A DNA stretch of 40,002 nt from a virus. Made by a program: the position numbers and the translations under genes. The stretch's first letter is position 1, and each line of letters begins with the position of its first letter. The DNA is taken from the IMG/VR virus record IMGVR_UViG_3300033052_000037, positions 1 through 40,002 of that record. One strand, written 5' to 3'. Below the pieces are notes generated by a model that was not told the DNA's origin, made no database searches, and saw only the letters and a list, made by a program, of their open reading frames with translations. This document shows, piece by piece, positions 1-40,002 of the stretch.

Positions 1-239
1 TCCAAACGGCGACCTAGCCCCGGACCAGCTCGACACACATGTCTGCATCCAGTACAAGTTGCCGGGCAAAGACACAGATGGCGAAGATGCACCCGCCGGC
101 CTCTACTGCTGGCTCCAGGAGTACCCGGAGGAAGGTAGCCTCTGCATCGATGCCCCGTGGGCGTTCGGCCCCGAAGACTTCAACCTCCACCGCCACCTCC
201 AGAGGCAGCGCGCCTTCAGCGAACGCAACTTCGGCCCCG
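1..239. repeat. Terminal overlap copy 1, identical to 39764-40002 (circular or terminally redundant genome)
   Basis: Base-by-base comparison of both window ends. The ORF-track peptide at 39777..39959(-) equals the C-terminus of 14..493(-), offset 39,763. Confidence 0.95.
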
Positions 240-499
240 GCATGCGCACCCAGGGCGTGGTGGACCACATCCGCAAAGAGCTGATCGAGGTGCTGGCCAA
301 CCCACAGGATCTGAGCGAGTGGATCGACGTCGCCATCCTGGCGCTCGACGGCGCCTGGCGCACCGGCGCCACGCCGGCGCAGATCATCGCCGCCCTGGTG
401 GCCAAGCAAGACAAGAACGAAGCCCGCAACTGGCCCGATTGGCGCACCGCGCCGCCTGACCAGGCCATTGAGCACGTCCGCACCGGAGAGCAATCATGA
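1..499 (+). CDS. MazG-like / DUF550-type nucleotide pyrophosphohydrolase, 3' part of the wrap-around gene
   Basis: The C-terminal half (GVVDHIRKELIEVLANPQDLSEWIDVAILALDGAWRTG...NEARNWPDW) resembles phage DUF550/MazG-like dNTP pyrophosphohydrolases. Recognised by eye. Confidence 0.55.
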   Translation, partial: PNGDLAPDQLDTHVCIQYKLPGKDTDGEDAPAGLYCWLQEYPEEGSLCIDAPWAFGPEDFNLHRHLQRQRAFSERNFGPGMRTQGVVDHIRKELIEVLANPQDLSEWIDVAILALDGAWRTGATPAQIIAALVAKQDKNEARNWPDWRTAPPDQAIEHVRTGEQS

Positions 500-978
500 G
501 CTGCAGCCACAAACCCCGCAAGGCATACCGCCCGCGCCCCAGCGCCCGTGCTGCCAAGCCCGCACAGGCAGACCGCGAAGAGGTGCTGGGCATCCTTCAA
601 GACGCCATCAAGGCCCTGCGCGAAGGCGTGGCCACCGAGCTGCAGTGGTCCATTGCAGACGGCGCGCTGGAAGTGTCCAAGGCCATTGAGCACCAGGGCA
701 TCGTGCGCGGCCTGGCAGAGCACCTGGCCACCACCAGCACCGCCCTGCTGGCCATCTACGACCGCGCCATGGCCACCGGCACCTGGCGCAGCACCGCCCT
801 GTGGTACTACGAGCTGGACGCGCTGCAGACCTTCCTTGATCTGCACACCTTCCAGGTGCACCAGCTCGGCCGCGCCGAGTTCCTGGCCGCCGTCGACGGC
901 GCCACCAACCAGGTGCGCCGGCAGGGCGGCAATGTCACGGTGGTGCGGGGCGACCTGCAGGAGGTTGCCGCAGCATGA
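496..978 (+). CDS. Hypothetical early protein
   Basis: 160-aa ORF. ATGA overlap with the upstream stop and with the next gene. High-GC third-position pattern. Confidence 0.6.
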   Translation: MSCSHKPRKAYRPRPSARAAKPAQADREEVLGILQDAIKALREGVATELQWSIADGALEVSKAIEHQGIVRGLAEHLATTSTALLAIYDRAMATGTWRSTALWYYELDALQTFLDLHTFQVHQLGRAEFLAAVDGATNQVRRQGGNVTVVRGDLQEVAAA

Positions 979-1733
979 CCACCATCTGCACATCCATGGC
1001 CGCACGCGGGCTGCGCCCGGTGGCCGAGCTGGCACAGAACCGCCAGCATGGCGATCGGCTCCGCTACATGGCGGGTTGCCGCTGCCAGCAATGCCGCGGC
1101 GCCAACACTGCCTATGAACGCGCCCGCGCCCTTGCACGCAAGGCGGGGGAATGGAACGGCCTTGTCAGTGCCGATCAGGCCAGGGCGCACATCGCACACC
1201 TGTCAAGCCGCCATGTCGGCCGCAGGACCATCGGCCAGGTGGCCGACGTGTCAGACACAGTCCTCAGCAAGATCATCTCTGGCGAAAAGACCAAGATCCG
1301 CGCCGCCACCGATCGCGCCATCCTGGCGGTTACCGAGGCAGCAGCTGCAGACCATGCCCTCATCCCCGATGGCCCCACCTGGAAGCTGCTGGACGAACTC
1401 ATCGCCAGCGGCTACACCAAGGCCGCGCTGGCCCAGCAGCTTGGCGCCAAGACACGCGCGCTGCAGATCGGCCGCCACCAGGTGACCGTCAGGAACGCCT
1501 ACGAGGTGCAGCGACTGCATGAGCGCCTGCGCATGGTCCAGGCCGGGCCGAGCCTGCGGCTCATCAACGAGCTGCGTGAGGAAGGCTTCCGCCAGGCCGT
1601 GATCGAGCAACGCGTCGCCGATCTGGCTGCCCAGCTCGGCCTCCCCACGCCAGACCTGACCGTGCGCAACGGCCAAATCCAGGAGCGCGCCGCGCGCCTG
1701 CTTGAGCGTGTACACGCAAATCTGACGGAGTAA
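975..1733 (+). CDS. Hypothetical protein, possibly DNA-binding (GCRCxxCR motif near the N-terminus)
   Basis: 252-aa ORF, ATGA-coupled to the upstream gene. Confidence 0.6.
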   Translation: MTTICTSMAARGLRPVAELAQNRQHGDRLRYMAGCRCQQCRGANTAYERARALARKAGEWNGLVSADQARAHIAHLSSRHVGRRTIGQVADVSDTVLSKIISGEKTKIRAATDRAILAVTEAAAADHALIPDGPTWKLLDELIASGYTKAALAQQLGAKTRALQIGRHQVTVRNAYEVQRLHERLRMVQAGPSLRLINELREEGFRQAVIEQRVADLAAQLGLPTPDLTVRNGQIQERAARLLERVHANLTE

Positions 1734-1770
1734 CGACATGCCACTGCCCTGCCACCAACCGGAGTACACC

Positions 1771-2286
1771 ATGAACGCAATTGAACCCCTGAAACTCACC
1801 CTCCCCACCCTCGGCCACCTGGTCGAAGGCGGCTTCTTCCACGGCGTCTTGCTGATCGACGGCAAGCTCTACGGCGAGGCCACCGGCCCCAAGGCCGACT
1901 GCTTCGTCGAAAACCTGCCCTGGATGAAAACCTACAAGGACGTTCCCGGCGCCACGAGCGACTGGGACGGCTTGGTCAACACGCAGGCGATGGCCAAGGC
2001 AGGCAGCCCGCTGGCCGAAGCCGCGCAGGCCTGCCGCAGCGGCGGCTTCGACGACTGGTATGTGGCTGCACGCGGCGGCCTGCTGCTGCAGTACGGCATC
2101 AAGAAGCTGCTGCCCGAGGCCGAGGCCTTCGAAGAGCGCTTGCACTGGTCCAGCACGCAGTTCTCTCGCTACTACGCCTTCCACCAGCACTTCGACCTCG
2201 GCAGCACCAACACCTTCGACAAGTCCTGGTCTGGTGGTGCGGCGAGGTTCGTCCGCAGATTCCTCCTTGAGTCCTTGATCGCTTGA
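1771..2286 (+). CDS. DGR target protein 1, DUF1566 / C-type-lectin-like fold with C-terminal variable region
   Basis: ATG 1771 is preceded by GGAG. An in-frame ATG at 1738 is also possible. The C-terminus HWSSTQFSRYYAFHQHFDLGSTNTFDKSWSGGAARFVRRF is encoded by VR1. Confidence 0.85.
   Translation: MNAIEPLKLTLPTLGHLVEGGFFHGVLLIDGKLYGEATGPKADCFVENLPWMKTYKDVPGATSDWDGLVNTQAMAKAGSPLAEAAQACRSGGFDDWYVAARGGLLLQYGIKKLLPEAEAFEERLHWSSTQFSRYYAFHQHFDLGSTNTFDKSWSGGAARFVRRFLLESLIA
2155..2262 (+). repeat. DGR variable repeat VR1
   Basis: 108 nt aligned gap-free to TR 3488-3595. There are 11 differences, and every one is at a TR adenine within AAC codons. Confidence 0.9.
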
Positions 2287-2294
2287 GCCCTTTA

Positions 2295-2313
2295 CCCGGC
2301 GCGTAGCGCCGGG
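2295..2313 (+). promoter_or_regulatory. GC hairpin 33 nt downstream of VR1 (8-bp stem CCCGGCGC/GCGCCGGG, loop GTA); candidate DGR target-recognition hairpin and/or terminator
   Basis: Perfect inverted repeat. The same element sits at the same distance after VR2. Confidence 0.7.
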
Positions 2314-2341
2314 CCGATTTTCTTCAACCCCTGGAGCACTC

Positions 2342-2899
2342 ATGAACACTGAAACTACCGCGGCCACGGCCGCATCCATTGCGCACCGCGCGATCAAGCT
2401 GCCGGCCATCGGCACCATGCTGCCTCACCTGAGCGGCGCCTTCTGGGGCGTGCAGCGCGCCCGCCCCAGCTCCGGCCAGGCGGACTACGCCCTGATCGTC
2501 CCGCCCGGCCCCGAGTTCGAGCGCCGCGAGGTGGCCTGGGGCAGCGAGGGCGTGGACGAGCCCGGCGCGGCCTGCCAATGGGACGGCCTGGCCAACACCC
2601 AGGCCCTGCTGGCCAGCGGCAACGATCACCCGATGCTGGCGGATCTCCCGCAAGTGGAAGCCATCGACGGCCTGAGCGGCCTCTACCTGCCTTCGCTGTG
2701 TGAGGGCAAGACCCTTTTCGCCAACGGCTGCGATGCCTTCGACCCGAAGCTCTGGTACTGGCTCAGCACGCAGTTCTCTCGCAACTCCGCCTTCAGCCAG
2801 TACTTCAACCTCGGCAGCACCCTCAACTTCGTCAAGTCCTGGTCTGGTGGTGCGGCGAGGTTCGTCCGCAGATGCTCCCTTGAACTCTTGATTCCTTGA
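2342..2899 (+). CDS. DGR target protein 2, paralogue of target 1 with C-terminal variable region
   Basis: 185-aa ORF with GGAG upstream of the ATG. The C-terminus YWLSTQFSRNSAFSQYFNLGSTLNFVKSWSGGAARFVRRC is encoded by VR2. Confidence 0.85.
   Translation: MNTETTAATAASIAHRAIKLPAIGTMLPHLSGAFWGVQRARPSSGQADYALIVPPGPEFERREVAWGSEGVDEPGAACQWDGLANTQALLASGNDHPMLADLPQVEAIDGLSGLYLPSLCEGKTLFANGCDAFDPKLWYWLSTQFSRNSAFSQYFNLGSTLNFVKSWSGGAARFVRRCSLELLIP
2768..2875 (+). repeat. DGR variable repeat VR2
   Basis: 108 nt aligned to the TR. There are 12 differences at TR adenines, plus one T-to-G change at 2874 at the extreme 3' boundary. Confidence 0.9.
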
Positions 2900-2907
2900 A
2901 CCCTTCA

Positions 2908-2926
2908 CCCGGCGCGCAGCGCCGGG
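2908..2926 (+). promoter_or_regulatory. GC hairpin 33 nt downstream of VR2 (same 8-bp stem, loop GCA)
   Basis: Perfect inverted repeat, paralogous to 2295-2313. Confidence 0.7.
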
Positions 2927-2946
2927 TCGCCACCCATTTTTTGAAC

Positions 2947-3312
2947 ATGGCCCTTCACACCGAACTCCCGATCTACAAGCATGCCTACGGCCTGCTGCGC
3001 CTGTCGCTCGTCGGCAAGGCGAACATGCGGCGCGACTTCAAGCAGTCGCTGGGCACGCGCATCCATGACGAGTGCATCGAGATTCTGTCGCTGATTGCCG
3101 ATGCCAACGCCGCCGGTGACCAGGAACGGCCCGCTGTCCTGCAGGCAATGCTCAGGCGGGTAGGCAAGGTCGAGTTTCTGCTGCGCGTCTGCAACGACGA
3201 GCGGTTGATCCCGACGAAGGTATGGGCCGACGCCATCGCGCTGCTGCAGGCCGTCGGCTCGATGGGTGGCGGGTGGCACAAGTATTCCCGCAAGAAGGCG
3301 TCAGTTGCATGA
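2947..3312 (+). CDS. avd: Accessory variability determinant (Avd-like four-helix-bundle protein)
   Basis: About 121 aa and predicted helical. It has a basic C-terminal tail (WHKYSRKKASVA) and sits immediately upstream of TR and RT. The ORF-track start at 2896 overlaps the target-2 stop, so ATG 2947 is preferred. Confidence 0.75.
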   Translation: MALHTELPIYKHAYGLLRLSLVGKANMRRDFKQSLGTRIHDECIEILSLIADANAAGDQERPAVLQAMLRRVGKVEFLLRVCNDERLIPTKVWADAIALLQAVGSMGGGWHKYSRKKASVA

Positions 3313-4694
3313 AAGCCAAGGTTCTCATGCCCGCACGCCAGTTGAATCTGGACTTGCCCCTGGCCCACGAGGCCACGGATAGGCGCACCACGGATACCGC
3401 TGCCCCAGGGCAGGCACGGTCCGGCGCAGTTTCCGCACTGATCGGCCGTTCTGGCCTTCGGCGCGGCGACGTGACAAGCAAGCACCGACGCAGTTCTCTC
3501 GCAACAACGCCTTCAACCAGAACTTCAACAACGGCAACACCAACAACAACGACAAGTCCTGGTCTGGTGGTGCGGCGAGGTTCGTCCGCAGATTCAAACG
3601 CACCGTGTTCGTTCGAGGCCCTGGTGCAGGCCTACAAAGATTGCCGCGCCAACAAGCGCAACACCGCCAGCGCCCTGCTCTTCGAGCAGGCGCTGGAGGC
3701 CAACCTCTGGGCGCTTTACCAGCGCCTGATCGACGGCAGCTACCGGCCCGGCCGCAGCATCTGCTTCGTGGTGACGCGACCCAAGCCGCGCGAGGTGTGG
3801 GCGGCCGAATTCACCGACCGCATCGTGCACCACCTGTTGTACAACCACATCGCGCCGCGCTTCCACGCCAGTTTCGACGCCGGCAGCAGCGCCTGCATCC
3901 CGGGCCGCGGCACGCTGTACGCGGCCAATGTGCTGGCCGGCGCGGCCCGCTCTATCACCCAGAACTGGAGCCGCCCAGCGCACTACCTCAAGATGGATCT
4001 GGCCAACTTCTTCGTGGCCATCAGCAAGCCCATCCTGCTGGCCCAGTTGGCCAAACGTGTGCACGAACCCTGGTGGTTCGATCTGGCTCGTACCATCCTA
4101 TTTCATGACCCGCGCGCCGACGTCGAGCTGCGCGGCAGCCCGGCCAAGCTGGCCCTGGTACCGCCCCACAAGAGCTTGTTCAATGCGCCGGCGGATACCG
4201 GCCTGCCCATAGGGAACCTGAGCAGCCAGTTCTTTGCCAACGTCCACCTGGACGCGCTGGACCAGCACATCAAGCACCAGCTGCGCGCCCGGCACTACAT
4301 GCGCTATGTGGACGACTTCATCCTGCTGCACGATTCGCCCCAGTGGCTCAACCAGGCACGCTCAGACATCGAGGCCTGGCTCCCCGAGCACCTGGGCGCC
4401 TGCGTCAACCCCAGCAAGACCATCCTGCAGCCCGTCGATCGCGGCATCGACTTCGTTGGCCACGTCATCAAGCCGTGGCGCCGCACCACACGGCCACGCA
4501 CCCTGGCCACGGCCCTGCGCCGCCTGGAGCACATGCCGGCCGAAGACCTGCACACCACCGGCAACAGCTACCTGGGCCTGCTGCGCCAGGCCACACACAG
4601 CCACGCCGACCAGGCGAAGGTAGCCAGGCTGCTGCGCCGGCGCGGGCATGCGGTAGCTGGGGACTTGAGCAAGATTTACAGGAGGACCACATGA
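3309..4694 (+). CDS. DGR reverse transcriptase (start uncertain: ATG 3309 coupled to the avd stop, or in-frame GTG 3567/3570/3624)
   Basis: Motifs LPIGNLSSQFFANVHLDALD and YMRYVDDFILLH. The N-terminal FEALVQAYKDCRANKRN region is of the type seen in the BPP-1 Brt N-terminus. There is no ATG between the TR and the conserved domain. Confidence 0.85.
   Translation: MKAKVLMPARQLNLDLPLAHEATDRRTTDTAAPGQARSGAVSALIGRSGLRRGDVTSKHRRSSLATTPSTRTSTTATPTTTTSPGLVVRRGSSADSNAPCSFEALVQAYKDCRANKRNTASALLFEQALEANLWALYQRLIDGSYRPGRSICFVVTRPKPREVWAAEFTDRIVHHLLYNHIAPRFHASFDAGSSACIPGRGTLYAANVLAGAARSITQNWSRPAHYLKMDLANFFVAISKPILLAQLAKRVHEPWWFDLARTILFHDPRADVELRGSPAKLALVPPHKSLFNAPADTGLPIGNLSSQFFANVHLDALDQHIKHQLRARHYMRYVDDFILLHDSPQWLNQARSDIEAWLPEHLGACVNPSKTILQPVDRGIDFVGHVIKPWRRTTRPRTLATALRRLEHMPAEDLHTTGNSYLGLLRQATHSHADQAKVARLLRRRGHAVAGDLSKIYRRTT
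3488..3595 (+). repeat. DGR template repeat (TR)
   Basis: It carries 10 AAC codons in the VR reading frame. The invariant 3' part AAGTCCTGGTCTGGTGGTGCGGCGAGGTTCGTCCGCAGA is shared with both VRs. Confidence 0.9.
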
Positions 4695-5020
4695 CCTTCC
4701 CCGCCGATCTGGCCAAGCTCTACGTCGAGCATGCTGGCCAACGCTACGAACCCAGCAACGGCACAGAGGGCGAGATCTTCATGTCCGAATGGTGCCGCCA
4801 GTGCGCCCGCGATCGCGCCATGCGCGAGGGCGAGCCCGAGACAGAGTGCGACGACGACGAACTCTGCACCATCATCGCCGCCAACTTCGCCGGCGAGGCC
4901 AAGGAATGGGTCTACGGCACCGACGGCCAACCCATGTGCACCGCCTTCGTCAAGGCCAGCAGCGAGATCCCGGCACCGCGGTGCGAGCACACGCCGGACA
5001 TGTTCGGAGACAACCCATGA
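4691..5020 (+). CDS. Cys-rich hypothetical protein, translationally coupled to the RT
   Basis: AGGAGGA RBS. ATG 4691 overlaps the RT stop (ATGA). 109 aa with CxxC plus further Cys residues. Confidence 0.65.
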   Translation: MTFPADLAKLYVEHAGQRYEPSNGTEGEIFMSEWCRQCARDRAMREGEPETECDDDELCTIIAANFAGEAKEWVYGTDGQPMCTAFVKASSEIPAPRCEHTPDMFGDNP

Positions 5021-5301
5021 CAGCGCCCACCGAACTCACCCGTCAGCAGCTATGCGCCGCGCTGGGTATCAGCGAAAGTACCGTTCGACGCCTGGAGCTT
5101 GATGGGCTACCATTCACGCCCGTCGGCCTTCGGGCCAAACGCTACAACCTGGCCGAAGTGAAGGCCTGGCTCAAGACGCATCAACCATGTCAACCTGGCA
5201 AGATAAACAAGGCCGTCGGCACATCGGCGTTATGGTCCGCGGCCAACGAGTTCACCGCATCCTGCCGCAAGGCGCATCTGCGAGTGATGCCAAGCGCGTA
5301 G
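5017..5301 (+). CDS. xis: Excisionase / AlpA-like HTH DNA-binding protein
   Basis: LCAALGISESTVRRLELDGLPFTPVG..KRYNLAEVKAWL is typical of excisionase-family HTH proteins. ATGA-coupled to the upstream gene. The 3' end overlaps the int start. Confidence 0.65.
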   Translation: MTAPTELTRQQLCAALGISESTVRRLELDGLPFTPVGLRAKRYNLAEVKAWLKTHQPCQPGKINKAVGTSALWSAANEFTASCRKAHLRVMPSA

Positions 5302-6194
5302 AGGCCGAGATCCGCGCCGAGTTGGAGGCCCCGGCACAGCGCGCCACATCGGCCGGCGACGTGCCCATGACCGTGGCACTCGCCCTCTACACCCGCCACG
5401 CCGAGCACCTGAGCAGCGCCAGCACCTCCGAGCACCACGCACGCCGCCTGGGCCCTTGGGCCGAGCGCTACCAGGCCAGCCAGGCGCGCGAGTTCGCCGC
5501 CCACGTCATCAAGGACATGCGCGGGCACTACGCCCCCGCCACCATCAACCGCAGCCTGGCCACCGCCAAGAAAGGCCTGGCGCTCGCCTGGGAGCAGGGC
5601 CTCACGCCAGAGAACTACGGCCTGCGCATCAAGGGCGTGCCCGTCAACAACAAGCGCGAAGTATTCCTCAGCGTCGACCAGGTGCGCGAGATCGCCAGCC
5701 ACTGCACCGAGCAGGCCCAGGCCGCCATCTGGGCTGCACTGCTCACAGGCGCCCGCCGTGGTGAGCTGGTGCAGATCCGCCAGGAACACATCGGCCGCGA
5801 CGAGATCACCATCCCGGCCAGCCATACCAAGACCAAGCGCAGCAAGGTCGTGCCCATCATCCCGGCCCTGCGGCCGTGGCTCAAGTACTTTCCCCTGCAA
5901 CTCAAGGCCGACGGCATCAAGACTGCATGGCGCCGTGCCCGTGTGGCTGCCGGCATGGAGCACGTCAACTTTCACGACCTGCGCCACAGCTGCGCCAGCA
6001 TCCTGCTCAGCCTGGGCGTTGACCTGTACACCATAGGCAAGATCCTTGGCCACGCCAACGTGCAGACCACCCAGCGCTACGCCCACCTGCAGATCGAGCA
6101 GCAGCGAGCCGCCCTCAACAAGCTCAGCAACCTGGTGCAACCGCCGCCCAAAAAGCAAAAATCCCGCGCCACCAAGAAGGCAGCGCGGGCATGA
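5187..6194 (+). CDS. int: Tyrosine integrase
   Basis: 335 aa. C-terminal catalytic signature HDLRHS...LGHANVQTTQRYAH, and an N-terminal arm-binding-like domain. Confidence 0.9.
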   Translation: MSTWQDKQGRRHIGVMVRGQRVHRILPQGASASDAKRVEAEIRAELEAPAQRATSAGDVPMTVALALYTRHAEHLSSASTSEHHARRLGPWAERYQASQAREFAAHVIKDMRGHYAPATINRSLATAKKGLALAWEQGLTPENYGLRIKGVPVNNKREVFLSVDQVREIASHCTEQAQAAIWAALLTGARRGELVQIRQEHIGRDEITIPASHTKTKRSKVVPIIPALRPWLKYFPLQLKADGIKTAWRRARVAAGMEHVNFHDLRHSCASILLSLGVDLYTIGKILGHANVQTTQRYAHLQIEQQRAALNKLSNLVQPPPKKQKSRATKKAARA

Positions 6195-6230
6195 TTTACA
6201 CCGGAAATTACACAGGCTTGTGATTTACAC
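6194..6230 (+). repeat. Three direct copies of A(T/A)TTACAC (6194-6201, 6206-6213, 6223-6230): putative integrase arm-type sites, int-proximal arm
   Basis: Read directly. Two more copies lie on the other side of the core. Confidence 0.6.
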
Positions 6231-6244
6231 AGACCCGAGAAAAG

Positions 6245-6283
6245 AAAAAACCCACGTAAGTCGTTGATTTACGTGGGTTTTTT
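6245..6283. terminator. Bidirectional rho-independent terminator
   Basis: An A6 run, a 9-bp stem CCCACGTAA/TTACGTGGG with a 9-nt loop, then a T6 run. Confidence 0.8.
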
Positions 6284-6285
6284 GT

Positions 6286-6330
6286 TGGTGGGCGATACAT
6301 GGATCGAACATGTGACCCCTGCAGTGTGAA
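6286..6330 (-). other. Putative attP core: 3' portion of a tRNA-Val(CAC)-like gene (anticodon loop to CCA)
   Basis: The minus strand reads TTCACAC-TGCAG-GGGTC-ACATG-TTCGATC-CATGT-ATCGCCC-A-CCA, i.e. anticodon loop, stem, variable loop, T-arm, acceptor 3' strand and CCA. No matching 5' acceptor or D-arm lies upstream. Confidence 0.6.
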
Positions 6331-6413
6331 TGCTATTGACGATCAAGCCGAACCCTCGTTTCCCTCTGGAGAACGCGGCCCTGGCGAGCCTGAAATGGTG
6401 CTGATCGGCAGCA

Positions 6414-6432
6414 AATTACACAGGAATTACAC
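6414..6432 (+). repeat. Two direct copies of AATTACACAGG (6414-6421, 6425-6432): putative arm-type sites, distal arm
   Basis: Same motif and orientation as the copies at 6194-6230. Confidence 0.6.
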
Positions 6433-6645
6433 AGGCCCGCACACCCGCCGCGCCAACTCCAGCACCTCCCGCAGCCGCGCCAGCACGTTGCTCAACTGCT
6501 GCCGGCTCACGCCGGCGCTGTCGGCCGCCACGCTGGGCGGCAGGCCGTCGACCAGCACCAGGCGGGCGCTGGCCATGGCGGCGCCGGCGCGGATGCTGGT
6601 CAGCGCCACCAGGGCGTCGAACTGGTCGGGCGTGAGGGTTCTCAT
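6427..6645 (-). CDS. Small HTH protein (KorA/TrfB-like repressor fold suspected)
   Basis: 72 aa from ATG 6645. HTH-like segment SVAADSAGVSRQQLSNVLARL. The longer ORF-track start at 6744 overlaps the upstream gene. Confidence 0.5.
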   Translation of the reverse strand: MRTLTPDQFDALVALTSIRAGAAMASARLVLVDGLPPSVAADSAGVSRQQLSNVLARLREVLELARRVCGPV

Positions 6646-7070
6646 AGCTCGCAGAACTCCCACGCGCTGCACATGCCCACGCTGACCTCGCCCAGCGCCT
6701 GCAGTTCGCGCACCACGGGCGCGGCCTCGGCGGTGCCCAGCCACTGGCGCACGAAGAACGCGGCGTGCGCTCCGCCCTCTGCCACGGCGTCGGCCACCTG
6801 CTCGGGCGCCACGTCCGCCACATAGCGCAGCGCCACCACCTTGCCACCCATGATGGCTGCCAGCGCCAAGCCCGCGCCGTGGTACTGGCTAGCCAGGTCG
6901 TCGGTGATTTTATGAACCTTCATGCTTATCCCTCCGCGCTCCACGCGCTCAATGATCCAGTCGCCCAGCTTCATGCCGGCAGCCCGGCTCTCACGCACCC
7001 AGCGGGCCTTGAGCGCCGCTGAGACGTGCAGGTGAATAAGGGCCTCGCGGCCCTCGGTGTTGTTACTCAT
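6642..7070 (-). CDS. Hypothetical protein with ribbon-helix-helix-like N-terminus
   Basis: ATG 7070 overlaps the upstream stop. The N-terminus is REALIHLHVSAALKARWVRESRAAGMKLGDWIIERV. Confidence 0.5.
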   Translation of the reverse strand: MSNNTEGREALIHLHVSAALKARWVRESRAAGMKLGDWIIERVERGGISMKVHKITDDLASQYHGAGLALAAIMGGKVVALRYVADVAPEQVADAVAEGGAHAAFFVRQWLGTAEAAPVVRELQALGEVSVGMCSAWEFCEL

Positions 7071-7338
7071 CAATCTCGACGTATTCGGTGTCAATGCCCG
7101 CAGCACTGACCGTGAAGGTCTGCGTGCGGCCGTAGATGCTGTCCCAGCTCTTGAGTTCGATGCCGGCGTCGTTGCCTTCGCTCAGCGAGAAATCGGCATG
7201 CTGCGCCCAGGCACGCAGCATGTCCATGGTGCTCTTGGACGTGCCCTCGTACAACTCGGGGGTCTTGTGGTTGGCGCGCAGGAAGGCGCGGATTTCTTCG
7301 AGGCCGGCTGCGTTGATGGTCTTGATGACTGCTTGCAT
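7063..7338 (-). CDS. Hypothetical protein (first gene of the accessory cassette)
   Basis: ATG 7338 with a GGAG RBS. The ORF-track start at 7398 would coincide with the predicted transcription start. Confidence 0.5.
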   Translation of the reverse strand: MQAVIKTINAAGLEEIRAFLRANHKTPELYEGTSKSTMDMLRAWAQHADFSLSEGNDAGIELKSWDSIYGRTQTFTVSAAGIDTEYVEIDE

Positions 7339-7405
7339 GATGTTGCTCCGATCAGGATTCCCGGAGCCGCCGGGGCGGTGGACAGTGCGCCTGTCCATGA
7401 ATCAA

Positions 7406-7433
7406 ATAATACACTGTTTTTAATGTATTGCAA
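7406..7433 (-). promoter_or_regulatory. Sigma70-like promoter TTGCAA-16 nt-TATTAT driving the 3-gene cassette
   Basis: It lies in a conspicuously AT-rich intergenic island. The spacer contains the inverted repeat AATACA..TGTATT. Confidence 0.55.
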
Positions 7434-7467
7434 GAAATTTTTTACCGTTCGTCGGAAATTTTGGACG

Positions 7468-7503
7468 AAAAAAAGCCCTCCACCCCGTGAGGAGTGGAGG
7501 GCT
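7468..7503 (-). terminator. Rho-independent terminator ending the late/lysis operon
   Basis: 9-bp stem GCCCTCCAC/GTGGAGGGC followed on the minus strand by a U7 run. Confidence 0.75.
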
Positions 7504-7674
7504 GGAGATCCGGGTAACCTGTAGAACCCCCGGAAGGAGACAACTGCAAATCAGGCTGATCGCTCAGCCATGGCCAAATCGATGCACCTGGCCACGGCGC
7601 GGGCTTCGAGCAGACGGCCCGCCTTCAACAGGCGGGCACGGTAAGCGCGCATGCGTATGGCAGCGCGCTCGATT

Positions 7675-7908
7675 TCATTGGCCGTCGACGATGCCGGCGG
7701 CGGTGCGGCACTGGTAGTACTGGCTGGCAACCTCGGCCAGCTTGTCGGTGGTGGCGCCGAAGCTGTCATCGCGCAGCGGCGTCAGGCGGGGGCAGTTGGC
7801 CACCACCAGTGCGCTCGGCTCTGCCGCCTGTGAGGGCTGCATTGAGGAGGCGCAGCCCGTCAGGGCTGTGGCGGCAATCAACGTACACAGTGTTGTTAAG
7901 AATTTCAC
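7675..7908 (-). CDS. o-spanin (Rz1-like outer-membrane lipoprotein)
   Basis: GTG start with an AGGAGA RBS. Signal peptide plus lipobox LTGC. It begins inside the i-spanin gene in another frame and extends past its stop. Confidence 0.75.
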   Translation of the reverse strand: MKFLTTLCTLIAATALTGCASSMQPSQAAEPSALVVANCPRLTPLRDDSFGATTDKLAEVASQYYQCRTAAGIVDGQ

Positions 7909-8116
7909 GCTGGATCTCCTGCTGGATGGTGGTTTGCAGCGGCTTCATCTTGGCGATGGCGTTGGCTGCCAGCTTGCCGGCCTCTTCGCCGGCGCGGCGC
8001 ACGTCTTCCTGGCGGTCGGCGTCGGTGGCTTTCTGGTGGTCAACACCCAGGCGGAAACCGCCCCAGCCAGCGCCCATGACGGCCACCAGCGCCGTGATGA
8101 TGAGGTAGGGGTTCAT
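7766..8116 (-). CDS. i-spanin (Rz-like)
   Basis: N-terminal TM segment (LIITALVAVMGAGWGG) and a charged, helical periplasmic part. Located downstream of the endolysin. Confidence 0.7.
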   Translation of the reverse strand: MNPYLIITALVAVMGAGWGGFRLGVDHQKATDADRQEDVRRAGEEAGKLAANAIAKMKPLQTTIQQEIQREILNNTVYVDCRHSPDGLRLLNAALTGGRAERTGGGQLPPPDAAAR

Positions 8117-8283
8117 GGCATGTACCGTCCTTTCGGCTCGGGCTCGGGGTAGAGCCGCTTGTCCTGGTTGCGCTCGTCGATCTCGCGTATCTGCGCCGCG
8201 TGGGCGCGGTTGATCGTGCGGATGCGGGCCTGCGGCCGCCGCTTGCGCGGCTTGGCCAGGCCCTTGGTGCGGTCGGTGCTCAT
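8113..8283 (-). CDS. Small, highly basic hypothetical protein inside the lysis cassette
   Basis: 56 aa, with ATGA overlaps to the endolysin stop and the i-spanin start. Confidence 0.45.
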   Translation of the reverse strand: MSTDRTKGLAKPRKRRPQARIRTINRAHAAQIREIDERNQDKRLYPEPEPKGRYMP

Positions 8284-8738
8284 GCCAACCCCACGATGCC
8301 CGGCACGGTGCCCGCGTCGGTGATAGTGATAACGCGGTTGATGGGTTTCTCGGGCGTGTGGGTGGATACGTGCACCCACTGCTTGCCCTTCACGCCCTCC
8401 AGGATGAGCTGCCCGATGCCCAGCACGCTTACCAGCGGTGCCAGCAGGCGGGCCACCTCGGTGGGCGTGCCGAACTGCGGCACCACGATATCGGCCGCAT
8501 GACCCTGGGTGTGGTCAGACGAGGAGCGACTACCCACCGCCCGGTTGACCTCCGGGCACCTGTACCCGCTGGTGACCACCACCGGCACGCCCACCGTGGA
8601 GCGGATGCGCTCCAGCATCTCAGCCGTGCGCACCAGGCGCGGCAGCAGCTCCTGCGGCGGCGTGTTGTCCAGGCCAAGGCGCTGCGCGGTGGCGCTGCGG
8701 GTCAGCTCTTCCAGGGTGAAATGCTCGGTGAGTTTCAT
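8280..8738 (-). CDS. Endolysin, peptidase M15 (VanY / L-Ala-D-Glu peptidase-like)
   Basis: FTLEELTRS...VTSGYRCPEVNRAVGSRSSSDHTQGHAADI shows the M15 zinc-ligand pattern. Confidence 0.8.
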   Translation of the reverse strand: MKLTEHFTLEELTRSATAQRLGLDNTPPQELLPRLVRTAEMLERIRSTVGVPVVVTSGYRCPEVNRAVGSRSSSDHTQGHAADIVVPQFGTPTEVARLLAPLVSVLGIGQLILEGVKGKQWVHVSTHTPEKPINRVITITDAGTVPGIVGLA

Positions 8739-8741
8739 GGC

Positions 8742-9065
8742 CTACCCTTCCTTAACGCGCGTGCGAACGATCAGAACCGCAAAGCCGAGCAGCACGCTTG
8801 TCTCGGCCAGCGTGGGGTGCTCCAGGCGCAGCAGCATGTCGCCGTAAGCGAGGGGAACCCCCAGATACAGCAGCACCGGCGCCGCCACTGCCCCGCCCGC
8901 GCCTATGGCCAGCAGCAGCCAGGCCACGGCCTTCAGGCCGTCCACCAGACGCGCATGCGCCGTCATGCCCCTGACAAAGGGACAGGTGCGCTCCAGCTTG
9001 TTCAAGGCCTCGGCCAGCACCACGAGGCCGGCCGCCCAGTGCAGGTGTTGCAGCAGATCCGTCAT
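8742..9065 (-). CDS. Holin/antiholin-like membrane protein
   Basis: 107 aa with several hydrophobic segments, directly upstream of the endolysin. Confidence 0.55.
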   Translation of the reverse strand: MTDLLQHLHWAAGLVVLAEALNKLERTCPFVRGMTAHARLVDGLKAVAWLLLAIGAGGAVAAPVLLYLGVPLAYGDMLLRLEHPTLAETSVLLGFAVLIVRTRVKEG

Positions 9066-9469
9066 GCCTTGCCTCCGTCGTTGCCCTGCTCGATCTCGCG
9101 TTTGCGACGGCGGATCAACGCGCCCAGGGAGTGCTGCGCGCCACCACCAATGGTGAAGGCCACGCCCAGCACCATAGGCAAGGGCAGATTGCTCAGCGCC
9201 ACGTTGGGCGTCACGTAGCCGGCCGTCAGGCTGGAGGCCAACGCCACCACCATGCGACGCCCTGTGTCGCGCAGTAGGTGGCGCCAGGTGTCGCCAGTAG
9301 CTGGCACGGTGTTGAGCAGCACCATGGCCGCAAGGGAGCCGGCAAAGCCCGCCACCAGGAAGTCCACCCGAAGCCCCAGCGGCACACCGAAGGCCGCCAG
9401 CACCGGAACAGTGGCACCACCCGCCACGAACTGCACGGTGGCAACGGTTGTGGCTGATAGTTCGGCCAT
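9062..9469 (-). CDS. Holin-like membrane protein
   Basis: 135 aa with multiple TM segments and a charged C-terminal tail (RRRKREIEQGNDGGKA). Confidence 0.6.
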   Translation of the reverse strand: MAELSATTVATVQFVAGGATVPVLAAFGVPLGLRVDFLVAGFAGSLAAMVLLNTVPATGDTWRHLLRDTGRRMVVALASSLTAGYVTPNVALSNLPLPMVLGVAFTIGGGAQHSLGALIRRRKREIEQGNDGGKA

Positions 9470-9499
9470 GTCGTCCTCACGAGTGATTGAAATGAAATA

Positions 9500-9523
9500 G
9501 CCGCCGGGCTTTCGCCGGGCGGC
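9500..9523 (-). terminator. GC hairpin (9 of 10 bp paired) between the tail-fibre module and the lysis cassette; weak terminator candidate
   Basis: GCCGCCGGGC-TTTC-GCCGGGCGGC. The T-rich tract on the minus strand is interrupted. Confidence 0.35.
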
Positions 9524-9545
9524 TTGTGGTCAATGCGCGGGTTGA

Positions 9546-10031
9546 TCAAACCGGCCAGGCCAGCGCCGGCAGCTCGGCCTCGAAGTCGGCAATGTCTGCT
9601 GGAATTTGCCCGGCTCCGTTGGTGGGCCAATTGCCTGCCAGCGTCCGTGCCTCGATCAATTCCGACACAGCCCACGTCTCGGCTGTCTTTAGCACCAGGT
9701 ACTCGCACTCCGCTCTGTAGCGAAAGACGATGTTCTGCAAATCGGCCGGCAAGGTCGCGATTTGCGCATCCGTAAGGCTCTTGTACTTTTCCAGAGAGTC
9801 CACGTTCGTATAACGGCGAGTTGCGGCGAAGTCATCAAGTCGCTTCTGGATCTGGTTGCTCAACCTGGCCACTCGCTGTTCCGTTGCAATGCCGGCCTCT
9901 TGGGCTGCCACAGTGGGCCAGTCGATCTCGATTGCAACGCCACTGGCATCCCAGGCTTGAATATCGCTCTCATCATCGCCATTGACGACGACAGCCAGCG
10001 GATAGGCTTTTCTTACGGCTTCGTGGTTCAT
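9546..10031 (-). CDS. Hypothetical protein downstream of the tail fibre (possible fibre assembly/chaperone)
   Basis: 161-aa ORF, ATGA-type overlap with the fibre gene, visibly lower GC. Confidence 0.5.
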   Translation of the reverse strand: MNHEAVRKAYPLAVVVNGDDESDIQAWDASGVAIEIDWPTVAAQEAGIATEQRVARLSNQIQKRLDDFAATRRYTNVDSLEKYKSLTDAQIATLPADLQNIVFRYRAECEYLVLKTAETWAVSELIEARTLAGNWPTNGAGQIPADIADFEAELPALAWPV

Positions 10032-11020
10032 GCTTGAATCTCCAGGAGTGTGAGCGTGGAAATTCCGCGCCCACTGTCTGCGCTGTCAGCATCGTTCTGC
10101 GACCGGTTTACATATGCAGTTGTTCCGTCTTGACCTGTCATCGCCTGAACCTTGTAGGTGGTAGCGGAAGTTGTTGCTGGAGAGTCACGGAAGTTTGCTG
10201 TAGCCGAGCCTGAAACGTAAGACGCATTGCCAGTGACTGTGATGGTTGACCTTGTGCGAGAACCGGCAGCATCACCGATCCCGATTGCTGTGCTGCCACA
10301 AACAAGTTGTGCATGGGCGCCAACAGTTGATTGCCCGTTTAGTGCGATCGACAGAATTGCAAGAATCTTGTTTGAAGCACTGCTCGGTGTTATTGACGCA
10401 GACAGACCAGTAACGTCCGTCATCGTAGTGGACGATGTACTCCAAGTGTCTGTTTTTGTGACCGAAACAACCTGTACAACCTGGCCTGAAAGATAGGTTG
10501 ATCCGGACGGGGGCAATGGATTGATCAGAATCCAGTCCGTCCCGTCATCCACGAAAATGCAGCGCTGGCCGGCCACCAGCGTGGTGTCCACCTTGGTGCC
10601 GGCGCTGTTGTAAGCCTTCACGCTTTTCGCAGCGTCTCCGTTCACTGCCATGGTGGTGGCCGCGCCGCCGTTGCCGGTGACAATGATGGCGTCCACCACT
10701 TTCACGCCGGAAGTGGCAGGCGACTGGGTGGCCACGATGGCGGTGCCGGTGCCGGTGATGGTGGCCAGGGTGGCGGTCTGTTTCTGGACTGAAATCAACG
10801 CCCAGGTGCTCAGCTTGCAGATGGTGACCCAGTCGCTGTTAGCCGCGTTGCGTTGCTTCAATAGATCATTGGCTGTGTCCGGCCACAACATGTAGGCATA
10901 GGTTGGTGACGGCGCTGTTGCCCCGCTGTTGAGGCTGGCGAGGGCGAGCGCCATGGCGTTGAGGTCCGCCAGGAAGGAGGAACCGTCCTGATCGGCAATC
11001 ACGTAATCATGTTGCGACAT
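10028..11020 (-). CDS. Tail fibre / receptor-binding protein
   Basis: The N-terminus MSQHDYVIADQDGSSFLADLNAMALALASLNSG is typical of phage fibre anchors. The C-terminal half is Ser/Thr/Gly-rich and beta-like. Confidence 0.7.
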   Translation of the reverse strand: MSQHDYVIADQDGSSFLADLNAMALALASLNSGATAPSPTYAYMLWPDTANDLLKQRNAANSDWVTICKLSTWALISVQKQTATLATITGTGTAIVATQSPATSGVKVVDAIIVTGNGGAATTMAVNGDAAKSVKAYNSAGTKVDTTLVAGQRCIFVDDGTDWILINPLPPSGSTYLSGQVVQVVSVTKTDTWSTSSTTMTDVTGLSASITPSSASNKILAILSIALNGQSTVGAHAQLVCGSTAIGIGDAAGSRTRSTITVTGNASYVSGSATANFRDSPATTSATTYKVQAMTGQDGTTAYVNRSQNDADSADSGRGISTLTLLEIQA

Positions 11021-11022
11021 GG

Positions 11023-11430
11023 TCAGCCTCCCTTACCGCCGATGCGGCCAATGGAGTTGACGAACTGCTGATCCCACTGCGCCAACCTGGGTGGCAACTG
11101 GCCAGAGCGGGCGGCGAGCTGGACGAGTTCGTGCACTGCTTCCTCCAGGCTCACGCTGCCAGGCTGGGTGATGCGCTGGCTGCGCGGAAGCGGGTCAAAC
11201 CGCTGTTGCGCGGCATTCCAGCGGTAGGCGCCGGGCGTCAGGTCGCAACACTCCGGCACTGCCACATGTTCTGGCGTCAGGCTGGCGCGGTTGATGACAT
11301 GCACGCCCCAATAGATGCCATTGACATCGAGATCAGCCACGCTAACCGTGGACGGCAAATCAGGCGTCTCTTCAGGCGGCTCCTGGGGGGTGGAATTTTC
11401 TTGCGTGTTCACGGCTGGGTCCTTTCTCAA
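11023..11430 (-). CDS. Hypothetical tail-associated protein (start uncertain: TTG 11430 or GTG 11412)
   Basis: ORF lying between the J-like gene and the fibre gene. Confidence 0.45.
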   Translation of the reverse strand: MRKDPAVNTQENSTPQEPPEETPDLPSTVSVADLDVNGIYWGVHVINRASLTPEHVAVPECCDLTPGAYRWNAAQQRFDPLPRSQRITQPGSVSLEEAVHELVQLAARSGQLPPRLAQWDQQFVNSIGRIGGKGG

Positions 11431-14009
11431 ACAGGTTCTTTAACGTCAACACGCAGGGTGCTGATGCGGATGTTGTGGGTGGGCTGACCGCTGGCCAGGT
11501 CGAGCTTCATGCGTGCTGCGCGGCAGGTGAAGTCGCCGACGAAAAATGGCGTCCATGGTCCCCAGGTGGGAGAGCCGGCGGGGTTGTCGTCAGTTGTGCT
11601 GATATAAAGCGTGGCATCGCAGTCGTTGATGACTTGGCCCGCCACGCTGCCCCAGCCGCTCACCACGCCGCGCTGGCCTATGGTGTCGCCCGTGTCGAAG
11701 CTGGTGGCCGCAATCTCGGCCTCGAATCGCCGCGTGGCGACGGAAGTGAGATCCAGCGCAGCGTCAAATTCATAACTGCCTGCAGATCTGATACCACCGA
11801 GCGAAGAAATCTTGCCCCACTCACTCACGGGCGTGGCCATGTCGCTGATCGTGGACAAACCGCTGAGGCGCAGCGCGCTATCCAGCACCGCCACGTTGCT
11901 CTTGCTGCCGGCAAACGCGGCATGCTGCACGCTGCTTGCCACCGTGCTGAACCCGGTAACCATGCCCTCCGTGGCCACGAAGCTGGCCGCGGTGGAAGAC
12001 CATTTGCCAGAGCTGTCCCGCGCCTTGGCCATGTAGGTGCCCGTCATCAGCGGCAGCTGGCCGGTGACGGCGTCGCCATTGAACTCCTGGACGATGACGC
12101 CGTTTTCCCACGCTGCACCGCTGGTGAGCGGGCTGTGGCGGATAACGATGCGCCCGCCGATGCGCACATCCAGGTCCGGGTGCAGCGTCAACTCGGCCAG
12201 TGCAAAGCCATTGGACTTGATGACACTGAAGCCAGTCACCGCAGCCGGCACGGCCGCCAGGCCGAGCAGTTCCTTGGTGGTGGTAGGGCTGTAGCTGCCA
12301 CGCACGCCGATGGAGTTTTCCGCGCGCACACGGAACTGGTAGGTGCCGGGGGCAACGTCAGCAATGTCAACACTCGTGCCGATGGTGGCCGGCAGGCTTG
12401 TCCAGGCGGTGGCGGAGGCCAGCTTGTATTCGGGCAAATAGCGGGCCACGAACGCGTTTTCCACGCTAGACCAGCTCATGCTGGCGCGCGATTTCACACC
12501 TGCGCTGCCTGTGGTCTCGTACAGCGTCTCGGCCACGCTGGGCGCCCCTGGCGCAGGCACCGTGAACGGGTCCGGCAGGTTGGTGGCCGGCGTGGCGCGC
12601 GGCGTGGTGAGCGGCGTGTCGGAGTAGACGGAGTCGTCGTACTCAACCACCTCCACCTCCACCTCATCGGAAGAGGCCAGCCGCATGCGGGCCACGCGGA
12701 ACGGCTTGCCTGAATGGCCTGGCGTCGAGTGGGTGAGCGGCACCACATCGCCCACCTCGCAATCAATCCCGGCAAGGGTCGCATTGAAAGACAAACTCTG
12801 CCCAAAGCGGCTCTGGCGCAGGTGGCGCTCGGTCTTGATCTGCGCCTCGTAGGCATTGGTGGTAAACGGCAGTTCGATCTGCGCCTCCAGCAGCAGCCCG
12901 TTGTCGGCCGCGCGGAAGGTGGTGCTGTCAGCCGGCCAGATGTCGGGCTGCCATTCGCGCTCCGGGTTGAACCAGTTGCCGCGCACGCGGTTGAAGCGGG
13001 TGCGCTTGTTGCCGGCGCTGATCTGCCACTGGCCGACGATGTTGTCTTCGTTGAACTCGAAGGTGGTGGGCGTCTCGGCCTTGTCGATCAGCAGGCCGTA
13101 GCCGCGGGCAGAGTAAGTCAGCGAACCGCGGCAGCTGGTGAGCAGCTGGCGCATGTTCTCCATCGTGTTCTCGTCCGTGTTCACCATGCCGTTGCAGGTG
13201 TGCATGGCACGGGCCACGGACTGCGGATCGGTGTAGGTCACGTCGCAGCTGTTGGCGCCGGCAATCCATGAGGCGGCGTCCAGGCTGGCCGACGGAATGC
13301 CACGGCCGTACAGTGAGTCGGTGATGTAGTCGCGCACGCACAGCGAGGGGTTGCTGCTGAACTTGGTCAGGGTGTCGCGCGGGTCGTAGACGGTGCGGCC
13401 ATCCACATCGGCCGTGATGGTGGGCATGCCGGAAAATGCATCCGGGTCGAACTTCAGGCGCACCCAGATGTAGGCCACGCCGCTCCCCTTGTGGGCAGAC
13501 GTCCACTTGCCTGGCAAGGCCGACATGAGCCCCGCGCTGACTGCCTGGTCGTGCGCGCCCAGATGTTTCTCGATGGTCACCAGCCCGCTGAAGCGGGCGT
13601 CAGACGAGTCAACGCCGTCGATGTAGACGGTGTTGATGGCGCTGATGGGGCCTTCGCTGAGCGTGATGACCAGATGCAGGTACTCATTGCTGTCGCCGCT
13701 CACCTCCGTCAGCACGCGGCTGCCGCCGACGCGGCGCGAACCGTACACCACGGGAATGGGGTCCACGGTGCTGGCCGTGTTGATGAGCAGGCCGCGCGCC
13801 ATGCTGGACTGCTGCGGGCCGCGGCTCTGCTCCGGCGAGCGGTTGAGCCCCATGGCGTTGCCCAGCACGGCCGAGACGGCCATGGAGGTCACGCCGCCGA
13901 TGATGGCCGCACCAATGCCGCCTGCCACCACCCAGCCAGCCGTCACGGCGGCAGCTGAAGCGGCAGCACCGGCCGCAATGGCCCCGACGGCAACAATGGC
14001 TGCTGGCAT
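11427..14009 (-). CDS. Host-specificity / central tail tip protein (lambda J-like)
   Basis: 860 aa, positioned after the K/L/M-like genes. The N-terminus is glycine/alanine-rich and hydrophobic. Confidence 0.75.
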   Translation of the reverse strand: MPAAIVAVGAIAAGAAASAAAVTAGWVVAGGIGAAIIGGVTSMAVSAVLGNAMGLNRSPEQSRGPQQSSMARGLLINTASTVDPIPVVYGSRRVGGSRVLTEVSGDSNEYLHLVITLSEGPISAINTVYIDGVDSSDARFSGLVTIEKHLGAHDQAVSAGLMSALPGKWTSAHKGSGVAYIWVRLKFDPDAFSGMPTITADVDGRTVYDPRDTLTKFSSNPSLCVRDYITDSLYGRGIPSASLDAASWIAGANSCDVTYTDPQSVARAMHTCNGMVNTDENTMENMRQLLTSCRGSLTYSARGYGLLIDKAETPTTFEFNEDNIVGQWQISAGNKRTRFNRVRGNWFNPEREWQPDIWPADSTTFRAADNGLLLEAQIELPFTTNAYEAQIKTERHLRQSRFGQSLSFNATLAGIDCEVGDVVPLTHSTPGHSGKPFRVARMRLASSDEVEVEVVEYDDSVYSDTPLTTPRATPATNLPDPFTVPAPGAPSVAETLYETTGSAGVKSRASMSWSSVENAFVARYLPEYKLASATAWTSLPATIGTSVDIADVAPGTYQFRVRAENSIGVRGSYSPTTTKELLGLAAVPAAVTGFSVIKSNGFALAELTLHPDLDVRIGGRIVIRHSPLTSGAAWENGVIVQEFNGDAVTGQLPLMTGTYMAKARDSSGKWSSTAASFVATEGMVTGFSTVASSVQHAAFAGSKSNVAVLDSALRLSGLSTISDMATPVSEWGKISSLGGIRSAGSYEFDAALDLTSVATRRFEAEIAATSFDTGDTIGQRGVVSGWGSVAGQVINDCDATLYISTTDDNPAGSPTWGPWTPFFVGDFTCRAARMKLDLASGQPTHNIRISTLRVDVKEPV

Positions 14010-14010
14010 G

Positions 14011-14460
14011 TCAACGAACTCCCATGATGACGTCTGGCACGGCCAGCGCGTCAGGCGAAAACAGGCCCACGCCGTTGAGCGTGGACGAAAGATGAAGGCG
14101 CCCCAGCACCACGCTGGCGCCGATGGTTGGCCCCGGCAGGTTCACCAGGCACACATCGCCCGGCTGTTCAAAATTGCGCGGCACCTGCACCAGGCCGGCG
14201 CCTTGCAGCACCTCCACCAGCCCGGCCAGGCCGTTCCGGTGCACCCAGGCCAGCGCGCGGGTCTGGCTGCGCATGCTGCGCCAGTGCAGGGCCTGCAGGT
14301 TGCTGCCGTGCATGGCATCCAGCGCGCGCAAGGCCAGCGAGACGCAGTTGGTCTGCCCCCACACGAAAGGCTGGCCGCACTGTGCGCGGGCAAAGGCGGC
14401 CAGCCGCAACTCCCAGTCGGGCAGGCGTGCACATGTGTGCACCCCGGGTATCGGTGTCAT
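14011..14460 (-). CDS. NlpC/P60-like tail tip protein (lambda K-like)
   Basis: Start at ATG 14460. WGQTNCVSL is a Cys-containing motif. Assigned also by position. Confidence 0.55.
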   Translation of the reverse strand: MTPIPGVHTCARLPDWELRLAAFARAQCGQPFVWGQTNCVSLALRALDAMHGSNLQALHWRSMRSQTRALAWVHRNGLAGLVEVLQGAGLVQVPRNFEQPGDVCLVNLPGPTIGASVVLGRLHLSSTLNGVGLFSPDALAVPDVIMGVR

Positions 14461-15023
14461 TTGCTGCCCCACTTGATGGGCTTGTTGATCTGGCTCACGT
14501 ACTCGAAGAACAGGTCGCCGGGGAAGTGCAGCTGCTGCTCCTGGTGGTTGGTGTGGCGGCCAGCCTTGCGCTCGAAGTCGATCCAGTGGTTGCCGGCGGT
14601 GAGCGTGACGGTGCACATGCCGCTGTCCGGGTCTTCCACCACGGCGGGGGCGTCGCACCGGCCGTCCAGGATGGGGATGGGGTCCACCACCACGGACTCG
14701 TCGTCCGCCAGGAAAGCCTTGCGGATGACAAGCCGGCGGTCGATGTACTCATGGCTGAGCACACCGGCAATCTCGCTCTGGTCCACTCCCGAGAGGGTGA
14801 CGCGTGTCTGCCCGACAGAGAGGTCTGCCGCCTCTTCAATGCCGTCGTATTCCAGAAACCGCCCATTGGCCACGTAGGTGTTGCCGTTCCAGGTGATGGT
14901 GCGGTAGGCATCCGTGGCAAAGGTGGAGGCGTCGTCCAGGTACAGCTCGAACAGGTGGATGGGGCGGTTCGCGTCTTTCGCCAGTTCGGCGCGGAAGGCG
15001 GTGCTGGCGCCGCGCCCGCTCAC
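14457..15023 (-). CDS. Minor tail protein (lambda L-like position)
   Basis: GTG 15023 overlaps the upstream stop (GTGA). Confidence 0.55.
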   Translation of the reverse strand: MSGRGASTAFRAELAKDANRPIHLFELYLDDASTFATDAYRTITWNGNTYVANGRFLEYDGIEEAADLSVGQTRVTLSGVDQSEIAGVLSHEYIDRRLVIRKAFLADDESVVVDPIPILDGRCDAPAVVEDPDSGMCTVTLTAGNHWIDFERKAGRHTNHQEQQLHFPGDLFFEYVSQINKPIKWGSK

Positions 15024-15610
15024 AGCACTTCCTCCAGGTCGCAAGCCCAGTCCAGCACCGGGCCGCCCGCCAGGCTCCACTCGTGCTGGGGCGCTGCATA
15101 TGCCACCGTGAACGGCACATTGCTCACCACCAGCGGCTCGTTGTCGGCCACGTCGGCGTAGAGCGCGGGCTCGATGCTGAGGGTGGCCTGGCCGCTGCCG
15201 TCGGTCACCACATCGGCCGTGAGCATGTAGACCTTGTTGTGGCCGTTGAACTTGACGAACTCCCCTGCCTTCATGGCGGTGACGGAGTTGGCCCAGCCGT
15301 CCGTGGAGATGCTGCGGCCGCTGGCCGTGGCACCACTGGCCAGCGGCGTGCCACTGACGGCGCTTTGAGGCTGCCCCAGCACCGCGGGCACGAAGGTAAA
15401 GCTGCCGTACTGCCCGCGTTGCGAGATGGCATGGGCCATCAGCTCGGCCATTTCGGCCCGCGAGCGGTTGCTGTACTCCAGCCGGAAGCCCCAGCGCTGC
15501 ACACTGCCGCCACGCACCTGCCGCTTGAGCGAGTGCGTGACGGACACCCGCGCAGGCTGCAGCGATCGCACCAGCAGCCGGTCTGGCGATGATGTAGTGG
15601 GGAAGCTCAT
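15020..15610 (-). CDS. Minor / distal tail protein (lambda M-like position)
   Basis: 196-aa ORF immediately after the tape measure gene. Confidence 0.55.
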   Translation of the reverse strand: MSFPTTSSPDRLLVRSLQPARVSVTHSLKRQVRGGSVQRWGFRLEYSNRSRAEMAELMAHAISQRGQYGSFTFVPAVLGQPQSAVSGTPLASGATASGRSISTDGWANSVTAMKAGEFVKFNGHNKVYMLTADVVTDGSGQATLSIEPALYADVADNEPLVVSNVPFTVAYAAPQHEWSLAGGPVLDWACDLEEVL

Positions 15611-17841
15611 ACGTTGGGGGTGGTTCTGTTGCGCAGCTGCGCCGCGCGGATGACGCTGGGCACGTTCTTGTAGATGCGGCCTTCCATTTCCTGCAGCGCG
15701 CGGCGGATCACGCCGTCGTCTGCATTGCCCTGGATGGCCACGGTCACCGGCATGCTGATCTGCACGCCGCCGCCGTCACCCGCCAGGATGTCGCGCGTCT
15801 GCTGCGCGTTGAAGATGCGCGAAGGGCCGGTAGCCTCCAGCTCGGGGCCGCGCTCACCCACGACGCGCCAGCCGCCGGAGTGGTCGCCGCCATTGGCAAA
15901 AAATGCCCCATAGTCCTGATTGCCATAGCTGTTGCCGGTGCCGAAGCCGCTGTTGCCGCCGAACAGGTTGCCAATGCTGTTGCCAATCGCCTGCAAGATG
16001 CCGCCACCACCACTGGCGCCCGCTCCAGGCAGCCCGCCACCGGTGGTGGAAACCTGCTGCTCGATCTGGATGATCCACTTCTTGATGGTGAGCTGGTACA
16101 ACACTTCCAGCAGGGTGTTCTCGATCATGTCGCTGATGCGGGTGAACACATCGCGGCTACCCTTCCAGAGGTTGATGAAGCTGTCGTGCGCAGTTGTTTC
16201 AACCGAGCGCCAGATCTCCTTTTGCTGGCCCTTGAACTTCTCCGCGTCGTCACGCGCAACAGTGGCGTCGATGATTCGTTTCTTGTAGCGCTCCCACTCG
16301 TCGCTCGACTTTGATAGCCCAAGCCTTTCCAGCTCACGCTCGGCGTTGTGCTCGCGCACTGCGGCAATGTTGTGCGTGAGGGTGTAGGTTTCATCCTCAA
16401 GCGCCTGGACAGACCGGTAGACTGCAAGCCCAACCTCCTCAGTAGCGATGGCGCGTTTGCGCATCACCTCTTCGACCTCCTGGCTCAGCTCCAGGTCGGC
16501 TTGGGCGGCTTCGGCATTGCGCTTGGTTTGGGCAATGCGCTTTTCGGTAACTTGAAGAGCATCCAGCTCAAGCGCGATCTGCGCGCGCTGGTGGGTACTG
16601 AGGCCCTGGTATTTGGTTCCCAGTTCGACCAGGTACTTGATGCGCAGCTTGTCAGACTCGGTGGCGGAAGCTCCAACAGCGATTTCGATGTTGTTTTCGG
16701 CAGTCTTCTCACGAATGCTTTTGATCAGGTCTTCGTATGCATTGGCGGCCTTCTGGGCGGCTTCCTTGGCTTTGCGCGCGTTTTCCTCTGCGTCAGCGAA
16801 TGCCTTGGCTTTTGCGGCCGCGGCAGCAGCCGCCTCTTTGTCGGCGGCCTGCTTCTTTGCGGGGCGGTCCATTTCCGCCTGCAGGGCAGCGATCTCGCGG
16901 CGAACGCGCTCGATCTCGGCGTCGTTCTTGCCAGTGCCGAACAGCCAACGGCTGACGATGCCCACGGCGGGCATCTTCTCGGCAGTTTCGCGGTCGCGCT
17001 CCAGCGCTTCGAGCTTTTCCTTGAGCGCCGTGATCTTGACGGATGCGCTGGCAAACTCGTCGGTGAAGGCAAAAGCGCCCAACGCGCCCAGCGCCACCCA
17101 GATGGCACGCAGCTTGCCGGATTCCTCGTAAGCCAGGGTGATGGCGCGGGTGGTCTCGTTCAACGCCGGCAGCATGTCACCCACCATGCGCATCTTGACG
17201 GCGCCCACGAGGATGTTGAGTTCGGCCAGCTGGTCGTTAAACTGGTCGGCGCGCTCAGCGTTTTCCTGGGTGACGCCGGACAGGCGCCGGCCCCGCTCCA
17301 CCATTTCGCCGATACGTTGGGAACCTTCTGCCAGGGCGGGCGCAGCGCCTGCCCAGCTCTTGCCCAGTGCCTCTGCAGCCATTGAGGAACGTAGTTGCGG
17401 GTCATCCAACGCAGCGAATACATCTGCCAGCTGCTTGAATGCCTCCAGCGGATCTTTTGCCGTGACGCCGAGCTGGGCATACTTTTCAGCGTTCTGCCCC
17501 ATGTTGACGGACAGCTTGTTCACAGCTGCTGCCGTACCCTCCAGGTCGGAACCTGTCTGCTTGGCCAGCAGCTGCAGGCCGGAGAGCGTTTCCACCGTCT
17601 GATCGGTGGACTTGGTCAAGTCGTTCAGGTGGTCCAGTGCATCCACCCCGCCCCGGATGAAGTTGATGAAGTAGTCGGCACTGAGGCCTATACCCAGCGC
17701 GCCCAGTGCAGTCTTGGCCTGGCCAACCACCTTTTCGATGTTGCCCATGGCCGAACTGACGGTGCGCTTGGCGTCGTCCATGTCCTTCGCCAGGCGGGCC
17801 ATGTTGGCCAACATCTGGATCTCAAGTACACCGACGTTCAT
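15607..17841 (-). CDS. Tail tape measure protein
   Basis: 744 aa, long Ala/Glu/Lys-rich helical regions, a Gly-rich C-terminal segment, and the expected position after the G/G-T genes. Confidence 0.85.
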   Translation of the reverse strand: MNVGVLEIQMLANMARLAKDMDDAKRTVSSAMGNIEKVVGQAKTALGALGIGLSADYFINFIRGGVDALDHLNDLTKSTDQTVETLSGLQLLAKQTGSDLEGTAAAVNKLSVNMGQNAEKYAQLGVTAKDPLEAFKQLADVFAALDDPQLRSSMAAEALGKSWAGAAPALAEGSQRIGEMVERGRRLSGVTQENAERADQFNDQLAELNILVGAVKMRMVGDMLPALNETTRAITLAYEESGKLRAIWVALGALGAFAFTDEFASASVKITALKEKLEALERDRETAEKMPAVGIVSRWLFGTGKNDAEIERVRREIAALQAEMDRPAKKQAADKEAAAAAAAKAKAFADAEENARKAKEAAQKAANAYEDLIKSIREKTAENNIEIAVGASATESDKLRIKYLVELGTKYQGLSTHQRAQIALELDALQVTEKRIAQTKRNAEAAQADLELSQEVEEVMRKRAIATEEVGLAVYRSVQALEDETYTLTHNIAAVREHNAERELERLGLSKSSDEWERYKKRIIDATVARDDAEKFKGQQKEIWRSVETTAHDSFINLWKGSRDVFTRISDMIENTLLEVLYQLTIKKWIIQIEQQVSTTGGGLPGAGASGGGGILQAIGNSIGNLFGGNSGFGTGNSYGNQDYGAFFANGGDHSGGWRVVGERGPELEATGPSRIFNAQQTRDILAGDGGGVQISMPVTVAIQGNADDGVIRRALQEMEGRIYKNVPSVIRAAQLRNRTTPNV

Positions 17842-17844
17842 GGT

Positions 17845-18309
17845 TCACCCTTGTGGTGGCGGTTTGCGCGCCTGGAAGTAGGCGCGCATGTTCATGCTGA
17901 TCTGCCGGCTGACGGCAGCACGATTGGCTTCAATGGACTCTTCGCTCAGGTACGGCGCCGGGCTGTCCGGCGCGCGGGCAGCAACGGCGGCGGCCAGGTA
18001 CTCGCGCGACAGGCGGTGCAGCAGTTGCGCCTCCCAGGGCTGCAGCTGCAGGCCGGTCTGGGCCTGCCAAGCCTTCAGTTCAACGTAGCTCAGGGGCGCC
18101 TCGCCCATGGCGCCCGCCTGTGTGGGGCCCACGTCCCAGAAATACGCCAGCAGGTGCGGCGCATCCACGGGCGGCAGGGCCGGCTCTATGCGGTCTGCCT
18201 GCATCTTCTGCAGGCGGGTGACGGTGGCCTTGTCGGGCGCGGTGTTCAGCCACGCGCTCTGGCGGACGTAAAGGCTCAGCTGCTCGCTGAGCCTTTCGTG
18301 AAATTTCCC
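17845..18309 (-). CDS. T-frame extension of the tail assembly chaperone (expressed only as a G-T fusion via -1 frameshift)
   Basis: The frame is open from the slippery site at 18303-18309 down to the stop at 17845. It runs into the ORF-track ORF 17845..18204 with no intervening stop. Confidence 0.7.
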   Translation of the reverse strand, partial: GKFHERLSEQLSLYVRQSAWLNTAPDKATVTRLQKMQADRIEPALPPVDAPHLLAYFWDVGPTQAGAMGEAPLSYVELKAWQAQTGLQLQPWEAQLLHRLSREYLAAAVAARAPDSPAPYLSEESIEANRAAVSRQISMNMRAYFQARKPPPQG

Positions 18310-18689
18310 CAGTCACCCAGGAAGCGGGCCACCTGGTCGGCAATGAAGCCGATGGTGATGTCGGAATAGATGGCCAGGGCCAGGTCGCGGCCCTCCTTGC
18401 CGTCGTAGTCGACGTGCTCGAAGGCTTCGGTGCAGTCAGCCAGGAACTCGGCTTTCTCGCGCGCCAGCTCTTCGGCGCTCTGGGCTGCCTTGTTGCGGCG
18501 CTTGAAGACTTTGTCGAGCATGCGCGCTTGCTGGGCAGCCTGGGCGGCGGCGTGTTGCGTTGAGCCAGGGCCGTACAGGCGCACGGCCATGGGCTTGCTG
18601 GTGTCGCCATCGGCGAACATGGGTTGCTCGGCAGCGTCGCGCAGGGGCAGGCGCTTGGTGGGGTCGACGGCGAATTGTCGGATGTCCAT
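18276..18689 (-). CDS. Tail assembly chaperone (lambda G-like)
   Basis: 137 aa from ATG 18689, positioned between the tube gene and the tape measure gene. Confidence 0.7.
   Translation of the reverse strand: MDIRQFAVDPTKRLPLRDAAEQPMFADGDTSKPMAVRLYGPGSTQHAAAQAAQQARMLDKVFKRRNKAAQSAEELAREKAEFLADCTEAFEHVDYDGKEGRDLALAIYSDITIGFIADQVARFLGDWGNFTKGSASS
18303..18309 (-). promoter_or_regulatory. -1 programmed ribosomal frameshift heptamer G GGA AAT
   Basis: It has X XXY YYZ phasing in the G frame, 9 codons before the G stop. Confidence 0.7.
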
Positions 18690-18799
18690 GATGGGGTGGC
18701 TTCTTTCGCGGGAGGTTGATGAACGCCCGTGCCAGACCCTGCCGCCCCCGCGAAGGAGCGAGCAGGGCCAGGCCGGTGCGGGGTGGTCGCGGTCGGCCG

Positions 18800-19240
18800 T
18801 CAGGTGGTGCCGATGACGATGATGGAGTAGCCATTGGCGTCGGGCGCCACCATGGCCAGCAGGCCACCGGGTTTGACGCGGGCCTTGTCGGTGGCGTCGC
18901 CGAACAGGCTGGCAATGGCTGCGCTGGCATGGCCGCCCACCAGCACGTCGTTGGTGTTGGCGGCATCGGCCTTGATGATGAGCGCCTTGATCTTGGTAAA
19001 GGTCAGGGCGTTGCCCAGGGCATCCGTCAGGCCGCCGGCCAAGTCCAGGTTTTCCGAGGCGCTGGCCGCAAGGGTGCGCGTGTCGGCAAAGAGGGCCTTG
19101 GCCTGGTTGGCGCCGGTGCCGTCTGTCAGCACGGCGTTGTAGCCGTACTGCAGTGCGTGCCGGGCGCTGCCGATGTCGAGCGTGCTCAACAGTTCGGCCA
19201 CCACGTCCAGTTTGATGTTGGCGTTGAGGCTGGTGGTCAT
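18800..19240 (-). CDS. Hypothetical structural-module protein between the tube and chaperone genes
   Basis: 146-aa ORF with a GAGG RBS. Confidence 0.5.
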   Translation of the reverse strand: MTTSLNANIKLDVVAELLSTLDIGSARHALQYGYNAVLTDGTGANQAKALFADTRTLAASASENLDLAGGLTDALGNALTFTKIKALIIKADAANTNDVLVGGHASAAIASLFGDATDKARVKPGGLLAMVAPDANGYSIIVIGTT

Positions 19241-19249
19241 GATTCAGCC

Positions 19250-19711
19250 TCAAGCAGCCAGCGATTCGACGATGCCAACGCCGGTGCTGGAGGTGGTGAT
19301 CTCCAGCGAGCTGGCGGCGGAGGTAACGCTGTTGACGTCATTCAACCCCACCTTGAAGTTCATCACCAGCGCCTGGAAGTAGTACTTGTCGCCGTTGGCC
19401 GTCGTCAGCTCGAAGCTGTACTTGCTGTCAGACAGGGCTGCGGCCTTCATGATGATCTGGCCGGCGTCGTCCGTGTCCAGGCCGAGCTGCAGGTTCATGG
19501 AGCCCTCGTTGAAGGAGCCCTTGAGCTTTTGCGTGCCGCGGCTGCTCACCGGGTTGTGGGTGGCGAGCTGGAACTCGCGACCGAATTCACCGAAGTTGGT
19601 GATCTCGCCAACAGCGGTATAGCTCAGGGCGGCATAGCCCGTCGTGTCGAAGGTGGCAGGCGCAGAGGCCGAAACCTTGAGGGTGGCCGTGGCCGTGGTG
19701 CGTACTGTCAT
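19250..19711 (-). CDS. Major tail (tube) protein
   Basis: 153 aa with an AAGGAAG RBS. Assigned by position and general tube-protein-like sequence. Confidence 0.65.
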   Translation of the reverse strand: MTVRTTATATLKVSASAPATFDTTGYAALSYTAVGEITNFGEFGREFQLATHNPVSSRGTQKLKGSFNEGSMNLQLGLDTDDAGQIIMKAAALSDSKYSFELTTANGDKYYFQALVMNFKVGLNDVNSVTSAASSLEITTSSTGVGIVESLAA

Positions 19712-19760
19712 GACAGCTTCCTTTCAATACGCCTGGTGGCGCGTGGTTAAAAAAACGGGG

Positions 19761-20162
19761 TTAACGGTTGAACTTGACGATGAAGTCCTGCGTCTTGATG
19801 TAGGCGCCGTCTTCATGGCGGTACATGTCGGGGCCGGTGACATCGGGCAGCACGGAGTCGCAGGCGAAGCCGTTGACCGTGCCACGCGACACCGGGCAGG
19901 CCGCAAGCACCAGCTGCAGCACAGCCTGCAGGGCTTCATAGCTGGCTGCCACCACGGTGGCCTGGATGCGCTCCGTCCAGAGGGTTGGAGACTCGCCCAT
20001 GCGCACGGTCTTGCGCACGGAGCCGCTCACCTGTGTGACGGCGATGGCCGTCAGCGGCGTGCCCTGCGGGATGATGCCGCCGCAGATCTGCGCCGCCGGC
20101 ACCTGGGCCAGCAAGGGGGCATTGCTGGTGAGCAGGTGGGTAACGATGGCAACGCCGCTCAT
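19761..20162 (-). CDS. Tail terminator / tail completion protein (DUF3168-like)
   Basis: 133 aa. Assigned by position and by-eye family resemblance. Confidence 0.55.
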   Translation of the reverse strand: MSGVAIVTHLLTSNAPLLAQVPAAQICGGIIPQGTPLTAIAVTQVSGSVRKTVRMGESPTLWTERIQATVVAASYEALQAVLQLVLAACPVSRGTVNGFACDSVLPDVTGPDMYRHEDGAYIKTQDFIVKFNR

Positions 20163-20728
20163 GGTGCTTCAGCCTCGATGTCGATGTGCGATGTGTCCAG
20201 CCCGTTCTTGGTGGCCAGCCGCTTCTTGACGTACTCGCCCACGGCCTCCACAGCCTGCGGGCTGTCGTTGTCCAGCGTGGGGCGCATGTAGGGGTGCGAC
20301 ATGGCACCGGGGTGCGAGACCGCCTGGCCGACGTACTGGCCGCCGATCACCAGGCTGCCGCGCTGGATCATCTTGTTGATGGTGCGCATGCTGTACTGGC
20401 GCATGCCATGGCGTGTGAGACGCTGGGGGCGGATCTCGTCGCTCACCCGTATAAGGTGGGCCGCGGTGCCGAACTCCGCCCAGTGGGCCTTGAAGTCATT
20501 CGTCCTGATGCTGGCGCGTACCGTGCCGCCGCGTGCGCTCACGCTCAGGCGCAGGCTGTCGCGCAGCTCGCCGCTCTGGACGGGCACACGTTCCTTGGCG
20601 CCGGCCAGAAAGACCTTGCCGCCGGCGCGCATGGCACCACGCATGACATTGCGCTCCATCTGGGCGGGCAGCTGGTCCAGCATGCGCTGCAGGTCTGCCA
20701 GGCCATTGACGTGGGTGGTACCGCTCAT
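20159..20728 (-). CDS. HK97 gp10-like neck protein
   Basis: N-terminal pattern LADLQRMLDQLPAQMERNVMRGAMRAGGKV... together with AHWAEFGT. Confidence 0.6.
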   Translation of the reverse strand: MSGTTHVNGLADLQRMLDQLPAQMERNVMRGAMRAGGKVFLAGAKERVPVQSGELRDSLRLSVSARGGTVRASIRTNDFKAHWAEFGTAAHLIRVSDEIRPQRLTRHGMRQYSMRTINKMIQRGSLVIGGQYVGQAVSHPGAMSHPYMRPTLDNDSPQAVEAVGEYVKKRLATKNGLDTSHIDIEAEAP

Positions 20729-21066
20729 GACGACAAGACCTCCACCATCAGCTCGATGCCATCCTTGGTGCCGATTTCAGCCGGGCCGCTGATGATCTGG
20801 CACACCACTTCACCCTGGCTGCGCTGGAGGACGACGCGCATGGCGGGGTCGATGTCGTCGCGGTAGTTCAGCCGCACCCGGGCGGGGCGGCGGCTCATCA
20901 CCAGCTGCTCGGTCATGCCTTCGGCGCGGGAAGGCAGCACGTCCAGCACCTCGCACCAGTCTTCGGCGTGCAGGCGCCAGGTGACTTTCTCGCTGTGGTA
21001 GGTGGGGTCCTGCGTGGAGATCTTGACCTCGAAGCGGCAGGGGGTGTTGCGTTTGCCGGCGCGCAT
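20725..21066 (-). CDS. Head-tail adaptor / head closure protein (HK97 gp9-like)
   Basis: 113 aa from ATG 21066 (TGATG overlap). The longer ORF-track N-terminus was rejected. Confidence 0.55.
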   Translation of the reverse strand: MRAGKRNTPCRFEVKISTQDPTYHSEKVTWRLHAEDWCEVLDVLPSRAEGMTEQLVMSRRPARVRLNYRDDIDPAMRVVLQRSQGEVVCQIISGPAEIGTKDGIELMVEVLSS

Positions 21067-21638
21067 CAGAGGCTCCAGATGCGGTAGGTATCGAGCAGGC
21101 CGCTGACGAACGGGATCTCTGCAACACTCACGCCGGCGGCGATCTGCTCGCGGTGCTCGAACAGGGTGCCGACGCGCAGCTTGAGCCAGGCCTTGATGAC
21201 CTGCGGCACGGCGGCGGCATCGGCCCAGCCTGCCGTGTACTGGATCTGCACCGCGCCTACCCTGTCCTGCGTGCTGGGCCAGCTTTGATTGGGGGCCAGC
21301 GTCAGGCGGGCCGGTTCGCTGTCGCCGTCCAGCAGGTAGACGCTGGGGCTCAAGGTCTGCAGCACGCCGTCCTGGTCGTAGTATTTCACCCAGTCGACGG
21401 ACTGCACGGTTGGCCAGTGCAAACGTATGCACCCGCCGCACGGGAAGGCGTCGTCCACCCGCTTCCAGGTGGTGGTGAGCAGCGTGCGGTTCATGCTGTG
21501 CTCGGCCTCCTGGCGGGCTGCGGTGATCAGCGCCTCGATGAGGTCATCCTCCCGCGAGTGCGTCACGCGCAGGTGCGCCTTGGCCTGGGCCAGCGTGATG
21601 GGCTCGGCCGTTGCGTCGGTGACTTTGATGGTGGGCAT
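21066..21638 (-). CDS. Head-tail connector protein (gp6-like)
   Basis: Begins at MPTIKV. The motif ITLAQAKAHLRV...DDLIEALITAARQEAE is typical of gp6-like connectors. Confidence 0.65.
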   Translation of the reverse strand: MPTIKVTDATAEPITLAQAKAHLRVTHSREDDLIEALITAARQEAEHSMNRTLLTTTWKRVDDAFPCGGCIRLHWPTVQSVDWVKYYDQDGVLQTLSPSVYLLDGDSEPARLTLAPNQSWPSTQDRVGAVQIQYTAGWADAAAVPQVIKAWLKLRVGTLFEHREQIAAGVSVAEIPFVSGLLDTYRIWSL

Positions 21639-21661
21639 GGTGGTGCTCTGGTGTGCTTGGC

Positions 21662-21684
21662 AAAAAGCCCTCACGCGGAGGGCT
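21662..21684 (-). terminator. Intrinsic terminator/attenuator after the capsid genes
   Basis: Stem AGCCCTC/GAGGGCT with loop ACGCG, followed by a U5 run on the minus strand. Confidence 0.6.
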
Positions 21685-21705
21685 TTTCACGAAGCAGGCT
21701 GGTGA

Positions 21706-22128
21706 TCAGACCGGCGGGTTGGGCGTGGGCACGATCTGCGGGTGGCCCAGCACGGCCACAGCCGCGACCAGGGCCGCGCTGGCGTTGTTGGCCGGCGTGA
21801 TGGTCAGGCGCACATAGCGCTTGGAGCCGATGTAGCCGATCTTGCGGGTCTCGTCGTCGTCGCCGAAGGCGAAGCCGGCCAGGGCTTCGGTGCCCAGCAG
21901 GTTTTCATCGGCCACTGCGGCTGCATCGCTGAGGGCGGAGTTGTCACCATCTTCGACCAGGACGGCGAAGGTGGCGTCGGCATCGGCCAGGGAGCCGGTG
22001 GCGATGCAGAAGGTGATGGATTCGTAGCCCTGACGATCGATGATCTGGCTCACCTGGGCAGTGTTGTCAGCCACGCTGACGGGGGAGATCGCACGCGCGA
22101 CGTGGATCTTGTTCATGAGGTCTTTCAT
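21706..22128 (-). CDS. Hypothetical head protein downstream of the major capsid gene (decoration-like position)
   Basis: ATG 22128 with a GAGGAA RBS, 140 aa. Confidence 0.5.
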   Translation of the reverse strand: MKDLMNKIHVARAISPVSVADNTAQVSQIIDRQGYESITFCIATGSLADADATFAVLVEDGDNSALSDAAAVADENLLGTEALAGFAFGDDDETRKIGYIGSKRYVRLTITPANNASAALVAAVAVLGHPQIVPTPNPPV

Positions 22129-22219
22129 GACGGGTTCCTCGAGATGGGTTGATGGAAAGCGCAATGCAAGACGCCGCCGGGGTTGAGGCCGGCGGCGTCA
22201 GGGTGAAAGCTCAGGCCGA

Positions 22220-23581
22220 TCAGTTGATGAACTTCATCAGCTTGATGGCTTCGAAGTTCTGCACACCACCACCGAAGCGGCGGCGGAAGTTGAACTTGGT
22301 CTTGCCCTTGGCCGTGATGTTGTCCCGGATCAGCACGGTGCCGCTGCGGTTGACCACCACGTAGCCCTGGGCGAAGTTGCCGTAGGCGATGGAGAAGCTG
22401 TTGGCAGCAATCGTCGGCATGTTGTCGTCGATCTCCACCGGGCTGCCCAGCAGGCGGCCACCGAAGCCGGCCAGCGGGTCCGGTTGCCACAGGTAGAAGT
22501 TGCCCGTGCCGTCCTTCATCTGGCGGACTTTGGCCAGAGTGGCATCAGCCATCACAAATGCCGCACCGGGGCGGTATTGCGCCTTGAGCGAGTGCTGCAG
22601 GTCGATGATGGCGTCGCCCGGGTTCGAGGCAGCGAAGTCGCCGCTTGCGCCGGACTTGATGAAACCGAGCTTGCCCCAGCCGTAATTGGCGTTGGCCACG
22701 GTGTCATAGGCGGTGATGCCGCGTGCGCTGCCCACGCCGGTGCCGATTGCAAACTCCGAGCCAGCCAGCTCGGCAAACGCGATGGCGGCTTCGCTGGCCA
22801 GATCCATCTCGATGTCGATGACGGCGTCGTCCAACGTGGAGTTGAAGACCCAGGGCTCGGCTTCCGCTTCGTGCGCGGTGAACTCCAGCTCGACGTACTT
22901 GGGGTTGGTGGTCTCACCGCCGGTAGCACCGGGGCCGACACGCCGTGCCGTCATGCCAGTGGTCTTTGCAACCTTCTTGAAGGTGTCGGAGCCGATGGTG
23001 ACCTGGCGCGCCAGGCGGCCGATGGCAGAGGTGACGCCGACCACGCGGATGATCTCGCTGTCCATCTCGGGCAACACCAGCACGGCGCCATCGGGAATGG
23101 AGCCGCTGTTGTAGGCCTTGCGGGCCAGCGAAGCCAGGTCGGATTCGCTGCCACCCTTGCGCAGGAAGTTGCCGAAGGCCTGCTTGTAGGCGACCTGCTC
23201 CTCGGTCAACTCCTTGCCTTCGGCATCCTTGACGGCCGGGCGATTGGCCTTCTTGGCCATCTCCACCACATCGGAGTTCAGCTTGGTCAGCTCGCCGTTG
23301 AGCTTGTCGACGGTCGCCTGCAGATCTGCGACGGCCTTACCCTCGGCCTTGGCCTTGAGCAGCTCGTCGTTCTTGCGGGTGAACTCGCCCCAGGCCTCGG
23401 CCTGCTTGTCGAGGGCTTGCTTCAGCTCCAGCTGGATTTCGCCGCTCATGGCCATGGGGACCATGCCGATGCCGGCCAGTGCCTCGGGCGGGACGACGGG
23501 ATGGCCGAGCAGCGCGGCGACGGCCATGATGGCGACGACAGCCAGGAAGGCCAGCGTCAGGTTCTTTCGGGTGAATTGCAT
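22220..23581 (-). CDS. Major capsid protein, HK97 family
   Basis: 453 aa. A coiled-coil delta-like region is followed by the HK97-fold region. AAGGAA RBS at 23581. Confidence 0.85.
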   Translation of the reverse strand: MQFTRKNLTLAFLAVVAIMAVAALLGHPVVPPEALAGIGMVPMAMSGEIQLELKQALDKQAEAWGEFTRKNDELLKAKAEGKAVADLQATVDKLNGELTKLNSDVVEMAKKANRPAVKDAEGKELTEEQVAYKQAFGNFLRKGGSESDLASLARKAYNSGSIPDGAVLVLPEMDSEIIRVVGVTSAIGRLARQVTIGSDTFKKVAKTTGMTARRVGPGATGGETTNPKYVELEFTAHEAEAEPWVFNSTLDDAVIDIEMDLASEAAIAFAELAGSEFAIGTGVGSARGITAYDTVANANYGWGKLGFIKSGASGDFAASNPGDAIIDLQHSLKAQYRPGAAFVMADATLAKVRQMKDGTGNFYLWQPDPLAGFGGRLLGSPVEIDDNMPTIAANSFSIAYGNFAQGYVVVNRSGTVLIRDNITAKGKTKFNFRRRFGGGVQNFEAIKLMKFIN

Positions 23582-23595
23582 GATGCGTTTCCTTT

Positions 23596-24309
23596 TCAGG
23601 TGCGTTGGAGGATTTCGGTGTTGCGCTTGATGGCGGCAACCAGGTCATCGAGCTCCGCGCTGCCAGCGTCCTGCATGGCTTTGAGGTGCCGGAAGCCGTG
23701 ACTGATCACGATGCGGGCTTCCTTTCGCGACAGCCCAGCGTCCTGCATGAGCTGTTCGAATTCGCGTTCGGTGCAGTCCAAGCCGGACTTCACGCTGGAT
23801 ACACGGGCCTTGCCGTTCGCCGGGAAGGTGACCAGGCTGATCTCGACCAGCTCGATCTCGTGCAGCTTGCGGCGCGGCTCATCGGGTTTGGTGCCGATGG
23901 TGAACTTGCGCGGGATGTAGCCGATGGACAGGCCGGTGATGGCCGGGCGCGGCTTCATCTTCATGAGGGTGTAGGCCTCCTGCCCGCGCTGGATGGGTGC
24001 CAGCACGCCTTCGCTGGCGAGGCCTTTGTGGTCCTCCTCCAGCACGTCCCACACACCCACTGGCATCAGGTCTTGCGCGCTCATGCCCCAGCCGCCGTGC
24101 TGCAGCAGCATGGCCGGGTAGTTGCCGGACTTGCGGGCCTCCTTCAGCGTCTTGCTGAAGGCGCCCTCCTCGATCACGTCGCCGTAGCTGTCGATGTTTC
24201 CGAAGACGGCGCCGTAGCCCTTGAAGCGCATCTCGCCCTCGGGCGCGCCGTCCTTCTGCTCGGTCACCAGGTCGACCAGGTTGACTCGCTTGTGCTCGAT
24301 CTTGTCCAT
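23596..24309 (-). CDS. Prohead protease, HK97 family (S78/U35)
   Basis: GYGAVFGNIDSYGDVIEEGAFSKTL...LLQHG pattern, and position between the portal and capsid genes. Confidence 0.85.
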   Translation of the reverse strand: MDKIEHKRVNLVDLVTEQKDGAPEGEMRFKGYGAVFGNIDSYGDVIEEGAFSKTLKEARKSGNYPAMLLQHGGWGMSAQDLMPVGVWDVLEEDHKGLASEGVLAPIQRGQEAYTLMKMKPRPAITGLSIGYIPRKFTIGTKPDEPRRKLHEIELVEISLVTFPANGKARVSSVKSGLDCTEREFEQLMQDAGLSRKEARIVISHGFRHLKAMQDAGSAELDDLVAAIKRNTEILQRT

Positions 24310-24311
24310 GT

Positions 24312-25574
24312 TCAGGCTCCGGTGGTGTCGCCCTTGGCGGGGGCGCCTGTGGGGTCGGTTGTCATGTTGGTGGGGGTGAGTGGCTCGTCCAGACCCTCCA
24401 ATGGGTCGAGGTCGAGCTTGCTGCGGGCCTCGTTGCGCTCCATGATTCCGCCCAGCGTCAGGCGGTAGAGGAAGTCCGAGGTATCCTTCATCGCGCCACG
24501 TAGCAAGCCAGCCTCGACCAGCTTGGTGTAGTAGCCATCGGTGCGCTCAGCGTCGGTCAGCAGGTTGACGTCGGCACTCTGCTGGACCCGCTCGTACCAG
24601 GGCATGAGGGTATGGATCACGTGCGCCAGGAACATCTGCTCCGCGCTGGCGTAGGTGGCTGTCTTGTCAGCGTCGCCCAGCATGATGGGCATGACGCGCA
24701 TGAAGCGGCACACCTCGCGCAGCTGCTCGCGGCGTGTCTCCAGGTGCTGCGCGTCGACGCCACTCATGGCCTGCGAGATGAACTTGGCGTTGCGGTCCAG
24801 GATCATCACGCTGCCCTTGTTGGCAGCGGCAACTTGCTCTTTTTCGATCCAGTCCTTCAGGGCTTTGTACTTGTCGGCATCAAGCGTGCCCTCGACCGAA
24901 TAGATGCCGGATGGCTGCACGCCATTGGCATGCAGGCGCGCGTGCGATTCTTCGGTGGCGATCGCCAGACCGAGCGCCTCTCGCGCCAGGTTGAGCGTGT
25001 CCATGCCCATGAAGCCGTTGAGGCTTGGGCCACGCACGTGCCAGATCGCCTCCTGCGGGAACTCCTGCACGGTGCCAGAATCGCCGCGCACCTGGTAGGT
25101 GATGCTCCAGTCCTTGTGCTGCTTCGGTGTGACCCGGCCGGAATCGAGCGGGATCAGCTCGGCAATCCGGGCGTGGCCACCGATGGTGACCACGTTCTTG
25201 AACGCGTAGGCGTTGCCCATCGCCGCGTGGATGGCCATGGTCTCTCGAAACTCGAAGCTGGTCTGCCAGCCGTTCGGCTTGCGGTACAGCAGGTCATACA
25301 GCGGATGCTGCTTGGCCTGGAGAATTTTCGGGTGCCGAGACACATCCGAAGGCACTTCCCGCAGCAGCTTGAACGGCACCTGTGCCACGCCCTCGCTGAT
25401 GACGCGAATGCAGCCCAGGAATGCCGACACGCGGAAGGCGGTTTCCCGGTTGACAGTGGCACCGGCCTTCGACCGTCGGCCACCACCGCTGAGAATGGCC
25501 GACAGGATTGCCGGGTAGCCGTCCGAGCCATCTGAACTCTTGCGCTCCACGAGCGCGCGCGCAAACGCACCCAT
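24312..25574 (-). CDS. Portal protein, HK97 family
   Basis: Start at MGAFARAL (ATG 25574, TGATG overlap with the upstream gene). The longer ORF-track N-terminus is Arg/Pro-rich and non-coding in appearance. Confidence 0.8.
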   Translation of the reverse strand: MGAFARALVERKSSDGSDGYPAILSAILSGGGRRSKAGATVNRETAFRVSAFLGCIRVISEGVAQVPFKLLREVPSDVSRHPKILQAKQHPLYDLLYRKPNGWQTSFEFRETMAIHAAMGNAYAFKNVVTIGGHARIAELIPLDSGRVTPKQHKDWSITYQVRGDSGTVQEFPQEAIWHVRGPSLNGFMGMDTLNLAREALGLAIATEESHARLHANGVQPSGIYSVEGTLDADKYKALKDWIEKEQVAAANKGSVMILDRNAKFISQAMSGVDAQHLETRREQLREVCRFMRVMPIMLGDADKTATYASAEQMFLAHVIHTLMPWYERVQQSADVNLLTDAERTDGYYTKLVEAGLLRGAMKDTSDFLYRLTLGGIMERNEARSKLDLDPLEGLDEPLTPTNMTTDPTGAPAKGDTTGA

Positions 25575-25762
25575 CAGCGGCTCCCTTTCGCCAGCAGCCA
25601 GCCGGCTGCCAGCAGGAAGCCGCCAGCGAAGATCCAGCCGGCCGGCACGTAGACCAGACCCACGCCGTAGGACACAGCAAGGGCGCCAGCGATCATCAGC
25701 GCATCCGGGATCTGGGCCGCGATGCCACGCCCGAGGGCAGCAATGTGGTCGGTGAGTTTCAT
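25574..25762 (-). CDS. Small membrane protein between terminase and portal
   Basis: 62 aa with two hydrophobic segments. ATGA overlap with the TerL stop and TGATG overlap with the portal start. Confidence 0.5.
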   Translation of the reverse strand: MKLTDHIAALGRGIAAQIPDALMIAGALAVSYGVGLVYVPAGWIFAGGFLLAAGWLLAKGSR

Positions 25763-27462
25763 GTCGTTTCCCAGAAGGATTTCTCTTGCTGGCCACCGGC
25801 GATCCACCGCCCCAGTGCCATGATCGCGGCCACAGGGCCGTCGATCTTGTTCTCTTCCCGCTCTTTGCGCGGGTAGATGTTGTCCTTGGCGTCTCGGTGG
25901 CAGACCACGTTGGAGATCATCCAGGTCATCACCGGGTTGCCGTCGTGCGTGAGCTTGCGCTGCAGCACCAGGGCCTCCAGCTGCTTCATGGGCTCGCTCA
26001 TGTTCTGCACCGTCTGCCGGTACTCGACCATGGGCGCGCCCTCGTCCAGCAGATGGCTGGCCAGCTGAGTGGCCTGCCACGGGTCGTAGGGGATCTCCTT
26101 CATCTGCAGCGTGCGCACATCTGCACGAATGGCGTCTTCGATCTGGTCGTAGTCCGTCACCTCGCCGTCGGTCACCTTCAGGTGACCGGCCCGCCGCCAG
26201 CCGTCGTACTGGCTGTTGCGCCCCTGATCCACCGCCCGCTCGGGCAACCAGAAGGTGGGCAGCAGGTAGTAGTGGTCGGCTTCCTGGTCATGGTGGATGT
26301 TGACCTTGGCAGCCACGTCCACCTTGCTGGCCAAATCCAGCGCGCTGATGACGGGCAGGTGCGCCACCTTGTCGGCATCGAGCGTGCGATCGGCGCAGCG
26401 GTCCCAGGCCTGCATGTCCATCCAGGCGCTGTCGGCGTTGACCCAGACATTGAGGCGCTTGGTCAGGAAATTGGCCTGCGCGCTTGGTGTGGAAAGCGCC
26501 CGCTTGCAGGCGGCCTCCATGTCGTCCACCTTGACGCTGATGCCCAGATTGGGGTTGGCCTTGCGCCAGACCGCCGGGTCGTGCCAGAGGTCGCCCTCGT
26601 CGATGGTGTAGATGATGCCGAACCAGGTCTCGTCCTGGATCACGCCCTCCAGCACCTTGATGGTGTAGTCGCGCAGCTCGTAGCAGATGCCGCTCCGGTC
26701 GCTGCCGGCCGTGGTGATGGCGCTGAGCAGCGGTTGGCTGCGCGCGCCCGTGGCCGAGTCCAGCACGTCCCACAGATCGCGGCGCTTGTGCGCGTGCAGC
26801 TCGTCAACCACGCACCCGTGCACGTTCAGGCCGTCCAGCGTCGAGCCTTCCGCGTTCAGCGGCTTGAAGCTGCTGGCCGTGTCGGGGATGGTGATGTCAT
26901 GCTTGCCGACCGTCACCCCGAAGCGGGCCAGGAACTCGCTCTCGCGCAGCGCCATGTTGCGCGCCACGTCGAAGACCTCGCGCGCCTGCTCGCCGGTGGT
27001 GGCCGCGCTGTAGCAGTGGGCGCCAGGTTCCTTGTCGGCAGTCAGCAGAAAGAGCTGACGGCCAGCCGCGCGGGTGCTCTTTGCATTTTTTCGCGCCACC
27101 TCCTCGTAGCTGCGGCGGAATCGCCGCAGCCCGGTCTCGCGGTGCACCCAGGCGAAGAGCTGGAACTCATTGAAGACCTGCCAGTCCTCCAGGACGAGCT
27201 TGGCGTACTGGATACGGCCCTCGATGTAGACCGGCTTGGCCCACTCACCCTTGATGTGCGGCAGCAGCTCCAGGAAGCGACACGCCCGGCTCCCCTTGTG
27301 CTCGTCAATGACGTAGGGCAACCCGTCTGTATCTTGCCGCTCCAGGTCGCGCAGGAAACGTTGGCAGGCCAGTCGCTCGTAGCGGCCGGCGGCCTCCTGG
27401 CCATCCACCACGCGCCTGGCGTATGCCTGCGCCCGCGCGAAGTAGGTGTCCTTGGTCATCAC
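25759..27462 (-). CDS. terL: Terminase large subunit
   Basis: 567 aa. ATPase and nuclease regions are typical of Terminase_1-type TerL (by eye). Confidence 0.85.
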   Translation of the reverse strand: MMTKDTYFARAQAYARRVVDGQEAAGRYERLACQRFLRDLERQDTDGLPYVIDEHKGSRACRFLELLPHIKGEWAKPVYIEGRIQYAKLVLEDWQVFNEFQLFAWVHRETGLRRFRRSYEEVARKNAKSTRAAGRQLFLLTADKEPGAHCYSAATTGEQAREVFDVARNMALRESEFLARFGVTVGKHDITIPDTASSFKPLNAEGSTLDGLNVHGCVVDELHAHKRRDLWDVLDSATGARSQPLLSAITTAGSDRSGICYELRDYTIKVLEGVIQDETWFGIIYTIDEGDLWHDPAVWRKANPNLGISVKVDDMEAACKRALSTPSAQANFLTKRLNVWVNADSAWMDMQAWDRCADRTLDADKVAHLPVISALDLASKVDVAAKVNIHHDQEADHYYLLPTFWLPERAVDQGRNSQYDGWRRAGHLKVTDGEVTDYDQIEDAIRADVRTLQMKEIPYDPWQATQLASHLLDEGAPMVEYRQTVQNMSEPMKQLEALVLQRKLTHDGNPVMTWMISNVVCHRDAKDNIYPRKEREENKIDGPVAAIMALGRWIAGGQQEKSFWETT

Positions 27463-28001
27463 TCAAATCCTGCAAACCCCGCAGCGGGTTGGGCCGGCTT
27501 GCCGTCGCCGCCGCCCTCGAAGAGCTGCAGTTGCGCGCGGATTGCCGTTGTCACCCGCGCCCGTTGCGCAGGCGTCAGTCCGAACTCGGCCAGGTAGCCA
27601 GCCAGCTTGGCCTGCTCTTTGTTGAGTACCTGGTAAAGCGCCGACTGGACCATCAGGCCGTTGGGCGTCTTGTCCATGAAGGCGCCGGCGGGATCTTGCT
27701 TGCTCTCGATCAGCACCTTCATGCGCCCCGCCATCGAGCGCTCGATGATCTCCAGTCGACCGATCGTCTGGCACAGGTTGGCGAACGCATCGCGGTCCAC
27801 CTTGCTCAGCAGGTTGTAGTAGATCAACTCGACGCTCAGGCGCTTCCAGGCTTTCTTCGCTTCCTTGGTCAGCCAGGCCGGCGCGTCGGGCAGTCCGACC
27901 TCAGGCCGGAAGGTCTGGTCCAGATTCACAGGCCGGTGACCGCGCCCGCCTTCGAGCACCTTCAGCTCCGCAGGTTTCGGTGCTGGTCCTCGTTGTCCCA
28001 T
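27459..28001 (-). CDS. terS: Terminase small subunit (P27 family-like)
   Basis: The N-terminus MGQRGPAPKPAELKVLEGG is characteristic of the P27 family. Confidence 0.75.
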   Translation of the reverse strand: MGQRGPAPKPAELKVLEGGRGHRPVNLDQTFRPEVGLPDAPAWLTKEAKKAWKRLSVELIYYNLLSKVDRDAFANLCQTIGRLEIIERSMAGRMKVLIESKQDPAGAFMDKTPNGLMVQSALYQVLNKEQAKLAGYLAEFGLTPAQRARVTTAIRAQLQLFEGGGDGKPAQPAAGFAGFE

Positions 28002-28098
28002 GATCTCCTCCTACCCCCCCCACCCTCGAAACCCGCGCGCGCAAAAATTTGACTTAGCGGTCGGTCTAGAGGCAAAGGTCCCAAAGTTCTGATGCCCC

Positions 28099-28479
28099 CT
28101 ACCCCCGCGCGGATCGCTGGGCGAATCCACTGTCTTCGGTGGCGGTCTTGCGGTCGTGGCAGGGCTTGCACAGCGACTGCCAGTTGTTGCGATCCCAGAA
28201 GAGGGTCTTGTCGCCCTTATGCGGGACGATGTGGTCAACCACGCAGGCCGGCTCTACTCGGCCCTGCCGCTCATGCTCAGCGCAGAGTGGATGGGCTCGC
28301 AGGAAATGCTGCCGCGCCCGCTGCCATGCGTAGGTGTAGCCGCGCTCATTGGCAGATCCACGCTGCCGATCGAGCTGCTTTGCCTCGACGCGCTTGTGTT
28401 TCTCACAGCGGCCAGATCCATCACGCACGAGGGCGCCGCAGCCCGGGTAGGTACACGGACGAGGCGCTGCGGTGGGCAT
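28099..28479 (-). CDS. HNH endonuclease (terminase-associated)
   Basis: Cys-rich N-terminus and VDHIVPHKGD...NWQSLCKPCHDRKT. Confidence 0.85.
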   Translation of the reverse strand: MPTAAPRPCTYPGCGALVRDGSGRCEKHKRVEAKQLDRQRGSANERGYTYAWQRARQHFLRAHPLCAEHERQGRVEPACVVDHIVPHKGDKTLFWDRNNWQSLCKPCHDRKTATEDSGFAQRSARG

Positions 28480-28490
28480 GATGGAACCTG

Positions 28491-28526
28491 TAAAAGAAAA
28501 CCCCGACGAGCTTGCACTGGCCGGGG
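28491..28526 (-). terminator. Intrinsic terminator in the late leader (stem with GCAA tetraloop, then UUUUCUUUU)
   Basis: The minus-strand RNA CCCCGGCCAGUGCAAGCUCGUCGGGG folds into 7 bp plus 3 bp with one mismatch. Confidence 0.65.
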
Positions 28527-28574
28527 TGGAGTGCTGGTAGGTCGGTGCGGTGACACTTCCTGCACTTTGCGGGA

Positions 28575-28602
28575 AATGTACAGGAAAAGTCTAAGGTGTA
28601 AA
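28575..28602 (-). promoter_or_regulatory. Candidate late promoter TTTACA-16 nt-TACATT
   Basis: It overlaps the last codons of the Q-like gene and lies about 75 nt upstream of the terminator. Confidence 0.45.
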
Positions 28603-29004
28603 ACCCCCTGATCGCTCTTTCATCGCAGCTCGTGCACGCTCCCGAACGTCCACCTGCAGCCGGAACCATTCGGCCAGCGCATGGTCTGCCTGGTCGAGCT
28701 GCGCCTTGATGGTGGACTCGGCCCGGTGCATCTTGCGCGCCACCTCGCGGATCGGCGTGTTCTTCAGGTACACCAGCTCAAGCGTGCGGTACAGGTGACC
28801 CTTGCCCAGCTTCAGGGACTCGACGGCCCGGTTGGTCTCCTCGGCCTCGGTCTCAAGGATGGGGATGGCCGACTCCCGGCTGCCGCCGGAGGGGATGGCC
28901 AGCAGGATGGAGCTGGAGGCATAGCCCAGACCCAGGCTGTCAGCCTTGACCCGCCAGCTCGCCCAGTTGTCGAGCCGCCGCTTTACCCAGTCAATTCGCG
29001 CCAT
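28591..29004 (-). CDS. Q-like late-gene antiterminator / regulator (HTH at the C-terminus)
   Basis: N-terminal W..W pattern and a C-terminal region LYRTLELVYLKNTPIREVARKMHRAESTIKAQLDQADHAL. Both resemble the Phage_antitermQ family or sigma region 4. Position is immediately before the late operon. Confidence 0.5.
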   Translation of the reverse strand: MARIDWVKRRLDNWASWRVKADSLGLGYASSSILLAIPSGGSRESAIPILETEAEETNRAVESLKLGKGHLYRTLELVYLKNTPIREVARKMHRAESTIKAQLDQADHALAEWFRLQVDVRERARAAMKERSGGFTP

Positions 29005-29317
29005 TGGTGCCGCCTTCCTTATTCACACCAAAAATGCACACGTATGCACAACCCCACCGCGCCATGGCCGTGGCCACGTCCGCCTCGATGTCGGGCAGGC
29101 TGAAGGGCGCGCCCTTGACCCAGCCGCGCTCCATGGCCCAGAAGCGATTGGGCTCGCCGCGAAGGCCCTTGCGCACCAACTCATAGGCCACGTTGCCAAT
29201 TTCACCCGCCTTGGCCTTGATTGCCTGGTAGGTCTCGGGCATGTGCGCCTTGATCTCGGCGATGTGCTGCTGCACTTCCTCGTCGCTGACTGTCCTGGTG
29301 TCCATACTGTCCATCAC
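28991..29317 (-). CDS. Hypothetical protein
   Basis: 108-aa ORF starting at GTG 29317 or ATG 29314. Confidence 0.5.
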   Translation of the reverse strand: MMDSMDTRTVSDEEVQQHIAEIKAHMPETYQAIKAKAGEIGNVAYELVRKGLRGEPNRFWAMERGWVKGAPFSLPDIEADVATAMARWGCAYVCIFGVNKEGGTNGAN

Positions 29318-29630
29318 TTCCTATAGAGAGAATCACAGGGGAACCCGCCCTCGTGCGCGAGCGTGCATGCACGCACCTGCACACGCCCGCCACATGTATT
29401 GGTGTGTCACGGCGGGCAATGCAGCGGCTTCAACCCCAAGAAACAGGGAAGAAGGCATACACCATGGTCTCCATGGAAACCGCTGGCCACCGTGGACACT
29501 TGAACACTCCTACGTCATAGGCCCGTGCGCAGACCTTCCCGCCACAGCAGCGCACCGGGTGCCGCGAATCGCGCCTCCCGCAGCCGGTGCATTGCTGGGC
29601 GTATCGAACGCCCCGACCATCGCCTGGTGG

Positions 29631-32300
29631 TCAGAATGGGGCATCGTCTGCGCTTCCGTTCTCGGTTGATGAACTCGCTGCACCAGACGGTGCGGCGGCC
29701 GGTTTCTCTTCGTCTTCCAGCTGGCGGCTGGGCCAATCACGCGGGCGCTGGTATCCCCAGGCACGCACCCCATTCACCTGCCGCTTGACGCGCTCCCAAC
29801 CCTCTTGCTTGAACCAGGCACGCACCTGGCTCTCCAGCACCGTGCTGCTCTTGGCTGCGTCCACCCCCAGGGCCAGCGTCACCTGTGCCAGCGTGACGAA
29901 CTCGGTCAGGTCGTTCACCACAGCGCCCATGCCTGTTGGCGCCGGCGGCCTGGTGAAGATGTGCTGCATCTCGCTCAGCACCGCAGTCTCCACCACACGG
30001 CTGTCCTGCATGGGAACGTAGAGCCGGGCCTCATCTTCAGGCGTGGGCGCGTAGGCCGCGCCCTCGTGCCAGGCCGCGTAGGCCTCAGCGAACAGCTGGT
30101 CACGGTTTCGCAGCAGCCAGTCGAGCCGGATGCGCTGGCGCACAGGAATGGGCCACCAGCGCCGGTTACCCGTCCGGTCCCGTAGGTAGGCGTCCTCGTT
30201 CGTGGTGCCCACCATCACGCACTGGCGCGGGAAGGATTCAACCGTGCGGCCGTAGCTCGGGCGGTAGCGGTCGATCATCATGCTGATGAAGGCCTTGATC
30301 AGGTTGACCTCAGCCTTGCCCAAGTTGGCCAGTTCGGCCAACTCGTAAAGCCAGACGCCCTGCACCTGCTCCTGGCCTTCCTTGCCGCGGGTCAGGTCGA
30401 AGTGCGCGTCGCTGAAGAACGGCGCGCTGGCCAGCGCCCGGGCCAGCGTGCTCTTACCCAGACCACCTGGCCCTTCCAGCACCGGGCAATAGTCGAACTT
30501 GCAGCCCGGCTCCATGACCCGGGCCACCATGGCAATCAGCCAGAAACGCCCCACCTGGGTGAGGTACTCGAAGATCCGCTTGGCTTCACCTTTGCCCTTG
30601 TATGACTCAGCCAGGCTTTCGGGGGACTCGCCGATCACATGCACCAGCCACTTGTCCAGCCGGCGCTTGCCGTCCCATGCCTGCGCCTGCAGGTACTCGC
30701 GCACCGGGTGGAATGGGCGCGTGTGCGCCACCGTCTCGATCGCCTCGATCAGCGCCGCACGCGGAATGCTGGGCAGCCCGTAGGTCTGCGAGAGATACAG
30801 GCCCAGCATCAGATCCGTCGAGCCCTTCAGCGGCCCCGCCTTGCCGTGGGGCCAGGGCCAATCAAGCCGGGCCTCGATGTTGCTGCTCAGCTCGTTCAGG
30901 CCCAGCACATCACGCAACAGCGGATCGCGCTCCAGCGCCGTGATGACCAGCTTGCGCGAGGTCAGCCAGCGCTCTTTGTTGGCATCCCAGTAGTAAGACA
31001 GCCACCGCGGCACCTTGCGCCCGCCGCACACCGCCAGATCTTCATCACCGGGAGGATCAGCGCCTTCAGTGTCAACGGGGCCGTCGATTTTTTTTCCACC
31101 GCCCGAGCCACCCGCTGCCGCTGTAGGCCCGGATGAATCGGCGTCCGCAGGCAAGGGCTGCGCCCGACCAAAGAACCCCAGCACGCGCTCGAAGTCCCAC
31201 CCATCGCGGGTGATCGCATCGCCGCAGTCCCAGCCATCGTCAACCTCGCCGGGCTTGAGGATTGGAAGCAGCTGCACAGTGCATGCGTGCTCGTTGCGCA
31301 GCATGGCACCAATACCCACCATCGCAGCCATGCCGGGTTGCTTGCCCTCAGGCAGCAGTGGCTTGGCCTGTTCAGCCACCGCCCGCGCCATGTCATCCGC
31401 ACAGGCATCACGCTCGGCCTTCGTCAGCGCTACGCGCTTGGCATCGCAGTCTGGCCAGAGCATTACAGTGCGACCAGCCAACAGAGACCAGTCAGCCTTC
31501 TTCCAGGCCTTGCTGCCACCGGGCCAGCTCACCACGCAGTAAGTGCCAGGGGCGCCGGCATCAAGCAGGGCCTGCAGCGCGTCGCCCTTCTTCTCGCCCT
31601 CCACCAGCACCACCGTGCGCCCGCCCGGCAGTGCATGGCCAGGCAGGTACAGCGGGCGCGGCTCGTCAAACTGCTTCCAGTGCCACTTGCTGGCGCCATC
31701 TCGCGTGCTGGTGCACCAGGTGCGCGGCAAGGTGTCCTTGCCCCCATCGCTGGTGCGGAAGCGCACCACGTAGCCCATCAGATCCGCGCCGTGCCGATAC
31801 TCGGCCACGTGCTCGATGTCTGATTCAGCGCGGTGCTGGTGCTTGAAGTTCACCGCCGGCGCGTTCGCCGGCACGGGGCGCACAGTGCGCCAGCCCTCGT
31901 CACTGGCGGGCTTCTTGGCGGCCGGCGGCGCCGGCCTGGGTGACGGCGGCGTGTGCTCGCCGTCGCGCGTCACCCCGGCAATGTCTTCCAGGCCGTAGTC
32001 ACGCGCCACCTGCACCGCAGCCTTGCCCATCTGGTCTGTCAACCCATGGATCGCCGCGTACAGGCTCACCAGATCAGGTCCGCCCTCACCGTTGTTGAAG
32101 TCCTTCCAGACACCCTTCTTCAGGTTCACGCTGCAGCTGCGGCCTTTTCCGCCACCGAGGTCAGCACAGGCGTATTCATGGCTGCCCGGCAGCTTGGCCC
32201 CACCAGGCAGCCAGCTGGCCAGCAGCGACTCGCCCATAGCCAGCAGCGCATCGTTCAGTTCCTCGAACTTGATCGGCGGCAGCTGATTCCTCTGCGTCAT
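29631..32300 (-). CDS. Bifunctional primase / helicase (P4-alpha / VirE-D5-like)
   Basis: 889 aa. N-terminal primase-like region. Walker A EGPGGLGKST in the C-terminal helicase part. Confidence 0.8.
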   Translation of the reverse strand: MTQRNQLPPIKFEELNDALLAMGESLLASWLPGGAKLPGSHEYACADLGGGKGRSCSVNLKKGVWKDFNNGEGGPDLVSLYAAIHGLTDQMGKAAVQVARDYGLEDIAGVTRDGEHTPPSPRPAPPAAKKPASDEGWRTVRPVPANAPAVNFKHQHRAESDIEHVAEYRHGADLMGYVVRFRTSDGGKDTLPRTWCTSTRDGASKWHWKQFDEPRPLYLPGHALPGGRTVVLVEGEKKGDALQALLDAGAPGTYCVVSWPGGSKAWKKADWSLLAGRTVMLWPDCDAKRVALTKAERDACADDMARAVAEQAKPLLPEGKQPGMAAMVGIGAMLRNEHACTVQLLPILKPGEVDDGWDCGDAITRDGWDFERVLGFFGRAQPLPADADSSGPTAAAGGSGGGKKIDGPVDTEGADPPGDEDLAVCGGRKVPRWLSYYWDANKERWLTSRKLVITALERDPLLRDVLGLNELSSNIEARLDWPWPHGKAGPLKGSTDLMLGLYLSQTYGLPSIPRAALIEAIETVAHTRPFHPVREYLQAQAWDGKRRLDKWLVHVIGESPESLAESYKGKGEAKRIFEYLTQVGRFWLIAMVARVMEPGCKFDYCPVLEGPGGLGKSTLARALASAPFFSDAHFDLTRGKEGQEQVQGVWLYELAELANLGKAEVNLIKAFISMMIDRYRPSYGRTVESFPRQCVMVGTTNEDAYLRDRTGNRRWWPIPVRQRIRLDWLLRNRDQLFAEAYAAWHEGAAYAPTPEDEARLYVPMQDSRVVETAVLSEMQHIFTRPPAPTGMGAVVNDLTEFVTLAQVTLALGVDAAKSSTVLESQVRAWFKQEGWERVKRQVNGVRAWGYQRPRDWPSRQLEDEEKPAAAPSGAASSSTENGSADDAPF

Positions 32301-32548
32301 GGGTTATCCCATCTGCCGTCCGGCCTGGGGTTATCGCCCTCTCGCAATACCCGGCAGTGCCATCCAGCTTGACGCAACTCCACCGCTTCCTGCAATGCCC
32401 AGGAAAGAGGTTTTGGTGGCGTGTTCCACCACCAGTCCGGCAGACCATCGCCGAAATTCAGATCGATCCAGACCTGATACAGGTCTGGTCGGGGGACACT
32501 AAACCAAGCCGGCGTCCGCACCGCCAGCGGCTTGAGAGTTGATTGCAA
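32297..32548 (-). CDS. Hypothetical Trp-rich protein
   Basis: 83-aa ORF, overlap-coupled to the primase gene. Confidence 0.5.
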   Translation of the reverse strand: MQSTLKPLAVRTPAWFSVPRPDLYQVWIDLNFGDGLPDWWWNTPPKPLSWALQEAVELRQAGWHCRVLREGDNPRPDGRWDNP

Positions 32549-32560
32549 GCCTGCTCCTCG

Positions 32561-32890
32561 TTATCGTGCCCAGCCGCCTACGATGCGGCCCAGATCCACC
32601 CACCCCGCGCCGTGCCGGCTGTCGGGGTCTAGCGGGGCAGAGACGGGCTCGTACTCCGCCACTGGTTTGTTTCGGTAGTCCACCTGGCGCTCACGTGGCT
32701 GGCCATGCACATCGCACGCTCGGCGCAACTTGCCTGCGCGCGTCAGGTTCTTCACGGTCGTGAGCGCCGCTGCCTCCCCCACCTGCGCTTTGTGCGCAAG
32801 CTCACGCAGCGTGGGGGCACGCTCTGGCGTTGCCAGTTCAGAGGCTGCCCACAGCAGTGCCCGGGAGATCTCACCGGCGGGCCGCATCAC
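32561..32890 (-). CDS. Hypothetical winged-helix-like protein
   Basis: 109-aa ORF containing TLRELAHKAQVGEAAALTTVKNLTRAGKL. Confidence 0.45.
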   Translation of the reverse strand: MMRPAGEISRALLWAASELATPERAPTLRELAHKAQVGEAAALTTVKNLTRAGKLRRACDVHGQPRERQVDYRNKPVAEYEPVSAPLDPDSRHGAGWVDLGRIVGGWAR

Positions 32891-33348
32891 ACACCCGCCT
32901 TCGGCTTGCTGGCGGCGTGCTTCGCCTCCACGTACTCGCAGGCTCGCTGAACCGCAGCCATCAGCTCACCGGCCTCGCGCATGAAGTCATCGCGCTCATT
33001 GAGGCTTACCCGGCCATCGCCCAGCGCCTGGCCGAACTTCGTTGCCACATCAGACAGCTCTTTCACCATCCGGGTGACATGCTCAACAGCATCCTCGTGA
33101 AGGTCATCCGGTATCAGCGGGATGAAGATCCCGTGGAATCCGCACTCGCGGGTGAATGCCTGCAGGATGCGAACGTCGCCCGTCAGCCTCACCAGGCGGG
33201 CAGCTGTACGCGCCCCCAGCTTCGCTCCGTGCGTCCCGCTCGCCTCGTGGCTGAGCGTCGACGCTCCCATTGGCACCCTGGTGGCCAGTGCGGATGCTCC
33301 GCCGGGGTAGTCATCGACCGTTGCCGTTGCTGCGTCCGTGATGTTCAT
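32887..33348 (-). CDS. CII-like regulatory protein (tentative)
   Basis: 153 aa with a strong GAGGAGG RBS. Assigned from its position after the cro-like gene. Family call is by eye only. Confidence 0.4.
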   Translation of the reverse strand: MNITDAATATVDDYPGGASALATRVPMGASTLSHEASGTHGAKLGARTAARLVRLTGDVRILQAFTRECGFHGIFIPLIPDDLHEDAVEHVTRMVKELSDVATKFGQALGDGRVSLNERDDFMREAGELMAAVQRACEYVEAKHAASKPKAGV

Positions 33349-33554
33349 AACAGCCGGGCCTCCTCGTTGTTAATGACAGTTGATTCATGGCCGGCAACAC
33401 TGCCGCCATGAACAAGAGAAAAGCCACCCGCCGCCCCAGCGCACCGAAAACCGCGCACCTGCCCGCGCGCGGCCAGTTCAGGGAGTCGGAGCGAAACAGC
33501 GTGCCGGACTTGACGGCGGCGGGTGGTGCAAAGGGTTGCAGGTGGCGCATGGGG

Positions 33555-33863
33555 TCACGCTCCCATGGTCTTGGCCGATCCACCAGTGAGGCGAGACCGA
33601 CTGGCTATGTCCAGCAGCGGTCGGCCACTCGGGTGGGGCCAGTCGGGATCGGGAATACGCAGCCAGGGCAGATCGGGGCGCTGCTCTTCCACAGGCACTT
33701 CGCCATCGGATATGCGCTCGATGTCAGGACACCGCTCATGCGGGATTGGTTTTCCTGCCGCCATTTTGGACACCATCGACGGAGGTATGTCAGCGCCTCG
33801 TGCCAAGATCGTTCCACGACCTCGTACCGCTTTGAGCCAATCGGATAACAACATGGCCTGCAT
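33555..33863 (-). CDS. Cro/YdaS-like HTH regulator (start at 33863 or 33854)
   Basis: LSDWLKAVRGRGTILARGADIPPSMVSKMAAGKPIPHERCPDIERIS resembles YdaS/Cro-type HTH proteins. Divergent from the cI-like gene. Confidence 0.6.
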   Translation of the reverse strand: MQAMLLSDWLKAVRGRGTILARGADIPPSMVSKMAAGKPIPHERCPDIERISDGEVPVEEQRPDLPWLRIPDPDWPHPSGRPLLDIASRSRLTGGSAKTMGA

Positions 33864-33864
33864 T

Positions 33865-33892
33865 CTATTACCCAATGGGTATTCATTGTCAA
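33865..33892 (-). promoter_or_regulatory. Leftward early promoter TTGACA-16 nt-TAATAG overlapping operator O1
   Basis: Read on the minus strand. The -10 element ends 1 nt before the first ATG, so the mRNA is near-leaderless or the second ATG is used. Confidence 0.55.
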
Positions 33893-33930
33893 GCTCCTTT
33901 GGGGAATTTTGTTTTTCTCCCAAGGGGAAT
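33869..33930. promoter_or_regulatory. Three operator-like sites in the cI/cro intergenic region (33869-33881, 33894-33907, 33916-33930)
   Basis: Shared core CCC(C)-A/T3-GGG(G) flanked by TA/AT: TACCCAATGGGTA, CTCCTTTGGGGAAT and TCTCCCAAGGGGAAT. Confidence 0.55.
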
Positions 33931-33942
33931 CAAATACCCGGC

Positions 33943-34326
33943 ATGCTGACAATTGCCGAAATTCGCCGAGCCAGGCTCGAACAACTCATCACCCGATACG
34001 AAGGAACTGTTGCCAATCTGAACGAGGCGCTGGGCCTGGAAAGGACCTCTGCCAAACTGTCAAGAATTCGCAATGCAAACACGCGAAATGAGCGCGAAGG
34101 CAAGACCTATCAGATGGGTGACGCCTTGGCGCGCGAGATTGAAGACAAACTAAACCTCGAACGTGGGTGGATGGACTCCCCACCTGGCTACGAACTTATG
34201 GCTAATACCAGAATCCAGCACGTGCTAAAAGTGATGGAGTCCATGCCGGAATACAAAATCGACCAAGCCATCAAAATCATTGATACGATTGCTGAACCAA
34301 CCCCAAGACGCAGCAATGGAGACTAA
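33943..34326 (+). CDS. CI-like repressor (HTH only, no S24 peptidase domain)
   Basis: 127 aa. EIRRARLEQLI...VANLNEALGLERTSAKLSRIRN resembles a phage CI HTH domain. Divergent from the cro-like gene. Confidence 0.65.
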   Translation: MLTIAEIRRARLEQLITRYEGTVANLNEALGLERTSAKLSRIRNANTRNEREGKTYQMGDALAREIEDKLNLERGWMDSPPGYELMANTRIQHVLKVMESMPEYKIDQAIKIIDTIAEPTPRRSNGD

Positions 34327-34388
34327 GGCCCCAAACAGCGCCGCAGTCCTTCCATTTCGGCGGCGCGGTCGATGACTCAGGAGAATCC

Positions 34389-34880
34389 ATGAGTAGGAAG
34401 TTGATTGCAATCTGTATTGCTGTCCTCGCAATATCTGGCTGCGCCACCAGTGAAAAATATTCACTCAAAGAGCCGAATTCCGATCAAGCCGCCTTCATTG
34501 AGTCATCGTTTGAGCGTGACAGCACATTTGTCTGGATACGCATCGTCCCCGTTACGATCGATGACCAATATGTCGCAGTCTCAGGCTGGACCGGGCTCCC
34601 GGAGGAAAAACTCAAGGTTCCCAGCGGCGCACGCAAAATCGGTGTTGAATTGACATTCAACCGTGGATTTGGAAGCACTCAATTGGTGAGCCAGATCACC
34701 ATTGAGGCAAATCTCGCGATTGGCGCGCACTACAAGCTGCAAGGGCGTGTCTTAGGCACACAGGCCGAGGCATGGCTGAATGACGCCTCAGGCAACTCTG
34801 CAAGCACGACAGGTCGCTCGGCACTGGGTTCTTCAACCGCCTCCCAGGCTCCTTTATTCATACCCATCCCCACAAGGTAA
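34389..34880 (+). CDS. Lipoprotein (moron; candidate superinfection-exclusion or lysogenic-conversion factor)
   Basis: AGGAGA RBS, signal peptide with lipobox LAISGC, visibly lower GC than the flanks. Confidence 0.75.
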   Translation: MSRKLIAICIAVLAISGCATSEKYSLKEPNSDQAAFIESSFERDSTFVWIRIVPVTIDDQYVAVSGWTGLPEEKLKVPSGARKIGVELTFNRGFGSTQLVSQITIEANLAIGAHYKLQGRVLGTQAEAWLNDASGNSASTTGRSALGSSTASQAPLFIPIPTR

Positions 34881-34895
34881 GCTCTCGCATAAATA

Positions 34896-34935
34896 TTTCC
34901 CCAAAGGGTATTGACATGTATTCCCCCAAGGGTAA
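34896..34935. promoter_or_regulatory. Two operator-like sites bracketing the rightward early promoter (34896-34911, 34920-34935)
   Basis: TTTCCCCAAAGGGTAT and ATTCCCCCAAGGGTAA share the core of the three sites at 33869-33930. Confidence 0.55.
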
Positions 34936-34938
34936 ATA
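34911..34938 (+). promoter_or_regulatory. Rightward early promoter TTGACA-16 nt-TAAATA
   Basis: Consensus -35 element and an AT-rich -10 element, about 45 nt upstream of GTG 34982. Confidence 0.6.
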
Positions 34939-34981
34939 ATCCGTTCCACCCCGCCACCTCAAGGCGGGAAAGGAGCGGAAA

Positions 34982-35314
34982 GTGCAGACATCCACACCCC
35001 GGCGCCCGGTCTACACGGGCTTCCTGCGCGGCTTTCTTCGGGATTCGACCAATGCTGAGACTCTGCTCCAGCACTGGCACGGCCTGCGCAATTTGAAGTG
35101 CCTCCACCATGATCCCGCCCAGCTAGACGCCGTGCTGGAAGGTCACTGTGCGCTGCTCAACAGCGCCCTCTACCGCGCCGAAATGCTGCGCGAACTGGGC
35201 CAACTGCTCTTCGCACATGCAGACACCACCTACTTCCGCCACTGCCCTGCCGTTGACGCCTTCGGCGTGCAGACGCCGCCCGCTGCAGGCGTGCGCGAAG
35301 GGGCGCCGGCATGA
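34982..35314 (+). CDS. Hypothetical early protein
   Basis: GTG start with an AAGGAG RBS, 110 aa. Confidence 0.55.
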   Translation: MQTSTPRRPVYTGFLRGFLRDSTNAETLLQHWHGLRNLKCLHHDPAQLDAVLEGHCALLNSALYRAEMLRELGQLLFAHADTTYFRHCPAVDAFGVQTPPAAGVREGAPA

Positions 35315-35874
35315 GCGCCGCCCCCATCATCCTCAGCACGCCCCAGGGCGCCGGTAAGGCGGTAGACGCCGAAGCCCTGCGCCTGCAGTACGGCTGCACC
35401 CACGTGGTGGACGACTGGCACCCCCGCATGAGCCTGCAGCCCGGCGGGCTGCACCTCACCAACATCCACCCCGGTGACCTGGAAGACTGGGGCATCGACG
35501 CCAACGCCATCAAGCTGCACGGCTGGGCTCGCAAGGCCACGCAGCCCATGGCCCCTGCACAGGCCGGCCACATCTTCACCCCCCTGCTGGGCCTGTTGCT
35601 CAGCCTCTTTGGCGCCATACTGCTGGCCTTCATCCTGGCCAGCAGCTTCCATCTGGACGCGCTGACCATCAGCGACCACAGCGCCGAAGTGGCCGTGGCG
35701 CAAGACCTTGAGCAGGCCCAACGCGAAGAGGTGCGCCGTTCCCGCCTGCATGGCGTCTACCGCGCCGTGTGCGGCAACGCAGAGTGGGAAGAACTAGGCA
35801 GCGGCGCCATCCTCTGCCTGCCCCGCCGCGGGCACAAGCCCTACGCCGTACAACTGGCCGAGGTGCAACCATGA
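35311..35874 (+). CDS. Hypothetical membrane-anchored protein
   Basis: 187 aa with a central TM segment LLGLLLSLFGAILLAFILASS. ATGA-coupled. Confidence 0.55.
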   Translation: MSAAPIILSTPQGAGKAVDAEALRLQYGCTHVVDDWHPRMSLQPGGLHLTNIHPGDLEDWGIDANAIKLHGWARKATQPMAPAQAGHIFTPLLGLLLSLFGAILLAFILASSFHLDALTISDHSAEVAVAQDLEQAQREEVRRSRLHGVYRAVCGNAEWEELGSGAILCLPRRGHKPYAVQLAEVQP

Positions 35875-36155
35875 ACGCTCCACGCATCATGGCCTCATGC
35901 TGCAGCGCCGATCAGGTGGACTCAGCACTCATGGAGCCCTGCAGAGATTGCCCCGCCCGTGCCACACCTTTGCGCACCAGCCGCCTCCCCAGCGACGTGC
36001 CCCGCATCAGCCTTGACGCCGGCGAAGAGCCCATGCTCTTCGCCGAGAGCTGCATGGGCCGCCTGTGCAGCTACGTCGTGGCGGTGCTGCTCTGTGGCGC
36101 AGCCTTTGCCCTGGGCTGCTGGGCACTGAAGGTGCCCGCCTGGTTCTGGAGGTGA
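35871..36155 (+). CDS. Hypothetical Cys-rich protein with a C-terminal TM segment
   Basis: ATG 35871 overlaps the upstream stop. 94 aa. Confidence 0.5.
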   Translation: MNAPRIMASCCSADQVDSALMEPCRDCPARATPLRTSRLPSDVPRISLDAGEEPMLFAESCMGRLCSYVVAVLLCGAAFALGCWALKVPAWFWR

Positions 36156-36158
36156 GCT

Positions 36159-36536
36159 GTGCACACGTATACACAAACCACCACCCCCGCCCGTGAGCCC
36201 GATCTATTTGCAGACCCGGCCCAGGGCCAGCAGCCCGGCATGGTGCTGGAGTTCACCGGCACCCTCAAGGCAGATGCGCAAGTGCGCTCCAAGCCCGTGG
36301 GTGACGGCGGCCACGCCCTGCCCGTGCTCTGCCTGGAGCTGGAAGGCGTAGGCCCCGCCCTGCAGACCGTGCGTGTGGAGCAGGTCTACCCCGAAGCCCT
36401 GCTCCACCAGGCAGAGCAGCGCGCCCGCGGCCTGCGCCGGCACATGCGCGTGAGCGTCACCACCAACCCCTTCGACCTGCGCCTGTTCATCCCCCACGCG
36501 CAGCAGATCGAGGTGCAGGCCCCTGCCGGCCACTGA
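36159..36536 (+). CDS. Hypothetical protein
   Basis: GTG start, 125 aa. Confidence 0.5.
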   Translation: MHTYTQTTTPAREPDLFADPAQGQQPGMVLEFTGTLKADAQVRSKPVGDGGHALPVLCLELEGVGPALQTVRVEQVYPEALLHQAEQRARGLRRHMRVSVTTNPFDLRLFIPHAQQIEVQAPAGH

Positions 36537-36543
36537 GCGCGCC

Positions 36544-36729
36544 ATGGAACCCATCGTCTCCATCGAGCGCATCAAGCGCGAGGCCGAACACAGCGCCGCC
36601 CTGTACAGCGACGTCAACGCCGCCTGCCCCTACCCGTTCTTCAGCGGCGCCGGCCGCCTGTTCAAGCAGTTCTTCCTGCAGGCGCGTGCGCGGCTGCAGG
36701 CATCCAGCAGCACCCCTGCCCAACCCTGA
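36544..36729 (+). CDS. Hypothetical small protein
   Basis: 61-aa ORF in series with its neighbours. Confidence 0.4.
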   Translation: MEPIVSIERIKREAEHSAALYSDVNAACPYPFFSGAGRLFKQFFLQARARLQASSSTPAQP

Positions 36730-36745
36730 CCCCACGGAGACAACC

Positions 36746-37336
36746 ATGCAGCTCTTCTGGCGCCTTGTCGCCCATTTTCTGGCCAACCACCCCCGCGCGG
36801 TGGACTGGCTCATCCAGCGCGCCCAGCGCACGCCCTACACCCACATTGCCAGCGCCGACGGCAAAGAGGTCTACATGGGCCGCTATTGGCTCTTCAACCC
36901 CTACGGCCGGGACGCTGACAACAACCCCACTCCCGCCCGCTGGCCATGGCTGCCCAGCGTGCGCATCCATCACATCCGCCGCGCAGACCAAGACCGCGAC
37001 CTGCACGACCACCCCTGGAACGCCCGCACCATCGTGCTGCGCGGCTGGTACGAGGAAGAGCGTCCCACCCTCGCCTGCAGCGCCGAAGATCTGGTCGAGT
37101 ACTGCACCGAGTTCACCCTCCACAGCCGCGAGCAGCGCGCCACCCTTTTGCGCCAGGCCGGCTACACCGGCCGCCTGCTCTTTGGCCAGTACCACCGCAT
37201 CAGCCGGGTGAGCCCGGGCGGCGTCTGGACGCTCTTCATCACCGGACGCCATCGCGGCGAATGGGGCTTCCAGGTCAAGGGCCGGAAGGTACCGTGGCGC
37301 GTCTACCTCGGCCTGGACAAGGGAGACGCCGCATGA
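36746..37336 (+). CDS. Hypothetical protein (HDHPW motif)
   Basis: ATG 36746 with a GGAGA RBS. 196 aa. Confidence 0.55.
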   Translation: MQLFWRLVAHFLANHPRAVDWLIQRAQRTPYTHIASADGKEVYMGRYWLFNPYGRDADNNPTPARWPWLPSVRIHHIRRADQDRDLHDHPWNARTIVLRGWYEEERPTLACSAEDLVEYCTEFTLHSREQRATLLRQAGYTGRLLFGQYHRISRVSPGGVWTLFITGRHRGEWGFQVKGRKVPWRVYLGLDKGDAA

Positions 37337-37590
37337 AACGCGACCTTCCCCGCCTACAGCCAGAGCTGCCGCACGCCTCTGACGTCATCCACCCCCATAC
37401 CGGCTCGCACAACGGCGTGGAACGCATGTTCTGCAGCCCCAGCGCCCGTGCTGCCAGCGCGGCAGACCTTGCCCCGCCACCACCGCGCCCGGGGAGCCTC
37501 ACCGCGCTCGACTGCCCCAGCCGCATAGGCGACCAGCTGCACTACCGCAACGGCCGCATCACCGACCTCGCTGGCAATCCCGTCAATTAA
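37333..37590 (+). CDS. Hypothetical protein
   Basis: ATGA-coupled. 85 aa. Confidence 0.45.
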   Translation: MKRDLPRLQPELPHASDVIHPHTGSHNGVERMFCSPSARAASAADLAPPPPRPGSLTALDCPSRIGDQLHYRNGRITDLAGNPVN

Positions 37591-37599
37591 GGAGCCACC

Positions 37600-39603
37600 A
37601 TGTCCGATCAACTTGTCATCTTCAAGCGGGCCAACGCCGTCCGCTCCACCACCAATCCTCGCAAGACTTTTCCTGCCGAATACCTGCAGGAACTCGCCGA
37701 CAGCATCAAGACGCATGGCGTGCTGCAGCCCGTGTTGCTGCGCCCCTTGCCCGCCTGGCGCGTGCCCGACACCCCGCGCAACGTCACCCACGAAATCGTC
37801 GCCGGCGAGTGCCGCGACCGCGCTTGCGAGATCGGCTCCGTCGACGAATACCCCGCCATCATCAAAGACCTCACCGACGAACAAGTCGTCGAGATCCAGC
37901 TCGTAGAAAACCTCAAGCGCCGCGACCTATCTCCGATCGAAGAGGCCGAAGGCTACGAACAGCTCATGCGCGTTGCCAAGATCAACGCCGACCAGGTGGC
38001 CGAGCGCATCCAGCGCAGCCGCAGCTACGTCTACACCCGTCTCAAGCTGCTGGACCTGGGCACCGATGGCCGCGCCGCCCTGCGCGACGGCAAGATCGAC
38101 GCCAGCACCGCCGTGCTGGTGGCCCGCATCCCGGACGGCAAGCTCCAGGTCAAAGCCCTGCAGAAGATCCTGCGCGGCACCGGCTGGGAGCGTGAGCCCA
38201 TGAGCTTCCGCCGCGCCCAGGAGATGATCCAGCGCGACTACATGCTCAAGCTGAGCGACGCCCGCTTCAGGATCACCGCTGTGGATCTGGTGCCCGGCGT
38301 CGGCAGCTGCAAGGAATGCCCCAAGCGCACCGGCGCCAACCAGGACTTGTTCGCCGACGTCAAGAGTGCCGACGTTTGCACAGACCCAACCTGCTTCCAC
38401 AAAAAGGAAGAAGCCGCCACCAAGCTGCTGGTGAAAGAGGCCGAGGCCAAAGGCCAGACCGTCATCGCCGGCAAGGAAGCCGAGGAACTGGTCACCAACA
38501 GCTACACCGGCGCCTACAAGGGCTACAAGCGCCTGGACAGCAAGGAAGACAGCCCAACCGACGAGCCCCTGCGCAAGATCATCGGCAAGCTCATGGAAGA
38601 GCGCGGCATCAAGCCCACCATGCTGGAGAACCCGCGCAAGAAGGGCCAGCTCGACGCCTGCCTGCCCAACGACGTGGCCAACACCCTGCTCAAGGCCGTG
38701 CAGGCGGAGGCCAAGGCCAACAAGAAAGAGGCGCCGGCCGCCATCAAGGATCTGCTGGACGAGAAAGCCAGCCAGGAGAAAGCCCGCCTGGACGCCAAGT
38801 TCGAGCGCGAATGGCACACCCAGCTCATCGCCGAGACGTGGGCCGAGATCCAGTCCGCCGACCCGCACCAAGACGCCGTAGGCACCGGCTTCTTCAACAT
38901 CGAGATCCACCGCATGCTCGCCAGCCACGCGGCCTGGAGCCTGGACAGCGATTCATCTGCCGCCGCCAGCAAGCTGCTGGCCACCGGCAGCGTGGGCGCC
39001 CAGCACGGCCTCAAGGAACTGGCCCAAACCCACCCCCGCCCCGACCAGTTGCACCTGCTCCTGCTCATGTACGGCCGCAGCGGCGAAGGCTTCCAGCTGG
39101 TCACCAAGTCCGTCTGGGGCGACAAGCTCAAGGAATTCACCAACCGCGTGGAGAAAGAGGTCAAGGCCCGCGTCTACCCCAAGCCCGAAGCGAAAAAACC
39201 GCCCACCGCTACCGCCTCCGCTGCGCGGCGCGGCGAGGGTGCGGGAGAAGCCAAGCCCAAAGCCTCCGGCTCGCGCAAAAACCCCACCGCGGCCGCGCCC
39301 AAGATCTCCGCCGCAGAAGCCAAGCGTGGCATCGCTGACGCGCTGCAGGGCATCGAAGAGCCGGCTTCTGCGCCCAAGGGCGCAGTGGCGCCGCCCGCTG
39401 GGCCAGCTGGTGGGCTGGCGCTGGGGGCCACAGTCAAGATCATCGACAACACCGACTGCCTGCAGCCCCGCTTGATCAAGTACGCCGGCAAGCAGGGCAC
39501 CATTACCGCCAAGACCGGCCCCGAGTCGTGGGACGTTACTTTCCGTGGCCGCACTGGCGGCCTGGCGGGCTTCCATGCGAGCGAGCTGGAGGTGGTGGCA
39601 TGA
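37600..39603 (+). CDS. ParB-like nuclease-domain protein with a 4-Cys zinc-ribbon-like motif and a C-terminal KOW/SH3-like domain
   Basis: AAGGAG RBS. N-terminal NPRK...LADSIKTHGVLQPVLLRP...IVAGECR resembles the ParB N-domain. Also CKECP...CTDPTC. Confidence 0.75.
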   Translation: MSDQLVIFKRANAVRSTTNPRKTFPAEYLQELADSIKTHGVLQPVLLRPLPAWRVPDTPRNVTHEIVAGECRDRACEIGSVDEYPAIIKDLTDEQVVEIQLVENLKRRDLSPIEEAEGYEQLMRVAKINADQVAERIQRSRSYVYTRLKLLDLGTDGRAALRDGKIDASTAVLVARIPDGKLQVKALQKILRGTGWEREPMSFRRAQEMIQRDYMLKLSDARFRITAVDLVPGVGSCKECPKRTGANQDLFADVKSADVCTDPTCFHKKEEAATKLLVKEAEAKGQTVIAGKEAEELVTNSYTGAYKGYKRLDSKEDSPTDEPLRKIIGKLMEERGIKPTMLENPRKKGQLDACLPNDVANTLLKAVQAEAKANKKEAPAAIKDLLDEKASQEKARLDAKFEREWHTQLIAETWAEIQSADPHQDAVGTGFFNIEIHRMLASHAAWSLDSDSSAAASKLLATGSVGAQHGLKELAQTHPRPDQLHLLLLMYGRSGEGFQLVTKSVWGDKLKEFTNRVEKEVKARVYPKPEAKKPPTATASAARRGEGAGEAKPKASGSRKNPTAAAPKISAAEAKRGIADALQGIEEPASAPKGAVAPPAGPAGGLALGATVKIIDNTDCLQPRLIKYAGKQGTITAKTGPESWDVTFRGRTGGLAGFHASELEVVA

Positions 39604-40002
39604 ACGGCGCCGATTCCATCGAAACCAGTGAGCGCGAGGCAGTTGAGCCGAACGGTCGCTGCGCTGATACCAGTCAGAACGTCATGCCCTTTGGCATAGC
39701 CCACATGCTGCCGCCGTTCACCTTGGACGGCCACCAGCTGCGCCGCGCTCTGCAGCTGGCCAATCCAAACGGCGACCTAGCCCCGGACCAGCTCGACACA
39801 CATGTCTGCATCCAGTACAAGTTGCCGGGCAAAGACACAGATGGCGAAGATGCACCCGCCGGCCTCTACTGCTGGCTCCAGGAGTACCCGGAGGAAGGTA
39901 GCCTCTGCATCGATGCCCCGTGGGCGTTCGGCCCCGAAGACTTCAACCTCCACCGCCACCTCCAGAGGCAGCGCGCCTTCAGCGAACGCAACTTCGGCCC
40001 CG
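39600..40002 (+). CDS. MazG-like / DUF550-type nucleotide pyrophosphohydrolase, 5' part; the gene continues through the junction to position 499
   Basis: ATG at 39600 overlaps the ParB-like stop (ATGA). The frame is continuous with 2..499 once the 239-nt overlap is collapsed, giving 663 nt in total (220 aa). Confidence 0.6.
   Translation, partial: MNGADSIETSEREAVEPNGRCADTSQNVMPFGIAHMLPPFTLDGHQLRRALQLANPNGDLAPDQLDTHVCIQYKLPGKDTDGEDAPAGLYCWLQEYPEEGSLCIDAPWAFGPEDFNLHRHLQRQRAFSERNFGP
39764..40002. repeat. Terminal overlap copy 2, identical to 1-239
   Basis: Same comparison as for copy 1. Confidence 0.95.

Follow-up and report, generated by a model that had tools for sequence, protein, structure and literature searches.

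Our analysis indicates that the window, meaning the entire 40,002-nucleotide stretch of DNA analysed, very probably carries a complete and functional diversity-generating retroelement (DGR) within a temperate phage. The phage is complete and circularly assembled, is 39.8 kb long, and has a Comamonadaceae-like host. Its cassette contains two tandem target genes, avd, a template repeat (TR) and a reverse transcriptase (RT) gene. Each target carries, C-terminally, a variable repeat (VR) copied from the TR. The three repeats are:

3488..3595, + strand: TR, with 30 adenines in 108 nt; read in the VR frame, it has 10 AAC codons
2155..2262, + strand: VR1, a TR copy without gaps; 11 mismatches, 11/11 at TR adenines
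2768..2875, + strand: VR2, a TR copy without gaps; 12 internal mismatches, 12/12 at TR adenines, and T>G at 2874

These positions had been proposed in an earlier, sequence-only reading of the same DNA, which also counted 11 and 12 internal mismatches and 10 AAC codons, and stated that VR1 and VR2 differ from each other. Direct comparison returned the same values. The copies align without gaps, 23/23 internal mismatches are at TR adenines, and VR1 and VR2 are unlike at 11 positions. The one non-adenine difference listed in that reading was also recovered; T3594 of the TR is replaced by G2874 in VR2, 2 bases before the end of homology. The probability that all mismatches fall at adenines by chance is ~1e-7 per VR (hypergeometric; 1.6e-7 for VR1 and 3.1e-8 for VR2). 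At their 3' ends, the TR and VRs share an invariant 40 nt segment that is GC-rich and IMH-like. Beyond this segment the flanks of the TR and VRs are wholly different. An invariant 33-nt 3' part occurs exactly 3 times in the 40-kb window, where 0 occurrences are expected by chance. Both VRs begin at a codon boundary of their own ORF and end 24 nt upstream of their own gene's stop codon. The sequence-only reading had called this locus a DGR bearing the hallmark of adenine-specific mutagenic retrohoming. We concur, having found an RT, Avd, adenine-only TR/VR differences and lectin-fold targets.

The target genes encode proteins of similar size:

1771..2286, + strand: target gene 1, for a 171-aa protein predicted to be a single Lcl_C/DUF1566 (C-type-lectin-like) domain; GGAG is 9 nt before the ATG
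2342..2899, + strand: target gene 2, for a 185-aa paralogue of target 1; 41% identity; match to PHROG 4245, 4.9e-15

Since the targets are tandem paralogues, gene duplication did happen at this locus. This bears on a simpler explanation, that the repeats are three gene-fragment copies that diverged by point mutation or gene conversion, without reverse transcription. However, every internal difference is at a TR adenine, and the same adenine bias is found in ~20 loci. Furthermore, the third copy does not encode protein in the target frame, and its neighbours are avd and a DGR-type RT. Ordinary paralogous repeats are effectively refuted by the adenine bias, and we attach almost no probability to them.

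Target 1 matches PHROG 4245 with an E-value of 5.4e-20 and its homologues are 165-175 aa long. In a Pfam search, neither window target had a match even at E<=10, hence none for PF07603. The PF07603 profile is matched by 56 of 66 aligned target-family members (best 2.3e-14), and the domain is carried by homologues 55-70% identical to target 1. An AlphaFold model of target 1 (pLDDT 94.5, pTM 0.89) has the fold of the Lcl C-terminal domain. Briefly, the best PDB match in Foldseek was 8q4e_A, the C-terminal domain of Legionella Lcl (E 1.8e-5, probability 1.00; TM 0.69 on the target). The target family profile matched 8q4e at 5.3e-8, and DUF1566 phage proteins in BFVD matched the model with TM up to 0.82. 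Judged by profiles and modelling, both targets are predicted to be small Lcl_C/DUF1566 lectin-fold proteins of 171-185 aa. No signal peptide or lipobox was found in target 1 or target 2.

The target domain family is that of category 'd' DGRs, which have DUF1566/DUF823/Fib_succ_major targets and CLec2 VRs, an example being LdtA of Legionella pneumophila (Wu et al. 2018). Note that about half of category 'd' targets are short, DUF1566-only proteins, and that cassettes with two targets make up 13% of all DGRs (Wu et al. 2018). DGRs that combine two targets of the short DUF1566 kind have been catalogued before, so the phage DGR belongs to a known class. LdtA is a secreted surface lipoprotein encoded on a genomic island, whereas the window targets are phage-encoded.

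Downstream of each VR are two further elements:

2263..2292, + strand: T-rich tract of four tandem 8-9-nt units (CTCCTTGAG TCCTTGAT CGCTTGAG CCCTTTAC), directly 3' of VR1
2294..2313, + strand: GC-rich hairpin (CCCGGCGC-GTAG-GCGCCGGG) after VR1; an inverted-repeat pair with a T-run next
2876..2905, + strand: tandem 8-nt units (TCCCTTGAA CTCTTGAT TCCTTGAA CCCTTCAC), 3' of VR2
2908..2927, + strand: GC-rich hairpin (CCCGGCGC-GCAG-GCGCCGGG) after VR2

The tandem 8-nt repeats behind each VR had been overlooked in the sequence-only reading. After VR1, the tract covers the stop codon of target 1 and has the motif TTNAD at offsets 4, 12 and 20. Across 17 related loci, periodic TTNAD is present 3' of nearly all VRs and never after a TR. 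The T content of the post-VR tract is 36%, against a background of 18%. A terminator-like match spans 2295-2313, and the hairpin after VR1 is kept in the closest relative.

The protein machinery is encoded either side of the TR:

2947..3312, + strand: avd (accessory variability determinant), 121 aa; full-length match to PHROG 3206, 'Avd protein of DGR', 7.9e-24
3309..4694, + strand: RT ORF; match to PHROG 1423, 1.1e-109, from residue 100; Pfam RVT_1

The PHROG 3206 match bears out the earlier proposal of an Avd-like gene before the TR. Matches to Pfam bAvd (8.7e-8, 33 bits) and NCBIfam DivGenRetAVD (2.5e-10, 40.6 bits) are under the curated cut-offs of 40 and 80, respectively. The IGNLSSQFFAN and YVDD motifs, attributed to the RT beforehand, are both present. 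The closest solved relative of the RT is Bordetella phage bRT (PDB 8ub7; E 5.7e-38). The alignment starts at residue 101, spans the NTE, fingers and palm, and places IGNLSSQFFAN opposite IGSLTSQLFAN, and YVDD opposite YMDD, of bRT. By best-match comparison, this is a DGR-clade RT, having the I/LGxxxSQ motif and an intact YxDD.

The sequence-only reading had allowed that the RT might fall outside DGR clades. It could be an enzyme of another class, such as a retron, group II intron or defence RT (e.g. Drt/Abi), coincidentally beside repeats. Sub-threshold NCBIfam matches to group II intron, retron St85 and Drt models would fit, as would the RNA topology proposed below, where the primer strand is 5' of the template, as in retrons. 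Conversely, those NCBIfam matches are far under their cut-offs (e.g. group II intron, 81.8 bits against 300). Profile comparison puts the RT nearest bRT, which leads the solved relatives by 28 orders of magnitude, with group II intron RTs reaching 4.4e-10 at best. In addition, an Avd gene adjoins the RT and the TR/VR logic is present. The chance of a different RT class is, in our judgement, negligible.

Homology to RT begins at approximately nt 3606-3609, directly behind the TR (11-14 nt), and the ORF stretch 3309-3605 is made up of structured RNA and the TR. By frame analysis, translation could begin at ATG 3309, which overlaps the avd stop codon, or at an in-frame GTG (3567, 3570 or 3624). 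The RT may be translated from the ATG, through the structured RNA and TR.

The RNA features of this region are:

3296..3490, + strand: RT-15 RNA (Rfam RF03018), filling the 175 nt from the avd stop codon to the TR
3342..3350, + strand: conserved unpaired RT-15 strand (UUGAAUCUG) in the Rfam consensus, with invariant G3351 next; proposed primer strand
3589..3597, + strand: TR 3' end (CAGAUUCAA), pairing with 3342-3350; G3588, just 5', is the proposed first templated base

That the avd-TR gap is Rfam RT-15 had also escaped the sequence-only reading. The covariance-model score was 146.2 bits (gathering 82; E 6.4e-36), with model positions 1-192 of 192 covered. RT-15 is one of the RT-1 to RT-19 motifs, of which only RT-10 has been assigned to a DGR, roles for the others being merely speculated (Weinberg et al. 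2017). No function is assigned to RT-15 in the literature that could be searched. Among distinct related loci matching the model, RT-15 was upstream of the TR in 24/24, and 10/10 relatives checked with Rfam had it in the same position. Each locus examined has it in the space from avd to the TR, and it base-pairs with the 3' end of the TR. Compensatory changes affect 20 of 40 RT-15 pairs.

Pairing between 3342-3350 and 3589-3597 is absent from the Rfam RT-15 model. In the window, all 9/9 pairs of this helix form, and it appears in both MFE and centroid folds. Over 20 loci, 86.7% of helix cells are paired, compared with 76.2% in shuffles (0/500), and slid controls are 23-45% paired. The covariation score is 0.25, against 0.064, for loci that are related and hence non-independent. 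A permutation test of the long-range helix gave 0/20000. Position 4 is an A/C mismatch in ~40% of loci, and the single-sequence fold energy is unexceptional (z = -1.5). The closing helix of RT-15, ~3353-3357 with 3478-3482, ends 5 nt short of the TR.

The prototype for comparison is Bordetella phage BPP-1 (mtd-avd-TR-brt). The two systems share the gene order target-avd-TR-RT, Avd, adenine-specific mutagenesis, the RT motifs I/LGxxxSQ and Y(M/V)DD, a VR at the C-terminus of a lectin-fold protein, and a GC hairpin after the VR. The VR class is Lcl_C/CLec2 in the window phage and Mtd/CLec1 in BPP-1. In BPP-1, avd is followed directly by the TR, and 144 nt of spacer (Rfam RT-10) separate the TR from brt. 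In contrast, the window phage has the 175-nt RT-15 segment between avd and the TR, with RT homology starting almost immediately afterwards. No Rfam RT-10 match was found in the window, and elements equivalent to the BPP-1 spacer/RT-10 architecture appear upstream of the TR instead. In BPP-1 DGR RNA, the primer strand leads into a G and one further nucleotide, and next comes a stop strand whose pairing partner is just 5' of the TR; templating begins at a G (Handa et al., bioRxiv 10.1101/2023.10.23.563531). The arrangement proposed for the window RNA is the same: primer strand, then G, then a stop duplex ending a few nt before the TR, with G as first template base. By this analogy, and from covariation, we consider it rather likely that RT-15 corresponds to the 'spacer' RNA of Bordetella, placed 5' of the TR. 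The 3342-3350:3589-3597 helix would be the template:primer duplex, with G3351 facing G3588, and the adjacent closing helix would be the stop duplex. Note that TR position 3594, the site of the sole non-adenine mismatch, is inside the proposed duplex and, on the priming model, would not be copied into cDNA.

Priming might instead occur as in BPP-1, by RNA 3' of the TR inside the RT coding region. RT-15 would then do something else, such as bind protein, regulate translation of the RT or affect how stable the transcript is, and the 3342-3350:3589-3597 helix would merely close the TR loop. Putative Avd-binding stem-loops just 3' of the TR are reported for 207/278 DGRs (Handa et al., bioRxiv 10.1101/2023.10.23.563531). 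Furthermore, in 15/21 loci examined (window counted) the reading frame of the RT runs open through the RT-15 region, so RT-15 could act in translation. However, the 160 nt after the TR have no conserved structure by RNAalifold (-0.64 kcal/mol, 1 covarying pair), as against -49.9 kcal/mol and 20 pairs upstream, and there are merely 11-14 nt between the TR and RT homology. The order of primer strand, G, N and stop strand, and the template G, also match BPP-1 point for point. Downstream priming is therefore a doubtful, though serious, alternative to priming by RT-15.

In retron msr-msd RNA, one transcript holds both the template and, 5' of it, a priming strand with a conserved G, which a long-range duplex brings to the template 3' end. 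The topology proposed for the window RNA is alike. Unlike retrons, the window RT is of the DGR clade, its product is meant for homing into VRs rather than for msDNA accumulation, and Avd is required in DGRs.

The target-target-avd-TR-RT layout recurs in 19 related contigs from viruses, in several genomes of bacteria and in one Pseudomonas phage from GenBank, SC_8_H2H8_2017 (MT121966). In 18/19 IMG/VR relatives and in MT121966, a single TR accompanies two VRs, and the differences are almost exclusively at A sites. The cassettes of MT121966 and contigs L001-L019 have two tandem DUF1566 targets, avd, RT-15, TR and RT, with A-specific VR differences, and their RTs are 62-70% identical. No DGR annotation was present on these cassettes in the records examined. 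The closest relative, L030 (Curvibacter sp. PD_MW3), has an RT that is 92% identical. Nine positions separate its TR from that of the window, none being an A-to-N TR/own-VR difference, and the L030 state at all 9 is present in both L030 VRs. Hence, TR changes flow into both VRs in this relative.

We infer present-day activity, rather than observing it, because other assemblies of the phage (Logan SRR32497117 only) are 100% identical, and broken at repeats, while no further copies were found in viral and metagenome scans. Indirect signs of continuing mutagenic retrohoming are that VR1 and VR2 are unlike each other at adenine sites, and that TR substitutions reappear in both VRs of L030. The same data would suit a fossil DGR, in which the targets diversified formerly, the cassette is now inactive and VR differences are frozen. 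The several candidate RT start codons would also fit. In addition, the TRs of L014 and L016 have lost many adenines, so decay does occur in this lineage. Set against this, the RT ORF is unbroken and keeps its catalytic YVDD, Avd is intact, and RT-15 scores far over threshold. The TR keeps its 30 adenines, the IMH-like end and hairpins are intact, and the copied part of both VRs is free of non-adenine mismatches. A fossil cassette is thus improbable, and we favour a working DGR.

Within the genome, the cassette belongs to the repressor/ParB/integrase arm and is away from the tail genes, a placement that the sequence-only reading had overlooked. Neighbours differ between relatives. A ParB-like gene is beside the cassette in L001, L004, L005 and L007, and ~2.4 kb downstream of it in L011, whereas xis-int adjoins the cassette in the window phage, L003 and L006. 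BPP-1 has one target, the 381-aa tail-fibre protein Mtd encoded in the structural module; the window phage has two single-domain targets in the repressor/ParB/xis-int arm. Tentatively, the targets would be binding proteins expressed from that arm. They could be virion-attached adhesins or act inside the cell or lysogen.

In the mechanism we propose, an RNA spanning RT-15 and the TR would be bound by an RT-Avd complex. The RT would copy the TR into cDNA, misincorporating opposite adenines, and the cDNA would replace the last 108 nt (~36 codons) of the coding part in either tandem paralogue (VR1 or VR2). In this way, ~10 AAC-encoded positions would be randomised on the face with which a small Lcl_C/DUF1566 lectin-fold protein binds its ligand. 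Instead of being receptor-binding proteins of the tail fibre, the diversified proteins may be absent from the virion and come from a repressor/ParB/integrase operon, for example as binders that act in the cell or are expressed in the lysogen. More tentatively, as a possibility of slightly less than even standing, RT-15 could be a circularly permuted DGR RNA. It would combine an RT/Avd-binding scaffold with a retron-like cis-priming strand 5' of the template, its closing helix acting as stop duplex, in DGRs of Burkholderiales, Pseudomonas, related Proteobacteria and their phages. Our data indicate the orphan RT-15 motif as the probable RNA scaffold of a DGR, upstream rather than downstream of the template.

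The DGR cassette is compact, at about 2.9 kb, and has two targets. Its genes are as follows.

1771-2286, + strand, target 1, 171 aa, with GGAG upstream of the ATG
2342-2899, + strand, target 2, 185 aa
2947-3312, + strand, avd open reading frame, followed by a 175-nt gap and then the template repeat (TR)
ending at 4694, + strand, RT reading frame, directly after the TR

A sequence-only reading had described three gap-free copies of one repeat: the TR at 3488-3595, VR1 at 2155-2262, in target 1, and VR2 at 2768-2875, in target 2. Base-by-base comparison confirmed all three. When 1500-5200 was re-read, mismatches to the TR numbered 11 in VR1 and, internally, 12 in VR2. As claimed, 23/23 of these internal mismatches are at TR adenines. 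Note that the 108-nt TR contains 30 A, and the hypergeometric chance of all mismatches falling on A is 1.6e-7 for VR1 and 3.1e-8 for VR2. The sole non-adenine mismatch, T3594 to G2874 in VR2, and the 10 AAC codons of the TR, read in the VR frame, were also as reported. Both VR1 and VR2 start at a codon boundary of their own ORF. The invariant 33-nt 3' part of the repeat is found exactly three times in the window, with no copies expected by chance.

The RT had been called DGR-type, and this held. Its best solved relative is bRT, the DGR reverse transcriptase of Bordetella phage BPP-1 (8ub7, 5.7e-38), and the next is a group II intron RT (4.4e-10). In the alignment, motif IGNLSSQFFAN is opposite IGSLTSQLFAN of bRT, and YVDD is opposite YMDD. 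Matches to the NCBIfam group II intron, retron and Drt models were all far under the cut-offs. The adjacent gene, said to be Avd-like, matches PHROG 3206 ('Avd protein of DGR', 7.9e-24). Pfam bAvd and NCBIfam DivGenRetAVD were also matched, both under their cut-offs.

We scanned for relatives of the RT, and found 19 IMG/VR contigs (62-70% identity) and 11 genome loci. According to a simple TR/VR finder, 18/19 viral contigs have a single TR with two VR copies upstream of it, and nearly all differences are at TR adenines. Pseudomonas phage SC_8_H2H8_2017 (MT121966) likewise has one TR and two VRs, with near-exclusively adenine differences; its DGR is unannotated in GenBank. The genome loci include a Curvibacter sp. 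PD_MW3 prophage (L030), our closest relative, with an RT 92% identical. The three repeats of L030, the TR and two VRs, are at 2579-2686, 3176-3283 and 3883-3990. Nine sites distinguish the L030 TR from that of the window, and none is an A-to-N difference between a TR and its own VRs. At all nine, both L030 VRs carry the base of the L030 TR, as TR-to-VR information flow predicts. This concerted change is the strongest indirect support for retrohoming available here. With the adenine-only mismatches, the DGR-type RT and Avd, it bears out the DGR interpretation.

No VR variants of the window phage turned up when metagenome and viral collections were scanned for exact patterns. Exact-protein look-ups returned only two contigs, both from Logan SRR32497117 and 100% identical to the window (L033 to 3566-6314, and L034 to 872-2246); for Avd, there was no record. 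Both contigs break off within the invariant 3' part of the repeat, an illustration of how short-read assemblies fragment at TR/VR copies and DGRs are hidden.

A separate observation concerns L016 and L015, two of the related viral contigs, which are 100% identical over the 1.1-kb RT region. Between their TRs, 10 positions differ, and L015 has an adenine at every one; L016 VRb shares most of these 10 changes. Either mutagenised cDNA homed into the TR, eroding the template itself, or the metagenome assembly swapped TR and VR cores. The observation applies to L016 and L014, with the TR at about 5882-5968, set against L015 and L013.

The gap between avd and the TR corresponds to a known structured RNA. 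Briefly, 3296-3490, on the + strand, matches Rfam family RT-15 (RF03018) over its full length, at 146.2 bits against a gathering score of 82 (E 6e-36). RT-15 is the sole Rfam family in the whole window. A nucleotide alignment has compensatory base-pair changes across the gap, and RNAalifold gave -49.9 kcal/mol, with double changes in 20/40 pairs. In all 10 relatives checked against Rfam, RT-15 occupies the equivalent place. Similarly, it is upstream of the TR in all 24 distinct related loci that match our own model. The 160 nt downstream of the TR contained no Sp-like or conserved structure (-0.64 kcal/mol). Motifs RT-1 to RT-19 were described near RT genes by Weinberg et al. 2017 (PMC5737381), who assigned only RT-10 to a DGR, where it lies in the spacer that separates the BPP-1 TR from brt. 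In that study, a role in DGRs for the other RT motifs was speculation. We found no paper, in the literature searched, that discusses RT-15 or its function.

Candidate starts of the RT lie in, or close to, these elements. The avd stop overlaps the in-frame ATG of a long RT ORF (ATGA at 3309-3312). The match to PHROG 1423 (1.1e-109) starts at residue 100 of this ORF, equivalent to nt 3606, immediately past the TR. There is no ATG past the TR; in-frame GTG codons are at 3567 and 3570, within the TR, and at 3624. Counting the window, 15/21 loci examined have a frame that runs unbroken from the ATG at 3309 across RT-15 and the TR. These loci are without an ATG after the TR, and their indels keep frame. 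In 14 of the 15, the spacing between the RT-15 CTGG and the TR-end CAG equals 1 modulo 3, across at least 8 different lengths, and the fifteenth, L010, has two frame-compensating indels. In the 6 closed-frame loci an ATG, or else another in-frame start (GTG/TTG), lies within the TR or immediately behind it. Read in the RT frame, the gap gives a conserved 'peptide', M.VKA.MPVR..NLVAPLAHKATD..., which we first considered as an N-terminal extension of the RT; that reading of the conservation was dropped. The compensatory base-pair changes show that the conservation is due to the RT-15 RNA structure. RT-15 and the TR may all the same be translated ahead of the RT. Codon-position entropy also gave no clear coding signal in the gap, with values, per codon position, of 0.56, 0.67 and 0.77 for open-frame loci and 0.56, 0.68 and 0.66 for closed-frame loci.

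The most conserved unpaired stretch of RT-15, NNN(A/G)AUCUG, is UUGAAUCUG at 3342-3350 in the window. Read in reverse complement, it matches the TR 3' end, CAGAUUCAA at 3589-3597, giving a 9-bp helix. The 3589-3597 segment straddles the end of TR/VR homology. Both the minimum-free-energy and centroid folds of 3296-3600 contain the helix. Across loci, the three distal positions covary (TTG/CAA, GTG/CAC, ATG/CAT, CTT/AAG, ATC/GAT, ATT/AAT and TGG/CCA). In an anchored 20-locus alignment, 86.7% of cells are paired, compared to 76.2% in shuffles (0/500), and the covariation score is 0.25, compared to 0.064 (0/500), although this shuffle test overstates independence because the loci are related. Sliding the partner by 1-3 columns left 23-45% of cells paired. 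One helix pair is GC in 13 loci, UA in 4 and CG in 3, with no mismatch, and position 4 has an A/C mismatch in 8/20 loci. Note that when everything downstream was scanned without gaps for the best partner of the RT-15 strand, the result was noisy; the anchored comparison and the shuffle and slide controls were needed.

The arrangement can be compared with that of BPP-1, where primer strand Sp47-56 pairs with TR118-129. Priming is from A56; next come G57, which can lie opposite G117, the first template base, and C58. Next, Sp59-70 pairs just upstream of the TR, and this 'cPRT Stop' duplex ends 8 nt before the TR (Handa et al., 10.1101/2023.10.23.563531). In the window, 3342-3350 is followed by invariant G3351, one further nucleotide, and then strand 3353-3357. 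Its partner is 3478-3482, which leaves 5 nt to the TR. On the template, the base just 5' of the 9-bp duplex is invariant G3588, which G3351 would face. Hence, the order of elements is alike, but they are connected in a permuted way. The BPP-1 TR lies directly against avd, with a 144-nt spacer ahead of brt, whereas in the window a structured RNA precedes the TR and the RT comes right after. Furthermore, the inner UUCG-capped stem of RT-15 resembles the UNCG-capped, Avd-binding stem-loops of Pseudomonadota DGRs, which are placed downstream of the TR (Handa et al., 10.1101/2023.10.23.563531). From these permuted, same-ordered elements we infer, with somewhat better than even confidence, that RT-15 corresponds functionally to the spacer, with the primer strand placed in a retron-like manner. 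If priming occurs in this way, 3589-3595 would not be copied into cDNA. This would explain why the lone non-adenine mismatch is at 3594.

The VRs, in turn, have distinctive flanks. After VR1, 2263-2292 consists of tandem 8-9-nt units (CTCCTTGAG TCCTTGAT CGCTTGAG CCCTTTAC), and tandem units also follow VR2 at 2876-2905 (TCCCTTGAA CTCTTGAT TCCTTGAA CCCTTCAC). The units are about yCCTTGAr, T-rich, number three or four per VR, and span the target stop codons. The same periodic T-rich motif follows nearly every VR in 17 related loci, and in locus L021 and prophage L030, but never a TR. The T content of VR flanks is 36%, compared to a background of 18%. Since the repeats cross stop codons, and their period is not a multiple of three, we take them to be a putative nucleic-acid signal marking recipient sites. 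Past the repeats, at 2294-2313 and 2908-2927, comes a GC hairpin whose stem is 8 bp and whose loop is 4 nt; only a few relatives have it. We also considered pairing between the VR repeats (CCTTGA) and the 5' hairpin loop of RT-15 (UCAAGG). This fits some loci, and was rejected, with no covariation in viral contigs L001, L009, L018 and L019.

The wider genome was then described. Window ends 1-239 and 39764-40002 are identical over 239 nt. Hence, the window is a circularly assembled, complete phage genome of 39,763 bp. Features outside the cassette are listed below.

minus strand, genes for primase/helicase, terminase, portal, major capsid protein, tape measure protein, tail fibre J, a second tail fibre and endolysin
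33523-34326, + strand, repressor-like gene
37600-39603, + strand, ParB-like gene
between the ParB-like gene and the DGR cassette, + strand, two genes, no function given
4691-5020, + strand, orf109, 109 aa, Cys-rich (PHROG 13210/6074; DUF8270 in precomputed annotation)
5017-5301, + strand, excisionase-like HTH gene (xis), overlapping the end of orf109
5187-6194, + strand, integrase (int)
6242-6286, terminator-like perfect hairpin, downstream of int

On inspection, about 6287-6330, taken in reverse complement, reads like the 3' end of a tRNA, T-arm plus ...CCCACCA; ARAGORN found no whole tRNA in the window. The L030 prophage adjoins a tRNA gene (L030 7228-7301). The sequence after int is likely an attP core, for integration into a tRNA gene. 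In relatives, the cassette adjoins a ParB-like gene or xis-int. In the window, orf109 is translationally coupled at both ends, since its start overlaps the RT stop and its end overlaps the xis start. As a candidate DGR accessory gene it was rejected: a homologue adjoins the RT in 0/19 IMG/VR relatives. Hence, orf109 is probably not a DGR component.

Neither target was matched directly by Pfam or NCBIfam. The proteins were therefore assigned through family alignment and predicted structure. Both are in PHROG 4245, and the closest homologues, 70% identical, are from Curvibacter MAGs. Homologues carry the lectin-fold domain PF07603 (Lcl_C/DUF1566), which is matched by 56/66 aligned family members. 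The family profile matches the C-terminal domain of Legionella Lcl (8q4e, 5.3e-8). An AlphaFold target model (pLDDT 94.5, pTM 0.89) had the same structure as its best PDB match (8q4e, E 1.8e-5), with snake-venom C-type lectins next. Compared with a viral structure library, the model hit DUF1566 proteins of phages, among them long tail-fibre-like proteins, at their C-terminal tips, and a small Pseudomonas phage D3 protein. No signal peptide was found on the targets.

Some target homologues occur without a DGR, in D3-like and jumbo Pseudomonas phages (phi_D3, L020, PP944329, 44117-44794; P0050; P0031). The phage D3 homologue is three genes downstream of a CI-like repressor, on the same strand, in the early/immunity region. 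Other family members are fusions, one with a Lar restriction-alleviation domain and another with a LexA DNA-binding domain. The D3 position and these fusions are hints of a non-virion role. The position of our cassette is somewhat atypical, because most targets of viral DGRs are proteins of the tail (Roux et al. 2021, PMC8144416). Note that DUF1566 domains form tail-fibre tips in other phages and, therefore, position alone is no proof that the targets are non-structural.

In other respects, the DGR is a typical member of its class. Wu et al. 2018 (PMC5758913) reported two targets in the cassette for 13% of DGRs, and DUF1566-type (CLec2) targets for 14%, about half of these being short and made up of DUF1566 alone. 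In the same paper, the IMH is followed by GC-rich inverted repeats in 34% of DGRs. Neither a two-target cassette nor a short DUF1566 target is new and, as a DGR, this is one further well-formed example in a catalogue of tens of thousands. The added interest is in the non-structural location of the targets, the contact of RT-15 with the TR 3' end, and the repeat signal. Targets outside the structural module raise the question of what the phage gains from diversifying such proteins. An orphan Rfam family, RT-15, is tied to a concrete proposed role, with a covariation-supported contact at the expected cDNA start site. The suggested permuted RNA architecture would offer biochemists a second, testable DGR RNA design, and may account for some DGRs for which a search found no downstream Avd-binding stem-loop.

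What the first reader, a model, noticed from the sequence alone, without database searches (positions are those of the whole stretch)
1771..2899. DGR targets are two tandem small cytoplasmic-looking lectin-fold proteins in the early operon, not tail proteins
- Both targets (171 and 185 aa) lack any visible signal peptide, lipobox, TM segment or fibre-anchor domain.
- They lie about 8-9 kb around the circle (via int/attP and the lysis cassette) from the tail-fibre gene 10028-11020, which carries no VR.
- They sit at the distal end of the plus-strand early operon that starts at the operator-flanked promoter 34911-34938 and ends with xis/int.
- Classic phage DGRs such as BPP-1 Mtd diversify the receptor-binding protein in the late tail module. 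Here the diversified binders appear to be co-expressed with replication and recombination functions.
Inference: they may bind variable intracellular or host-surface ligands (for example a counter-defence or host-takeover role), or attach to virions as accessory adhesins by an unknown route. Two paralogous targets served by one TR is also a less common layout.
Basis: inference. Interest (0 to 1): 0.8.

Follow-up and report, generated by a model that had tools for sequence, protein, structure and literature searches.

The report
Phage retroelement diversifying paired early lectin-fold proteins
A temperate phage uses a mutagenic reverse-transcriptase cassette to hypervary two small sugar-binding-fold proteins that are encoded with its early and integration genes rather than its tail genes, so this form of targeted evolution may serve something other than host-receptor recognition.

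Summary
The window is a circular 39.8-kb temperate siphovirus genome carrying a complete diversity-generating retroelement (DGR): two target genes (1771-2286, 2342-2899), avd, a template repeat (TR) and a reverse transcriptase (RT). All 11 VR1 mismatches to the TR, and 12 of 13 for VR2, lie at TR adenines. No third VR exists, so the tail genes are not targets.

Both targets are stand-alone DUF1566/Lcl_C-type C-type-lectin folds (AF2 pLDDT 95.6 and 90.5). Neither has a signal peptide, lipobox or anchor domain. They lie at the distal end of a PL-like plus-strand operon, just before xis and int.

The layout is not unique. It recurs in Curvibacter prophages, in most of 80 IMG/VR phage loci, and in cultured phages (Burkholderia Magia, Pseudomonas Haboob). 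Neighbours are repressor, recombination, methylase and integrase genes, never tail genes. In 50 of 58 loci there are two or three targets, and the pair is ancient and heterotypic. Homologues without a DGR are early genes in phages D3, PMG1 and Medea1; the PA5oct homologue lies in an early-transcribed region.

The targets are therefore most likely non-structural early binders. The proposed counter-defence role is untested, and virion attachment is not excluded. This is a new variant of a known kind, of moderate to high interest.

The parts
34866..34940 (+). Promoter-like site (TTGACA-18-AATAAT, 34911-34940) with three operator-like 14-nt repeats (34866, 34897, 34921). Presumed start of the PL-like plus-strand early operon that runs through the window junction to int.
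   Evidence: pattern matches only, function inferred
59..499 (+). 3' part of the dATP/dGTP pyrophosphohydrolase (PF04447) gene. The gene spans the circular junction (starts near 39594).
496..978 (+). 160-aa protein of unknown function. It sits directly upstream of target 1 in the Curvibacter prophages (67% identity).
975..1733 (+). 252-aa protein (phrog_1590). It is absent at this place in the Curvibacter prophages.
1771..2286 (+). DGR target 1: stand-alone DUF1566/Lcl_C-type C-type-lectin-fold protein, 171 aa (alternative start 1738).
2155..2262 (+). VR1: 11 mismatches to the TR, all at TR adenines.
2295..2313 (+). GC-rich hairpin downstream of VR1 (DGR target-recognition type; also scores as terminator-like).
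2342..2899 (+). DGR target 2: divergent paralogue of target 1, 185 aa, same fold.
2768..2875 (+). VR2: 13 mismatches to the TR, 12 at TR adenines and one T>G at the 3' edge.
2908..2926 (+). GC-rich hairpin downstream of VR2, near-identical to the one after VR1.
   Evidence: read from sequence
2947..3312 (+). avd, the accessory variability determinant (121 aa from ATG 2947; the ORF is open from 2896).
3488..3595 (+). Template repeat (TR), 108 nt with ten AAC codons. It lies inside the 5' extension of the RT reading frame.
3309..4694 (+). DGR reverse transcriptase ORF. Its ATG overlaps the avd stop (ATGA). RT homology starts at about 3600.
4697..5020 (+). 107-aa Cys-rich ORF. It is 84% identical to a DUF8270 protein at the same place in a Curvibacter prophage.
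5017..5301 (+). Excisionase-like HTH protein.
5187..6194 (+). Tyrosine integrase, the last gene of the plus-strand arm.

Best explanation
This is an intact DGR carried by a lambda-like temperate siphovirus of a Curvibacter-like (Comamonadaceae) host.

**Shown.**
- Avd, the TR RNA template and the RT lie directly downstream of two tandem target genes. Both C-terminal VRs differ from the TR essentially only at adenines, and each VR is followed by a GC hairpin. One TR therefore rewrites both genes by mutagenic retrohoming.
- Each target is nothing more than a DUF1566/Lcl_C-type C-type-lectin domain. The variable codons sit in its last strands. There is no signal peptide, lipobox, TM segment or fibre-anchor domain.
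- The cassette occupies the distal end of the PL-like early-left operon, just before xis-int. This placement, and the ordered heterotypic pair of targets, are conserved across many temperate phages with unrelated virion modules.

**Inferred.**
- The two proteins and the DGR machinery are made early after infection or induction, from the repressor-controlled promoter.
- They are non-structural proteins that act inside the infected cell, possibly as a heteromeric pair.
- As hypervariable binders, they most plausibly neutralise or sequester variable host defence proteins or proteins of competing phages.
- Early expression would link each genome's VR variant directly to its own replication success.
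For: **The DGR itself.** Anatomy and adenine bias. Avd and RT identity.

**Fold.** AF2 pLDDT is 95.6 and 90.5, and the best PDB match for both is the Legionella Lcl C-terminal domain 8q4e. The family profile matches 8q4e at E=9.8e-8.

**No secretion signals.** None was seen in any of the 88 family members. Benler 2018 reports the same for phage DGR targets (PMC6199706).

**Operon.** Promoter-like site plus operator-like repeats, with + strand continuity to int.

**Conserved placement.**
- Curvibacter prophages and another phage type.
- 62 of 80 IMG/VR loci have Avd and RT immediately downstream.
- Neighbour census over 64 dereplicated loci. Downstream: integrase 20, DNA methylases 11, serine recombinase 3. 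Upstream: S24 repressor 9, YqaJ 7, RecT 4, ERF 2, ParB 3. No tail or head family is among the 25 commonest.
- The same layout occurs in Magia, described as a myophage (PMC7883833), and in D3-like Haboob.

**Homologues without a DGR RT.**
- In PMG1 the homologue is the first gene after cI and an annotated promoter; D3 orf68 is its annotated equivalent.
- Medea1 and Aurca01 carry tandem pairs next to ERF, exonuclease and SSB genes.
- PA5oct EST35_0104 lies in the terminal-repeat block. That block is described as early genes, with only gp39, gp48 and gp51 structural.

**Pair and activity.**
- 73 of 78 VR-trimmed proteins best-match the same position in another locus.
- 50 of 58 loci have 2 or 3 adenine-biased VRs.
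- Near-identical scaffolds carry different VRs in nature.
Against: - No expression, localisation or binding data exist for any member. Timing is inferred from gene order and a consensus promoter match.
- The DUF1566 fold is also the C-terminal tip of long phage proteins with collagen repeats, S74 chaperone domains or 'tail fiber' names (PHROG 4245 profile of 583 positions). A few family members carry N-terminal beta-rich extensions (P0082, P0086). A receptor-binding role is therefore natural for this fold.
- There is no hit to any defence or counter-defence model.
- Absence of a signal peptide was judged by hydropathy only.
- The PA5oct homologue is distant (34% identity), and equating its locus tag with a gp number is an assumption.
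- The link to methylase and Lar-like neighbours is only guilt by association.
Confidence: 0.5

Rival explanations
1. The two small lectin-fold proteins are accessory virion adhesins, that is receptor-binding or matrix-binding subunits. They dock non-covalently on the tail tip or fibre, as the separate gp38 adhesin does on T2-type fibres. The DGR switches tropism as in BPP-1. Their genes merely sit outside the late module.
For: - All experimentally understood phage DGRs diversify receptor-binding proteins (PMC5758913, PMC8144416).
- The DUF1566 domain is the C-terminal tip of long fibre-like phage proteins.
- Some relatives have N-terminal beta-rich extensions that could be anchors.
- The conserved N-terminal 'LPxxG' segment could be a docking peptide.
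Against: - The cassette travels with the early/lysogeny arm in phages with different tails (this siphovirus; Magia, described as a myophage). It is never next to tail genes in 64 dereplicated loci.
- The non-DGR homologue in PMG1 (D3 orf68 equivalent) is the first gene after cI and an annotated promoter.
- The PA5oct homologue lies in the early block and is not among that block's listed structural proteins.
- No anchor domain exists; the whole protein is the lectin domain.
Confidence: 0.25
2. The proteins are lysogen-expressed, prophage-encoded immunity factors. A pre-diversified repertoire of intracellular binders recognises proteins of superinfecting phages and protects the lysogen, as hypothesised for DGRs in prokaryotic immunity.
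For: - The position at the int-proximal end of the prophage is typical of lysogenic-conversion and defence cargo.
- The hypothesis is in the literature (PMC10053308).
- In PMG1 the homologue follows cI on the same strand.
Against: - There is no room for, and no match to, a separate promoter. The gap upstream of target 1 is 37 nt, and no promoter-like site was found in 1-7200.
- The genes lie behind a promoter-like site flanked by operator-like repeats, so they should be repressed in the lysogen (inferred).
- The proteins have no effector domain, and there is no PADLOC hit.
- Homologues occur in virulent jumbo phages.
Confidence: 0.12
3. The proteins are made in the cytoplasm but act only after lysis, as free extracellular lectins. 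They might mask receptors on cell debris, or bind polysaccharide matrix, to aid the spread of progeny.
For: - The closest solved relative is a lectin-type fold from an extracellular adhesin, Lcl.
- A signal peptide is not needed if release is by lysis.
Against: - No precedent was found in the searches made here.
- Early rather than late placement is unexplained.
- There is no genotype-phenotype linkage for a freely diffusing protein, so selection for DGR variants would be weak (inference).
Confidence: 0.08

Closest known systems
Bordetella phage BPP-1 DGR (mtd-avd-TR-brt)
   Same: Same mechanism and parts: target with a C-terminal VR in a C-type-lectin fold, Avd, a TR with AAC codons, an RT (33% identical), adenine-specific mismatches, and a GC hairpin after the VR.
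   Different: - Mtd is a 381-aa (from general knowledge) tail-fibre protein with N-terminal anchoring domains. Here there are two stand-alone 171- and 185-aa lectin domains.
- The sub-fold is DUF1566/Lcl_C.
- The genes lie in the early-left arm next to xis-int.
Legionella pneumophila DGR target LdtA / DUF1566 'category d' (CLec2) targets of Wu et al. 2018
   Same: Same VR-bearing domain family (DUF1566). Wu et al. note that about half of this category are short, DUF1566-only proteins, and that 13% of DGRs have two targets (PMC5758913).
   Different: [quoted passage not shown] The proteins here and their 88 relatives have no signal peptide or lipobox, and they are phage early-region genes.
DGR cassettes of cultured temperate phages Burkholderia Magia, Pseudomonas Haboob, Cruim01, phPA-G, LPPA56 and Shewanella vB_Sb_QDWS
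   Same: RTs are 59-66% identical. In the two inspected, the cassette follows recombination or regulator genes in Magia and the cI repressor in Haboob, then small lectin target(s), Avd and RT. In Magia xis-int follows, with lysis genes on the other strand.
   Different: The hosts and virion modules differ. These cassettes have only been noted in annotation. The Magia announcement mentions 'relatively short reading frames' as targets (PMC7883833), and the Haboob paper does not mention the DGR.
Pseudomonas phage D3 Orf68 / PMG1_00068, Medea1 gp71-gp72, PA5oct EST35_0104 (non-diversified small DUF1566 proteins)
   Same: Same protein family (30-36% identity), same small size, no signal peptide, early-region placement, sometimes as a tandem pair.
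   Different: None of these phages appears among the RT matches (Pseudomonas records 6: Cruim01, SC_8_H2H8, phPA-G, Haboob, LPPA56, Bise), so they are presumably not hypermutated. Function is unknown.
Cellular DGRs with non-surface (regulatory) targets, e.g. in cyanobacteria
   Same: A precedent that DGR targets need not be surface or virion proteins (PMC7517822, title and abstract seen).
   Different: Those are chromosomal, multidomain signalling proteins. Here the targets are binder-only domains in a phage early operon.

Membership tests
Diversity-generating retroelement (DGR) | TR/VR repeat pair whose mismatches fall at TR adenines | tested here: met
   VR1 has 11 of 11 and VR2 has 12 of 13 mismatches at TR adenines. 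The TR has ten AAC codons.
Diversity-generating retroelement (DGR) | DGR-type reverse transcriptase adjacent to the TR | tested here: met
   PF00078 at 6.4e-15 and phrog_1423 at 5.8e-110. It is 33% identical to BPP-1 Brt and 59-66% identical to phage DGR RTs.
Diversity-generating retroelement (DGR) | Accessory protein Avd | tested here: met
   phrog_3206 'Avd protein of DGR' at 5e-24. NF033474 at 3.6e-10 and PF22296 at 1.2e-7, both below their curated cut-offs.
Diversity-generating retroelement (DGR) | Invariant 3' end of the VR (IMH) that differs from the TR just downstream, plus a GC-rich inverted repeat after the VR | tested here: met
   A 40-nt block is identical in VR1, VR2 and the TR, and the sequences diverge right after it. 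Hairpins lie at 2295-2313 and 2908-2926. Function in homing was not tested.
Diversity-generating retroelement (DGR) | Evidence of activity (different VRs on near-identical scaffolds) | tested here: met
   Shown for close relatives, not for this contig itself. P0007-P0012 and P0002/P0003 differ mainly in the VR. More than 110 adenine-biased VRs were found in 53 loci.
DUF1566 / Lcl_C (PF07603) C-type-lectin-like domain | Significant match to the Pfam model | tested here: inconclusive
   There was no direct hit at E<=0.1 for either protein. Most homologues carry precomputed PF07603 hits, and the family profile matches the Lcl C-terminal domain 8q4e at 9.8e-8.
DUF1566 / Lcl_C (PF07603) C-type-lectin-like domain | Fold match to a solved member | tested here: met
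   Foldseek top hit is 8q4e for both models (E=1.8e-5 and 2.1e-3). The next hits are the B. ovatus fimbrial tip 4eps and snake C-type lectins.
Mtd-type tail-fibre receptor-binding protein | N-terminal fibre-anchoring domains and a gene inside the tail module | tested here: not met
   The whole 171- and 185-aa chain is the lectin domain. The genes lie 7-9 kb from the tail fibre gene, on the other strand. No tail families are among the neighbours in 64 loci.
Surface-displayed bacterial DGR targets (LdtA/TvpA type) | Signal peptide or lipobox for export | tested here: not met
   No N-terminal hydrophobic segment or lipobox Cys was found in the two proteins or in 88 homologues. This rests on hydropathy and inspection only; SignalP was not available.
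Virion structural protein | Presence in purified particles | not testable with these tools
   The only indirect evidence is the PA5oct homologue. It lies in the early block gp34-gp105, whose structural members are listed as gp39, gp48 and gp51 (PMC7318152; locus tag).
Known anti-phage defence or counter-defence proteins | Match to a curated model | tested here: not met
   PADLOC gave no hit for the targets, Avd or the flanking small ORFs. No counter-defence library was available.

The most novel reading that the evidence does not exclude
This phage lineage may use a DGR to run an intracellular 'antibody-like' system. A conserved heterotypic pair of lectin-fold binders, analogous to two chains, would be hypermutated and expressed from the early operon, so that some progeny genomes neutralise whatever variable defence protein or rival-phage protein the next host carries. 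That would be the first counter-defence or intracellular role for a phage DGR.
Probability: 0.3. Interest if true: 0.9.

Novelty: new variant of a known kind. Interest (0 to 1): 0.6.

Why it matters
Phage DGRs are taught as tropism-switching devices that act on tail fibres. Yet surveys have left most phage DGR targets as 'function unknown' (PMC6199706, PMC8144416).

Here a large, coherent class of those unknowns is tied to the early/lysogeny arm of temperate phages, independent of tail type:
- two or three small DUF1566 targets without signal peptides, in fixed order upstream of Avd-TR-RT;
- non-diversified relatives that sit in early-gene regions of other phages.

If these proteins act inside the cell, targeted hypermutation would be serving the phage-host arms race at the level of immunity or takeover, not adsorption. 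The scaffold would also be a natural, compact, cytoplasm-compatible binder library.

The question is directly testable, because cultured phages with the same cassette exist (Magia on B. cenocepacia; Haboob, phPA-G and LPPA56 on P. aeruginosa; Cruim01 on P. syringae).

Tried and rejected
- **Direct family scans of both targets.** Pfam and NCBIfam gave nothing at E<=0.1. Family assignment came only through homologues, PHROG 4245 and structure.
- **Megablast of 1-8000 against phages.** It found only a 71%-identical RT stretch, so no close cultured relative exists at the DNA level.
- **The search for related loci with the broad alignment A1.** It failed for lack of a conserved stretch. A narrower alignment, A2, worked.
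- **PADLOC.** No hit for the targets or flanking ORFs.
- **Literature.** A search for DUF1566 + phage + early returned nothing relevant. The PA5oct supplements (virion MS table) are not held, so gp104's absence from the virion rests on the main text only. The Haboob paper does not mention the DGR.
- **The 107-aa ORF after the RT as a cassette component.** Rejected. It is conserved only in one Curvibacter prophage group.
- **L010 as a DGR-less copy of the layout.** Rejected. Its '98-aa ORF' reads like a truncated Avd (my reading of the sequence), and an uncalled 1.2-kb gap follows. I did not check the gap for an RT.
- **tRNA-linked attP.** No tRNA was found in the window.
Full report
**What is in the window**

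The 40,002-base window has a 239-bp terminal direct repeat (1-239 equals 39764-40002). It is therefore a circular 39,763-bp genome, and a PF04447 dNTP-pyrophosphohydrolase gene spans the junction.

Gene content is that of a lambda-like temperate siphovirus.
- On the minus strand lie a cII-like activator, a primase/helicase, a Q-like regulator, a tape-measure protein (15607-17841), a J-like central fibre protein (11427-14009), a tail fibre protein (10028-11020), an endolysin and spanins.
- On the plus strand lie a repressor-like gene and one further ORF. A promoter-like site follows at 34911-34940 (TTGACA-18-AATAAT), embedded in three copies of a 14-nt operator-like repeat.
- From that site a continuous run of plus-strand genes crosses the junction and ends with an excisionase-like gene and a tyrosine integrase at 5187-6194.

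**The DGR is real and complete**

- Two ORFs, 1771-2286 (171 aa) and 2342-2899 (185 aa), each end in a 108-nt repeat. A third copy lies at 3488-3595, between avd and the conserved part of the reverse transcriptase.
- Taking the third copy as the template, VR1 differs at 11 positions and VR2 at 13. All but one boundary position are template adenines, mostly in ten AAC codons.
- The last 40 nt of the repeat are identical in all three copies and occur nowhere else in the window, against 0 expected.
- Each VR is followed by a near-identical GC-rich hairpin, at 2295-2313 and 2908-2926.
- Avd (best start 2947) matches PHROG 3206 and NF033474. The RT matches PHROG 1423 at 5.8e-110 and BPP-1 Brt at 33% identity.
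- The RT reading frame starts at an ATGA overlap with the avd stop (3309), and the TR lies in its 5' extension.
- No VR exists in any tail gene.

**What the targets are**

- Neither protein hits Pfam or NCBIfam directly.
- Both match the C-terminal 180 positions of PHROG 4245. Most of their 88 database homologues carry PF07603 (DUF1566/Lcl_C).
- AlphaFold2 models are confident (pLDDT 95.6 and 90.5). For both, the best solved match is the Legionella Lcl C-terminal domain, followed by a Bacteroides fimbrial tip protein and snake C-type lectins. The family profile also finds Lcl by sequence.
- The whole chain is the domain. There is no N-terminal hydrophobic segment, lipobox or extra domain in these two proteins or in the family.
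- The two targets are divergent paralogues: 46% identity over 126 residues, much of it the shared VR.

**The placement is conserved, not accidental**

- In Curvibacter prophages the order is ParB-like, PF04447, 168-aa protein, target 1, target 2, Avd, RT, small ORF(s), integrase, then host genes.
- An unrelated P22-like temperate phage contig has two DUF1566 targets, Avd and RT in its repressor-side operon, upstream of a methylase and the integrase.
- A scan of IMG/VR returned 144 relatives. Of the 80 loci kept, 62 have Avd and RT immediately downstream on the same strand.
- Among 58 loci with both Avd and RT, 38 have two and 12 have three DUF1566 genes whose 3' ends match the local TR with adenine-biased mismatches.
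- I made a Pfam census of the largest ORFs within 6 kb, over 64 dereplicated loci (150 ORFs scanned on each side).
  - Downstream: integrase (20), DNA methylases (11), DUF5131 (6), serine recombinases (3).
  - Upstream: S24 repressors (9), YqaJ (7), DUF2303 (7), RecT (4), ERF (2), ParB (3).
  - No tail or head family appears among the 25 commonest on either side.
- Cultured phages show the same layout.
  - Burkholderia phage Magia is described as a myophage because it has baseplate and tail-sheath genes. Its order is exonuclease, RecT, ATPase, regulator, terminator, 'lectin fold' target, ORF, Avd, RT and further ORFs, then excisionase and integrase, with lysis genes on the other strand (PMC7883833).
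  - The D3-like Pseudomonas prophage Haboob has cI, a glycosyltransferase, two DUF1566 genes, Avd, RT, a methylase, then Bet and a nuclease.

**The family also exists without a DGR, in early-gene regions**

- tblastn finds homologues in 29 Pseudomonas phage records. Only five of these also appear among the phages with a DGR-type RT.
- In PMG1 (and, by the record's own annotation, D3 orf68) the homologue is the first gene after cI, a terminator and an annotated promoter.
- In Medea1 and Aurca01 a tandem pair follows ERF, exonuclease and SSB genes and precedes methyltransferases.
- In the virulent jumbo phage PA5oct the homologue (EST35_0104) lies in the long terminal repeat. The published RNA-seq and proteomics describe most genes in the gp34-gp105 block as highly transcribed early genes, and name only gp39, gp48 and gp51 there as structural proteins. 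Equating the locus tag with a gp number is my assumption.

**The pair is ancient and ordered**

I trimmed the VR-bearing C-termini and compared the proteins across loci.
- 73 of 78 proteins have their best match in another locus at the same position, first with first and second with second.
- Partners within a locus are barely similar.
- Near-identical scaffolds from different samples carry different VRs, so the elements appear active in nature.

**Interpretation**

- Shown: a working-looking DGR rewrites two (elsewhere up to three) binder-only lectin domains that lack export signals. Their genes travel with the early-left/lysogeny arm across phages with different virion architectures.
- Inferred: they are expressed early from the repressor-controlled promoter and act inside the infected cell.
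- Hypervariation only pays where the ligand is variable. The most plausible ligands for an early cytoplasmic binder are host defence proteins or proteins of competing phages. Early expression would couple each genome's variant to its own success. Frequent methylase neighbours, and a Lar-like zinc-ribbon domain fused in frame to one relative (P0050), fit a counter-restriction neighbourhood, but this is only association.
- I put about 0.5 on the non-structural intracellular reading.
- I put about 0.25 on an accessory-adhesin reading. The same fold tips long fibre-like phage proteins.
- Smaller weights go to lysogen-expressed immunity and to a post-lysis extracellular role.

**Novelty**

- Already recorded: DGRs with short DUF1566-only targets, multi-target cassettes, and signal-less phage targets of unknown function (PMC5758913, PMC6199706, PMC8144416).
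- I did not find described in the searchable literature: (a) the systematic early-arm placement; (b) the link to non-diversified early-region genes of D3-like and jumbo phages; (c) the conserved heterotypic pairing.
- This is a new variant of a known kind. It gives a clear, testable question in cultured systems.

Noticed in passing
window 1-239 and 39764-40002: An exact 239-bp terminal direct repeat. The contig is a circular genome of 39,763 bp, and a PF04447 dNTP-pyrophosphohydrolase gene spans the junction.
   Followed up: yes
window 3309-3600: The RT reading frame starts at an ATGA overlap with the avd stop and runs through the TR. The template repeat is therefore inside a roughly 100-codon N-terminal extension of the RT ORF. 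Relatives also show long RT ORFs of 436-463 aa.
   Followed up: partly
window 2295-2313: The GC hairpin after VR1 is followed by a T-rich run and scores as an intrinsic-terminator-like site. It could attenuate transcription between the two targets.
   Followed up: no
P0050 and P0031 (homologues): Two relatives are called as in-frame fusions. One has a Lar-like restriction-alleviation zinc ribbon (PF14354) and the other a LexA-type DNA-binding domain (PF01726) in front of a normal DUF1566 protein that keeps its own internal start. They are either real cytoplasmic fusions or upstream genes that lost their stop codons.
   Followed up: partly
L023, L024, L029, L034, L049, L061, L064, L089 (IMG/VR loci): A third, non-adjacent DUF1566 gene 2-7 kb upstream in the same operon also carries an adenine-biased VR matching the local TR.
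   Followed up: partly
window 975-1733: A 252-aa gene (phrog_1590, weak HNH-like N-terminus) is inserted between the conserved 160-aa gene and target 1, relative to the Curvibacter prophages.
   Followed up: partly
window 10001-11000 and 34001-35000: G+C drops to 57% at the tail fibre gene and to 53% at the immunity/promoter region, against about 65% elsewhere. This suggests a swapped fibre module and an AT-rich control region.
   Followed up: no
window 34866-34934: Three copies of TTCCCCnAAGGGTA lie around the -35 element and spacer of the promoter-like site. They are candidate repressor operators.
   Followed up: partly
phage records OK094664.1 and OP650936.1: 'Shewanella phage vB_Sb_QDWS' and 'Hujiaoplasma phage zrk29-1' (attributed to a Tenericutes host) have the same length (47,902 bp) and identical RT match statistics. 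They may be the same genome deposited under two very different hosts.
   Followed up: no
window 36686-37336: An early-operon gene matches a PHROG annotated as cysteine dioxygenase (phrog_4786, 4e-38), an unusual function for a phage early gene.
   Followed up: no
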